A DNA stretch of 64,000 nt. Source: Owenia fusiformis (taxonomy: Eukaryota). Position numbers and translations under genes: made by a program. Positions 1 through 64,000 of this stretch are shown here, one piece after another. How positions within the stretch are numbered: position 1 is the first letter of the stretch; every line of letters begins with the position of its first letter. The notes beneath the pieces are model-generated. The model was not told the origin of the DNA and did no database searches. It worked only from the letters and a program-made list of their open reading frames with translations. The stretch lies in assembly GCA_903813345.2 (NCBI GenBank), contig CAIIXF020000001.1:23746001-23810000 (forward strand). Reading direction: 5' to 3'.

Positions 1-383
1 CAATGTCCCAGATAAGGTTAAACTCACAATCCTTTGTGTGTGATCTTGTGTACCAGTCCATACTTTTGACTTTGCTACTCAATATTGCATAAAATATCAC
101 AGTATTGTATTAAATTTTTATTATATTTGCACAACTAAACAGTAAATCCAAGGAGTCTTGATATTAAAGCCAAAAACATAATGCATACAATAAAATCTGT
201 GTCGTGGAACATCTTGGGTATATCATTCATAATAGTGTTTCACTTTTTTCATAGAGTTTCACTTATAAAGCTTCATTTTATATTAATCTAATCTATATGG
301 TAAGAGGATCTCACTAGTAGAAGTGTTCCACTTATTGAGGTTACCTACTTGCAGAGGTGTTCCCTTTTTACTGTAATTTTTAC

Positions 384-3300
384 CTTTGGCAGGTTTTGCA
401 GTTTTCTTTGGGGAGTCATGTCCCTGTAGTGCAGCTAGCTCAGCCTCTAATTCTGCATCATTGTCCAGATCCCCATATAACTCATTCTCCATTGCACTCA
501 AGTCAGGAGTCATCCCCATCTAGAAACAGTATACAAAAAATGTACAGTAGAACTTGAAGAAACCATAATTAAACCTGCACATCGCTCCAAAACGTAATAT
601 GTTGACATATACTTTTTTACATTTTCAAGCTCTAGTATAAAGTTGGTGTAAATAAAAATGTTTATTTCTGCGTAATATCAAAGCACAATGATTTAGTTAA
701 AATAATAAAAATGTTTGCGTGGGATTCAAACCTGGGCCGCCTGCGTACTCGGGGAGCACTCTACTGCTGAGCTACCAGTTAAGTACGAACAAGATGAGCA
801 ATTTAACGCTACTTATTTTAAGTGTTATAATTTGGAAGTGACGTCATGTTCTAAATTAAGAAACCTTCCAAATATCATATCGATGCTGACAAACGAAGCA
901 ATTCAAAGAACAATCTTTATAATGACACATTTATCTTGAGTATTTTAACACGAGATTTGCCCCATTTGTTCATGATTGTATAACCTTTCATTAAGCTCAA
1001 AATCATTAAGTTCATCCCCCCGGAACAACCCTAGAATGCGTTTCGGGGCAAACAGCAGCTTAAAAAAGTTGACAATCTTCAGGAGATAGCCTAAAGTGCA
1101 TGTTCATTCAGTTTAACATTGTTGTACATACATCATTGCGTATCACTTGTCAATGTCATCTCAGTTTTATATAATTTCGCATTCATGACACATAATAGAC
1201 ACTTTCAGTTTAAAACACTCTCATCTCATTCTCTGAAATCTGTCATCTTAATCTATACACCTATCATCTCTTCTACCCCATCAAATACTAAAATTGATGA
1301 CTTGATTTCCCATTACAAATCAAACTATAGAGTCTAGGCTAGGAGTTTTCTATGGGGAGGATTTCCCTTGTAGGTACAAAAAAGCTGATAAAGATGAAAG
1401 AAGTTTGTTCAGAAGTACATGTGGTCTGCCAAGTCTCTGATGAGTTGTACTATCAGAGTTGAAACAAATTTCAGATACACAAAAAAGGGGTAGGGAACAT
1501 GAACTAGCTCTGTTGAGTGTTCTTCAAAGCGAAGATAGATAAACTGGTTTACAGTGCTGCCATCTTTTTTACATAGCACCACACTCTATTTAGCTCCCAC
1601 CACACCCTACTGGCAAATCATGATTGTTACCACAGTTTAAACTTGACTGAATATACAATAATAGCATGTAAAAAGGATAAAATATAACATAAATATGATT
1701 TATCACAATTGAACGGTAATGCTGAAGATGTTTGCACCACACCCTAAATATTTCCTGGTGAGAGCCCTGGAACCTGTATCAACACCTGACATCTATTGGT
1801 TGCCAAACCTGAAATAATGAGCTTCTATTCTTCAAGGTCTACATAGCACAGGTGTCACGGGTCAGACATTTTTTGGGTTGGTTGGGTCAGAAAAAACTTT
1901 GTGGGTTGGGTAATTTCGGGTCGAGTCAGAAGAAAACAGAAAAATGAATTTGACTAATTATCGAACTCTCTACATTGTTTGCATGTAAATAAGAATGCAC
2001 TTTTTGTGTTAACTGACGCGTCATATAGTACAAGCAACTGAAGTGACTTGGGGAATACATGTAAACGACACAACATAAGCATGTCTATTATTGTTTCAGT
2101 CAGTGTTACTGCATATTATAAGGCTTTGATAAAGGAATAATGAAATAAACTTAGAATTAAATCGTCCCAAAAAAAACATAAATCATTTTCCAGGTGTAAT
2201 TTATACACACTGTAATGAGAGCACAAAGAGAATTTACAGTACGAACTGCCGAGGAAACAGCGGCTTATGCAACACAACAACAACAAAAAGTATACAAGAA
2301 ATAGGTCAGCTAGAAGTTCGATCATTTCCCGGGAATAAAAAGCATTTTACCTACATTTTAGATCATTTACGATGTTCCTGAGTGTTCTGACCCGACCCGA
2401 AATCGGTAAGTAGTTGTTCATTGGTTGGGCAGAGCCTTCTAGCCCCAGATGCGGGTCGGTGTGACACCTTTACTATAATATTTTTCACATGGTGTCCGAC
2501 GGTCGAAAAATCCATTTCTTTTCTCATTCGGCCGTATTCCTGAGTTTTTCAGCCATATATAATAAAGTTGGTCTTTGACTTATCTACACCTCCTTCCTTT
2601 CGTCAGAGAGCTGAGCAGAATCATGTCCAATTACAATTTCTTCTGATTAATCCTCTAAATTTCAAAATGGTGGATGATTCGAAAAAATATCATGACATGA
2701 CAAGTCATTATATTTTGTAAACTTGACCATCATACTTGAGATTGTTAATTACATTTATTACATTTTGTAAAATTACATATGTTTAGATTAGTTTGTAAAC
2801 TGGATTATCACATTTGAATCAGTTTATTTATAATTTTGAATATTTATCACCCCTTCAAAAATTAAACTATAGTTCATTCATGGAATTAATGGAATTCTGG
2901 AAGATTCTTGGAACTCTGACGTCACTTGAACAGAGGGAGCACAGATATTGGCCAGATCGTTTTGTAGTAGGATCATAGGCTCAAAGAATAATACAGAAGA
3001 TACGACACTAAATTGGAAAATTTCGAAAAAAAAGTGACCACCTTTCAAAACGTTCCTTATACAAAATGGTACCTGTTTCCCCGTGACAGATTTTGTACTT
3101 ATTTTATAGCTGAGATCTTCATCTTTCTATTTCTACTTGTTTGGTTCGAGTAAATAACCTATGGATGCAGTTATTTGACTTTCAATACGGCGAATATTTT
3201 TCACGAAATCCGGACTCTTGTGTGTCCAAATAGCATTGTAATGATGACGTCACATTTCTGGAACCACGGGAGCAACATTCAGATTTGGACAGACAAGAGT

Positions 3301-4130
3301 CCGGCGATAGAATATCACTGTTTTGGCCTCTTATCAACGCAGTATTGCTTGAATAACGGCCATTGGTGATAAAAAAGGTAAAGAATAACAAGACCCTTCG
3401 AATGAGGTATGATTTGTCTCATATTTTTCAGAAATGGCTCCAGAATCGTCATTTTAAAATTTGAAATTTTCTGAGGTGTCTCATCTTGAGGAAATATTAT
3501 TGAGCTACTGATTCTACTACAAAAGAATCTGGCCGGGATCTATGAGAGGGAGAGAAGAAACTTTTCTCAAGAAAATGGCCGAGTTTCTTACTGTATTTGG
3601 GTCAAATTTCGAGAATCTGCCTACTGACTAGGAGAATATGCACACATTTGACTTCAAAAAATAAGTCATGTAAATATGAGTAAGTAGACCAAATGATTCT
3701 ATTGAGAGATTTGAACTTTTTCTAAAAATTGATTTTTTGACTGTCGGACAGCATGTGAAAAATATTTTATATATTCTATTATTTTTCAGGTTGCTCAATA
3801 GATGTCAGGCAATTGATAGTTCCCGTGACTGTCTTTTCTCAAACAAGCCATGGGCTCTTATTGAAAGCCCATGAACACACACAGAAATGTGTATAAAATC
3901 TTTATAACCCAGTTATGGGATTGCCATGGTAAAACTTCCCGAATCCTCTTTCAGTCTTAGCCCTGGTCTTAGCCTAGGCCTCTGTGATTTGTGAAAAACA
4001 AAAATTCCACAGGAAATTCAATCAAAATTTGATGACAATATTTTAGGGGATGTAACACTCCACATACTTGCGCCATAAGCGATGCTCCCTTCCTCTTTGT
4101 GTCCCCCGAATCTCTCTTGTTGCCGAACAT
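384..4130 (-). CDS. CC2D1: Coiled-coil and C2 domain-containing protein 1 (CC2D1A/B, Lgd homologue), first two coding exons; gene continues beyond the left edge
   Basis: Exon 1 4130-4068 (MFGNKRDSGDTKRKGASLMAQ, donor GTATGT, phase 0) joins exon 2 519-384 (acceptor TTTCTAG; MGMTPDLSAMENELYGDLDNDAELEAELAALQG...; donor GTAAAA). The D-x-ELEAEL-x-AL-x-G N-terminal motif is characteristic of CC2D1/Lgd. Confidence 0.75.
717..777 (-). mobile_element. Degenerate tRNA-like segment (tRNA-derived SINE head or tRNA pseudogene)
   Basis: Minus strand reads GGTAGCTCAGCAGTAGAG (A-box-like) ... GGTTTGAATCCC (B-box-like); the anticodon arm and acceptor stem do not pair cleanly. Confidence 0.45.
2482..3762. mobile_element. 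Non-autonomous TIR element hosting the 605-bp MITE
   Basis: About 35-bp imperfect inverted repeats TTTTTCACATG(G/C)TGTCCGAC(G/A)GTC(G/A)AAAAATC at both ends; TSD not resolved. Confidence 0.5.
2940..3544. mobile_element. 605-bp MITE, copy 1 (hAT/P-class by 8-bp TSD)
   Basis: About 45-bp imperfect TIRs (CACAGATATTGGCCAGAT / CATAGATCCCGGCCAGAT); TSD AGAGGGAG at 2932-2939 and 3545-3552; near-identical to 22939-23543. Confidence 0.9.
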
Positions 4131-4357
4131 AATGATTAGTTAACCAAAAACTTTATGAACGTTGATTTCCCGTGAAGAATAGAGAAGGAAGCATTTTTTG
4201 TTTTGATATTTTTCAAATCTCGAATTACGAGATTACAAACGAGACTCGAGATGGAAGCAAAATTTTGCAGAAAATGCATTTTCTATGTTTATTGTAATAT
4301 TGTAGCGTAAATAGATAACAAGTTACTTAAATAATCGAACAGTTATAAGATTATATT
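4131..4357. promoter_or_regulatory. Putative bidirectional promoter/5' UTR region
   Basis: Only 227 bp separate the divergent ATGs of CC2D1 (4130, -) and REXO1 (4358, +). Confidence 0.55.
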
Positions 4358-4475
4358 ATGTTCAATACATCTGGGTATTTTCGAGGCGTAACATGTCCGT
4401 ATTATGCCAATGGGCTATGTGAAAGACCCTACTGCCATTTTCGACATGTCAAAGCTGACAACAATGAACAAAAAG
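4358..4475 (+). CDS. REXO1: REXO1 exon 1 (N-terminal Cys/His motif); absent from the ORF track
   Basis: [39 protein letters not shown], then donor GTAAGA. Confidence 0.88.
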
Positions 4476-7400
4476 GTAAGATTGAGGCCTATGTGTTGGT
4501 CTTGGTGTTATGTGTTACTGTACGTTAGTTTATCTGTTATAATTTAGATAGATAAATGCAGAGGGTAAATATCTTTTGGCCTTGTTTCTTATCTGACATA
4601 CATGTACAGTTATCCCGTGCCAGGACTACAATAGTCCTGGATTGAGCCCAATCTTTTGCCTGTACGATTACAATTTGGGAGAATTATCGACGCCCCTTAC
4701 ACTTAGATACCTATTTCAATAGATTCCTTGGTATAATAGCATTCTTTTCGTGTAGTTAAATCCACAATTGTCTGGGTTTATCGGCAGAATGAAATTTTCG
4801 TTTTTGATCGCAATATTTGCGTGTTATATTTAACTTATATCAACTGTCAAATTCCTCCATTTATTAGTACTTCCGGGCCAGTCGAATGGGGAATCCCCTT
4901 TTAAATCCAACCGCCATCAAGAAAAGTGATGGAATCTCTCGAGATCAAAAACGAAAATTTCTTCGTTCTGCCGATAAACCCAGACAGTTGTGGATTCAAC
5001 TACACGAAAAGAATGCTAAAATACCAAGGAATCTATTGAAGTAGGTATCTTAAGTGTAAGGGGCATAGATACATGTAATTCTCCCAAGTTGTAATCGCAC
5101 AGGCAAAAGATTGGGCTCAATCCAGGACTAAAGTCCTGGCACGGGATAAATGTACAGTATCTTGTAGTCCAACAACACTAGACCTAGCCTGGGGCCTTGT
5201 TTCTTATCTGACTTATCTTATGGCCCCGACTAGGTCTAACCTCCATCATCATTTTGGCATAAGCGCGTAATTTTTATCGTTCCGCTAGTTTCGACAAGCG
5301 GAACTAATTAAACCCTGTAATAAGATGGTATTGTGAAATAATGTGATCTAAGCAAGCATATATACTGTACCTTATGAATACAAATACATCATCCAATATC
5401 CCCCTGTGTCTTTGATGATGAATACATTCAAAAGTATTCGAGACCGCTTGCAATTCCGAGACACACTGAACGAAACACCGTTGATAATTACATTTAGAAC
5501 ATGTTTTAACCATGAACATGTAGATCTACGTTTCTTCTGTTTTCAGAGCATGCAGAGCAAGATGGCTCATCAAAGGAGCAGTCCCAGACATCTAGTAATT
5601 CTGGTTCCTCTCTTTCCATTCTCAACATGGTTGGGAATGCAATACAGCAGGTACAAAGAGAAATTGATGTCAATCAGACAAGACCCCCTCATATACAAGG
5701 GGCACCTGGCACCCCATTGGTTTACAAACCTACACTTATTTCACATGGAAGGAAGCAGGAACTTGCATCTACAAATTTCAGTAACCGCAATAGACTTCAA
5801 GCCAAACCATATCGTTATGTCCCAACTGCTATTCCAAAGAACAGGCCTCATTTAATATCTTATAAACCAACTCCAATCAAAGAATTAAAGAAACAGGATA
5901 CCAGTAATACTGACCTAGAATATGATCCTGCTTGTAATTACTCCACTAGTACAACTAAAAGTCCTCCTAAAAAGCCTCCAAATGAAACAAGTAAAAGCCC
6001 AATAAAAGGAGCTAATGTTAAGAGTCCAGGTAGAGCACTCCCATCTGATGCTATTGAGGCCAAGTTCAGTAGTGAAAGTGAGTCTGAGGTTGAGGCAAAG
6101 GATGAAGATAAAATAAAAGAGGAGAAAGATGATCACAAAACTGAGTCTGAGTCTGAAAAGAATAAGGATCACATTGAACAGCATGCAAATGCTAATAAAG
6201 AAGACTTGGTGTCTAATATCTCATCAGGAACAGAAAGTGTGGAAGCCAATGTAACAAAGAGAAATGAAACTGATCAAAAGTTAATGAAACCAGATGAAAA
6301 ATTAAAAGATAAAGACAATTTGGCAGATTCTGGCACCAAAAAAGAAACAGGGAAAGATATTCCCATTGAGGAATCTAAGGAAAAGCCAAAAGAAACAACT
6401 GGAAAACAGTCAAATGCTGAAGAAGAGGATAATGCGGATATAATTGAAGTTCCCATTGACACAAGCAAAGTGAAGAAAGAAAAGGAAGATGATGCATATG
6501 AAAGGACAGTTAAAACAAATGAAGCTCATCCAGCTGACACCAAAAACAAAGATGTCAAAGAACAAGACAATGTTGTTGACAAAATACAAAACATTAAACT
6601 AGAAAAAGACACGCCCCTTAGTACAAAAGCATATGAAGAGGCAGACACCACAAATAAAGACCAGTCTATTATGAAACCAGAAAAAGTGAAACAAGAACAA
6701 TCTGATCAACATAAAGATAATTTGGATGATCTACAAGCAGAGTCAAAAAAGATTAAAGAGGATAAAGCTCAGCGAGATTCAGATGACTCCTTGGTTCTCT
6801 CTGATAGTAGCAGTGATTCTAGTGTCGGGTCTGAATATAGCAATACCAGCAGCTCAAGTAGTTCAGAGTCTTACAGTAGCAGTAGCAGTGATTCAGAGTC
6901 AGATACAACAAGATCTTCAAAGCATAAAAAGACATCAAAAACAAAAAGGAAAAACAAAAAGCATAGAGACACAAGTCATTCAAGATCACGTGATAAAAAG
7001 TCATCTCACAGATCTAGACATAAGTCACGAAAAACAAAGAAAAAATCTCGTCATTCTTCAAGGTCAGCTTCTCGATCTAGAAGTAGGAGAAAATCATCAA
7101 CTAAACAGAAGAGGCACAGGTCATCTCGTTCAAGGTCAAGATCAAAAAGTAAAAAGAAGTCAGATGAAAAACATGGAAAACATAAATCAACATCTTCTAG
7201 GTCAGTGTCACATTCCAAGTCCAAGAGGAAATCAAATGATAAGCAACATAGGAAAGCTACCTCAAGGTCACCATCAATATCATCCTCAAGGTCAAGTTCA
7301 AGATCTAAAAAGGACAAGAAGGAAAAGTCTAAAAAGGATAGATCTCATGATAAATCTTCAAAACACAAACCTGAGTCTAAGACAAGCACAGATAAAAGAA

Positions 7401-10400
7401 GTTCCTCAGAGAAAAGATTGAAAGATAAAGATAAGGACAGACAGAAGAGGAGAGACTCAACAGGAAAAGAAAAAGAAACAAGACATCGAGATAAAAAGTC
7501 TAAGGAGTCTAGTAAGAATAAACATTCTAAATCAAAGAGCTTAGAATCAAGACACCACAAAACAGACAAAAAGGAACATTCCAAAAGTAAACATAAAGAT
7601 GCAAATGATGCACTCAAAGCTAGCATAAAAAGGAAACGCAGCACATCTCAAACATTAGTACAATTATTTGGTGAGGATACTGATAGTGATCTAGAAGTTA
7701 TATCAAGTGGTTCAAAAGCCAAGAAACCAAGCAGTTCAGTTGAAGAATCTAGCACTAAAAGATCATTAATTGTATGTTCCCCTGTCAAATCTAAGAGAAA
7801 GGATCCTGAAGTGATTGTAATTGATAATGATAATGACCATAAACAGTCAAACCATGGTGTTATAAAATCTTTGCCCCTGACCAAACGTAAGAACAGCACT
7901 GATACCAAAGTTGCTACTCCAAACAATAAACTGATAAAGGATCATATGGAAAATATTAGAAAAAGTATTGATGATAATGACAAGCCTGATGCTGAGAAAG
8001 ACAGAAATGTAACACCAGCTAAAATTTCAAAGAACAGGTTGACATCAATACGTAAAAGTATTGAAGATATTTTGGAACATGAACCAAAACCAGGACCAAG
8101 TAATGAAAATGATAACCCCAAAGATGACAAAACAGCCAAAGATCTGGAAAGTGACATTGACAATGATGTTGATGACCTCAGTTCAGATGATGAAAATGAC
8201 TTTGAGGAGGTTGAAGACATGGACCTTGAAGCAATGTTTGAAGAGGATGATCCTTTTGATGAATGTTTGAAGATATTTAATGAGAGCAAAGGTGTCGCTC
8301 CAGTCAATGACCAGGGTCCTGTAAGTATATATTATATGATCCACTGTTCCTTCTTTTGCCAATAGTCCAATAGTCAAAAGTCCAGTAGTAAAAATACATT
8401 TGTTCCATGGAAGTTTTCAAAAAAATATTGTGCGAACCAAAAATAGAGTTTGGTGAACACATTATAGCTTACATTATTGGCAATGTGAAATATGAACAGC
8501 ACTTGTATGTGTTGCTAAAAAAGAAAGTTGGAGGAAAGTGAGCAGTATAGTCAGCCCCAACGTTAGTATTTATCCCTGATTTGTTCACATTGGAAGTCAT
8601 ACAAGTACTCAATTGTCCTTTGTGGGCTCTAGGCTAGAAATCACGCTTTTTCTTCAGTTCTAAATATTTTTTATCTGTTTTCCAGCTGAAAAAGAAAAAA
8701 ACAGAAACGGAAGCAGCTTCCTCTAGCCTAGCAAAGAAGAGGAAGGCACATGATAAAGCTGCCAACATTCCAGTAAGTGAAAATATTGTACACGAATTAA
8801 GAAATATAGACCGAAGAGCAGGGGTAATATTGTCGAATACACCCTGCAGGGCTAGGCACAAACGTTTTCTGTACCCCAAACTACTGAAGGTAGTGAGGGG
8901 TTCGAAAGCTTTTGTGCCTAGCCCTAAGGGGTGTATTCGACAATATTACACCTGCTCTGAGGTTTATATTACGATTCGAACATAAAAACTCACCAAAATG
9001 TTTCGAATATTCATTATGGTCTGCCATTACTACGGCCCGCCGTTATGACGTCACACATTACACGTATTACCAGGGGTTTTGTTCGCGAATATACCCCGGC
9101 TGAAATGTTGACTTTGTTTACAGTTTATAGAAGGCGTGAATACAGTCATGTTCGAATGCTGGTTAGGCCTTGATGATATAATAGTTCCAAATGAATATTG
9201 TCACTATTACCCAGTTCTATACATGCCACCAGTTAGTACTGCACCACATGTAATATTAACAGTAGGATGGCCAATCATCAGAAAATCCTTTTTGCATCAG
9301 TTTGGCAGGGATATGAACCCCAAAATGTCACGACCCATGTTAACAACAAGCATGTCACTGTACCTTAATCGGCCTAATATGATGGTACTCACATACTCTG
9401 GTGAATAAGAGACATACATACATGCATGTATATAAATTACTGTTACACTAAGTTCTCTGTTTCATAATGTCTTCACTTTTCATGACGTTATAGTCTCCAA
9501 CTTTTTTATGGACGGTGTTCAGCATTTGGGGGTTTGCATCTGTAACAAATGACATGTGGTGACATTTTGTATGTTAATGCCTTGTTCTTTTAAGTTGTAT
9601 TTATTGATCTATTTTCAGGTAAAAAAGAGCAAGCCAAAGACATCAGTAAGAATGACTCCTGCCCAAGTAATGCATAACAGGTTCCAGGACCTGCAGAAGA
9701 AAATGACTAAAGTTGCTGCAGTAAATGATTCAAACACTCAGGTAATTTAAACTTAAGCCAGTTCTGCACCTTTACAAAAGATTGAAAAACTGGGAAAGTG
9801 TCTTTTCAATTCCATGTAATCAAAAATTAGATTTTGAGCTACTGTAAGTATTCTACTATAATATGTGAGTATCACATAAAATGTGAGAAATATTATCCAA
9901 TTTGTTAGTTATTATGAGTATACTCATATATGCAAATCGATATTTCTCATTTTCATTGTTTCTATTTCACAGGTGGCCTATTCTATGAGTAGTTCAACAT
10001 CTTCTGTACAGCGCACAGCTCACACCCCCAAAGCCAAGCCAGGCACAAGTCTACTCACAAATAAAAGAAGGGAGTCTCTTGTTAAGAAAACACAAGAACC
10101 GCTTCAAATAGGAACAATAGCAAAAAATGCCAAGCGAGTGGCTCATGTTCCAGCTGTGGTGAGTCGACTATATTGTATGTTACTATGTATATTACAGGCT
10201 GTAGTAGATTCCCCATAAATCTTAAGTGAAAATTAAAGGTTGGATCTGCCATAGGAAGGTGAAAACTATAAAAATGTTTTATGAATGTAAACCTTAAGGT
10301 TTCTTCTGTCCAAAATATAAAACTTCTGAGGATCACATATTATGCTCTCTCTCTCTCTCTGTCTCTTTATATTACAAAAATTAGTGAAGAGAAATCTTGC

Positions 10401-13400
10401 GAACCTCTCATGCATGGAATATAGCGCCTGTTATAATTGAAAAAGTGGTAATTAAAATGTTCAATTACAAACTTTTTCAGGCCACTGTGCAGAGACCTAC
10501 AGTTCCAGCAGACTTTGGATCCAAGATCCCCAGTAGTATACGACAGAGATACCTCAATCTGATCATAGATGAGCAGCTGAAAGGCTTGAAACCTGGTACT
10601 GAGGAAGGGCCATATTATGAGAAGGTGAGATCCTTGAATTAATTTGAGAGAACACGATAACTGTAAAACTAGAGGGAAAGGTGTGACATTTTTATCTTCA
10701 AAAATACGAAAATCATGTGCACAATTAAAAGATAAAGTAAAAAGTACAAGTAAAGTAAAAGTGGAGCACCTCTGTAAGTTGAACACTTTCAAATGTCCTG
10801 TTATCTATTAATTTGATATAAAATGATGTTAGTCAATCACCTTCCACTTAAACAGGATTTACTGCATATTGATAAATGTGTATGAGGAGCGATTTGGAAT
10901 TAGATAAAACTATATCACGGAAACCTGTTTTTAGATACAGCCTGTGTCTTTGGTTAACTTGTCATATTTTTAGGAAAATTAAAAGACATTTTAATAGCCA
11001 TTCTCTAAAGATATTATATCACTTTGACTTAATTTTGAATATTCAATAACATTAATCAAGATTACATGATTATATACTTGTTTCTAATCCCATTTATCTA
11101 GTCCATTAACCTTAATCTTAAAATCCTACAGTTAATGATTCCACATTAATATTATAAGTAATATTATAAACCCTAGAGATTGAATTGTTTTTGTCCATCT
11201 ACATTGTGAGCTGTAATTTCAGAGTCTAGCAGTGGAAAAAGCTGTCTATGATCGCAGTAAAAGTAAGAACATCTACCTCAACCTAGTCGTCTGTGCAATT
11301 AAACAAATCAGGAATGACAATGCCAAATCACAAGCAAGCACCTCCAGTGGAAGTAAAAAGCCAGCTGCTTCGAGGAAGGTATCCCACAATGCAGTACTAG
11401 GTGGTGCTCCAGCTGCGAGAACAACATTTACCGTGAATCGGTTTGGTGCCCATAAACAGCTTACAGATGCAGATCTTAAAGGTATTAAACTACATGGAAC
11501 TGAAAATAAACAAATATACAAGGGGACCAAGAAATAGTTTCCACATTATAATGGAATAAAATGTTGAATTGATTTCATAATTAATAAGTATATGCAAGAA
11601 ATAGGTTCATGTCAAAATAAATAAGACTATAGCCTTCTAATGTATGTTTAGGGAGTGAGTTAAACAATACAACATCTTTCTTATTGTATCTTTTCCTTCA
11701 GGTAGTGAGTTATACAAAAGACTACAGCCTTCTTATTGTATGCTTTCCTTCGGGTAGTAAGTTATACAACAGACTACAGCCTTCTTATTGTATGTTTTCC
11801 TTCTGGCAGTGAGTTATACAACACATTACAGCCTTCTTATTGTATTTCTTCCTTCTGGCAGTGAGTTATACAACACATTACAGCCTTCTTATTGTATGTC
11901 TTCCTTCAGGTAGTGAGTTATACAACAGATTACAGCCTTCTTATTGTATGTTTTCCTTCTGGCAGTGAGTTATACAACACATTACAGCTTTCTTATTGTA
12001 TTTCTTCCTTCAGGTATTGAGTTATACAACAGACTACAGCCTTCTTATTGTATGTTCACCTTCAGGCAGTGAGTTATACAACAGACTACAACCTTCTTAT
12101 TGTATGTCTTCCTTCAGGTAGTGAGTTATACAACAGATTACAGCCTTCTTATTGTATAATTTCCTTCAGGTAGTGAGTTATACAACCAACTACAGCCTCT
12201 TTATTGTATGTTTTCCTTCAGGCAGTGAGTTATACAACAGACTACAACCTTCTTATTGTATATGTCTTCCTTCAGGTAGTGAGTTATACAACAGACTACA
12301 ACCTTCTTATTGTATATGTCTTCCTTCAGGTAGTGAGTTATACAACAGACTACAGCCTTCTTATTGTATATTTTCCTTCAGGTAGTGAGTTATGCAACAG
12401 ACTACAGCCTTCTTATTGTATGTTTTCCTTCAGGCAGTGAGTTATACAACAGACTACAGCCTTCTTATTGTATGTTTTCCTTCAGGTAGTGAGTTATACA
12501 ACAGACTACAGCCTTCTTATTGTATGTTTTCCTTCAGGTAGTGAGTTATACAACAGACTACAACTTTCTTATTGTATGTCTTCCTTCAGGTAGTGAGGTA
12601 TACAAAAGACTACAGCCTTATTGTATGTTTTCCTTCAGGTAGTGAGTTATACAACAGACTACAGCCTTCTTATTGTATATTTTCCTTCAGGCAGTGAGTT
12701 ATACAACAGACTACAGCCTTCTTATTGTATATTTTCCTTCAGGCAGTGAGTTATACAACAGACTACAACCTTCTTATTGTATGTCTTCCTTCAGGTAGTG
12801 AGTTATACAACAGACTACAGCCTTCTTATTGTATGTCTTCCTTCAGGTAGTGAGTTATACAACAGATTACAGCCTTACTTATTGACTGAGGAACAGCTGA
12901 GAGAGAATGGCTTCCCAAGGCCAAACCCTGATAAAGCAGGAGCTGCACTCTTCTATAAAGAGGATAAAGAAAAGAAAACTATAACAAGCTCAGGTTTGTT
13001 TTTTCCCATGATTAATATGTTTGTGTACATATAAGCTCCATTGTTGTCTTTCTTCATGATCCTCATTCTCTCCAAAATGTTTGTACAGAAAATTTAAAAA
13101 TAAATCTCGTGTTTGGGATGGAGACCATACTTAAGCCAAAAAAATATTTGCACATTTTATCCTATAACATTTCTCATTTGTTGAGTGTCTAACATGAACT
13201 TTCAAAAGTGAAAGTTTGTAGAGAGGAATTTTGAATACATGAAATCATGATTTTTCTCTTACAGAGTTTGAGAAGGTGTGTTGCCGGTGTGGCTCGCGTT
13301 TCATGGTGCTCTCCAATGGCAGATATAGCAAAGATGAGGAATGTGTGCACCACTGGGGCAGAGCATATAAAAGAAAGCGTAGGTGATTTTGCATGGTTAA

Positions 13401-16400
13401 TGAGGTTGGGTGTTTTTTGGCTCACACAGTGAGCCTATGGGATCGACCAGGCGTCCGTCCGTCCGTCAGTCCGTCAGTCCGTCCGTCTGTTGGTCCGTCC
13501 GTGTATGTTTTCCTTCAGGTAGTGAGTTATACAACAGACTACAGCCTTCTTATTGAGTTTTCCGGCCGGATCAAAACGTTTAACCCACCTATGCGCAGTC
13601 TCAAGTCTGTGGACCCTGAAGAAAGATAACTAACATCACAATCAAATCAAGACAAAGAAAGAAGACAATGAATGAAGAAACTAATGCAGCAACAACAAAT
13701 GACGTCCGTCCGTCAACATTGGCAGCACAAATTAAAACTGCTATTCGGATTGAGTCATATCCACAGTCATTTTATGCATATCTATAATGCCTATTTGACC
13801 TATCATCGCCATTTCCCAAGTTCGCCCGGTTTCTGAGAAATTGCTGATTTTGACGTCAAAAAGTCAAATTTTCTGTAAATACACTTTGTTGAAGTAGAAC
13901 TTTCAAATAACTTGTAGTAGTTGCTGTATATGCAACTTATGTCCTCTGAGGATTTCAAAGTTCTTGGAATTACATTTTTGGTGTGACAAAAAGTAGGACT
14001 TATAGCGCAGTCAGATGTCCAGAAATGAGCCCTTTATAGTTCGACTTTTTCAGGAAAGCAACACACTTGGCACAGTTGTAGAAACACTTGATCTGAGTGG
14101 AAAATGATTTCGGGGCAAGTGATCCGGAGTGGTCTTCATGGATTTTTTAGTCTCTGACCCAAACCCCTATCAGGCGGGGAGGGGGTACATTATAAAAAAT
14201 AAATAAAAATGGTTTTGAAGTAAATTTTTTTAAATGACTTCATTTGGTGATTGCTCTGAGCCTTGAAATTGAGACAAACCGATTGTAGAAGTGGTGTTTA
14301 GTGAGGAAAATACATTTTGACCCAATTATCTAGCGTGAATTCATATTTTAAAGGGTCAAATATGGGACATCAAGTACTGTATTTCAAGAATTTGATGTCT
14401 GATCATCTTGGAAAAAATCATACTAATAGGGGTATAGGTGTTCATCACAAATATAGAATATGGCTTGGGTAGCTCATGTATTTTTTGAGATAAAAATTAT
14501 CGAAAATTGAATTTTTAAGCCCTTGCGGCCTAGGGGTAACCTTATTCTACCTTAATAATTTTTAAGATATGCAATGTATGGGTCTCATATGAGCTCAAAA
14601 TGGTGCATTGAGTCTTGTTTTGTCATATTATTCCTAATTGGATTGAAAAATGATTGGAACTTTTCAAAAAAAAATAAAAATTTCATTATCGCTTCTGAAG
14701 GGCCAGGGGTAACCACATTTTACCTTGATAACTTTCAAGGTTTGTAATATATGTATCTCAAATTAGCTCAAGATGGTGCATATAGTTCTGTTTAATCATA
14801 ATACCTCCAATAAGATGTAGAAAATGATTGGACATTTCTTAAAATTTGAAATTTTCATTTTAGCTTATGATGGCCTTGGGGGGGGGGCTTATTTAATCTT
14901 GAACTTTTCTTAATTATGAGACGTATGCATCTCAAATGAGCTTAAAATTGTGTCATATACTCTTGTTTTGTCATATTATTCCTTAGGAGATGTAAAAAAT
15001 AATGGAAATTTGAAAAATGACATCTTTAGCTTTTGACAGGTCAGAGGTGATTTTATCGTATATTACCATTATATAGAAGCAAAGGATGGAGTGAGTTTAG
15101 CAGCCCCGTCCCCATGACCAATGCCATTGGCAGCTTGGGTCTTAAAGCATTTATGACCCAAGCTGCAATAAACCATGCTGACCTATTCTCAACCAATCAG
15201 CCAGCTTGAAGGAACAAGTGCTAAATGCGTGTACATTAATGATGCGATTTCGTCAGAGAAAATGACCATATAGAAAGCCGTCCTTATTTCGACAACAAAC
15301 TCTGATTAGCGCAGTAAGTTCAGAGATTTATTGAAAACTGATAGAGTGAAGACGAAGCTCTCTTTTGAGAAGGAAAGTCGAATGAATGCAAAGGGTAGTA
15401 AGTCCAGTCACCTTAACCTGATGGGGGAGGGGTTAAGGTGAGCTGCTTTTGTCAAGGATTCTGTCAGTGAATAATGACAGTCAATGATTGGGCACAAGAA
15501 TGCCAAATGTTATTAATTTTCAAGATAAAATGATCTCAAAATGGGGAAAATAGTCTGTTTTTCACTTTATTCCTACTGAGATAATGAGTAACAACAATTA
15601 GAAAACTCAGTGACACATTTAAATCTCAATCCATTCATTCCATTTTTCCATAGCAGTAGAATACAGATGTAACATCACATCCAATGATTGTATGAAAAAT
15701 GGTGAGGGTTAAACTTTGGCCATGGGCAGGTAGATATTGATAGGATTTCTCCCTTACCATATGCTATCCAAATTGACTTTTTCATTTTTTAACATCACAT
15801 ATATGCCAGGATAACCACATCAGAATTAAATGTAAGGAGTATTATTCTTTCTCTTGAAGGCCATGATTGAAGCAGTCTTACTGAAAATATTGAGAAATAT
15901 CCTTGAATCTGCTTCTTCTTAAGAGCAAGGGCAGAACCTCACTGTTGGGCTAAAACATTGCATTGCCTCCTTAATTTATGTGGTCACTATCTTCTTTCCA
16001 TCCATTTCAAGGGTTTCAGTTTCCTCCTTAGACTATCCTTGTTCCAGTTCCACAAGTCTCTCTAGTGCTGTTTTAAAGGTGCAACAATTAGTGCAAAGGG
16101 GCCATTCAACGATCATGGACCAGTGTCAAAATATATTCAAGTTTGGATATTTCATCAAGACTAACATATATGTTTATTTTTTTCCAAAGAAACCCCCTGG
16201 ATGAACATTATTTCAGCTGATTCCTCTTGAAATGTTTTGGATCTTAAAAATCTATAAGTGGGCCTCCCTTTATAGAAGCTTTGAACTGAATTTACACTTC
16301 TTAATGCTAAAATTGATAGTTTATCCATACATTTTAAGAAAATAGGTATGTCAAAGAAGATGTTTAGCCAAATATTACCCTGATAGCTCAGAAAAAGTAA

Positions 16401-19400
16401 AAAGTAAAAAAATTGAATCTTCTACAGACCTTGTTGCCCCTTTAAGCTAGTGTCCTGGTAAACATTCCAGCTGACATCAAGGCAATGAACTATTTGCAGA
16501 CTTTTACTGGGTAATATCATATTTGCATAATCACCCAGTTTTCTTTATATATCACTGTTAGCATGTTTAACTATACATGCCCTGTCTATTATTTTGGCAT
16601 CTACTATGTAGCATAGTCATTCAACTTTGATGTTAATGAGCATAGATACAAACAGCACAAAACTGGAACAGTGAGGAAAGTATATTCTACTAATTTTCTT
16701 CTGTGGAATTGGCAAGATTTCCTAAGATAGTTGGAACAAGAGGGAGCTGTTTTCCTTCCAGGCATTAAAACTGAAACCCTGGAGGAAGATGGCAAGATTG
16801 TGACCTCACAATGAGGTAATGCAATATCTTAGCCGGATAGTGAAGTATCTGCCATCACCATTCGCTCGTATGAAGAAGCATGCCAAAGACTGCTTCTGTC
16901 ATGACCTAATAAGAATCATAGCCAATACAGTTGATTTTGATGTGGTTTAAACTGGCAGTAACTTGTGCTGAAAATGTCAATTTGGATTGCATATGGCCTA
17001 TGGTGAGGGGAAATTCCTCCAGAATGTACGACCTGTCTTAGATATTTCAAGGCCACTTTGCCATGAACGAAGTTTAGCCCTTACCATTTTTCATACAATC
17101 TCTAGATGCATTCTGCTACTACTCTTAGTCAACTGATTTGCAGGAATAGAAGGTGTACCCAGAGGTAACGCAAGTGTTCTAAAGCTTTAAATCTTTTTTG
17201 ATACCCTAAAATTAGAAGACTAGAGTCCTTATTCATTCTGATGCATTCTTAACCACAGTTTCTATCACCACATGAATGTGGCTGGCCTACAACATAAAAT
17301 GTAGGTCATGGGGTAGATACCTGTGTCAAGAGAACAGATGCAAATGTTTGAAAGCAGATCTGATTTGCTCTAAGCTATGTAGCTGTAGGGGAGACTGTCA
17401 GAATCCATAAATTGTGACTCCTTTGATTAGGTTTTATAGATTTGGATTATATACTCAAATGATAATATACAGAATCTTAACAATGCTACTACTCGTGCTA
17501 GTATGAACTGGACTTATCAAACATTTTCACATCTTAGAAAATGTTTTATAAAACTAGATAGTATTGCCATTGGTACTAGAAAGGAATAAATGGCTGTTGA
17601 GGTTCATTTTTTATAACTGTTAATCATTATTGTATATCTCAGTAGGAATAATATGACAAAACTAGACTATATTCACTATTTTGAGCTCATTTGAGTAGAC
17701 AATATGATATATCTTTGTTTAAATTTTTAAGGTAAAATTAGGTCATTCCTGACCTATCATAAACTACACTACCAATCTCAAATTGCATCAAACAGCATGG
17801 TTTCATAAACAGTGCTGTAAAAACAGTACTATACACAGCTGTTTTCTAAAACAGTACTGAGCTGTAAAAACAGTACTGTACTACGCTGTCCAAAACTGAT
17901 GGTGTTAGAATAGCATTGTACATTGCTATATAGTGCAGTACTCTGACTGCACTGTTCAGTACTGTTTACAGCACTGCAAGAAGATGTTGCGGATTGGGGG
18001 TGTAATATGAAAATGTAATTTTCTTATAATTTCCAATCATTTTTTCACTCCTTGGGAATGATATGATAAAACAGGACTAAATATACCATCTTAAGCTCAT
18101 CTGAGGTGACTATGTCTCATATTTAGAAAATTATTAAGGTAAAATAAGGTTACCCCAGGGCCATCAAGAGCTTAAGTGAAAAATTTGATTTTTTAGATAT
18201 ATCCGATCATTTTCTACATCTTATTGGAAGAAGTATGATAAAACAGAACTATATGCAACATCTTGAGCTAATTTGAGATGCATATATTACATATCTGGGA
18301 AATTATTAGGGTAAAATATGGTTACCCCTGGCCCTTTAGAACCGAAAATGAAAATTTGATTTTTTTTTTATTTTCAATAATTTTTTTACATCTAATTAGG
18401 AATAATATGACAAAACAATACTTAATGCAACATTTAGAATTCATATGAGGCCCAAACATCGCGTATCTTAAAAATTATTAAGGTAAAATAAGGTCACCCC
18501 TAGGCCGCAAGGACTTAAATATCCAAATTTCGATAATTTATTTCTAAAAAAATACATGACTTACACAAGCCATATATCATATGAGTGATTAACACCAATA
18601 TCTCTATAAGTATGAATTTTTTCAGGATGATCAGACATCACATTCTTGAAATACAGTACTTGATGTCCTATATTTGACCCTTTGAAAGATGAATTCACGC
18701 TAGATAATTGGGTTAAAATGTATTTTCCTTCCTAAACACCACTTCTAAAATAGGTTTTTCTCAATTTCAAGGCTCAAAGCAATGACCAAACGAAGTCATT
18801 TAAAGAAATATACTTTACAACTATTTTTATTTATTTTATTATAATGTACCCCCTCCCCGCCTGATAGGGGTGGGGGTCAGAGGCTTAAAATCCATGAAGA
18901 CCACCCTGAATCAATTGCCCCGAATTCATTTTTCATTCAGATCATATATTTCTACAACTGTGCCAAGTTTGTTGCTTTCCTGAAAAGGGACATCTGACTG
19001 CGCTATTAGTCAGGAAACTTTCTTATGTATAAAGTCAATGGCAGGTTTTGTGATTGACAAGTTTCTCAAAGTTTGCCTTATACTTGATCATTTCTTGCAA
19101 TGAATTACATCATAACTAGATTTAAGCATTCCACTACATATTGCTCAATATATGTCAGCATCAAATTTTTACCGTTTTTGAGATATTTGACGTCAAAAAA
19201 CAATAAAAATAAGTTATTTTTCAACTTGCTTCAATTTGACCAATTTTTTTTTGAAAATCATCTACAAGTTACCAGGAGTTCAAATATTATTTTTAGTTTT
19301 AGGATTTGACCTTTACTTGACCTTCAGTGACCTTTGAAAGGTCAAAAAAGTTGATTTTTCAAATTGATTTTTGGATGTAAATTTTGGTCAGCTTAATCAC

Positions 19401-22400
19401 AAAAGACCTTACTGAGCTCTAAATAAGTAAAATTTTCAAGGTCAAAGGTCATCAAACTAGGTCACACAACTGTGCTGTCTAAGTTTCTTAAAGTTAGAGA
19501 CTACAAATCCAAATCAATATTTTTGTTTGAAAGTAAGGATATACATTCCTCTGAAGGTTCCAAACTGTGTGAGCACAGGACGGTGGGTCCTATTTTTTTT
19601 CAACTGGCTGTCTTTCATTTTACTTTTGTGTGATAAAGAGTCATTGATCAAAACATAAAAAACCTTTTGGTGTAAATCAATTTTCTATTAGCATGTCAAA
19701 AATTTTTTACACAGAACTAATCACAATAACTATGTTATTTATGTGTATATGTGAATTTTAGTCCAAGTTGTGATGTAACCTATTGTGTTAATTTTAGTCT
19801 AAGGTGTGGTACAGGCAAGATATAAATGAACACTGAACACTACATTTCTGTGTATTTCAGTCTATGGTGTGGTGGAGGCCACATATAACTAACATGTAAT
19901 ATGTGTGTATTTCAGTCCATGGTGTGGTAGAGGCCAGATATAACTGCTGTCAAGAAAGTGTTGGTGCCAGAGGATGCTCAGTAGCTAAGGTAATGTTAGC
20001 CTAAGTTAAACTCTTCTAAGCTCAATACTTTTGAATGCAAAAGTCTCACAGTTATTGTACAAGTATAACATTTAGTGAATGGCATCAGCTCTTAGACCAA
20101 TTTTTTAAATCATCTAGAAGTTCTAAAAAGTTCAAATCTGACTATAGATTTGACCTTCAATGACATTTTCAAGGTCAAACAAATATTTGACCTTTAATGA
20201 CCTTCTTAGGGTGAAAAGGTATTTTTTCAACTTGCTTCAAAATGACCAATTTTTTCAAAATCATCTACAAGTTCTCAGAAGTTCAAATCTGTCTTTAGAT
20301 ATGAGATTTCAACTTCAATTACCTTCTCAGGGTCCAAAAAGCTATTGTTTCAACTTGCTTTAAATTGACCAATTCTTTTTTCAAAACCATGTACAAGTTT
20401 TCAGAACATTGGAACATTTGGTAAAATTGGTACCCCGGAGCTGATAAAAGAGGATATTGACATTTTTATATAGATCCTCATGTTGTTTTTACTTTTTACC
20501 ATGGTGGTAAAGTAAACTCATGAATCAGTTATATGAGCTTTTGCAAATTGGATGACAGTAGTGCTATTGATCAGTTTGTGTAAAAATGATAAAAGAATAA
20601 TGGGCAAAAATAATATGAAGTTTATTAAAAACAGAGTAGAGACAGAGATATTTTGAAGTTATAAGATCATATTTCGAAATATCATACTTTATGAGTAAAC
20701 ATTTGTAAAACCAGATAAAGCATTGAAATCCAGCTCTTATTAACGATTTGATCCTGTCCAGGGCACTATTGTCCATGTTACCATAGCAACCATGATGCAA
20801 CTAAAATGTAATAGTAATCACTCAAAATTAACCCGGAAATAGAATACATACTACAAGCTTGTAATAAATATCAGGTAAAAATATTAGAAAATAAGATATT
20901 AGAGATATGTTATGAGTATTTAAGTATAAAGCTACTTTTTCCAAATCTAAAGTATAACTCATCATAAAGATAAAGAATGCACCAGTACAAGGTAACACAA
21001 AAATACAGCCCTTTGATTTTGGAATAGCTTTCTCAATCCCTTAAGAGCCAGTACGTAGTTTTGCCACCGGATGGTTAATTCGGGTCAGATAACATGTCAG
21101 ATAGAGAAAAACTTCACCTATATGCTTAAATAATGGCAAAGACAGAAATTCAGAAATCTAGAAAATTATATTTTTGTTTTGAATGTTTTTGAAGATTTTA
21201 CACAAAAGCATGGCTACATGGACAAAGCTGTTCATGCATTGAACACTACTTTTAAAATCTACACTTAAAATAAAGAAGATTCTATCATAATTTTTTTTTA
21301 AGATTCCAAAATAAGAGGGTTGCTATTTTGTGTCACTCTGCATGGTAGTGTTCCTTGACAATGCTACGAGAAATTATTTGAGATTCCACAGTTCATTTTC
21401 AGGAGAAAAACATAGATATCACCATACTGTCCATATTAGAATCATTGTTAGTTTCAGGAAACTATTCCCAACTACTGAACTGTTTATTCTGCCAGACCCT
21501 CCAGTGTTGCCAGTAGCTTGGGCATTTGCTGTCTCATTGTTATGTGACATGTTGTTTGATTTACTTACTGTCTTGTCCTCCCTCCTGCGGTAGGCACATT
21601 CATTTTGTTCAACATCTTGTAAAATCAGTTTCAAAGATCTCAAAAACTCCTTCTCACTTTCTGACAGCATCAACCTCCAGGGTTGGTCATCATTTGGCAG
21701 GTTGACGATCCACTGCAGGATCAATTGCATGTTGTTTCTGGAAATTCTGTGTATGATATAGCCAATGGGTTCATACATTTCAACAATGACGGCTTTGATT
21801 CTGTATATTTCATCCTGAGTTAGGATTGCGGTGCTCATTAGATTTATGTTGTAAGAGCATCTGACCATTATATCTATTCCTTTAAGCTCACATTTACCGT
21901 TAATGAAAATAAACGGTGCTTCACATTTAAGCAAACGCACCTTGCCATGGTTTACCTCTGCCGCAGCACTGATTTTTCCAACTCCAAATTTTGATTTTAA
22001 ATGTACATTCATAACTGTCCCATTAAGTACATCACAAAGTAACATATATGAGAATTGACCAAAGTCTTCTTTGGCGCCCTTGAACATTCCATCTTGACAG
22101 CTTTGGATGTTTCGCAGGTTTTTACACTGCATGCAGTGTTTGTTCCTCACAATTGTGAACAAGGTATATTGTGGGTTGAATTCACCTCCTTCGCAATCTT
22201 CAATGATCTTGGAGTCTTTACAGGATTTGGAACATGTAGAATCTATTGGAGTACAATCAGCTGGCGCTGTACCAATAGCTTTAGGTGGTCGAGAGGTTAT
22301 GTCACATGGATTACTACTTATCCGGCCTTTTAACTTGTACAATGATAATAGAATATTGTTCCAAGTGAGTCCGTTATTAGGCAATTGTTTCATACGTTTG

Positions 22401-25400
22401 CAAGTAACACTTACCTCCCAAAGTGCCATTTCTTTCACACCGTTACACAAAGCACAGAAAACATTTGGATATACAATCTTTGTGATATGATCTGTCACTG
22501 GTATTATTCCCTCAAATCCTGAGTTCATATAGCATTTGCTCATTACAGACTCATTTCTGTAGCTTGGCTTACAAGTATGTTTCATAAATGCAAACTTTTC
22601 ACTTGAGATCTGCATACAGGAGAAATCATGTGATGTCAGTTTGAAAAGCTCGCCATTGTTTCTTTTATAGTGTTGACTGAAATTGCCACACTCTGATGTG
22701 ATGTCGCTACAGCAGTCTCCATATACAGAGCAAAATTCATCACATGAGCATAAACTTGTATTATAAGAGGACACATAATTGCTTCTCTCTCCACATCTCT
22801 GTCTGCATGTGTTGGAAACACAGGTTCTGTACAGACTAATATTTGTGCCACACTGCCCTATGTCTGTTGTTGTTGTATCAGCACTGTTCCCATGAGTACT
22901 GTTGCACTCACTGCTGTTCAAATAAGTACTGTTGCATTCACAGATATTGGCCAGATCGTTTTGTAGTAGGATCATAGGCTCAAAGAATAATACAGAAGAT
23001 ACGACACTAAATTGGAAAATTTCGAAAAAAAAGTGACCACCTTTCAAAACGTTCCTTATACAAAATGGTACCTGTTTCCCCGTGACAGATTTTGCACTCA
23101 ATTTATAGCTGAGATCTTCATCTTTCTAGTTCTACTTGTTTGGTTAGAGTAAATAACCTATTGACGCAGTAATTCGACTTTTAATACGGCAAATATTTCT
23201 CACTTGATCCGGACCGTTGTGTGTCCAAATATCATTGTAATGATGACGTCACATTTCTGGAACCACGGGAGCAACATTCAGATTTGGACAGACAAGAGTC
23301 CGGCGATAAAATATCGCTGTTTTGGCCTCTTATCGACGCAGTATTGCTTGAATAACGGCCATTGGTGATAAAAAAGGTAAAGAATAACAAGACCCTTCGA
23401 ATGAGGTATGATTTGTCTCATATTTTTCAGAAATGGCTCCAGAATCGTCATTTTAAAATTTGAAATTTTCTGAGGTGTCTCATCTTGAGGAAATATTATT
23501 GAGCTACTGATTCTACTACAAAAGAATCTGGCCGGGATCTATGGTTGCATTCAGTGCTGTTCCAGTGAGTACTGTTGCGCTCAGTGCTGTTCCAATGAGT
23601 TCTGTTGCGCTCAATGCTGTTCAAATAAGTACTATTGCGCTCAGTGGTGTTCCAATGAGTAATTTTGTACTCAATGCTGTTCCAATGAGTACTGTTGCAC
23701 TCAGTGCTGTTCCAATGAGTTCTGTTATGCCCAGTGATGTTCCAGTGAGTACTGTTGCGCTCGGTGCTGTTCCAATAAGTACTGTTGTGCTCAGTGCTGT
23801 TCCAATGAGTACTGGTATACTCGGTTCTGTTTAATTGAGGAAAAGTAATGTCACTCCTTTTGCCAATATCTTTTAATTGTTTTACCTTAAATTGTTCACA
23901 TAATTCTGGCAAAGTTATAGATTTCAGAATCATCAATGTGAATACCAATTTCACACTGGTACAGCTCATCTTTACATCACCAATGCACACTCTTGACTAT
24001 ACTGTTCTGTTGTGGACGTACAAGCTCTAACCCATCAGCTACCCAAGCTTAAAATGCAACTATGGGAATGTCTTCACTTAACACTATTTCTCCCAGAATG
24101 GAATATCTCATGTAGCAAGTATACAATATATCATAATATAATGTTAATTTGAGTAATTATTTCTCTGTTGTATTCTGTATTTCACACTTTTCAATTATGT
24201 TTCTTAATCATAATCATGTCAGTGATACTTTCTCATTAGTAATCGAATATCATCATGGATATTTGAATCTACCTTTAAGGGCTAATTTATACATATATTG
24301 GATATACTGTATATCAGTTACCAGAGCTTCTTAATATTTTGTGAAATAGGAGTTCAAGCTTACTTATTGTTTCCTCTTTATTAATAACAAGATGATATTC
24401 ATTATCTTAAGAATTCTACAAAGAAATGCTACGATGGCAATCAGCTAATTTTCAATGTTGTCATCTGCCTCATTTTGCAATTAGTAAAGAAATTTCTATT
24501 AATGGCTGTTTGTTGTCATGTAAAGGAAATGAAGCACAGGAAATATCTATATATCCGAACACCTCTCTAATTTGAATCCCTCTTTATGTGAGCACTTCTC
24601 TTCTGATAATGCTTCTTCGTTCTCAAATAAAAACCTTGAACATCTACGCTTGAGGGTGGTTCTGTTTCAAGCACACAGAGGGACAAAGTCAAAAAAAAGT
24701 CAAAAAGAAGTTCAATTATGACTTAAGATTTGAGATTTGACCTTCAATGACCTTCTTAGGTCAAAAAAGGTCTTTCTTCAACTTGCTTCAGATTGACCAT
24801 TTTTTCAAAATCATCTACAGGTTCTCAACATTTCAAATCTGACTATAGATTTGACCTTAAATGACATTCCTAAGGTCAAAATAGATTTGACCTTTAATGA
24901 CCTCCTCAAGGTCAAAAAGGTCTTTTCTTTAATTGCTTCAACTAGGTGGTAACATGTCATGTTAATGCCTTGTACAAATACTTGATACTAAAATACATTC
25001 TTGTTACAGATGCATGTGTTTGATGACAACAAGAAGAAAGACTTGAGTGGTTACATGAAGACATTACCCTGTTCCCCTCTTCCTGATGGTGACTATGGTG
25101 TATATGCACTCGATTGTGAGATGGTAAGTGATGATGTGATAGCCATTACTCTATCATGCCAAGCTTCAGTGAACAGTATAGCAATTGTTATTTCCATGTG
25201 ACTGCATCTTCTGTGACATTATTGAAACGTGATGTGATGTAAAGTAGAGGTGTCAAGTATTAACCGGTTAACCGCCGATAATGTCTTGACCGGTCTGTGT
25301 TTTTATGGGTGGTTAGTTGACCGTGTATAATTCTGTTATTTCCCGCGCTTATATTGCATGCTAATCTGTTTGCTTTTAAAGTGTTAGTTTCACGTAAGCT

Positions 25401-28400
25401 ACTCATACATGTCATAAGTCCCATAACTCCTTACAAATATCCAATCAGCAACTTTAATCCCTGCCACATTGCTTTCCCGCGCTTACTTTGCATGTTAATC
25501 TGTTTGTTTTTCAAGCGTCAGTTTCATGTGAGCTACTCCATGTGATAGGTTCAATAACTCCTTACAAACATCCAATCAGCAACTTTAATCCCTGCCACAT
25601 TGCTTTCCCGCGCTTACTTTGCATGTTAATCTGTTTGTTTTTCAAGTGTCAGCCATGTGTAATCAACTCATAGGCCAGATTATTCCTTACAAACTCATTT
25701 CATAAATAAATTATATGCATTTTTTAATTCGTCAGTTTTTATATGGTATGACTCCACCATTGTTTTGCCGTTTTACTACATGCCACAATCAACCTCACTG
25801 CCATCATATCAAACCAGGCCCATTTTCCATCAAACTTGGCCCAACTACTATCAGGTGGATGTCCTTCAAAAATCAAGTTGGCATGGTTACCAAAGCCTAA
25901 TAGTTGCCATGGCAACCGTAGAAATGGGGTAAGAAATGAGAGCAAAAAAGCACCCAAACCCACCATATTGGCACTAATTTATAAAATATTTCTAGACATA
26001 CAAATTTTCTTAAACTTTGATATCATTTAGGACACTTCTAGACAACAAAAATATCAAAAATTGGGGGTAGGTTTACCACTTCAATTTTTTTCTAGGCTTG
26101 GTCAAAGTAAAACTATGAAAAAAGCACTCATTTTCCCTTTTGAATCACCTATTATCGCCCAAATGGCTATATTTTTTCAAGGTCAAGGTCGCCATGTTAA
26201 AAGTAGAATTACGGAGATAAATCTGCTCTTCAGACAATGTTTGATGGCTTTTCTTCACCACAGAACAAAGATCTTTGCCCTGGTATGCCCATTTCCATGA
26301 GATAATATACGTGAAAGAGGAACTATGTCTTTAAGTGTCATCAAAACTTTATGCCAACACGTGAAACGGCCATTTCCGCACTACTTTTGGTGTAATAATT
26401 CCATATTATTGTTGTCTATCAACGTCGCCAAAATGTCAAAGGTCAAAGCCTCGCTTTGGTAGTGAGAAAATTAAAATTAAATAAACACTAATCAGCTGCA
26501 ATTATCGTTGTTATGGTGCGTTCGTGGAGATTCCAAGGGTAAACCAGTGTGGTAAGTAATTTAGAGGTACCGGCCGGTAGTCAGGTAGTGTATGAATAGA
26601 ATAGAGTAAGGCTTGACGAACGTAAAAAATAAACGCCGATATATCATTTTTCCAAATTTTTTAACTTTCAAGATCGAAGATGAAGATTTCATTTGAAATT
26701 ATCAGTTCAAATTTCCCGCCAGTTAACCGACTTTAACCGGTAAAAACACCCGGTTAACCTGTTAATGCTCAAGCAGTTAATTGACACCACTCATGTAAAG
26801 TACAGCAGTATTATTAATATTTAGCCAATTTGTTAGGAAACATGAACTATAATACTTATTAAAGCTGCTAGAGCAAAACAAAATATCAATAACTTTTAGC
26901 TGACCTCAGGAGAAAGGAGAAAGACCAAAATAGTGAGCTTTGGATAAGAATAAAATTCCATTACATAAGATGTAGTAATAAACAAGCATATGCTTAAAGA
27001 AAAATGAAATTATCACAAACAAAACAAGAAAAGAAGGCCTTGTGATCTTTTAGAGTATCACACTTGACACAGGTAATCTCCCATTGTCTTTGGCATGTGA
27101 GTGTGCTTGGTTCTGTACAAATAAGCACAACAGTCCAAAAGGGTAATCCAGGAAGTAACCAATCCTGTATTCAATTCAGTTCATGAAGTATTCAATTCTC
27201 TGTGATTCCATTCAGTAGAAAGGGACGCTACCTTCCTTACTCAAAAAGTAAGAGGGTTATTGTCACCTGTTGTTCAGTAAATTTTCTTGTAATATGCTCC
27301 TTTGTCCTTCTGAATTTGCTATGCAACTACTTTAATTAATACAACATGTACAATCATTAACATGCAAAATTCCTCCACCTAACATTTGTTACAGACCCTG
27401 AACACCAGATGTCAAACACTGTCCACAAAAAAGTTGGAGACATAACAATATGTCACTACTTCTGGTGGTGACATAATATCTGTAATTTGTCATATTTATT
27501 TGACTTCATAGTGTCTCATTTCTACAGGTGTACACATTGAAAGGTTTTGAGCTGGCAAGGGTAACTGTAGTTGGAGACAACCTGAACTCAGTCTTTGAAA
27601 AAATTGTAAAACCTGAGAAAAAGATTATCGACTATAATACAAGGTAGGCCAATGGAAAGGAAACACTTTTTGTAGATGAATAGAAGCTTAAAGACCCAAT
27701 CATGGTAAGGTTTAAGAAAAAATTATGAATTTGATGTCTTGAAAATAGGCATTACCCTAAATTTTAAAGAATTGTCTACTATTTGTCCATTGAACGGTGT
27801 TTATGACAATTGGTTCAAAAGCAAAATTATTAATGTCTTGTCAGCTTGGCTAAACCTTTAACATGCGGCATAGATTAATGTTTGTTTGTTGTTTTTTGTC
27901 ACCCTGTATGTGTAGGTTCAGTGGATTGACAGAGGAAGACATGGAGGGAGTTGTTGCTACGCTGAGAGATGTACAAGCTGCCCTTCTCAGCCTTTTTGAT
28001 GACAAAACAATCCTCCTTGGGCACAGCTTGGAGAGTGATCTAACAGCCTTGAAGGTACATCACTTCACTGTTTTTACTGTACACTTGATTTTACAGGCCC
28101 GTAGCCAGGGGGGGTTGGCAGGGAACCCCCCCCCCCCCCCCGGCCAAAAATTCTTTCAAAATCATGCAGTTTTTCACCATTTTGAGCACTTCTCATGATT
28201 TTAGCCATATTTGGGCTAAAGTTGTCAAATGTGAACCCCCCTGGAAATGTTTGAAAACTGAACCCCCCCTCTTATACAGTCTTCATCAAAAAGTGGCATT
28301 TTTGGTCCACCCTGTAGATTGCATAAACAGAGTTTTTTGCGACTTTTGAAAGAATGACATTGAAAAAATCTCAAGAAGTTAATAGATTTTGCATTCATCA

Positions 28401-29539
28401 ACATAGAGATCACTGTTGGTTTTCATTAATTCGTTATACAGTTCTAGTCACGATAACATCATTGAGTTACGTGTAGTTTTCTGTATGAAAAATCAAAATT
28501 CTGCTTTTTATCTATGAGAGTATTCATGCCTAATCTAGTATACTGTAAATGTTATACAACATTGTCTTCGGCTGGGCACTTCCAGAAAGAATTGTACATT
28601 TTATCGATTGCAAGCCAAACTTGTCCATATGCTTAAATGTTAAATAAATCAAAAGAAATTACAAACATTAAATTTTGTATGGCTTATCGAAAATCAGAAA
28701 TTCTTTAGTTATTCTGATGTGATGTAAAACAGCTTTAGGAATATGTGAGTTTACGATAGATAACTGAGGTCATTCAGAGCAAAATAATACATACGAGGGG
28801 TGATCCAAAAGTTAGAGAGCAGTGAGCAATAACCTCAAAAATGCAATAACAATCAAATGTCCTCATTATTTATTTCAGCTTCTACACAACACTGTGGTTG
28901 ACACCTCTGTGGTATTCCCTCACAGATTAGGAGCTCCCTACAAACGAGCACTGAGAAATTTGATGGCAGAGTACAGACAGAAGATCATACAAAATGATGG
29001 TAAATATAGCATCAGATGTAATTAGGGGACTGCACCAAGATTATTGCACTCAGTTGAGAATCCATTTACCCCCACTTGAAAGTCAATTTACCCCCAGTTG
29101 AAAATCCTTTTACCCCAAGTTGAAAATCCATTTACCCCCAGTTGAAAATCCATTTATCCCCAGTTGAAAGTCCATTTAACCCCATTTGAAAATCCATTTA
29201 CCGCCAGTTGAAAGTCCATTTAACCCCATTTGAAAATCCATTTACCCCAGATGAAAATCCATTTATATTAGATTTTACCCAAATATACATACTATTTTCT
29301 TCATGTGGCATATAGGGTATTCCAAGAGTAAAAGGTAACAAGATTGCCCCTCTTCAGAATAGGTTGTGTGGTTTTGTGTTGATAAAGGAGAGGAATACAT
29401 GTGTACTTATTTATTCATGTTCATTTTATTTGTTCCAGTTGGTGGCCATGACAGCATGGAAGATGCCACATCCTGCATGGAACTCATGTTTTGGAAAATT
29501 AAAGAAGATGCTAAAAAAGAACTTATAAAACACAAATGA
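4358..29539 (+). CDS. REXO1: RNA exonuclease 1 homologue (DEDDh 3'-5' exonuclease), 15 coding exons, 1538 aa
   Basis: Exons 4358-4475, 5547-8320, 8686-8772, 9619-9741, 9973-10158, 10481-10624, 11223-11481, 12847-12993, 13265-13378, 19916-19989, 25010-25123, 27528-27643, 27916-28054, 28879-28999, 29439-29539; all GT-AG and phase-compatible (4617 nt). N-terminal CPY...[10 protein letters not shown] motif, CCRCG...ECVHHWGR, and catalytic motifs YALDCEM, GHSLESD and HDSMEDA. Confidence 0.93.
4607..5152. mobile_element. Fold-back Tc1/mariner-type MITE in REXO1 intron 1
   Basis: TA|CAGTTATCCCGTGCCAGGACT ... AGTCCTGGCACGGGATAAATG|TA; inverted arms of about 200 bp. Confidence 0.8.
5547..8320 (+). 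CDS. REXO1: REXO1 exon 2 (2.8 kb, low-complexity acidic and K/R/S-rich region)
   Basis: ORF 5627-8365; acceptor TTTTCAG at 5546; donor GTAAGT at 8321; contains LEYDP and [15 protein letters not shown] motifs. Confidence 0.9.
8804..8970. repeat. Hairpin/inverted repeat (probable MITE remnant) in REXO1 intron 3
   Basis: GAGCAGGGGTAATATTGTCGAATACACCC...GGGCTAGGCACAAA is mirrored by TTTGTGCCTAGCCC...GGGTGTATTCGACAATATTACACCTGCTC. Confidence 0.7.
11673..12883 (+). repeat. 52-bp tandem array (23 copies) of the intron-7 acceptor plus the start of exon 8
   Basis: Unit GTAGTGAGTTATACAACAGACTACAGCCTTCTTATTGTATGTTTTCCTTCAG; the last copy (AG at 12845-12846) is the in-frame acceptor. Confidence 0.95.
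12847..12993 (+). CDS. REXO1: REXO1 exon 8
   Basis: (G)[27 protein letters not shown]..., a conserved REXO1 block; donor GTTTGT. Confidence 0.9.
13265..13378 (+). CDS. REXO1: REXO1 exon 9
   Basis: (E)[37 protein letters not shown]; donor GTAGGT. The ORF track shows a different frame here. Confidence 0.88.
13413..19592 (+). mobile_element. Non-autonomous Helentron/HINE-like element, about 6.2 kb including nested inserts
   Basis: T-run, 5' subTIR GCTCACACAGT (13420-13430) with local IR GTGAGC, (GTCC)n microsatellite, 3' subTIR ACTGTGTGAGC (19564-19574), terminal hairpin AGGAC-GGTGG-GTCCT, then a T-run. Confidence 0.75.
14003..19005 (-). mobile_element. Decayed Academ-like DNA transposon with about 1-kb TIRs, nested in the HINE
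   Basis: Termini TAGCGCAGTCAGATGTCC / GGACATCTGACTGCGCTA; 3-bp TSD TTA; arms about 14003-15040 vs 18000-19005. Minus-strand remnants [11 protein letters not shown] (about 15892-15927) and NSDVVILA (about 15804-15827) resemble the Academ transposase HEEADTR/DTDV motifs. Confidence 0.7.
19741..19945 (+). repeat. Decayed tandem copies of the exon-10 acceptor and exon start
   Basis: TTTTAG|TCCAAG (19761), TTTTAG|TCTAAGGTGTGGTACAGGC (19797), TTTCAG|TCTATGGTGTGGTGGAGGCC (19860), and the true site TTTCAG|TCCATGGTGTGGTAGAGGCC (19915). Confidence 0.75.
19916..19989 (+). CDS. REXO1: REXO1 exon 10
   Basis: (L)[24 protein letters not shown]; donor GTAATG. Confidence 0.88.
22939..23543. mobile_element. 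605-bp MITE, copy 2, inserted in the nested gene
   Basis: TSD GTTGCATT at 22931-22938 and 23544-23551; same TIRs as copy 1; about 20 substitutions between the copies by eye. Confidence 0.92.
23544..23830 (-). repeat. 30-bp coding tandem repeat (10-aa unit [10 protein letters not shown])
   Basis: About 9-10 units of (CAGTGCTGTTCCAATGAGTACTGTTGCGCT)-like sequence, continuing at 22880-22938 on the far side of the MITE. Confidence 0.85.
25010..25123 (+). CDS. REXO1: REXO1 exon 11 (ExoI motif)
   Basis: [38 protein letters not shown]; donor GTAAGT. Confidence 0.92.
25245..26792. mobile_element. Non-autonomous hAT-type element with internal tandem repeats
   Basis: Termini TAGAGGTGTCAA / TTGACACCACTC; 8-bp TSD ATGTAAAG (25237-25244 and 26793-26800); subterminal TTAACCGG motifs; about 130-bp internal repeats at 25340-25670. 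Confidence 0.8.
27528..29539 (+). CDS. REXO1: REXO1 exons 12-15 (remainder of the DEDDh domain)
   Basis: [15 protein letters not shown]...IIDYNTR | FSGLTEEDM...[14 protein letters not shown] | [29 protein letters not shown]... | [25 protein letters not shown], then TGA. Confidence 0.92.
29055..29265. repeat. 22-bp minisatellite in REXO1 intron 14
   Basis: About 9 copies of AAAATCCATTTACCCCCAGTTG. Confidence 0.85.
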
Positions 29540-30686
29540 TAGATAAGAATACTCTAAGGCTGGGACAATTTTCATTTGCAATCATTTTGCTCCAGTGCTG
29601 TTTGGCACCTTAATTTAAGTTCTAAGTCAGAAGTAAATCATAAAGTAAGTGCTGGCTACAGACACAGTGTTCCTCAGTGACCACCTTACATGACCGATGA
29701 CGACCTTTCTTATTATACATTGACATTGATATATTTTGTTTTAACATGGGTACCTAGGAAAGAAGTCCATGGTTTTAACTGCGTAATTGTGCAATTTAAA
29801 AGCTGTTCTGTATGATAAAGTTGATTACAATGAAAATATTTGCAGTATAATATACAATGTAATTAGTTTCTTAAACGTTTGTTTTGTTAAATGTGTACAT
29901 GAAAATTAATGCCATCAGCACCAAATTCAGGAATCTCCAAAATTTTGATTTGAGCTCTAATCTGTAAATTTGCTGCTCTACAGTATAGACCAAGCAAAGT
30001 TGAAACCCTAGTATTTAGTATATTTCATATTCTACAGTATAACATGTCAAAGAATACTCTGACTACAATGTTATCAATGGTTATTATCTTGTTCTTTCAT
30101 AAACAACAGCCAAACTACATGATAACATTGCTCGTTAAACTGTTGAACTGTTTGAATATATCAGCTGCCATATGCAGACTGGGTCAAAAAAGACACTGCT
30201 CTAAAAACTTTTATCTATTTAAGCACATGCTATACTGCTATCTTGTGCTGATGTGAATTTGTGCGTCTGGGCAGGCGTGTAGGCAGGCGCTATATAAATC
30301 CTTGTGCTTTAAAAGCCCATGACAGATCTCATCAAATAGATTCTGAAGGAAACTGCAGCTTATCTATTCAACTTGAAAGTTTTACAAATGTGAGAGCAGA
30401 TGAGTACCAACATTTGATTAGGTTTTGGGCACCCTGGGTCAATGACATGGCCGCCATGTCCTTAAACGTTTGATATATGTTATCACTATGTGCCTTGTTT
30501 GAATAGTATACCAGTACACGTATCTATTTTATAACAAGGGAAATTTGTATCTTTATCATCCACTTGAGTTTTTGCATGCAGAGAGAACAATATAAAAGAA
30601 TAACTACATTCACACGTACGGTCATTATAATTCGAAAGTTCAGTTATTGAATAGCTCTCATCACATAGTGTAATGATTTTTTAAAG

Positions 30687-32402
30687 ATGAGTAAACCAAC
30701 TAATTTCGATGATATTCTTCATAAAATTGGTGGATTTGGACTATACCAAAAGCTTTTGATTATAGCTAACATTGTATTTTTCACCGGAAACAACTGGCAA
30801 TACATAATTACTAACTTCATAGTTGGTAAAGTTGGACATTGGTGTAAGCTGCCGCACATAAAAGGCATCAACCGGACTTATATGAAAGAATTTGCCATAC
30901 CAAAGACAACAGATGAACTTGGAAATGTAGATTTCGATCAATGTAAAATGTACGATTATAATTACACAGAATTATTAGATAACTCCAATCTCAAGCAGCC
31001 TTTTGCAGTACAAGCTGCTAATGTGTCCCGGGTTCCGTGTAAAAATGGATGGGAGTATGACAAGTCTACATTTTTGTCGACAGCCATGAGCCAGTTCAAC
31101 TTGGTCTGTGGCAGTGATTGGTTGTACACCATGCCTGCTACCGGCTTTATGGTTGGCATCCTTGTTGGGGCGACCTTTTCTGGCTGGATGTCTGATAGAT
31201 TTGGTCGGCAAAGAACAACAGTCATAATGATTCTACTCCAAATAGCAGCCATTGTAGCTGCAGCATTTTCTCCATATTTTTGGATGTTCGTTGTATTTCG
31301 TTTTCTAGCTGGAGTAGCAAGTATTGGATCGTATACGCCATTTTGGATATTGGTTTTAGAGAATATGCCACCTGTACACAGATCTCATTGTACGCAGTAT
31401 GTATCAATTGGACGCATAACAAGGTGCCTCGTGCCATTATTTGCATATTTTGTCAGAAACCACGTTCACCTACAGCTTGTATCGGCGGGAATGATTGTCC
31501 CAGGACTTATCTGCGTCTTCATCATGCCAGAAAGCCCAAGATGGCTTCTTTCAAAGAAACGATTTAATGAGTTTGAAAAAGTCGTCCGGAGAATAGCAAA
31601 AATCAACAAATGTGACTTTCCCGATGATATTGAAATGAATCCAATATGTAGCAACGGAACCTACTCTGAGCAGAATGAACAGGCGGCCAAGCAAGCGACT
31701 TTGTTCGATTTGTTCCGCTCACCACGGCTGAGAACGAGAACAATCATCACTTGGTTTATGTGGATTTCGGGAGTATTTGCAGTATACGCAATGATACTGA
31801 ATGTTGGGACATTGCTTCCCGGGTCCATTTATTTGAACATGCTATTTATTACCGGTGTTTCCGAATTCTTTTCGTTCTTCACTATATGGCTCGGTCTATT
31901 TAAAATTGGACGACGCTGGACTTTAGTTGTATTTTTCATTATCAATGGCATCTGTTCTCTTTTAATAATACCTCTGCTTTTGATTGACATCTCTATTATA
32001 GTTACCATAAACGCTATGATTGGGATGGTCGCTATGATGACAGTTGCTCGAATTATTTACTTATACCAGGGGGAGATATATCCGACATCAGCACGCAATA
32101 TAGGATTAGGAAGCGCTTCGAGCTTTGGTCGCTTTGGGGGCTTAATTTCACCCCAGATACCCCTTTTGAAGAAAGTGTGGTTTGGGCTGCCGTACATTTG
32201 TCTAGCAATATTTCCTATTGTGGCTGGATTTTTGGCATATTTTCTCCCAGAAACAAAAGACAAACGTCTTCCAGAAACGTTAGAAGAGGCAGAAATGTTT
32301 GGAACTCCGGAGTATGATAAAGATGGCGTGATTGATGGTAACATAGATGTTGCCAAGCCATTGATAAAGAGTGCCTCGGAGAACAAAAACAAAATAGTGT
32401 AA
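30687..32402 (+). CDS. SLC22-family organic cation/carnitine-type MFS transporter with intronless CDS, 571 aa
   Basis: FDDILHKIGGFGLYQK start; Cys-containing first loop (HWC...CKNGWEYD...FNLVC); SDRFGR, PESPRWL, EIYPTSARN and LPETK motifs; multiple TM segments. Confidence 0.95.
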   Translation: MSKPTNFDDILHKIGGFGLYQKLLIIANIVFFTGNNWQYIITNFIVGKVGHWCKLPHIKGINRTYMKEFAIPKTTDELGNVDFDQCKMYDYNYTELLDNSNLKQPFAVQAANVSRVPCKNGWEYDKSTFLSTAMSQFNLVCGSDWLYTMPATGFMVGILVGATFSGWMSDRFGRQRTTVIMILLQIAAIVAAAFSPYFWMFVVFRFLAGVASIGSYTPFWILVLENMPPVHRSHCTQYVSIGRITRCLVPLFAYFVRNHVHLQLVSAGMIVPGLICVFIMPESPRWLLSKKRFNEFEKVVRRIAKINKCDFPDDIEMNPICSNGTYSEQNEQAAKQATLFDLFRSPRLRTRTIITWFMWISGVFAVYAMILNVGTLLPGSIYLNMLFITGVSEFFSFFTIWLGLFKIGRRWTLVVFFIINGICSLLIIPLLLIDISIIVTINAMIGMVAMMTVARIIYLYQGEIYPTSARNIGLGSASSFGRFGGLISPQIPLLKKVWFGLPYICLAIFPIVAGFLAYFLPETKDKRLPETLEEAEMFGTPEYDKDGVIDGNIDVAKPLIKSASENKNKIV

Positions 32403-34324
32403 ACTGATCTAACATCGCAGGAACATCGCCAAAGTGGGCGGTCGGCCTGAAATTGTTTAATGAATAGGACGCAGTCGAATATCACATACGCTGCGAGCTT
32501 TGGCCGCTTTTGGGGCTTAATTTCACCCCAGATACCCCTTTTGAAGAAAGGAATGTGTAATTTTAAAAAATGTGTCCAATCGTTTTTATCAAAAATCTGA
32601 TGCTCGTAAAACGTAATTTTTTTTATGGTAATACCTTTCTAATGTGCTTAAAATGTTCGAATATTTTCATCATGGAAAATCTTCAAAAAAGCCGATCTTT
32701 AAAATCTCGAAAATACAGATTTAACAAGTACTAGTATGATCAATTGATATAAAGATATTTCTGATATTGATATTAAACATATCCCTGATCAATGATGCAA
32801 CTAACTCTCATGTCTGCAATCTATTTCTAACACTAATTCGCAAGTCCAAATACCCCCCCCCCCTCAACAAAGGTAAAATCGAAGTCGTGACTTAGGGGGG
32901 AGGGCGGGTGGTGAAAAATTCGGACATTTTGTGATAAGTTGCTAACTTCCTTTTAAAATAATTGTTGGTGCCTAAATGATATATTTTCTAAAAAATGAAA
33001 TAAAAATAATTACCTTTTCTAGAACTGAAGTATCGTGAGTATGTGTACATTCAAAACTCATTGTTCAAATCAATGGAACTCATAATTGAATAATCAACAA
33101 TTTCAAGTTCAACTTGTTTTTGCCTTAAACATTCATATTTCAAGGAGTGTTACGAATAACAATAAGTGATTTAGTAAGGTCATATATAAATGGTGACTTA
33201 TTATAATTCCAACATAATTGCGGCCCATGATTTTCCCTAGCAACCACAAAGCAATGGAATATAAATTGAAATATTGAAATTGAAACTCTAAAATTGGGAG
33301 AGGTTTATCATTATTGTTTACTAAGCATTGCGGAACATGCACGTCGGTTTAATTTAGAAAGTGGAACAAGGTACATGTAGGTAGGCTTGCCTCAAGACCC
33401 TGGTTAACCAAATTCCCTGTGTCACAAGTGCTTAAGGAAGACTACGAGGGAGGAAGAGAATATTCAGGAAAAAGAAGCCGATTCTTTTCTTCATATCCTC
33501 GAATGAAATTCAATACAATAGATATTTTCAAGTTTTTACTTTTTCACGGTCCCACCCTTTTAACTCAATATATAGGGATTAAACATTATATTATTGATTT
33601 TGAAAGACTTTGTAATTAGTCATGAACTCATGGGCACTCGACTCAATGACCAAGAGGTCACAATTCACAAATCTAGACAGGCGCATATTCAATCATTCAT
33701 AAACTTCAAAAATGCAGACCGATAATTCAATTCAATTATTGAATACTTCCAGAACTTCTGCAGTTGCTGCTACTAGTTGAATTTCTTTCCCGTCTCTTAA
33801 AATTCGGTCCGAGAGAAATTATTTATACGGCATGGATTGTGGATAAGTTGTAACAAAAAACAATGGTATTCTATCACTATAAAACAAAGGACTTATATTC
33901 CGTTAACATAGGCCTAATTGACAATTTAACCAATTGCAGAAAGAAACATTTGGACTAAGGGAAGTTGATTGACCCAGAGATATTACTAAGATTAATTACA
34001 TAAGCAGGTATGTGTTTATCCTAGTGCCAAGACCTGCGTACGTTCTGTTCTTGGATCCTGTAATAAAGCTTTACATTACATTTCAAAAGTCGAAAATGTT
34101 CGGCACTAGCCATACACATGATTTTTGCCTCAACCGATTCTAACATTCCTAGCGTTTCCAATGAGACGTTTAATTAACTTGAAAACGACTTTCAGCTTTA
34201 GCAATAGCAGATTCGGACAGGGGGACGGACCCATATCAATTTTTTCTCTCCAAACCATCTCCGCAAAAGTAATATACTGAAGTAATAAAACAGAATATCA
34301 CATGCTTGTGCTTAATCAGCCTGT

Positions 34325-34560
34325 TCACCCTTTACGAACAGATCAGGCTCTTTCCATATTGATACGGTATCGGTCGAGAAACGGTGACAAAATTGACGTT
34401 GTCGGACCAGTGGTGAGTTTAATCTTCTGAAAGGTATACAATTATCATCTAGTAACAAATGCAACTTACGAAAGTACTATTCTTATTTGATTTTTTGTCA
34501 CCGTTTCTCGTCCGTTACCTTATCAATATGGAAATTGCCCGATCACGTCGTATAGGGTGA
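34325..34560. mobile_element. Small fold-back MITE
   Basis: About 70-bp inverted arms TCACCCT...CCATATTGATA...GAGAAACGGTGACAAAA and their reverse complement. Confidence 0.6.
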
Positions 34561-34655
34561 TATTCATAATTAACTAGGTCGGTAAAGTACTAAAGTATAT
34601 CCTTTCCAATAGTTTAAGTTTGATTCTGTAAAGGACATATGAAAATATATATATT

Positions 34656-34829
34656 CAGTTAAACCTGTGTATATTGAACATTTTTGCCGAGAAAACGTTC
34701 ATGCAGCGTTGGTATTCACAACAGAGAGGGTAATTTATGCAGAAGTCAGTAAAGTATGTGCGGAGGAAGGGCATCCACCAGAGACAGGTGTTCACTAGAG
34801 AGAGGTGTTCACTAAGACAGGTTTTACTG
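34656..34829. mobile_element. pogo/Tc1-mariner-type MITE
   Basis: CAGTTAAACCTGTGT ... AGACAGGTTTTACTG|TA termini. Confidence 0.5.
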
Positions 34830-36180
34830 TAACCATATTCGCACGCTCGGTAATAGTAGTAGTATCAAAAATATGTCAACAGTAGATCATGTGTAAGTGG
34901 TTTAATCAAAACATTACCTGTTTATTAGGTCTTGATGATCAAAACCAAATCCGTTACATCACTGGTTATAAGTTATTACAGACATAAAGTGTCTCCTCGC
35001 GACGTACCCCTGATCGGGTGGTAACTCTGCTCAAGACATCTTCCATCATCAATAACTTCAATTAGATCGAGCGAGCCTTTCCAAAAAAAAATATTTGAAA
35101 GAATTATTTGGGTTCATATCATTTTCGTCATATTATGCATTTCTGATCATCAAAAAAGTACATTTACATTTGCGTACAATCGTTATTACACACATGGGGT
35201 TGTCAGCAATGAACTTATTCAGTATCTACTATCCTTCTAATATTAGGGCAGTATTAGGGGCTGTACATACTATTTGGGATCCGGGGCAAAGCAAACCCCA
35301 TTGAGCAAATTATGCGATGACATCCCGTGGTAATGGACAAAAGTACATTGTCAGTATAACAATCTCATTTTTGTGAGTAATACACCAGTCAAAGGATTGG
35401 AGCGTTCGGGGTCAAGAGATCGTAAAACAGAAATTAAATACTAGATATAGTATCTAATGAGCATCAGAATGTCTTGAACGAGAATAATTTCAATGGTCAA
35501 AATCAACACCATCATTATCAACATACTATCGCTGATAAATTACATGGCATATGCTTTTTTTAAACTATACCCTGTAATCATTTCACGGCAGGTTCTCATT
35601 TCGTATTCCCGGCAAATCTACAGCGAAGCCTGAGATGACACAATCAGGGACAACTAATTAAAGACGATGCAAGATTTATGATAGAAGACTATAAAGCGGA
35701 TAAACAGCTGGTGACAAGAACTTTTATTTTTAACTCTGAAGTGATTGAACCCCGTGTTGTAGCCTCGTCGATTCCCAAGCCCAGCCACTACATTCTGAGA
35801 ACATATCCGAAGGTTGATAAAGCAAGATGGTATTTTACCATTTGATTTTGTTCCTTTAAAAGGGAGCTTCTTCTTATCTACTATAATGTAAAAGGTGTCA
35901 AATAAATATAGATATCGGGATAAATATGTTTCCCCCTTATTAGCTTTAATATCTACATAATGTTGCATAAGTTTTTGTCTGCATGACAACTGAATTGTTC
36001 TTTGGCACATCAAACATAGGGTTTGTGAGCAATTCCACACTGAGTTTCGGATAACTAGCTCGACTAGATGCACTTTTATGCACAAAAACATACTTGTGAA
36101 AGTATGGGGGAGAACATATTTATTTGACACCCTGTAGTGTACTAGGCTTTGACACTCACAATGCCTGGATTTATATGAAT

Positions 36181-36366
36181 TAGAAGGTGGTTGACCGTAT
36201 CTCTTTATTAAGTAGAAGGTGGTTGACCGTATCTCTTTATTAAGTAGAAGGTGGTTGACCGTATCTCTTTATTAAGTAGAAGGTGGTTGACCGTATCTCT
36301 TTATTAAGTAGAAGGTGGTTGACCGTATCTCTTTATTAAATAGAAGGTGGTTGACCGTATCTCTTT
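36181..36366. repeat. 32-bp tandem repeat, about 5.8 copies
   Basis: TAGAAGGTGGTTGACCGTATCTCTTTATTAAG repeated head-to-tail with no spacers. Confidence 0.95.
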
Positions 36367-36411
36367 CATCTCTCTCGAAGGTAGCCCAATTGGAGCCGCC
36401 AAGGACGCATA

Positions 36412-38232
36412 TACCCCCCTATTACACAACACTAGTTCTTACCCGTTCTTGCCAGTCCTACGAAAAGTCGTAAAACGGGGTCAATCTGGCTGTGGTCGGG
36501 AAATATGTCTAAAATAATTAGCTACTTCGTTCATAAACAGTCTTCAAATCAATACGTCCATCTCATTCGCAGTTCGTTCAGGTCGCACCTGGTCGGTGTG
36601 CAACGTCGTATAACGCGTCCCTTAGTCTTGAAGGTCATCATGACCTGATTACAAAATTCTAAAATCACCTTCCCGTCTGAGAACGTTCATGAAGTTCATA
36701 AATATACCTTAGAAAGTTGCAGCTACGTTCATTCCGTTCGCACACAGTTTAAAAAAATTAGTACCATGGGTACTGGGCTCACATGGTGACAGAAAAAACG
36801 GATATAATTTTTTGCTGATTTTTTGTTACAAAATTATTTCAAGCCATCTGTCTCTCAGTCAATTAAAATGGCTGAAAAAAAACGGATATGATTTTTTGCC
36901 AATAATTTGTAACAAAATTATTTCATACAACTACTCTTTACAGTGACATGGCTTTTTTAATGCAAGACACCTGAAATTATTTAACAGTGACATGGCTTTT
37001 TACAATGCAGGACAGCTGAAATTAAAGCTAAAATGTAAAGCTAGGAAATTGGCAAAAAGTGAATTTCGCGAAACAAGAATGGCAACCATTTTGAAAATAG
37101 GCGAGCTTTTGAACCAAGAGTCATAGGAGAGTTTTTTGTATTGATGTTGAACAAAATTAACTTAAAATGGGAATCCTATCGACAGAGGTTTAAGGTAAAT
37201 GGTCCAAAAGTGGATTTTGCGAGACAGAAGGACAAATCAATGTTAACTAAAATGGCTGAAAATAAATAAATGGATATAATTTTTCGCTGATTTTTCGTAA
37301 CAAAATTATTTCATACATCTACTCTTTACATTGACATGGATTTTTACAATGTAGGACACTTGAAATTATTTGTAAAGCTAGGAAATGGGTCAAAAGTGAA
37401 TTTCGCGAGACAAAAATGGCGGCCATTTTGAAAATAGGCGAGCTTTTGAACCAGGAGTCATAGGGGAGTTTTCTGAATTGATGTTGAACAGAAATAACTT
37501 AAAACAGGAATCCTATCGACAGAGGTTAGCTAGGAAATGGGCTAAAAGTGAATTTCGCGAGACAAAGGTGACGTCCATTTTGAAAATAGGCGAGCTTTTG
37601 AACCAGGAGTCATAGGGGGGTTTTCTGTATTAGTGTTGAACAGAAATAACTTAAAACAGGAATCCTATCGACAGAGGTTTCAAAACGTGCCACTATTGTT
37701 GACGGACAGACGGACGTACGGACGAACGTACAGACGGACAGACGGACAGACAGACGGACAATTTAGTGATTGCAAAAGCTCACCATGTGAGCTAACCAGT
37801 TTTGAAGAACGCAGTGGCAACTTGTTTGGTGTGATAGCTATATTTTTGCTAACTCGTTCATAAGCAGTCTTAAATACGTTCTTAATCAGTTTAAACCCGT
37901 TTGCAATGAGTTCTACCTCGTTCTCAACACGTCCTCAGACAGTTCAACTCGTTGTTAAAACGTCCCTAGTAGGATTGAAGTACGACGGTTCCGCTCGTAG
38001 TACGTCCAGCTTGTCGTTAGTACGTTGTCACTCGTTCTAATTGTAGAACGTGACGACCACGAGAACATTTTAAGCATTGTCTAAGTTCTAGAGGACCTAC
38101 CAGTTCGAGTACGTTCGATGAAGTTTGTAAATAGATCCCAAACGGTTCTTAGTACGTCCGGTCCGTTCGTACACAGTTGAAGCCCGTTTTCGAGAACGTA
38201 GTGAAATCTAGTTTGGTGTGATAGTAGGGGTA
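36412..38232. mobile_element. Non-autonomous TIR element (possibly PIF/Harbinger-like) hosting a HINE
   Basis: TACCCCCCTATTACAC ... GTGTGATAGTAGGGGTA termini; CGTTC/TACG-rich interior distinct from the flanks. Confidence 0.5.
36758..37795 (-). mobile_element. Helentron/HINE-like element
   Basis: Minus strand: TTAGCTCACATGGTGAGC, (GTCC/GTCT)n microsatellite, internal tandem repeats, 3' subTIR CACCATGTGAGC, hairpin AGTACC-CAT-GGTACT, then a T-run. Confidence 0.78.
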
Positions 38233-39078
38233 AGTGACAGTTACATGTAGTTCATTTGCTATAGTGAGTTATTCTTCACATTCAGTCCCATTGGTCTATG
38301 TGTTATTGCTGTATTAGAATTTCAAATACCCAACATGAATCAACTTATTTTCTCTCCATAATAATTTACTTATCAATATGTTTTAAGTTTAAACTAAGGT
38401 TCTAGAGATTTTCATTGACATTCATTTTACTTCGGAGATATTTGTAATAAGTTGCATTGATATTAATTATGAAGAGAAAATAGATGGCGAAGGATTCGGT
38501 GCTTCTAATTGTATCTAATGAGAGTCCTGAAAGCCATTTTAAGCAAGATTAAAGAATATTGTTTTCTTAATCCTTGACCAAACCTTGATTTATTGATGCA
38601 ATATTACCCTGAGTGTCATTGTTCAGTTCATTTGACGACGTTCCCTTTAAATAGGGAGCAGAATAACCTATTGGAAAAGATATGTGCCTGTTCACTGTGT
38701 TCAGTGTTCATGGCGTAAAAAAGGTTTAAAATCATCATGTAACCTCACGTTATGCCGGGAAGACTGTAGGACAATATATTTTACGCACAAATCACATGAA
38801 ATGGTGTTCAAAAAGGAATTGTTTACAAAGAGAAGGTTTAAATTACATGTTTAGTGAATATTTCTTCCTTTCATCATAAAAGTCAATAGAACAGATATTG
38901 ACTTTTAATTATGTATTGATTGCAAACACATTGAACCAATACAGTAATCCAAAACATCTTTGCACGCTCGCTCTTCAATGTGGCCGATGGGAGGTGTAAT
39001 CCAAATTGAATAATACCAATATTTATTTGACTAGGATACCTTTTTCACAATTGATTAACTAAAGCCTCAGTCACATTT

Positions 39079-39496
39079 CACTGGTCAGTATCAAGCGAAG
39101 GTAACACCCGTTACATTCACATTTAAGATGGCGGACGGTAAATGTCGATTTCCATATTTTTAGTTTCCATCGAATTAAACTACTTTGTAAAAGTGGGATT
39201 TTTCTTTTACAGATGATACATCAAAGTTTCCAGTTACCTTCACCTTAAGCGGTGGAAGATATCGTGGACTGTGATTCCCAAATGACCATGCTCCAGAGTT
39301 TATCAATGGAAGATATCGTGGACTGTGATTCCCAAATGACCATGCTCCAGAGTTTATCAAAGAACTATCAAAGCATTATACCAACTATAAAGTAGTTTAA
39401 TTCGCTTGAAACTAAAATTATCGAAATCGACACTTACTATACGCCATCTAAAATGCTAAAGAGATGGTCGTTAACTTCGCTTGATACTGACCAGTG
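39079..39496. mobile_element. MITE with CACTGG termini (Transib-like) and an internal ~51-bp tandem duplication
   Basis: CACTGGTCAGTATCAAGCGAAG ... CTTCGCTTGATACTGACCAGTG; TSD not clean. Confidence 0.65.
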
Positions 39497-39882
39497 GTAT
39501 TTGCTAGATATATTTTTATCGTTCTATTTAACCAAAAATGCATACAAAATAATCACCGCAATCCAACGACTATGAAATGACCGGATCGCTTCGGTGTGAA
39601 ACACTTCGAATAGAATAAATTGATTCCATAGTCTTTCATCATCTTGATTTTGCAGACAACTTGACATGAGATCTTCACTCAAAGGGAATCCTATCCACAT
39701 TTTGATTATTTTGATCATGTATATTTTTCAAACTAGGCAGCTGCTTTTAATAAAACGACAGAGTGTCTTCCTAATAGGATGAGAAACTCAAAATAGTATT
39801 CTCATTTATCAAAGTAGCTCTTTGTTTTTAACGCTTTCGAAAGATTCCGTGAAACCCGAGATGATAGCTCGATGTTTTAGTA

Positions 39883-40516
39883 CAGGGTGAGTCAGAAAGT
39901 GTTACCCAAACAAATCTTAGGAACTCAGTCATCCATTATTGATTTAGAAACATTTGTTCAATGTTCCTTCATTAAACCAAGTTTCATTGGTCTGTTCCAA
40001 AAAGGGCGCGATTTTATGGCAATTTTACAAAACATGCTCAGAATGCTAGCCTCATCTCAGGAGGCAAACTTGAATGCATCGGTGAAGTTGTTTTGACTAC
40101 ACGCTCACAGATATTTAGCATTCTGATACTCATAGCATCTTTCTGTTTCTCAGGGCTGAGAAGAAATGAGATGTCATGGCAGGTATATCATGATGGATAT
40201 TTAGCGTTGTGGCTCTAATTGCCCCTTCTAATCTCTTGTTTCAAGTATCTGGTGCTTCTAGGAATACATTTTAAATGAAATAGCCTCAAATGTAGAATTG
40301 TGGAGGTTCGTATTGGTTGATGGTGTTATGTTTTGGCATTTGGAACATGTTTTGTAAAATGACCATAAAATCGCGTCCATTGGAAATAGACTAATGCAAC
40401 TTAGTAGAAGGAACACTGAACAATGTTCAATTGTACCAAATATGACTTCAAACACAACCCAAACTGGATGATTGAGTTATACGATTTGTTTGGGTAACCT
40501 TTTGTGACTCACCCTG
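39883..40516. mobile_element. Tc1/mariner-type MITE
   Basis: TA|CAGGGTGAGTCA...GTTACCCAAACAAATC and its reverse complement at the far end; long imperfect arms. Confidence 0.75.
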
Positions 40517-42996
40517 CATATTATGCATGAGTTACAGACATTCATTCTTTGATTTCGTTCGATTTGTAACTAATTTACATTTTGTTGCGTCTGTTATAGC
40601 CCGCGTGAAGGAAGATACAACTTATATAACTTCAACCCCATTAGTGTGAAGCGACGATGGGTCTTCAATGCTGCTCATTAACAATTATTGAGCGTTCTCA
40701 TTAAAAACATTGCGTGCCACGGATCAAGTACATCATGTTGCGTGTCCTTGAATTCCACAACGGACTCGTTCCTTTGATTTGTGTGTAAAAAAGAAATAAG
40801 ATTTGTTCTTTTGTGGATAATATGTTTTGAAAAGAGATAATTTCAGCTTGTCCAATAAACCTGTTTTCCCTGCATTCAATTATGTCGTATCATAAATTAC
40901 ATCATATAGAGATTATATCTGCTCGGTGCGTTAAAATAGGCACAGACTAGATTATCAGTTCATTAGCTTTACTAAATATACACACGGGATGATTTTGTTG
41001 CCAATTCTCTAGATCTCACATGCTATGGTGGAAATTAAACATGAAGTAAAGTAATCGGGAATGTAATTTTGGACTAGGGATCAAGCATACATGGTCAAGG
41101 TGAGTCCATTTCCGTCTTTGACAAATAGATCCTTTCATTGTTCAGTTTTGTGCAATCTCTGCCATCGGAACCCGTTTTGGGTCAGAGCAATCCGACATAA
41201 AACGATGTACTAATGAGGCTCAATTCAATCGTTTATAATGTAAAACAGGTCAGTTTAATAAAAAATAAACGCACCGTGCCAAACTCACGTGATCAATTAA
41301 TCATTACGACAGGGGTTATTGTTTAAGCTTAATTGAACATTTAAATCCCCGTTTAATATGCTTAATCAAGAGTAATTGATATTTAATTGCAACTTATCTT
41401 CAAACGTTCATTTTATTAATCTGATTCGTGATATCAATCGGCAAATAAAAATGAAAGTGTGCGACGTTAAAACACTATCAGCTATAAATGATATAATGAT
41501 CGTATCATAAATGTTGTGCGTCATAGTTCCGGAACTTCAAGATGACAGTTATACACCGTGACATTAAGTCTGCTTTTAAAATTAAAGGCATTGAGGTTGT
41601 GAATATTTCCGCTTGTCAATTGCGCAAGAATGAACGTAGCTAATAAAAGAGATATTATATGCCATATTTCCCTGTGAAAATGGTTCATAGAAGTGCCTTT
41701 TCTGTCGATTTCAAATCACATAGAAGAAATTGTGAAACTAATCTTAATTGTACGTTTGATGTGGCGGAGTGTCATATTGATGGAATGATTGCGTTTATAG
41801 AGAAGTAATACGGTTCCGCGGTGCTTTACAATCGATTCTTAATGCTGTGGCGTAAAATCGTAAAACAATATTTTCAAAATAATGTGAGTGAATTGGTTTT
41901 TAAGATCCACGGACTGGTTAAGTCCATGCTTGGACTTATGAATGAAACAGTTTCACTTACTTTTCCATCCATCTCTTCAACCATGATCGTGTGATATCGT
42001 AAGGTACAACTCGTAACACCGTAAGCCTATAACCTATGGTCCATGGGCTTTCAAGAGTCTGTTGAAACCCCATGCTATAACTGAGGAGGTACATAACTAC
42101 ATATCCAGAGGTACAAATTTATAAATGATTATTGAAAGCCAATGATAGCTTTTTTGAGTGCTTCCAAACGCCCAGTGAGCGAAGCATTCAATAAAATGAT
42201 CGTTATGGAATAAACGGGGAATAAAACTGCCGAAGTTGTTGAACAACTATGTGGTTACAAAGACAAAGGGACGTCTCATTTCGTTGGCAACAACCATTGT
42301 ACGACCAAACGCAAACACGTGTGATAGAACTGGCAAACATAGAGAATTAGAGCAATCTTAAAATGAAATACGTAACCACGTTTAACATTACAACTTCTTA
42401 GCATACGGTTCAACAAGTCGTTATTTCCCAATTTTATATTTTCCCCTTCTTATTAACGCCATCACCTTCGAAAATCAACATTTTCCTCATTTAAAACGCC
42501 CACATGCATTCTTTTCGAGGGGTCTCAAATGAACGTCCTTTTGAAATGGACGCCTAGTGGACGTAGCGAGAAGCTCTATTAGTCATACATACTTCTCCTT
42601 GTCAATGTCATTACATTTTCAAGATCGTTTTATCAACGTCTTGGCTTTTTCCTTTGAATATACAAGTAGCATTTTTCTCGAAATCTATGTGCTAAATACT
42701 GTTTTTTTCTAAACGTTAAATGTACTTTTTATTGTGTAAGTGTATATTACTCTCACTATGGTTATTCATTGCGCGCCATCATGCGACGTTCTTTTACAAA
42801 CAGTACATCAAAGCATTTTTTAATGTTGCCCTTATATTTTCTCATTAAACTTGATAATCAATCAGGATCGCAGTTCAAGAAGTTAAATAATAATATTTAA
42901 AACGGATTGTGTGTTGTGTGTTTTATCAATTTATGCAACGTCTAAACTGTTGATAATACAGGGATTTCCCATAACGTTTTGGTAAAACACGATTAA

Positions 42997-44439
42997 AGGC
43001 CCCGTGTAAAGTTTGAACCAATGTGGCTTATATTGTAGTTTACCAAACGTAAATATGTGAAACTTTTTTCAATTGAAAAGGGATTTTTGGCACTTTTTGT
43101 TCGAAAATATTGGATTTGACGTGATATTCATCAAGATTTGGAGGTTTACAAACAAAAACGATGAATTAACTCCCCCATTGAACTACGTGTTAAAGCCTCT
43201 TTACGGTTTTATTCACTATGAATTTTTATTCACTTAACCTGCGATGAAATAACATATGATATTGATGGAAACGTAATTTGACTTTAATTTCCAAAACCTT
43301 CAAATTTCTTTCCTCGATTACAATAGGTCGAAAATTGATGATAAAGATGAATTTTTGAAAATCGTCATTCACATGTAAACCAATGGGAAATGGTGGGTTC
43401 GGGGCAAATCAGAAATCAGGATATCTATTCAGTAAAAGATTCAGCAAAAACAATTTATATAGAAAATTGAATTGTCGAACTTTTATGTACACCAAGTGTT
43501 TAGCTTACTTGATGAATACTAAAGTTATAGAGCTTCAAAGTCATTTTTGAAAATCATTTTCGCCTCCTGTGTTATTTCAATGGGAGAGGTTTTTTGAAAA
43601 GTAATTTTGACATCAAAGACCTATAATTTTGCTGATCCTGAAGAAAGATATCAATTTTTTGTTAAATAAAGTTAGCAAATTCAATTGCCTACATAACTTG
43701 TATTTTTTGCAAGGACTCGGAGTGATGGATATTCTGTCATATGACTTGCGGCAAACCTACCATTTCCATTAGTTAACAGGGGAATGTCGATTTTCAAAAA
43801 TTCATCAAATTTATCATCAATTCTTTTACCTATTGTAACTGAGGAAAAAATTGAGGAAATTTGGAGGTATTAGAATTAAAGTCAAATTACGTTTCAATCA
43901 ATAGTATTTTCATCGCAGCTTAAGTAAAAAAAAGTAAAGAGGCTTTAACACGTACTTCAATGGGGGAGCTAAGGTTGCCAAACTTAAGGGTTATGTACTG
44001 GGAGGTTTTGTTGGATATAGGGTATATCCTGGGGGATATATTTATATCTATACGAGGGACCGAAGGGACCAAGGAAAAATAACTGTTGTATCTCATACTT
44101 GAGTGGGTTTGAGGTAGATATAACCTTTTCCACCTATTTCAAATTACAAGATAGGCCTATTGTAAAAGCACAATTCATATTTAACATTTTCGCAATATTC
44201 CTTTAGTTCAATACAATGAATTGTAACATTTAAACTTTTTTGAAACTTTTGAAAAATTCCCGGGAGCGGGATTGATATATTATATTTGGCCTGGAGTGGG
44301 ACATATGCAATATATCCTGATATGACCATTTCTGATATTACAGATATCCTTGATTTTTTCAGGTAAAATCGTATCGCATACGCGTCACAGACGAATAGGA
44401 ATTCTGCGTCAAAATAGTTTGAAAAAGTACACGGGGTCT
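42997..44439. mobile_element. Kolobok-like non-autonomous element (TTAA TSD) containing a fold-back insert
   Basis: TTAA|AGGCCCCGTGTA ... TACACGGGGTCT|TTAA. Confidence 0.6.
43167..43971. mobile_element. About 800-bp fold-back element
   Basis: CTCCCCCATTGAACTACGTGTTAAAGCCTCTTTAC is mirrored at 43935-43969; arms of about 230 bp. Confidence 0.75.
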
Positions 44440-46229
44440 TTAAGGAATGAAGAACTTCCTCTCATACTCTACACACATGCCTCAGAATATGCCGCTATAT
44501 TTTTACATGAATGGAAGACACTATTTGAAGAAGCTCAATTTATGTAAAACAATAAACCAATTTATTTACTTAAACTAAGTGACATTGTACAACACCATGC
44601 GCTTGTTCACATAATGCCTCGTTTTCAACGATCTGTAATCAATTTGAATGATAAAATCGGATACAATGATAAATGACCAACATTCAGTCCGTGGTTAAAT
44701 TCCATGTGTTTGACGAAGGCATGCCGTATCCTTTACACCATCATGGGAAATACCATCCTCAATAGTGATGAGTATATAAGCCGTTACACCGGCTGCACAA
44801 AAATGAGTGATGCCGAATACATAAATCTGGTCAATTGCAAAATACGAGTTTTAGATGCGCTGTGCGAAACCTCTGTAATATTAAATACAACGTGACATTA
44901 ACCGGTTAATGTGCTATAGTCCGCGAATAATAGTCATTGGTAAGATTTAGTATCGCAGTCAATCATTGAAACACTTCCCGTATTCCAGGTATTTCTACAA
45001 TATATGAGATTGGATGAACTAAACTTGACATACAAAAATTTATCCAATAAGTATGAAGATAGAGTGGTGCGGAAAAAACGTTTGGTCCTTAATCAAAAAT
45101 GGGCGCCGATTTTGCGAAACGAGGCCAACATTCTTTTAAATATTAGGCCTATTATTAAAAAAAGCAATACCCAATTACGTCGGATTGACACAGTATCTAT
45201 ATTTTTTTCTATTTAATTGCTCAGTTTACATTTTACGGTATTACTTTCTAGCCCGTTTCTCGTGTTTTGTTAACGACCAATGATCTAGTAAAAGGCTACT
45301 TCAGATATTGAGAATTGCCCTGACATAAGAAAAAACACTCATTTTACAATTTACGCAAAGCAATCACGTCTGTTGAAGAAAAGTAAACAAAAATGTTGAT
45401 TGTTTACGTTAATCTTTTCTCCGTAGATATGGGGTAAAACATGTCCGATGACGTATACATCCGGTAAACGTGGGTCATTATCAATCCTAATCACCGGGGT
45501 AAATAAAGGTTGTCACAAAACAAGCTTGAAGAGAAGCCATTAATCGTGATAAATACAAGGAGATAATAATATTGGTACAAACTCTGATAAAAAGGTCTTT
45601 GTAGAAACGTTTAAGATAAATTCATGTTGTACTGATATGGTTTGCATGATTCGCTTTTCTAGACTAAAGAACTCGAATTAGTATTCAAAACAAAGAACTA
45701 GAAGATTAGAATTGTTTTTCAAGATTGTTCAAGATACACGCGTGAGATAACGCCAAGAGAGCCTGAATTGACGTTCGATGTGGATGAGGAGACATTGTTT
45801 CTACACATTGGGATTATACCCGGTAGTTATTGTAGCTTAACTGGATCTTCTAAAATAGACTAATACGATTAGCATTTCTATTTGACAACTGGCATGAACG
45901 ATCGACCAGGAAGTATAGCGAATTCTTTTACAACTAATTTTTAACTGTCTTGTTGTGTTATTAATTGGCTAATTACTAAGGTCTGAAGGTGTCGTGACCA
46001 TCTTTGAATAAATCACCTTCACTAGGAATAACTGTTTCTACGGCTAATGTATCTAAAACTGCATTTGACACATTGATTTCCCGGGATTGCTTTCATCAAA
46101 CCTAGATTAAATAACGCAGTGTCACTTCTGTAGTAAATGTATTTTTACAATATTCAGTACAAAATATTTAAAAATGGGATCGAATAACATGAATAATGTT
46201 TTAGTAAGTGGCCAATATAGTGGATGTGA

Positions 46230-46308
46230 TACCCTTTGCATTCGTTTGACTTCACTTCTTAAAAGAGAGCTTCGTCTTGTAGTTTAACTAGACTCTGCAC
46301 GCAGGGTA
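46230..46308. mobile_element. 79-bp micro-MITE with 9-bp TSD (MULE-like)
   Basis: TACCCTTTGCATTC...GCACGCAGGGTA; flanks TGGATGTGA / TGGATGTAA; an inverted copy lies at 60007-60083. Confidence 0.8.
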
Positions 46309-47868
46309 TGGATGTAACAGGCCACAATCAAGCTCAACTTATTATGATGTCACATTAAATAGAATAAGTTGATTGGTCTGATGATCAATTCATTTCTAAT
46401 ATGTCTATCATGTTTCATTGATGAAACATTTTGGAATTTGCATGGTATTTAGACGTCGTCGTGCACCATCACTATGCCCTTGTAACTGTCCGCCCAAAAT
46501 ACCCAACTCGTCTCTACAAAGTGTACTATCGTCATTGGGGCGGGGGGATCTAGAGATTTGATGCAAAACTAGATATACCAAGACTCTCAGAGAGAACTAG
46601 TGTATACTGGGAGCTGACGTTTGCAATTGATTTTCTGAAATAATAAGTTGATATCGATGACTGATTAAAAAACGTCTAGATGTCTTCAAAACTCACAAAG
46701 ACGAGATGAAAGTATTTTGTGGTACATCACGCCCTTTCCATTCACTTTCCTGATAAAGGAATCCAGCAATGTGTAGGAGGGATCTTGTAAATCAAAATTG
46801 TAAACAAGACTTGCTTCCGTTGTTCAAGTCGTTCGGTAAATATACATGAGAAGTACATTGCAGGAATCAAGACAGTAAATAGGCTAAGACCTTTATTTAT
46901 TTTGCAATTTTTTGCATTGGAGTCAATAGTAATCTAAGATGTTATTAGACAAAGTAATCTAATGTAATCACCAACCAACATGATTTGCATGTAAATTACA
47001 GTTTTATTGTTTCATATCTTTTCACTGATGTCAACAACCCTTCAGGATTTAGAAACGATCACCTGTGAATGAAGTAAAGCATCATCGAATCTGGTTGATT
47101 CAATTCATTAGATTTTACTGAGTTGCACTCCCCTCCATACGTTTGGCAATTGGATGGCATATTTAAAACCTGTCAATGTTTTGTTCCTTGATTACAATAA
47201 TTGTGAAAGTTTTGACAAATTGGATGATCAAAGTTTTCGATTCGCTAGATACGGGCTTTAATAAGTGACTTCCGGTTGCCATACTGATGGAGGGGAGTGT
47301 AGATAACAATTTGAACTCATTGCTGATACTTTCATCGGGTCATTAAAGTTCCGGCAAGAGGTCACGAGTTTGTCCCAGGCTGATCGCTCGTGTTGCATTT
47401 TCTGTCTTCATGATTGATTACATCACATATATTATTAATTTCGATTGACCTCAACATAATTGGTTTATTTTCGGACTCAGTTTACTCTGTCATTCCCCAC
47501 ATCCTTGCTGCAAGGGTATTTTACAAGTTATAAATTTAGGCATAAATGAAGTCCTTTGAAGAAGGATGATTCCCCATGTTGCGATCCTTTTGATCAGTTG
47601 ATTATCTATTCAAATTATACATAATGGTGATGAAAAAAACTCTGATGTATTCATACATACAGTTTCGTTGATTCCAAAACGTGAATTACCCAAACGCACT
47701 TACGTTTGGACCTGTATGATCAGCCCATGTACCGTATGATGTAGATACTTATTATAAGGGTATAGATTAGATACCAAGCCAGGAGCTGTTAATTACAAAA
47801 CTGGTTATATATAATTGAATAACCGATATAGATAAACAAAGTTGATTCACACAACAGGCGCACCTGTA

Positions 47869-48346
47869 CACTGGTGATCCACTCGATTATGCTGGTTACC
47901 GAAACGGTTCGTTTTGGTAACAAAATGTCGCAACGTCGAAGGTACGATTTTTCTTTTTCCTTATTTCACGCGTTGTAGGCAGAATCCCCACGACGTTTTT
48001 TCTCACAAACGTATATCAGTATCATATGTTTTAGAAAAAGTTCATGTTTGCGAAAAAATAGCTCAGAAGACAACAGAATCGTCGATTTAATTCCTCACTT
48101 AAGTTACATAAACGATTTGGGTTAAAAGTGCAGATCTTAAGAGTTTTTCGAAAAACCGTTTATATTATGCACATTTTCTTAAACATATGATACTGATACA
48201 CGTTTGTGTTAAAAACAGTGTCGTGGGAATTCTGCCTACAACGTGTGAAATAAAGAATAGAGAAAAATCGTACCTTCGACGTTCCGACATTTTGTTACCA
48301 AAACGAACCGTTTCGGTAACCAGCGTAATCGAGTGGATCACCAGTG
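47869..48346. mobile_element. Transib-type fold-back MITE
   Basis: CACTGGTGATCCACTCG ... CGAGTGGATCACCAGTG; 5-bp TSD CTGTA (47864-47868 and 48347-48351); arms of about 170 bp. Confidence 0.85.
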
Positions 48347-51300
48347 CTGTAGGCCGTGATAAATTGATAATTGAAATGTTTTTGCTTTGACCGACTCCAT
48401 AGCTACACGATCTACTTGCGGAAATACACGGAGAGTTGGCAACTTTATCCTTTGATATGTTGATGGACAGCCTGGTATTACCTATACCAAAGATAACTCA
48501 GTTGCCAACATTATTCTGCATTAATTAGACGACGGTGGGTATTATCATGATAATGCAGAATTCAATACACTTACAGGGGATTAGTGCCCCCCGGATTAGT
48601 GCCCCCCCGGATTAGTGGTCAGGACTGAGTAATTATCCTGTGCGAAAGGTAACTTAATTTTGGGAAGTCTATCTTGCATTCTCGAGCTAATGTTGTTTAT
48701 CTATACTTGCTGATCTCAGGGGAACGACATTTTCCCTTTGGGCATATGTAACGAATGAGAAACTGTAACTAGGTCTAATTATTCAAAGAATACAGTACAA
48801 CCCCCGATCTGTACGAGCAACTTGGCAAAGGGGACATATCAAGACTGAGGGTAAACAAACGGCGCGTAGAAGGAGAAAAATCACTTTGACTAAAAACACT
48901 GAAAAGCCACAATTTATATCTGCAATTAATACGAGTCCTCATTAACCGGGAACAATCATTGCAATGTGAGAGTTACTGCATTGAGGGCAAAGAGTGAGGT
49001 TTCTCATTGGATCGCAACTTCTATTTTACAAAAGTTCAACAGCAGGCAGTTCAATATAACAAGGTAAATTCGTTTAGAGCGACGAAAATATGGCAAGAGA
49101 ATAACGCGTAATTAAAATTGGTTTGAAGGGTCAGCTTAATATTAAAATGGAATTAATTCAATTCAATTCAATACATTTAGTATTTGTCATGTATATATTG
49201 TTTGTTTTTTATTATTTAATTTCTTTATTTCAGAGAAGAAAAACATTATTGTTGATAAAAAGTGTTAGGTAATATCACAGTTGATGTTATACCATATACC
49301 CGCAGTCCCGCATAATGCTTTTACGTTTTTATTGCCATAATTTATTTGATAATCAGCACTGGTTCAAATTTCTCCACTGATATTATTGCTTAAACCATTA
49401 GCTATAAAATTCGTTTAATTATTACTTGGAACACATCTGAACCTGAGAACATTGTACTATCATTTCCTATTTTTCATTTGGTATGATAGTTAATTAACTA
49501 TTTTACTAAAATATAGCGATGAACATATTGAATCAAATATCCAATGACGACGACGGTCGGCGAGGTACATATGACAGATTTTATGATACACTTACTTTAC
49601 AAACTTATACACACAAATTTTGAAAGTGGGGGTCAGTTTGTCAGTTTGTTATCTAAATTGCCATTTTATGTTGGGTGGAGCAGATTTTGGGCCCCTGACT
49701 ACCCATATCTGTCATTTATATAGAACGAGTACAATAGATGAAAGAAATCGATTGTCCAGTTAATAGTTCAGCAATAAAGGAATAAACACGCAAACATGTC
49801 TATGCTATTAACAGTAAGGACTGTGAGTAACTATAAATGCATATACATTCTGGACATTGTTGGACAGGAGTAATGCACACCTGGAATGCAAACACGGAGT
49901 GCATGTTGTATTCGATAACACTCATTGGCCTTTGTCGTTACTTAAAATTGTTAAGTAACTACTAGTGATGGACATTGTCCAGATCAACCAAGTGCAGATG
50001 ACGAAGATAGTCCGTCGCGTCACATTGATGAATAGGCTACCAGACATTTAAAGACACATTATGAAATGTATGCATTTTTACTTATGTTAATACGTTTGTA
50101 TAATTGTAAATCTTTCATTTAAGAGGTAAATTATGTACACAAACATAAGAGGTAAAACAATACAACGAAATTACATGCAAACGCTAGCAAGTGATGGATT
50201 ACTAAAAACGACTACAACCGGATGTGAAGGTTGCGCGTTGTTTTTAAACGAAACGTCTCCCCGGGAAGTGACCATGTAAGAAGAATAAAATAGATTTATA
50301 GCCGTCTCCTATGTCACAAAACACAGCGTAACACCCTGCGTTATTTATGGGAGGTCAGACGTGTCACGATCTTGAGATATCAAATCCCTTTATGAAGATG
50401 TAATTGCCAATTTGCGCATAATAATCATGGAAGTGAAAAATTAAAGGGTATGTAAAAGCAGGTTCATTATCATTACATTTACTTCATTTTTTATTATTTG
50501 GATGGAGGATAAAGACTTCTCACAGTAAAGTGATGTTTATTAATAGTTAAATGCTGAGAATTTAATAGTAGGATTCAGATAGTATAGTACTATACAATTG
50601 TCAACGACCATCGAACTCAGCTGTTACATTTATTTAATTTATCGCAACATCTCAATCAGTCACATTAGCCAATGTACAACATCGCATCGTGCACATCACA
50701 TCCTTGGTCAAAGAGTATTTCAATGCTATAGCAGTGAAACCCGATCTCGATGGATCAAGGCATGGCGTGATTTTCTTTGTACAAAATACACATCCGTCTT
50801 TTCAAGGAAAAACAGTAGTAATATGGGCTATAGTGTTTTACTCTAAGGTATTCAGTGAAAAAGAAAATCTTAAAGAACTATACCTAGAAATGCAAAAGTG
50901 CTCCAACCCGGTACCAACATGTATTTATAATTACAAAAACCACCGGTTATAATCGAATATGAATAAAACTATGAAATAATTTGGCAAACAATTGGGATGT
51001 TAGAGCGCTAGTCTAGTCAATGTAAAAACTTACTTGTTTACGCACCGTGACAGTGGATGTATCGTTACCACAAATTGATCGAGTAAAAATCTGTGCTGGA
51101 TAAGACAAATGATATTGCAAAAATCATGATGCCGTTAAACAATTGCAAAAAGCAAACTACACGTCTGGCTCTGGCTACTGTCTCGTAATGATTGATGCAA
51201 TGTCGATCATCCACTGAATTATGATAATATTAATTGTACTACTCGCATGATTAACTGAAGGTACTGTCATAACAACAGATTTTATATGCTTTCAGGTTTA

Positions 51301-51790
51301 TATCAATCGGGCAGAATTCAACATCTATAGGGAGAAACGGACAAAGCAACCCACGAGAGACGTACAGCACTGAGGAAACGAGGGCCTACATGGCAATGAA
51401 TAGGCGCGGAAACAATGATCTTTAAAAGAGAGCGATGTTTGATCTCAAACGGAAATTATCAGATTATGATCACATAGAGCTCGCAAAATTGGATAAATAA
51501 ATCGTATGAGTACTCTAAATAATTTTCACATGGATTTCTTTATAAGGTTATAGCCACTGCTTTATCACGTAACAGGCGGATAACCATTGTTATTTTAATG
51601 CATTAGGAAATAAAGTCTATTGTGTACTAAAATGGATATAGCTTTTGGGAAGTAACTTGTAAGTCCTCGGATGATATCGTCAAATACGCACAATGTGACA
51701 AATAATTATACGGGAAACGAAACATAAACTATCCTTGTATCACAATAATTATCATGATTTACTGCCGGGTATGAAAATGGTGATCATATT

Positions 51791-53203
51791 ATGACAATGG
51801 ATGCACTACGTAACACTGAAATGAATCTCTCATCGACTACGACAACACTGTCATTAAACACAACTTCTAGCGCTTATGTGCCTTACGTGCTTGAGTGGTC
51901 GTCAGAAGTCATATATAGAGTGGTGACTCTAATCATTGTGATGGCCGCGACTGTCGTTGGGAATATAACGCTTATAGTACTCTTAATGAAGAATCCCAAG
52001 CACAGACGGAAAAGAGTGAATGTCTTTTTGGTTAACTTAGCCATCGGAGATTTAATGGTGTGTATAGTGACGATGACAACAGAAGTATTCTTCATAGCGT
52101 TTGGTGAGTGGGTCCTTGGAGCTGTTGCCTGTAAGCTATTGCTTTATGGCCAAATTATGACCCTAGCAAGCGCGACTTTCCTTCTAGTAGGAATGAGCAT
52201 TGACCGATATCAAGTGATAGTCAAACCCCTCCAGTCATTAGCAAATAACCCATGGATTTGGCGCAAGGTGGCCGTCGCCTGGGTAATGGCTCTTGTGTTC
52301 GCCTCTCCACAACTGCTTATTTTTGTTCAAACAGACGAGGGAATGCACCCCGATGGTAACATTATCCACAAATGTAAAAGTCAAGGGTATACAGCCATGT
52401 GGCAGAGGAAATTATATTTCACCTTCCTCACCACGTATATTCTTATCATCCCCAGCATTATCATGACTTACTGCTATGTGAACATCATAAGGGTGGTGTG
52501 GTCTCGCAACAAAGGAGATGCCATTCTCAGGAATAACTCAACGAAGTCGATATCAAATGACGTTGCCCCTAATCTCAATCTTAACCGAAAACTTGTATCT
52601 AACTCCAAAGTGAAAGCCGTGAAAATGACATTGACCGTCATCGTTGCATTTGTGGCGTGTTGGGCCCCTTACCTGTTCGTAACGCTAGTGAGGATTTACT
52701 CAAACTACAAAATAAAACTAAAAATGGGGCAAGTGGTGGCGGAGACATTGACGCTAATCCATAGTGCACTGAACCCTATCCTCTATGGCTTGTTTAACTC
52801 TAAGTGTTCTTTCACCCATTGTTGCCCATGTCTCACTTGGTCAGGCAATACGGAAAGGAAAGGCGACATCAGACACCACCGTGAGACTATCCCGACCACT
52901 GAATGTCTTGGTAATAATAAGAACACCCCCAGACGACATCGTGCAAACAAATGGCTACCTGGATGGTTCAGTAGTCGATGTTGTCGGTGCAGCAAATCAA
53001 AACACTTAGCAGAATGTGATAAGACACAATTGTGCGAAACACTCATCAAGCGCAATGGTCACAATAACGGCAAAGACGACCTTCGAGAGGATGTCGTAAA
53101 ACTAGTCAAACAGAAAAATGAAAAGAGTCATAAAATGTGCCTAGATAAGACTATTAATTGCAAAGAACGAGAGCAAATGGATTATTGCATCTCTACAGTG
53201 TGA
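51791..53203 (+). CDS. Class A neuropeptide GPCR of the vasopressin/oxytocin/CCAP/NPS-receptor superfamily with intronless CDS, 470 aa
   Basis: Seven TM segments; GN (TM1), NLAIGD (TM2), WVLG..ACK, MSIDRY, KVKAVKMT, CWAPY and LNPILY motifs; N-glycosylated N-terminus; candidate 5'-UTR acceptor TTTCAG at about 51295. Confidence 0.92.
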   Translation: MTMDALRNTEMNLSSTTTTLSLNTTSSAYVPYVLEWSSEVIYRVVTLIIVMAATVVGNITLIVLLMKNPKHRRKRVNVFLVNLAIGDLMVCIVTMTTEVFFIAFGEWVLGAVACKLLLYGQIMTLASATFLLVGMSIDRYQVIVKPLQSLANNPWIWRKVAVAWVMALVFASPQLLIFVQTDEGMHPDGNIIHKCKSQGYTAMWQRKLYFTFLTTYILIIPSIIMTYCYVNIIRVVWSRNKGDAILRNNSTKSISNDVAPNLNLNRKLVSNSKVKAVKMTLTVIVAFVACWAPYLFVTLVRIYSNYKIKLKMGQVVAETLTLIHSALNPILYGLFNSKCSFTHCCPCLTWSGNTERKGDIRHHRETIPTTECLGNNKNTPRRHRANKWLPGWFSSRCCRCSKSKHLAECDKTQLCETLIKRNGHNNGKDDLREDVVKLVKQKNEKSHKMCLDKTINCKEREQMDYCISTV

Positions 53204-54507
53204 TGTTTTTACTCCAATGATGTATTAATCAAGGTCGGATAAGCAGGATAAATACGGATCCATCAATCAGGCATTTATACCCAGGTCTCTACAGAAAATA
53301 TCGTGACTTTGATATATTCATTCCTGATCTAATAAACACCATTACTTATCCCGGTTGGAAATATTCCATTCTTGTATAAAAGGACAGATTTGTAACTTTT
53401 CTTTTGATGGATTTGTATTCCATTAACTTTGTAATTTACACTATTACTTTTTAACTATCATTAATATGTCATTATGTCTGTATTTATTTATTAGTTAGAC
53501 TATGTTTCATTTAACGATGCAAATCGATAGGAAGAGCACGATAAACGTAAAGACTAGCAATAATACTATTTAAAGACAGCCAACTGACGTAAAAATAAAT
53601 AAAATACGTCCCCAGTCAATCCATGCTTCCGTTACTAAGCTCTTAAAGAGCTAGCGGATTCGGAGTAATTAATATTGTCAAATTTTACTTGCTGTAAAAC
53701 CTGATGTGAATGTACATTTTATTGGATAGTGTGATAATAAATGGTGAATTTTTACACAATGAAAACATAAAAAGGAATTTGTTAATAACATCTACTCATC
53801 CTTTAATAGTGTCTCTTGTTTCCTGTTAATCAATGAGCGAGGATCAATGAAGTGTGTGTGGGCAAGAGCGACCACGATGACAATGTAGATTTTTGTTATC
53901 ATCTATCGTCATTGAATTGTAAAAGTACATAATTGCTTTACTGGATGAATGTGGTTTAAATTGAGTCTTGCCATTGGCCGATTTGTTTGTTATTCTACAG
54001 ATACAGTATTCTGAAAATATTAGTGACCAGGTTTTCAGCATTGGCTGTCCTTCATGGTCTTCATAACTGCCTTACCCGTTATATTATGCAACCATTGAAA
54101 AGTTCCGGACTTGCGATTAACAGGTTGCCACAGTTTGCGACTCTTGTGACCTTCGGGGAACCAAGTGATCTTAACCGAATGGATTACTACAACCTGGAAA
54201 ACGTGAGCTAATTGGTCTAATCTATTTAAGTTGTCTCAGATCCAAGGGAATTTGGCAAGGATTAATGGAAAACTTTATTTCCTAACTCATTGCGTTTGTG
54301 ATTGGCAATTAGAATTCTCAACACACCCTTAGAGCAATGGAAAGACATCCAACACCGGCAGGGGAGCGCTTGGAAAAGTTTCAAACAATTGTAAATGAAC
54401 GTAATTTTATGGATTGAGAGATGCAGCTTGTTTGTAAACGGGAAATATGTATGTTGTAAGGCTAAGATTTTCCAAAAATTTTCATTACAGGTGTGCCTTA
54501 ACCTTGA

Positions 54508-54917
54508 AACTTTGTGTTATCCTTAAGAATAGGTCTGCCATTTTATCATACAGCAATTTAACTTTGAGGATCACTAATAATAGGTCTGCCATTTTATCAT
54601 ACAGGATCTAACTTTGTGTTATCATTAAAAATAGGTCTGCCATTTTATCATACAGCATCTAACTTTGTGTTATCATTAAAAATAGGTCTGCCATTTTATC
54701 ATACAGCATCTAACTTTGTGTTATCATTAAAAATAGGTCTGCCATTTTATTATACAGCATCTAACTTTGTGTTATCATTAAAAATAGGTCTGCCATTTTA
54801 TTATACAGCATCTAACTTTGTGTTATCATTAAAAATAGGTCTGCCATTTTATCATACAGCATCTAACTTTGTGTTATCATTAAAAATAGGTCTGCCATTT
54901 TATAATACAGCAATTTA
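54508..54917. repeat. 51-bp minisatellite, about 8 copies
   Basis: AACTTTGTGTTATCATTAAAAATAGGTCTGCCATTTTATCATACAGCATCT repeated head-to-tail. Confidence 0.95.
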
Positions 54918-56622
54918 GGTGAGATTTTCTGTAGATAATCACAGCAATGTGTTTTTGTGACGAACAATGTTTCATTTTCACACCAATACTACATCATGAT
55001 AAACCATGACATCTCATTTCTTCTCAGTCCTGAGATGCCATATTGTAATGAGCTTGATTTGGCGATCCAGGAGAGCCCAAAATTGAGGATTTTTGAGATC
55101 TTTCATCCCAGCTCATATTTCATCTAATTGGGGTCATACAACTTGTGTACCTGTGCCCATGCTAATTTCTGCTGTTAAATACAATGCCTATGATGTAATT
55201 TATTGACATAAGGTAAATGATTACATGATAACTATCACACTTATTGACAGTTACAACTCTTCCTATCTGAAGCGCTCGGGTCACAGCATATTCCTCATAA
55301 TATCAGAGCATGTTTCAGGTGAAACAGAAAGATGCTATGAGTATCAGAATGCCAGTACTACAATTTATCTATTGTGATTAGAAAAGTAGAAATGCCAGAT
55401 GGGGTATGCATTTACAGCTTAGGTGTCAGTTTGTTTCTGTTACATCAATGCTGTTTGCAGGCTTTAGACAACAGAGACAACACAATCTGTTGCTCATAAT
55501 TCAACGAGGACATATTTTAAGACTGATCAATGCATTTATATCATTGATAATAATTCCCATTAGCCTAAACCTTGGAATAAAACTGTTTAGTATTTCAAGC
55601 CTCAATGCATTATCCTTTGTTCATTGATCAATTTGTGAAGATATTTTTTCCATGGTTTTTGATCCGGGATGGCGTACATCGTGCTTCTATAGTCTTAGGG
55701 CCCCACATTTTGTAGGGCCTCAAATTGCAAAAATTGGTCTTCTTGGGCAAAATTATCAAAATAATTACGCTAAATTATCAAAAAAGGGACTTGAATTTTC
55801 AAAATGTGGCCCCCCACCTTGTTAGCTTCTTGATGAAAAACAAGACGCTATTCCAAGAACATGTTTTAGTTGAGCATAATCATACCGATCGCGACATAGT
55901 TGGAAGTTCTAACCCCTATGAAAGTTTCTACCAATGTTGCGACTATAGGATAGTGCACTATTCTAAGAAACAAAACACCCTTTAACCCACTGAAGATATC
56001 CCCGTTCCATTGTTCAAGGGAAATGGCTCAACAACGGATGACACCACCATTGATCAAAACCAATTTATATAATGAGACCCTTCTGTTGTTATTGTACCTC
56101 GCCAATCTACTCAAATCCCTAAAGAAATACACAAATGAGGCAATGAATTGCTAATTACAATTTAAAGGGATGTTGGTCATTTTCGTAATGAAACTATCAT
56201 TGTGGTGTCCCTGATCCTATCTACACGGCTTGGTCGGCTTCATTCTCATAGCGACTCGTTCCCTCGTCTCTAGGTTTTATTTAACTGACTATTCACGATC
56301 AGTAAGAATATCACATACGTTATCATTAGTCCAAGAAGTTGTACTTAATTTACTTTTTATTATTGATCTTAGCTTAAATGTAGGCTGTTGCAATTAGATT
56401 TGCTATTGTATAATCTGAGGGATAATGAGTTCAGAATAAAATAACTGGATTGGGCACTGTAACTGCCAATAACATTATTGAGTTTCAGCTGTTAATGACA
56501 AAAACCAACAAGACTCTAACAATGTAACCAAGTAATAATTTCTTTTAAAATGGTTCTTTATCTTAAAGTTATGAACACTGATTATTTGTAGTCTCAAAGT
56601 GTTGCCCTAAACCAAAGATATA

Positions 56623-56833
56623 CAGGGTGGGTCAAAAAACCATAATACTCAAGTTTAAGGATGAATATCAACGTTAAACCATGCCATGTATTAAAGATCA
56701 TCATTTCCTAACAATATGAAACCATCTGATTGAAACCCGTTGTTTTCTTGTGGAGTTACAGGCTAAAATTGACACTGGAGGTGGCATGAATCATTCATCT
56801 TCTAACTTGGGTATTGATTTTTTGCCCACCCTG
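56623..56833. mobile_element. Tc1/mariner-type MITE
   Basis: TA|CAGGGTGGGTCAAAAAA ... TTTTTGCCCACCCTG|TA. Confidence 0.7.
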
Positions 56834-58457
56834 TATTTATTGTCCAGTCCCTTGAAATGATTACGTTCCCACAAGGCAAGTGTTCTAGATTTTTATTGAC
56901 ATTGAACTTTTCAAAGTACAATTGGCAAATACCACTGGCCGATATAACGTATAACCAAATGTCAAAGTTGAGTCATTGACAACGAGAGAACACAGCTCTC
57001 CATCATTTCCTCTCTAGAAACACGTGCGTTTATTCAATGAAACAGAGTGTCATCAAATTTATTCACACGTTTTCAGTTGTTCCAATTTCATCTCTGACAG
57101 ATCCTACTGACTAAGTAAGTAAAATACAAATCATTCTCTAAAAGCAGATATATCATGTCACTAGAGAGATTTCAACGCACTTACAGAGTCTTTATAAATC
57201 CATTATGTTTAGAACTAATAAAGCGTGTCGTACTTCGTCATCATTTGACACGCAACTTATACTTATATAAGGTATAACTATATTCATAAACATAAGTTGT
57301 GTTTTCATGGATGACGGAAATCTATCTCGTAAACGATATATGGTTTTATAAACAACCGCGGAGTGGGAATGTGAAATATCCTACGTGAACCATCAATGCA
57401 ATAGTTCTCTCAATAGAAACCTCATTAAGGCCGTAAAAAGCTTTCTGATTTATCAGTTTCTCTTTATCTAAAGCTTGTGAGAGGTCTATTCCAGAGATAG
57501 TACTGGTTGTGATTGTGAATCCCATAATGCGTGAAAAGTGTCACTTAAATTCATTTATAAGTAGACTGCTGGCGAAAGAAATGTGTGGACGCTTTTGATA
57601 AGCGTTTTCCCGGAACACATAGCAAAGAACAGGAAGATAAATATGAGCATCCTAGATGAAGATGTATTAGAAACACTTTGGAAATCGAAGATTTAGTATC
57701 ATGGGAAATGCATAGCCTGGAGTGGGTCTCTAAATAAGATAATAAGATGGCACTAATGGAGATCTTTCAATCAATCAATCAGGTCAGGGAGTATGCCCAA
57801 CTCAGAGCTACCCTGCTCCCCGGGCCCTGTTTACGATGGCGCGCGGAGTGTTAACAACTTGAAAGAAACTTTCTTTCAAGAAGCAAGTAATTCGAACGAA
57901 TGCAAAGAGCAAATCAAAACGTATTGCTACTTGCAAACAGAAAGATGTAATGATCATTAAAATGAATCATCGATGCCCTCGTTGTCTAGTTTAGACGTGA
58001 TCATCCCTTTGCACATGTATTTCACATTTTTAAAATTATTCTAATGAACAAAATGCCTACTTATAATTCCATAAATTATATTTTATTTGAAAGCATAGCA
58101 TGTGTAATTTGTCATTTAAGATGGCTGTAACTGATAACAAAGCACCTCTATCGATTTTAATACCTCGTATTTGAACCGCAACATAATTCATGTATTTTAA
58201 TCAATATCGCTACTTAAAAGTATGTTTTTGATTAAATTCATCAATTCATGCATAAATTAACGGTTAAGATAAATAATTCGCACTACACGACGTACAAGCA
58301 TTGTAAATAACAACTTAATTAATTGGTGTTCCTTTCAATATAAACGCACGATTTGAACTTTTTGATCTCTAAGAACACTATCAACACACTGTTGAAAAAT
58401 AACGCCGTTGACACTGAAGAACACTTTGAGATACAATGGTATGTTGAGTTTGAATAC

Positions 58458-58761
58458 CAAGGAGGATTGGCTCCCAGAATCGAAGTCGATATTTTCCAAC
58501 AATGAAAACGCCGAAATGTCGTTATTTTCTGAAATTATAACCGATTATAAATTCAAAATAAACAGTTCAAAATATTCTAACCAATATCTCGATCATTTCT
58601 TGTGAGTTTTGGAATTTTTCGTTAGGAAATAAGACCAAAATTCACAATTCAAATGTTGAAGTGAACAAAATGGCGGTCGTTGGAATTCAAATTTTGTAGC
58701 ACGACATGCCCATATATGGGACAGAATATCGATGTTGCACTCTGGGAGCCAATCCTCCTTG
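58458..58761. mobile_element. 304-bp MITE with 9-bp TSD (MULE-like)
   Basis: CAAGGAGGATTGGCTCCCAGA ... TCTGGGAGCCAATCCTCCTTG; TSD TTTGAATAC on both sides. Confidence 0.85.
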
Positions 58762-59451
58762 TTTGAATACGGTACTCAATGTTCCGCTTGTTTTTTTCTC
58801 TACGAGATGAAGTATTGTTTTTTCGAAGTTCATACCATGGTTACGAGAAACTTTTCCCATCAATCACTCATTTTGTTATTCGGAGTAGAGTATTGTACTT
58901 GTCATGTTTGACCTCAACTAATCCCACAAGTGTTGTCAATGGTCAGCACTAATGAAGACCACCCCCACTTTGAAAATACAAGCTATATGTAATTAACAAA
59001 CCCAGGAAGTGGGGAAAATATCCGCCCCTATATATATAAGCCCCTTCCGCCCCCATGCATATGAGCCAAAGTAGAATGTTTCAAATGTATATTATAAGAA
59101 ATATTAAGATCATTTAATTAATACTTGATAATTTTGTACTTGGTTATCTTGGTTTAACTCAATGAAATCGCAAACTGACAAACGATCATTTCCTGTATTT
59201 TCCATCGAGTAAACACGGATATACAATCGTGCAAATGTTCCATATTTCATTTTACTACTGAGCCACTCGACCATGATATAACTGCTTAGAGGACTCCATT
59301 TCGTGCTTGAAGACTTTTTGAACGTCATCAACAAACGTAAAGGAACATATTAACTGATTAATGTCAAGTAGTGATTAGAGGATATTTGCTCCTTATGCAC
59401 GAAGAACAAATTTGTGAGACAACAAAAACAATATTCTCAATATAATAACTA

Positions 59452-60371
59452 CAGGGTGGCCCAAAAGTTACGTATTAGATTAGTATTACTTTAAGTAGGA
59501 AAGATTTTTAATCAATTAATTTGAAGAATGTTTATATAAAAGGGCTACAAGTATATGCAATCCTCTTCCAAAATTACCCCCAAAGTATTTTGAATTCACA
59601 ATGATATGTCACTTGATACAAGAATATGAAACTTCTTTTACTTTATCAAAACTACAGAAGCTGCCTTTTTAATACAAGGTGTCATTTTGTAAACGGTAGA
59701 CTTCCTACACCTATAAAGCATAAACATATACAAATTCAATATACATATATCAATCAATCAACGCATTGCAAGATTTTTGCTAAAACTGACGCCATTTTTG
59801 GAGGTCATTTTGGAAAAACCATCTTGTACAGAGATAGTACATGTTCATCTATAAAGCATAATTGTTACAAATACTGAAATATGAAACGAGTATTTTGTGA
59901 AGTGATATTCATGTGACAGCGAATATGTCAAATTTCAGAGAAAAATGATGACCAATTTAAATTGAGTACCCATTTTAAAAATCTCTTCTCAATCATACGG
60001 TCTTCGTACCCTGCGTGCAGAGTCTAGTTAAACTAAGACAAAGCTCTCTTTTAAGAAGTGAAGTCAAACGAATGCAAAGGGTACGGTCTTCGTCCATAAG
60101 GTATCAGCATATAGAAGTGAGTCCAAATCGTAGAGCTCCTGGAATCATGCACATGGTATGCGAATGAGACTCGGAGACGCTTCTTCAAATTTGATTTCTA
60201 TAAACATGCTAAAAAGAATTTATTTTATTGTCCCTCCTTAATTATTGCCTTCTCAAAACTATGAGCGGTTGTGTAATCAAATTAACATTTATGTTTGTCT
60301 ATAGAACAGTCGAATCTACTGAATTCTGAAATATTGTTTGTAAGTTACCAATTCACTTTTGGGTCACCCTG
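59452..60371. mobile_element. Tc1/mariner-type non-autonomous element hosting the 77-bp micro-MITE
   Basis: TA|CAGGGTGGCCCAAAAGT ... ACTTTTGGGTCACCCTG|TA. Confidence 0.7.
60007..60083. mobile_element. 77-bp micro-MITE with perfect 9-bp TSD
   Basis: CGGTCTTCG|TACCCTGCGTG...AATGCAAAGGGTA|CGGTCTTCG. Confidence 0.85.
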
Positions 60372-61369
60372 TAGATGATGAATGTACAGCCCAGCTTTCA
60401 AACTGATTGATAGTGAATCCATCTAAGTGATAATTACTTAAAAATAATATGTTTTCTGACAGGATTAAATTAATAAAGCTAAAATCGTACAGATTACCTT
60501 GGCAGGTGTACAAGGTTGGCAAGGGAATGATCAATACACCAGTCCATATCAAAGAATGCTAAACATTAAAAAAACAATTTCCCCTTGACAAGCTTGAACA
60601 ATTACCTTCTCCAAACCAATTCTGTCTTCAGATGCAGGGATCTATAAGATAGTATAGGGTAACAAGCCCAATATTGCAAACTATGATCTAACACCCAAAG
60701 TAACAATGTGTTATACCCCACTCCCCAATATTCAGGGAGCATTTGCACAATCTAAAACCAAAAGACAGCGAAAACATGCCAATCATAAAATAAGTCATTG
60801 CAATACTTGTTGAAGAAAAAAAGACAAGCATCTCGACATTGAAAATACAGAGAAAGATAAGTGTAGACCATTACTCATACAAGACGGATCAAAGAAAGAA
60901 AAGTCAAATCCTAAAAGCTCAAAATGGGTGTGGCCTTGATGCCTCTAAAAATGATTTACCAACGTGAAAGTCTCATACATCCTTGAATTTATGAAGCATG
61001 GTTAGGTTATGATGATCGAGGAACTGAGGAATGAATCATTGTGAATGCCTCTCCATCAGTCTGATTAACTGGCTTATTAGAGCAGGGTTAGAATATCACG
61101 ACAGGCTTATCCTCTTATGAAATCAAATCTTGTCATTTTTATTGCATCATAAATGGACTTGGGGACTGCCAACAGATGGCGTATATTGCAGTTTCTTAGA
61201 TCGAGTTACATTAATCAATAGTTCTTCAAAATAGGTATCACTGAAAATACCAAATGTTTTTTTTGAGAACAGAATTATAAAAAGAAAATTAATATTACTT
61301 TGATAAATGATTTTCAATCAACCAATTTGTGAACTGCCAGCGTTGTGAGCCGAAACGGCCATTCACACT

Positions 61370-61393
61370 TACCCTGCGTGAATGCAAAGGGTA
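61370..61393. mobile_element. 24-bp ends-only member of the same micro-MITE family
   Basis: ATTCACACT|TACCCTGCGTGAATGCAAAGGGTA|ATTTACACT. Confidence 0.75.
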
Positions 61394-64000
61394 ATTTACA
61401 CTTCGCAATAAGATCTATTTTTGAGTTAAATGTTCCTCTGATCTGAGACTTGTGCCTGAGTTTTACAATTTATATTGCAAGTAAAACGATTAAACTGCAT
61501 ATTGGGAGATGGTATTTTGAATCTAAGCAGTTTTTAATATTAGTTCAGAGATATAATCTTTTAAATGAATAAGAAGAGATAGCGATTGTAAATGTTAAAT
61601 CAATATCTTCAAACATTAAATCATACTTATGTTTCCCTAAGAATCCTAATTCTATATTGTTAAAAATTGAGATAATTGATCAAATATAATAGTTATTGAA
61701 AATTTAAGATGCAGAAATGTTCAAATTCCTTAGAAATAAAAATGGAAACGCCCCTGCTATGTATGAGACGGACAGAGGGCTTCACTATATCCTTATGAAA
61801 CTTTGTTGGGATAATGAACATAGTCACTAAGACCAGATTCAAAAATGACTATCTATCTTTGATTGAAGAGCAAATGTCAGTTGATTAAGCAAAACAACTT
61901 TTTAAATCAATATTTAAGCAATAAAATATGATAAAGTATGAACTATGAAGCTAAGTACAAAGTTAATGTTTAAAACAATGATTGTTCCAATTACCCGGGC
62001 ATTGGTATTATGAAATTGCTTTGATTGTGTTTTTGTATATCACATTTTATGTGTACACGGTAATTAATTACTGGCAACAATTCAACTTGAACCACCATAC
62101 ATAAATAGAGATATGTTCTTTTATTTCAAAAACATTTGTTTCACATGACTGTTTGATAAATTGCCTAATATGCCCGAGGTCCTCCGACCTCCTTATGAGG
62201 ACAGGAAATACTAGGACTATTAAATACGTTCTTACCTGTAGAGTGTCATTTATTAATGTACGGTAATTGATTTCAGATTAACCCCTCCCCAAATATCAAA
62301 TGAACAATCATGTTTTTCTTCTCAAATAAACTGATTTGATTGCTGCTCCTTTGCTAACAAACAGTCTTGAACGTTATTCATTCAAATATAAATACACTGG
62401 CGGATCCAGGGGGGGGGGGGGCAAAAAATTTGTAGGGACTCAGAAAATGGGCATATTTTGGCACAAGGCAATGAAAAAGCTTCCTTCAGATATAATTCCT
62501 GTAATGTCCTTCCAATCTTAGAATACAGTCAGTATTTATATACATTAACATGCTATTATACCCCCGATTATACCATGTGTTTCAACTGCAATTTTACAAA
62601 GATGGACACCTATAAGGCCACGATCACTGGTGACAGAGTCCATCTGTACTTATTTGAATAAATTGCAATTAAATCTGTTGAAAATATAAGATAACCTATG
62701 AATCTTTTGAAATGAAAAACTACACACTTTAAGATGGATAAATAGCATTCAGTCTAAATATTATTTTAATATAATATAAATATACATCCAATAATTTATT
62801 AATACACAAATACATATTTATGATGACAATAGCCTTTATTGCAAAAATGTATCAGCAAAAAGGACTCCATGAAAGACATTGAAAGTCTTGCCTCAAGACC
62901 CTGGACCCAACCCTGCTTCGACAACAGTTGAAGTAGATAAGAGGGGGGGGGGGTCTTGAACCAAAACTATTACACGAAGAGTTAATCATCATTTGCAACC
63001 CCAGCTGCTCCTTACTATAATGAATATACATGTAGTCATTTTTTTTACTTGTGTTCTCATGTAGCGTGAACTAAAGTTAATGTACATTAAACATCACAAT
63101 TTATACTATTAAATATTAGACCCATTCAGGTTAATTAATTGTTTAGTGTGCATAAATCAAAAAGACTCAGTGACCAAGATAAAATTGTATCATAAGATAA
63201 AGGGGCTGATGTCTTGTACTTATGACAAAGATGTGCAAAGAGATATGACAAGATTATAAAGCCAAGAAAAGCTCGTTTGAAGGTTTTTCGATAATCCAGG
63301 AAGTATCTCTAAACAGATAATTAATTTGCATGGGCCTTATAATAAAACAAGGCTATGAAAATGCTATAAATATAATGCCTTGAACTGAACACAATTCTGG
63401 CTAGTCATATTATATTTATGTTCACGATTATTACTCACAGCATTTTGTATCAAAATTATGGATTCATTTACCACGCTGGGTGAAGGCAACTCAATGCAAA
63501 CACTTACAGAGAGCTGAATTGCTTCAGATTAATTTTGATTTGATATTAAAAAACAAAGCCAATTTGAAAAAGAAATTTTCAGGTTTGATTTTCTGAAGCT
63601 TGTTCATATACATATACAATTGTACATGTACATTTTTAGCATTAGGTAACTTATCTTAAACAATTAGCATAGGTTAACTTGTCTTAAATATATGTAAATT
63701 GAGCCTTCCATGCCAGGGGCCTAGAAAGGGAGAAAATATTTCACAAAAAGTAGTTCTGTTAATTTTTGATATTTTCAAATGTTGCATCTGCCTTTACCAG
63801 CGTGATTAATGACAGCAGCTATAGAGAAATTCATGTTGAGATTTTAATAGTTTTACGTGTGTTGTTTTCAATGACAATTTTATCCTGGTAATTCTCAGTA
63901 CTAGGCAACCGTTTCCGTGGCAGCCTAGGTATAGGGTCAGCATGCAGAGAATCTGTCGTTGTGTTAATCATAACGAATCCATTCTCAGTGAAACAATTCT

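Follow-up and report, generated by a model that had tools for sequence, protein, structure and literature searches.

Intron 7 of the REXO1 homologue of the annelid Owenia fusiformis consists largely of a 52-bp tandem array that repeats the junction of this intron with exon 8, and the conserved protein comes only from the last of the 23 acceptor positions in the array, which places the start of exon 8 at 12847 (all positions are those of the window, the whole stretch of 64,000 nucleotides that was analysed). Direct observation covers three things: the array, the model of the gene, and the joint from 11481 to 12847 in assembled transcripts. We consider it probable that tandem duplication over the boundary between intron 7 and exon 8 gave rise to a tolerated intronic minisatellite, of which the exon-proximal site is chosen and the other copies are carried along as passengers.

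The gene model comprises 15 exons and 14 GT-AG introns and equals the database protein P0003 exactly; in particular, the donor at 11481/11482 and the acceptor at 12846/12847 yield this protein letter for letter. The parts of the model that surround the array are as follows, a slash within a motif marking the splice joint:

11223..11481, + strand: exon 7, ending in AAAG, the next intron being of phase 1; the exon chain gives P0003 and contig tails match 11450-11479
11482..12846, + strand: intron 7, 1365 nt, phase 1, with donor AAG/GTATTA and acceptor TTCCTTCAG/
12845..12846, + strand: used acceptor AG (last copy), with which P0003 is reproduced and at which the contigs of runs X1, X9 and X13 switch to the end of exon 7
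12847..12993, + strand: exon 8, 147 nt, starting GTAGTGAGT and purine-rich outside the repeat (from +31 onward)
13265..13378, + strand: exon 9, joined to exon 8 in contigs of all four runs

The codon at the exon 7/8 junction is that of residue 1231, which lies inside a Pfam EloA-BP1 match spanning residues 1101-1268 (E 9e-48). Ten vertebrate REXO1 sequences extend over the site; every one aligns through the junction ungapped and has the same Gly-x-x-Leu-Tyr spacing, and nine of them share the Gly. Reading through from any of the 22 upstream positions leads to a stop after 17-54 codons (22/22), and P0003 is recovered from 12847. The sequence-only reading was right that no acceptor but the last yields the conserved protein.

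Tandem Repeats Finder places the array at 11650-12884, with 23.8 copies, 91% matches, 1% indels and a score of 1942. Its share of intron 7 amounts to 1197 nt (88%), in agreement with the earlier description of a repeat of period 52 filling most of this intron. Each unit contains the branch-point-like heptamer CTTATTG, a pyrimidine tract, an AG and a copy of the opening 30 nt of exon 8, so that the array does duplicate the intron 7/exon 8 junction as had been proposed; the authentic AG (12845-46) belongs to the last unit, as do bases 12847-12876 of exon 8. The first bases of the acceptor dinucleotides are at 11700, 11752, 11804, 11856, 11908, 11960, 12012, 12064, 12116, 12168, 12220 and 12274 in copies 1-12, and at 12328, 12380, 12432, 12484, 12536, 12588, 12637, 12689, 12741, 12793 and 12845 in copies 13-23, the unit length being 52 nt in 19 of 22 cases, 54 nt in two and 49 nt in one. 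A 23-letter pattern laid over the AG/GTA joint and allowed up to three mismatches matches 24 times in the window and never in 100 shuffles; 23 of these matches fall in the array and the remaining one is a stray unit at 13510. Four features of the array are referred to below:

11650..12884, + strand: 52-bp minisatellite, 23.8 copies (Tandem Repeats Finder, unit alignment)
11600..11701, + strand: 5' edge of the array, with two units in decay whose alignment to the consensus unit is gapped and rich in mismatches
11879..11939, + strand: copy 5, 61 nt matching the true acceptor and its surroundings letter for letter (29 nt before the AG, the AG itself and 30 nt of exon)
12092..12147, + strand: copy 9, 56 nt matching the true acceptor and its surroundings without a difference

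Of the 23 copies, 19 have AG at the acceptor position, whereas copy 2 has GG and copies 3, 4 and 6 have TG. Upstream of the used site the AG is thus intact in 18 of 22 copies, a recount that agrees exactly with the earlier one, and is followed by GT in 13 copies and by GC in five. The donor-like motif said to be built into the units was likewise recovered: GTGAGT occupies positions +4 to +9 in 19 of the 22 upstream copies (GTAAGT, TTGAGT and GTGAGG stand in the other three) and in 16 of the 18 that have an AG.

Use of the last acceptor was read from assembled contigs of four public runs. The type given for them ("RNA?") is a guess, as it is for 16 runs of 4 studies in all, and joints like theirs would also be seen if a processed retrocopy were present in DNA. 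The comparison covered 12770-13445, about 2.2 units, and joints to copies 1-21 would fall outside that stretch. In three of the four runs, from three studies, long contigs (1109, 1827 and 1422 letters in X1, X9 and X13, respectively) run from exon 9 through exon 8 down to 12845, beyond which their next 30 letters match 11450-11479 in exon 7 at 29 of 30 positions. Placement of these contigs starts at 12845 because exon 7 ends in AG, just like the intron at 12845-12846; the contig tails therefore consist of the end of exon 7 plus the shared AG, and the joint from exon 7 to 12847 is direct, with no extra triplet. Contig cover is absent from 12770-12844 in X1, X9 and X13, and from 12770-12792 and 12825-12844 in X3, which counts neither for nor against any joint there. 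In this fourth run the end of exon 7 appears in a single short contig of 24 loose and 32 placed letters, which was placed at the acceptor of copy 22 (12793) instead of at 12845. Since copy 22 and exon 8 differ by only one base over the 32 placed letters, this contig is ambiguous, and two X3 records fit two places. We would read it as a normal joint from an allele that carries C at 12867; alternatively, it may reflect real use of an upstream acceptor. The pieces of contig that lie over exon 8 carry one to three differing letters each, at places that are not listed, and were taken as support for the C at 12867. At the protein level, the only sequence from the same species among the matches of 845-2692 aa is P0003, which has the form without an extra Ser (Gly-Ser-Glu), and a search for shorter fragments that might have an added Ser gave 11 matches, none of them from Owenia fusiformis.

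Local sequence cannot explain why the last acceptor is chosen, because copy 5 over 61 nt and copy 9 over 56 nt do not differ from the used site. What follows the 30 duplicated exon bases sets the last copy apart: over +31 to +80 the purine content is 60%, against 38-48% after the 22 other copies, and GAR triplets number six, against none or one. Judging from this composition, the purine-rich, enhancer-like sequence of exon 8 probably drives exon definition. RNA folding of 11400-13060, with pairs no more than 200 nt apart, gave the AG of the last copy the highest unpaired probability (0.76); folding was nevertheless rejected as the reason for the choice, the values for copies 14, 16 and 17 (0.66-0.70) being close to it. 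An Rfam scan of 10000-15000 returned no matches.

These features are suggestive of the following course of events. A 52-nt segment straddling the intron 7/exon 8 junction would have been duplicated in tandem, leaving 22 extra sets of branch-point-like motifs, pyrimidine tracts, mostly intact AGs and exon 8 starts within intron 7. The spliceosome would pick the last copy through exon definition, presumably because it alone precedes the remainder of exon 8, with the true donor 147 nt further on, and the upstream copies would be silent pseudo-sites, whose occasional use would lead to an early stop and to removal of the transcript by nonsense-mediated decay. The array itself would be a neutral or slightly costly passenger, growing and decaying like any minisatellite.

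Several other explanations deserve consideration. Self-correction by re-splicing or by added triplets, as suggested from the sequence alone, is formally possible but finds no support in the contigs and proteins examined. The pseudo-sites could form a regulatory decoy array that traps splicing factors or turns some transcripts into intron-retaining or stop-containing forms, tuning REXO1 output to a level set by copy number. We regard this as unlikely: the stops met by all 22 read-throughs within 17-54 codons, the two perfect decoys (copies 5 and 9) and the association of donor-side repeat length with altered splicing in human ABCA7 (PMC5954066) are in its favor, but no such transcripts occur in the contigs over 12770-13445 and the decay of AGs at the 5' end of the array argues against upkeep. 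Recursive, scar-free removal, in which exon 7 would be joined to an upstream copy and the re-created donor AAG/GTAGTG respliced to later acceptors until exon 8 is reached, appears quite unlikely; a unit would in this case serve as a kind of ratchet point with a cryptic exon of about 52-55 nt bounded by the donor of the next unit. The direct joints in the contigs do not argue against recursion, since a zero-length recursive step leaves no trace in the mRNA and its product is identical to that of direct joining; contigs moreover drop rare isoforms and make neither nascent RNA nor lariats visible. Also consistent with recursion are the 13 of 22 upstream copies with AG/GT, a re-created donor that matches the consensus at the same six positions (-3 to +3) as the authentic AAG/GTATTA, and the GTRAGT found 53-58 nt downstream of 20 of the 22 upstream acceptors, reminiscent of the cryptic recursive exon of about 50 nt at Drosophila ratchet points (PMC8605326), although this last is a formal match that follows from the repeat period. 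Against it, GTAGTG departs from the consensus at +4 to +6, five of the 18 AG copies read AG/GC and four copies have no AG, so that the motif is not being kept, and intron 7 has 1365 nt whereas ratchet points are predominantly found in long introns (PMC8605326). No intermediate appears in the contigs, where none would be expected to show. The more elaborate version of this scheme, a working chain of ratchet-like units in which exon 7 is joined to early copies and respliced stepwise or in jumps until exon 8, strikes us as distinctly improbable. Were it true, a short intron would be removed in several steps by resplicing at the re-created donor or at the GTGAGT three bases on, recursive splicing would operate in an annelid tandem array, and slips would produce Ser insertions or decay-targeted RNAs that set the level of REXO1.

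The sequence-only reading had also proposed that a wrongly chosen acceptor is rescued by a 3-nt microexon, GTA or GCA being kept and GTGAGT used as its donor, with the result that one or more in-frame Ser residues would be added between Gly1231 and Ser1232. Its reading-frame arithmetic is correct and 16 of the 18 upstream AG copies offer the GTGAGT; however, the long contigs of X1, X9 and X13 show no extra triplet at the joint, P0003, the only protein from the species among the matches, reads Gly-Ser-Glu, and the Gly-x-x-Leu-Tyr spacing is constant in ten of ten vertebrate sequences. Exons of 3 nt are, besides, very rare and require special factors, and we hold this rescue to be very improbable. 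Least credible of all is that the array was collapsed, expanded or invented by the assembler, and nothing was found in favor of it. The copy number in noisy long-read assemblies can err by a unit or two, but the units here share ordered variants and indels in a manner unlike stutter, and 655 nt further downstream there is a stray unit with the consensus sequence. A published assembly of Owenia fusiformis, not necessarily the source of the window, was built from reads with an N50 of 25-30 kb (PMC9977687).

The closest parallels to a tolerated minisatellite at a splice junction are found on the donor side, in human F7 IVS7 (37 bp), IFI6/6-16 intron 2, CBS IVS13, LMNB2 and PDGF intron 4 (PMC1557585) and in ABCA7 intron 18 (PMC5954066). 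In the cases described there, splicing takes the exon-proximal site and leaves the pseudo-sites silent, and F7-type arrays served to argue directional scanning versus exon definition (PMC1557585). The REXO1 array resembles those of F7, IFI6, CBS and ABCA7, as portrayed there, in being an intronic tandem array with a unit of 10-100 bp (here 52 bp), in having the authentic splice site in the exon-adjacent monomer and identical or near-identical pseudo-sites inside the intron, and in the frameshift that use of a pseudo-site entails. As to the use of the exon-proximal site, the long contigs of three of four runs show the direct joint, X3 being ambiguous and minor use of other copies being invisible in contigs. 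The array differs from those cases in that an acceptor with its branch-point-like motif and pyrimidine tract is repeated instead of a donor, that the array lies upstream of the exon so that the last transcribed copy is chosen and not the first, that each unit also bears donor-like motifs, and that the host is an annelid. By this analogy the REXO1 array mirrors the donor-side minisatellites and is an acceptor-side variant of them, not a plain member of the group. No case of an acceptor-side junction minisatellite was found in the literature searched, which left out most subscription journals and is not proof of absence.

Likenesses to other systems are more partial. Drosophila ratchet points and vertebrate recursive exons, as described in PMC8605326, share with the array the juxtaposition of an acceptor and a donor-like motif with a second donor about 50 nt downstream, the length given there for the Drosophila cryptic recursive exon, and REXO1 exon 8 itself begins donor-like (GTAGTGAGT), as an expressed recursive exon does. 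Unlike the sites described there, those of REXO1 lie in a short intron, are tandemly repeated and are visibly decaying; compared with the ratchet consensus CAG/GTAAGT, the donor at the joint is weak (GTAGTG) and the stronger GTGAGT is offset by 3 nt. Introns may also be gained by tandem duplication of a segment that holds AGGT (PMC3265369 and PMC4974935). The array likewise has a duplicated AG/GT, and each added unit, bounded by GT and AG, could in principle be spliced out; in contrast to the gains reported there, however, an existing intron has been lengthened at its end and no new one created, there are 23 copies as opposed to two, and the duplication leaves the mRNA (contigs) and protein (P0003) unchanged. 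As at NAGNAG tandem acceptors, several acceptors compete for one donor, but they are spaced by 52 nt instead of 3 and the alternatives are out of frame with stops.

Should the array exist in living animals, it would provide a natural experiment on the choice of 3' splice site, with 19 intact acceptors, each beside a donor-like motif, in competition for one donor. Two of the competitors match the used acceptor exactly for more than 55 nt, branch-point-like motif and 30 exon bases included. An array on the acceptor side poses the mirror image of the question raised by F7-type donor arrays, and does so outside the usual model animals. It could show whether junction duplications are tolerated through being ignored by exon definition or through renewed splicing that removes them. 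The case is one locus in one species, and any function of the array is so far hypothetical.

With regard to its origin, microhomology between the intronic and exonic copies of CTTATTG had been proposed as the starting point. The idea is plausible, but the two copies (12825 and 12878) are 53 nt apart whereas the period of the array is 52, and the extra A expected from a slip on this motif is present in none of the 22 unit joints; slippage on CTTATTG would therefore need an additional loss of 1 nt. Four AG losses probably stem from two events, because copies 3, 4 and 6 have three further variants in common. These losses, a T-to-C change that destroys the GT of AG/GT in eight of the 23 copies, indels of +2 and -3 among the units, the decayed 5' edge and the stray unit look like signs of neutral turnover. 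The retention of AG in 18 and of GTGAGT in 19 of the 22 upstream copies may simply reflect the youth of the array.

The stray unit has the following position:

13502..13555, + strand: single unit in intron 9, 54/54 identical to 12622-12675, inside a (CGTC)n microsatellite

That the unit derives from a transposon was considered and rejected, given that the 30 nt at the start of exon 8 code for residues which vertebrates conserve; the sequences flanking the stray unit, which occur once in the window, also speak against it. The stray unit adjoins a dispersed repeat and lies in the next intron but one after intron 7.

The array of repeated splice acceptors described in the sequence-only reading is confirmed. 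Tandem Repeats Finder placed a head-to-tail array at 11650-12884 (period 52, 23.8 copies, 91% matches, 1% indels, score 1942), and a 23-letter pattern spanning the AG|GTA joint and tolerating at most three mismatches matched 24 times in the window (23 times inside the array and once at 13510) and not once across 100 shuffles. The unit consists of the final 22 nt of the intron, CTTATTG...TTCCTTCAG, followed by the first 30 nt of exon 8, and measures 52 nt in 19 of 22 cases, 54 nt in two neighbouring units and 49 nt in one. Anchoring on the AG|GTA joint yielded 23 acceptor positions, the last of which (AG at 12845-12846) directly precedes exon 8. Nineteen copies have AG as the acceptor dinucleotide, while copy 2 has GG and copies 3, 4 and 6 have TG, exactly the states reported earlier. 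Eighteen of the 22 upstream copies keep AG (13 as AG|GT and 5 as AG|GC), and GTGAGT stands at +4 to +9 in 19 of the 22, including 16 of the 18 that keep AG; the remaining three have GTAAGT, TTGAGT and GTGAGG. Copy 5 matches the used site without a difference for 61 nt (11879-11939) and copy 9 for 56 nt (12092-12147), each stretch taking in the branch-point-like CTTATTG, pyrimidine tract and AG as well as 30 bases of the exon.

The 48 residues encoded by the exon following the array matched one longer protein at 100% identity, P0003 (1538 amino acids), which its source lists under Owenia fusiformis, an annelid, as an unnamed protein product. Residues 1150-1320 of this protein retrieved 274 proteins at E <= 1e-10; among the matches listed, 119 besides P0003, all from birds and fishes, are nearly all named REXO1 or RNA exonuclease 1 homolog. 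The Pfam family EloA-BP1 matches residues 1101-1268 (E 9e-48). Rebuilt with 15 coding exons and 14 GT-AG introns, the gene reproduces P0003 letter for letter, and the rebuilt model delimits the region of the array as follows:

11223-11481, exon 7
11482-12846, intron 7 (1365 nt, phase 1)
12847-12993, exon 8

The array makes up 1197 nt (88%) of intron 7. The codon at the exon 7/8 junction encodes Gly1231, within the EloA-BP1 match. Ten vertebrate REXO1 sequences align over the junction without gaps (pattern L-x-G-x-x-L-Y-x-x-L-x-x-Y-[LM]-x-T-E-E-Q-L), nine of them with the junction glycine; the opening 30 nt of exon 8, which also belong to the repeat unit, are thus ancient coding sequence. A reading frame continued through any one of the 22 upstream positions ends at a stop codon 17-54 codons later. 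We note that at E <= 0.001 Pfam gives EloA-BP1 alone for P0003 (window 4358-29539); the exonuclease family PF00929 is absent from this result, though listed for most vertebrate relatives, and the C-terminal exons of P0003 do align to vertebrate relatives carrying it.

Splicing at the junction was followed in public sequencing runs. Sixteen candidate runs from four studies, read as contigs only and whose RNA origin is a guess, contained 21-34% of the sampled words, and four of them, one per study (X1, X3, X9 and X13), were compared over 12770-13445, which takes in copies 22 and 23 of the array, both exon 8 and exon 9, and the intron between them (intron 8). A contig skipping 12994-13264 at GT..AG, that is intron 8 exactly, was present in all four. 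One long contig each in X1, X9 and X13 (1109, 1827 and 1422 letters) covers exon 9 and continues through exon 8 as far as 12845, beyond which the following 30 letters equal 11450-11479 at 29 of 30 positions. Exon 7 ends in AG, as does the intron, so that these contigs join 11481 to 12847 without an added triplet; contigs lose rare forms, and a processed retrocopy in DNA would yield identical joints. X3 offers short, broken contigs near the start of exon 8, and two X3 records fit two places. Its sole record with exon 7 letters (24 unmatched and 32 aligned) was placed at 12793, the copy 22 acceptor; the 32 letters are AG plus the 30 nt common to copy 22 and exon 8 except for one base, and we treat the placement as ambiguous. 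At 11462, in exon 7, contigs from all four runs carry G where the window has T (CTT to CTG, both Leu), and contig pieces over exon 8 differ from the window at one to three further letters.

Since copies 5 and 9 match the used site letter for letter, whatever selects the last acceptor cannot reside in the 56-61 nt around the AG. Between +31 and +80 the last copy is followed by sequence with 60% purine and six GAR triplets, and the true donor sits 147 nt past this acceptor, whereas the same span past the other 22 copies has 38-48% purine and at most one GAR, since there it consists of the following unit's pyrimidine tract. On the strength of this downstream difference, exon definition is taken as the best explanation: the last acceptor alone would belong to a recognisable exon. 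Occasional use of an upstream copy would produce a stop-carrying RNA, concealed by decay. Predicted RNA folding was rejected as the basis of the choice, the last AG (unpaired probability 0.76) not being singled out from copies 14, 16 and 17 close behind (0.66-0.70).

The sequence-only reading had proposed that a wrong upstream joint is corrected by re-splicing at AG|GT or by a 3-nt microexon (GTA or GCA). Judged from motifs, the proposal is formally sound: joining an upstream copy would form AAG|GTAGTG, whose agreement with the donor consensus falls at the positions where the real AAG|GTATTA also agrees, and the GTGAGT three bases further is as good as the gene's real donors, such as GTG|GTGAGT of intron 5. 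A scar-free recursive path would leave no trace in mRNA. The +3n form would leave one, and it was found neither in the three long contigs (X1, X9 and X13) nor in P0003, the one same-species protein among the matches listed, a shorter-fragment search giving none either. In these contigs and this protein, the proposed correction thus found no support. GTRAGT lies 53-58 nt downstream of 20 of the 22 upstream acceptors, and each unit therefore resembles a ratchet point with a cryptic exon of ~50 nt, a feature described for Drosophila in the available part of PMC8605326. The same part of that source, however, places ratchet points mainly in long introns, while intron 7 is short (1365 nt), for which reason membership of the recursive-site family was rejected; the joint motif is, moreover, weak and decaying inside the array.

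Variation within the array clusters in a few columns common to groups of copies; copies 3, 4 and 6 have TG, GCA and two further changes in common, and the four lost AGs therefore probably stem from two events. A T to C change at the second base past the AG, which destroys the GT of AG|GT, is found in 8 of 23 copies, two decayed units lie at the 5' edge of the array (11600-11701), and the T at +21 of exon 8 recurs only towards the 5' end, in copies 3, 4, 5, 6 and 9. Such duplication at close range, drift and edge decay, as read from the copies themselves, are what an ordinary minisatellite shows. The structural interpretation given earlier was right except for one detail of its CTTATTG microhomology. 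The motif is real (12825 and 12878); its spacing is 53 nt against a period of 52, and the extra A expected of a simple slip is seen in none of the 22 unit joints, so that an origin through CTTATTG would need an additional 1-nt loss or another breakpoint.

Among known kinds, the nearest is a minisatellite in which the first monomer crosses an exon-intron boundary. In F7 IVS7, 6-16 (IFI6), CBS, LMNB2 and PDGF the donor is repeated in the intron (PMC1557585), and ABCA7 intron 18 is a further donor-side case (PMC5954066); as far as the available portions of these sources go, the exon-proximal site is used and the pseudo-sites are silent or minor. The Owenia array is the mirror image, with the acceptor side repeated, and the donor-like motifs in its units are an extra feature. 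No acceptor-side junction minisatellite was found in the literature searched, which reached few subscription journals. Intron gain by AGGT duplication, as outlined in the accessible parts of PMC3265369 and PMC4974935, was ruled out because no new intron arises. We favour, with some confidence, a tolerated acceptor-side junction minisatellite. The array is one locus, any function of which would be putative, and offers a useful natural setting in which to study how a 3' splice site is chosen.

The pattern match at 13510 belongs to a stray single unit in intron 9 (13502-13555), which is identical to 12622-12675 at 54 of 54 positions and has an acceptor and GTAGTGAGT. It interrupts a (CGTC)n microsatellite (13452-13502, resuming near 13703) and adjoins a dispersed repeat; its flanks occur once within the window. 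The unit looks like a local templated insertion with the array ~650 nt upstream as its source. Just ahead of the (CGTC)n run, a hairpin-like element GGCTCAC...GTGAGCC (13410-13445) drew matches from a great number of unrelated contigs in each of the four runs compared, which marks it as a dispersed repeat that is transcribed; the minus strand carries a similar hairpin with (GTCC/GTCT)n near 37700-37790. Intron 9 also holds an inverted pair, 14047-14400 and 18633-18986 (355 nt, 90% identity), perhaps the two ends of a mobile element, or two copies.

Other tandem repeats noted in the window are:

23544-23814, 30 bp x 9, open on both strands, with HWNSTE-type repeats on the minus strand
29051-29265, 22 bp x 9.8, in intron 14 of the REXO1 homologue
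54508-54912, 51 bp x 7.9, 94% matches

The first is just upstream of a minus-strand, Cys-rich open reading frame of 568 amino acids with a Somatomedin B match, and one frame of the last reads without stops as tandem copies of a 17-residue peptide. Two long uninterrupted open reading frames, 30669-32402 and 51758-53203, follow downstream of the gene for the REXO1 homologue, one encoding an MFS/sugar-transporter-family protein (577 amino acids) and the other a rhodopsin-family 7TM receptor (481 amino acids).
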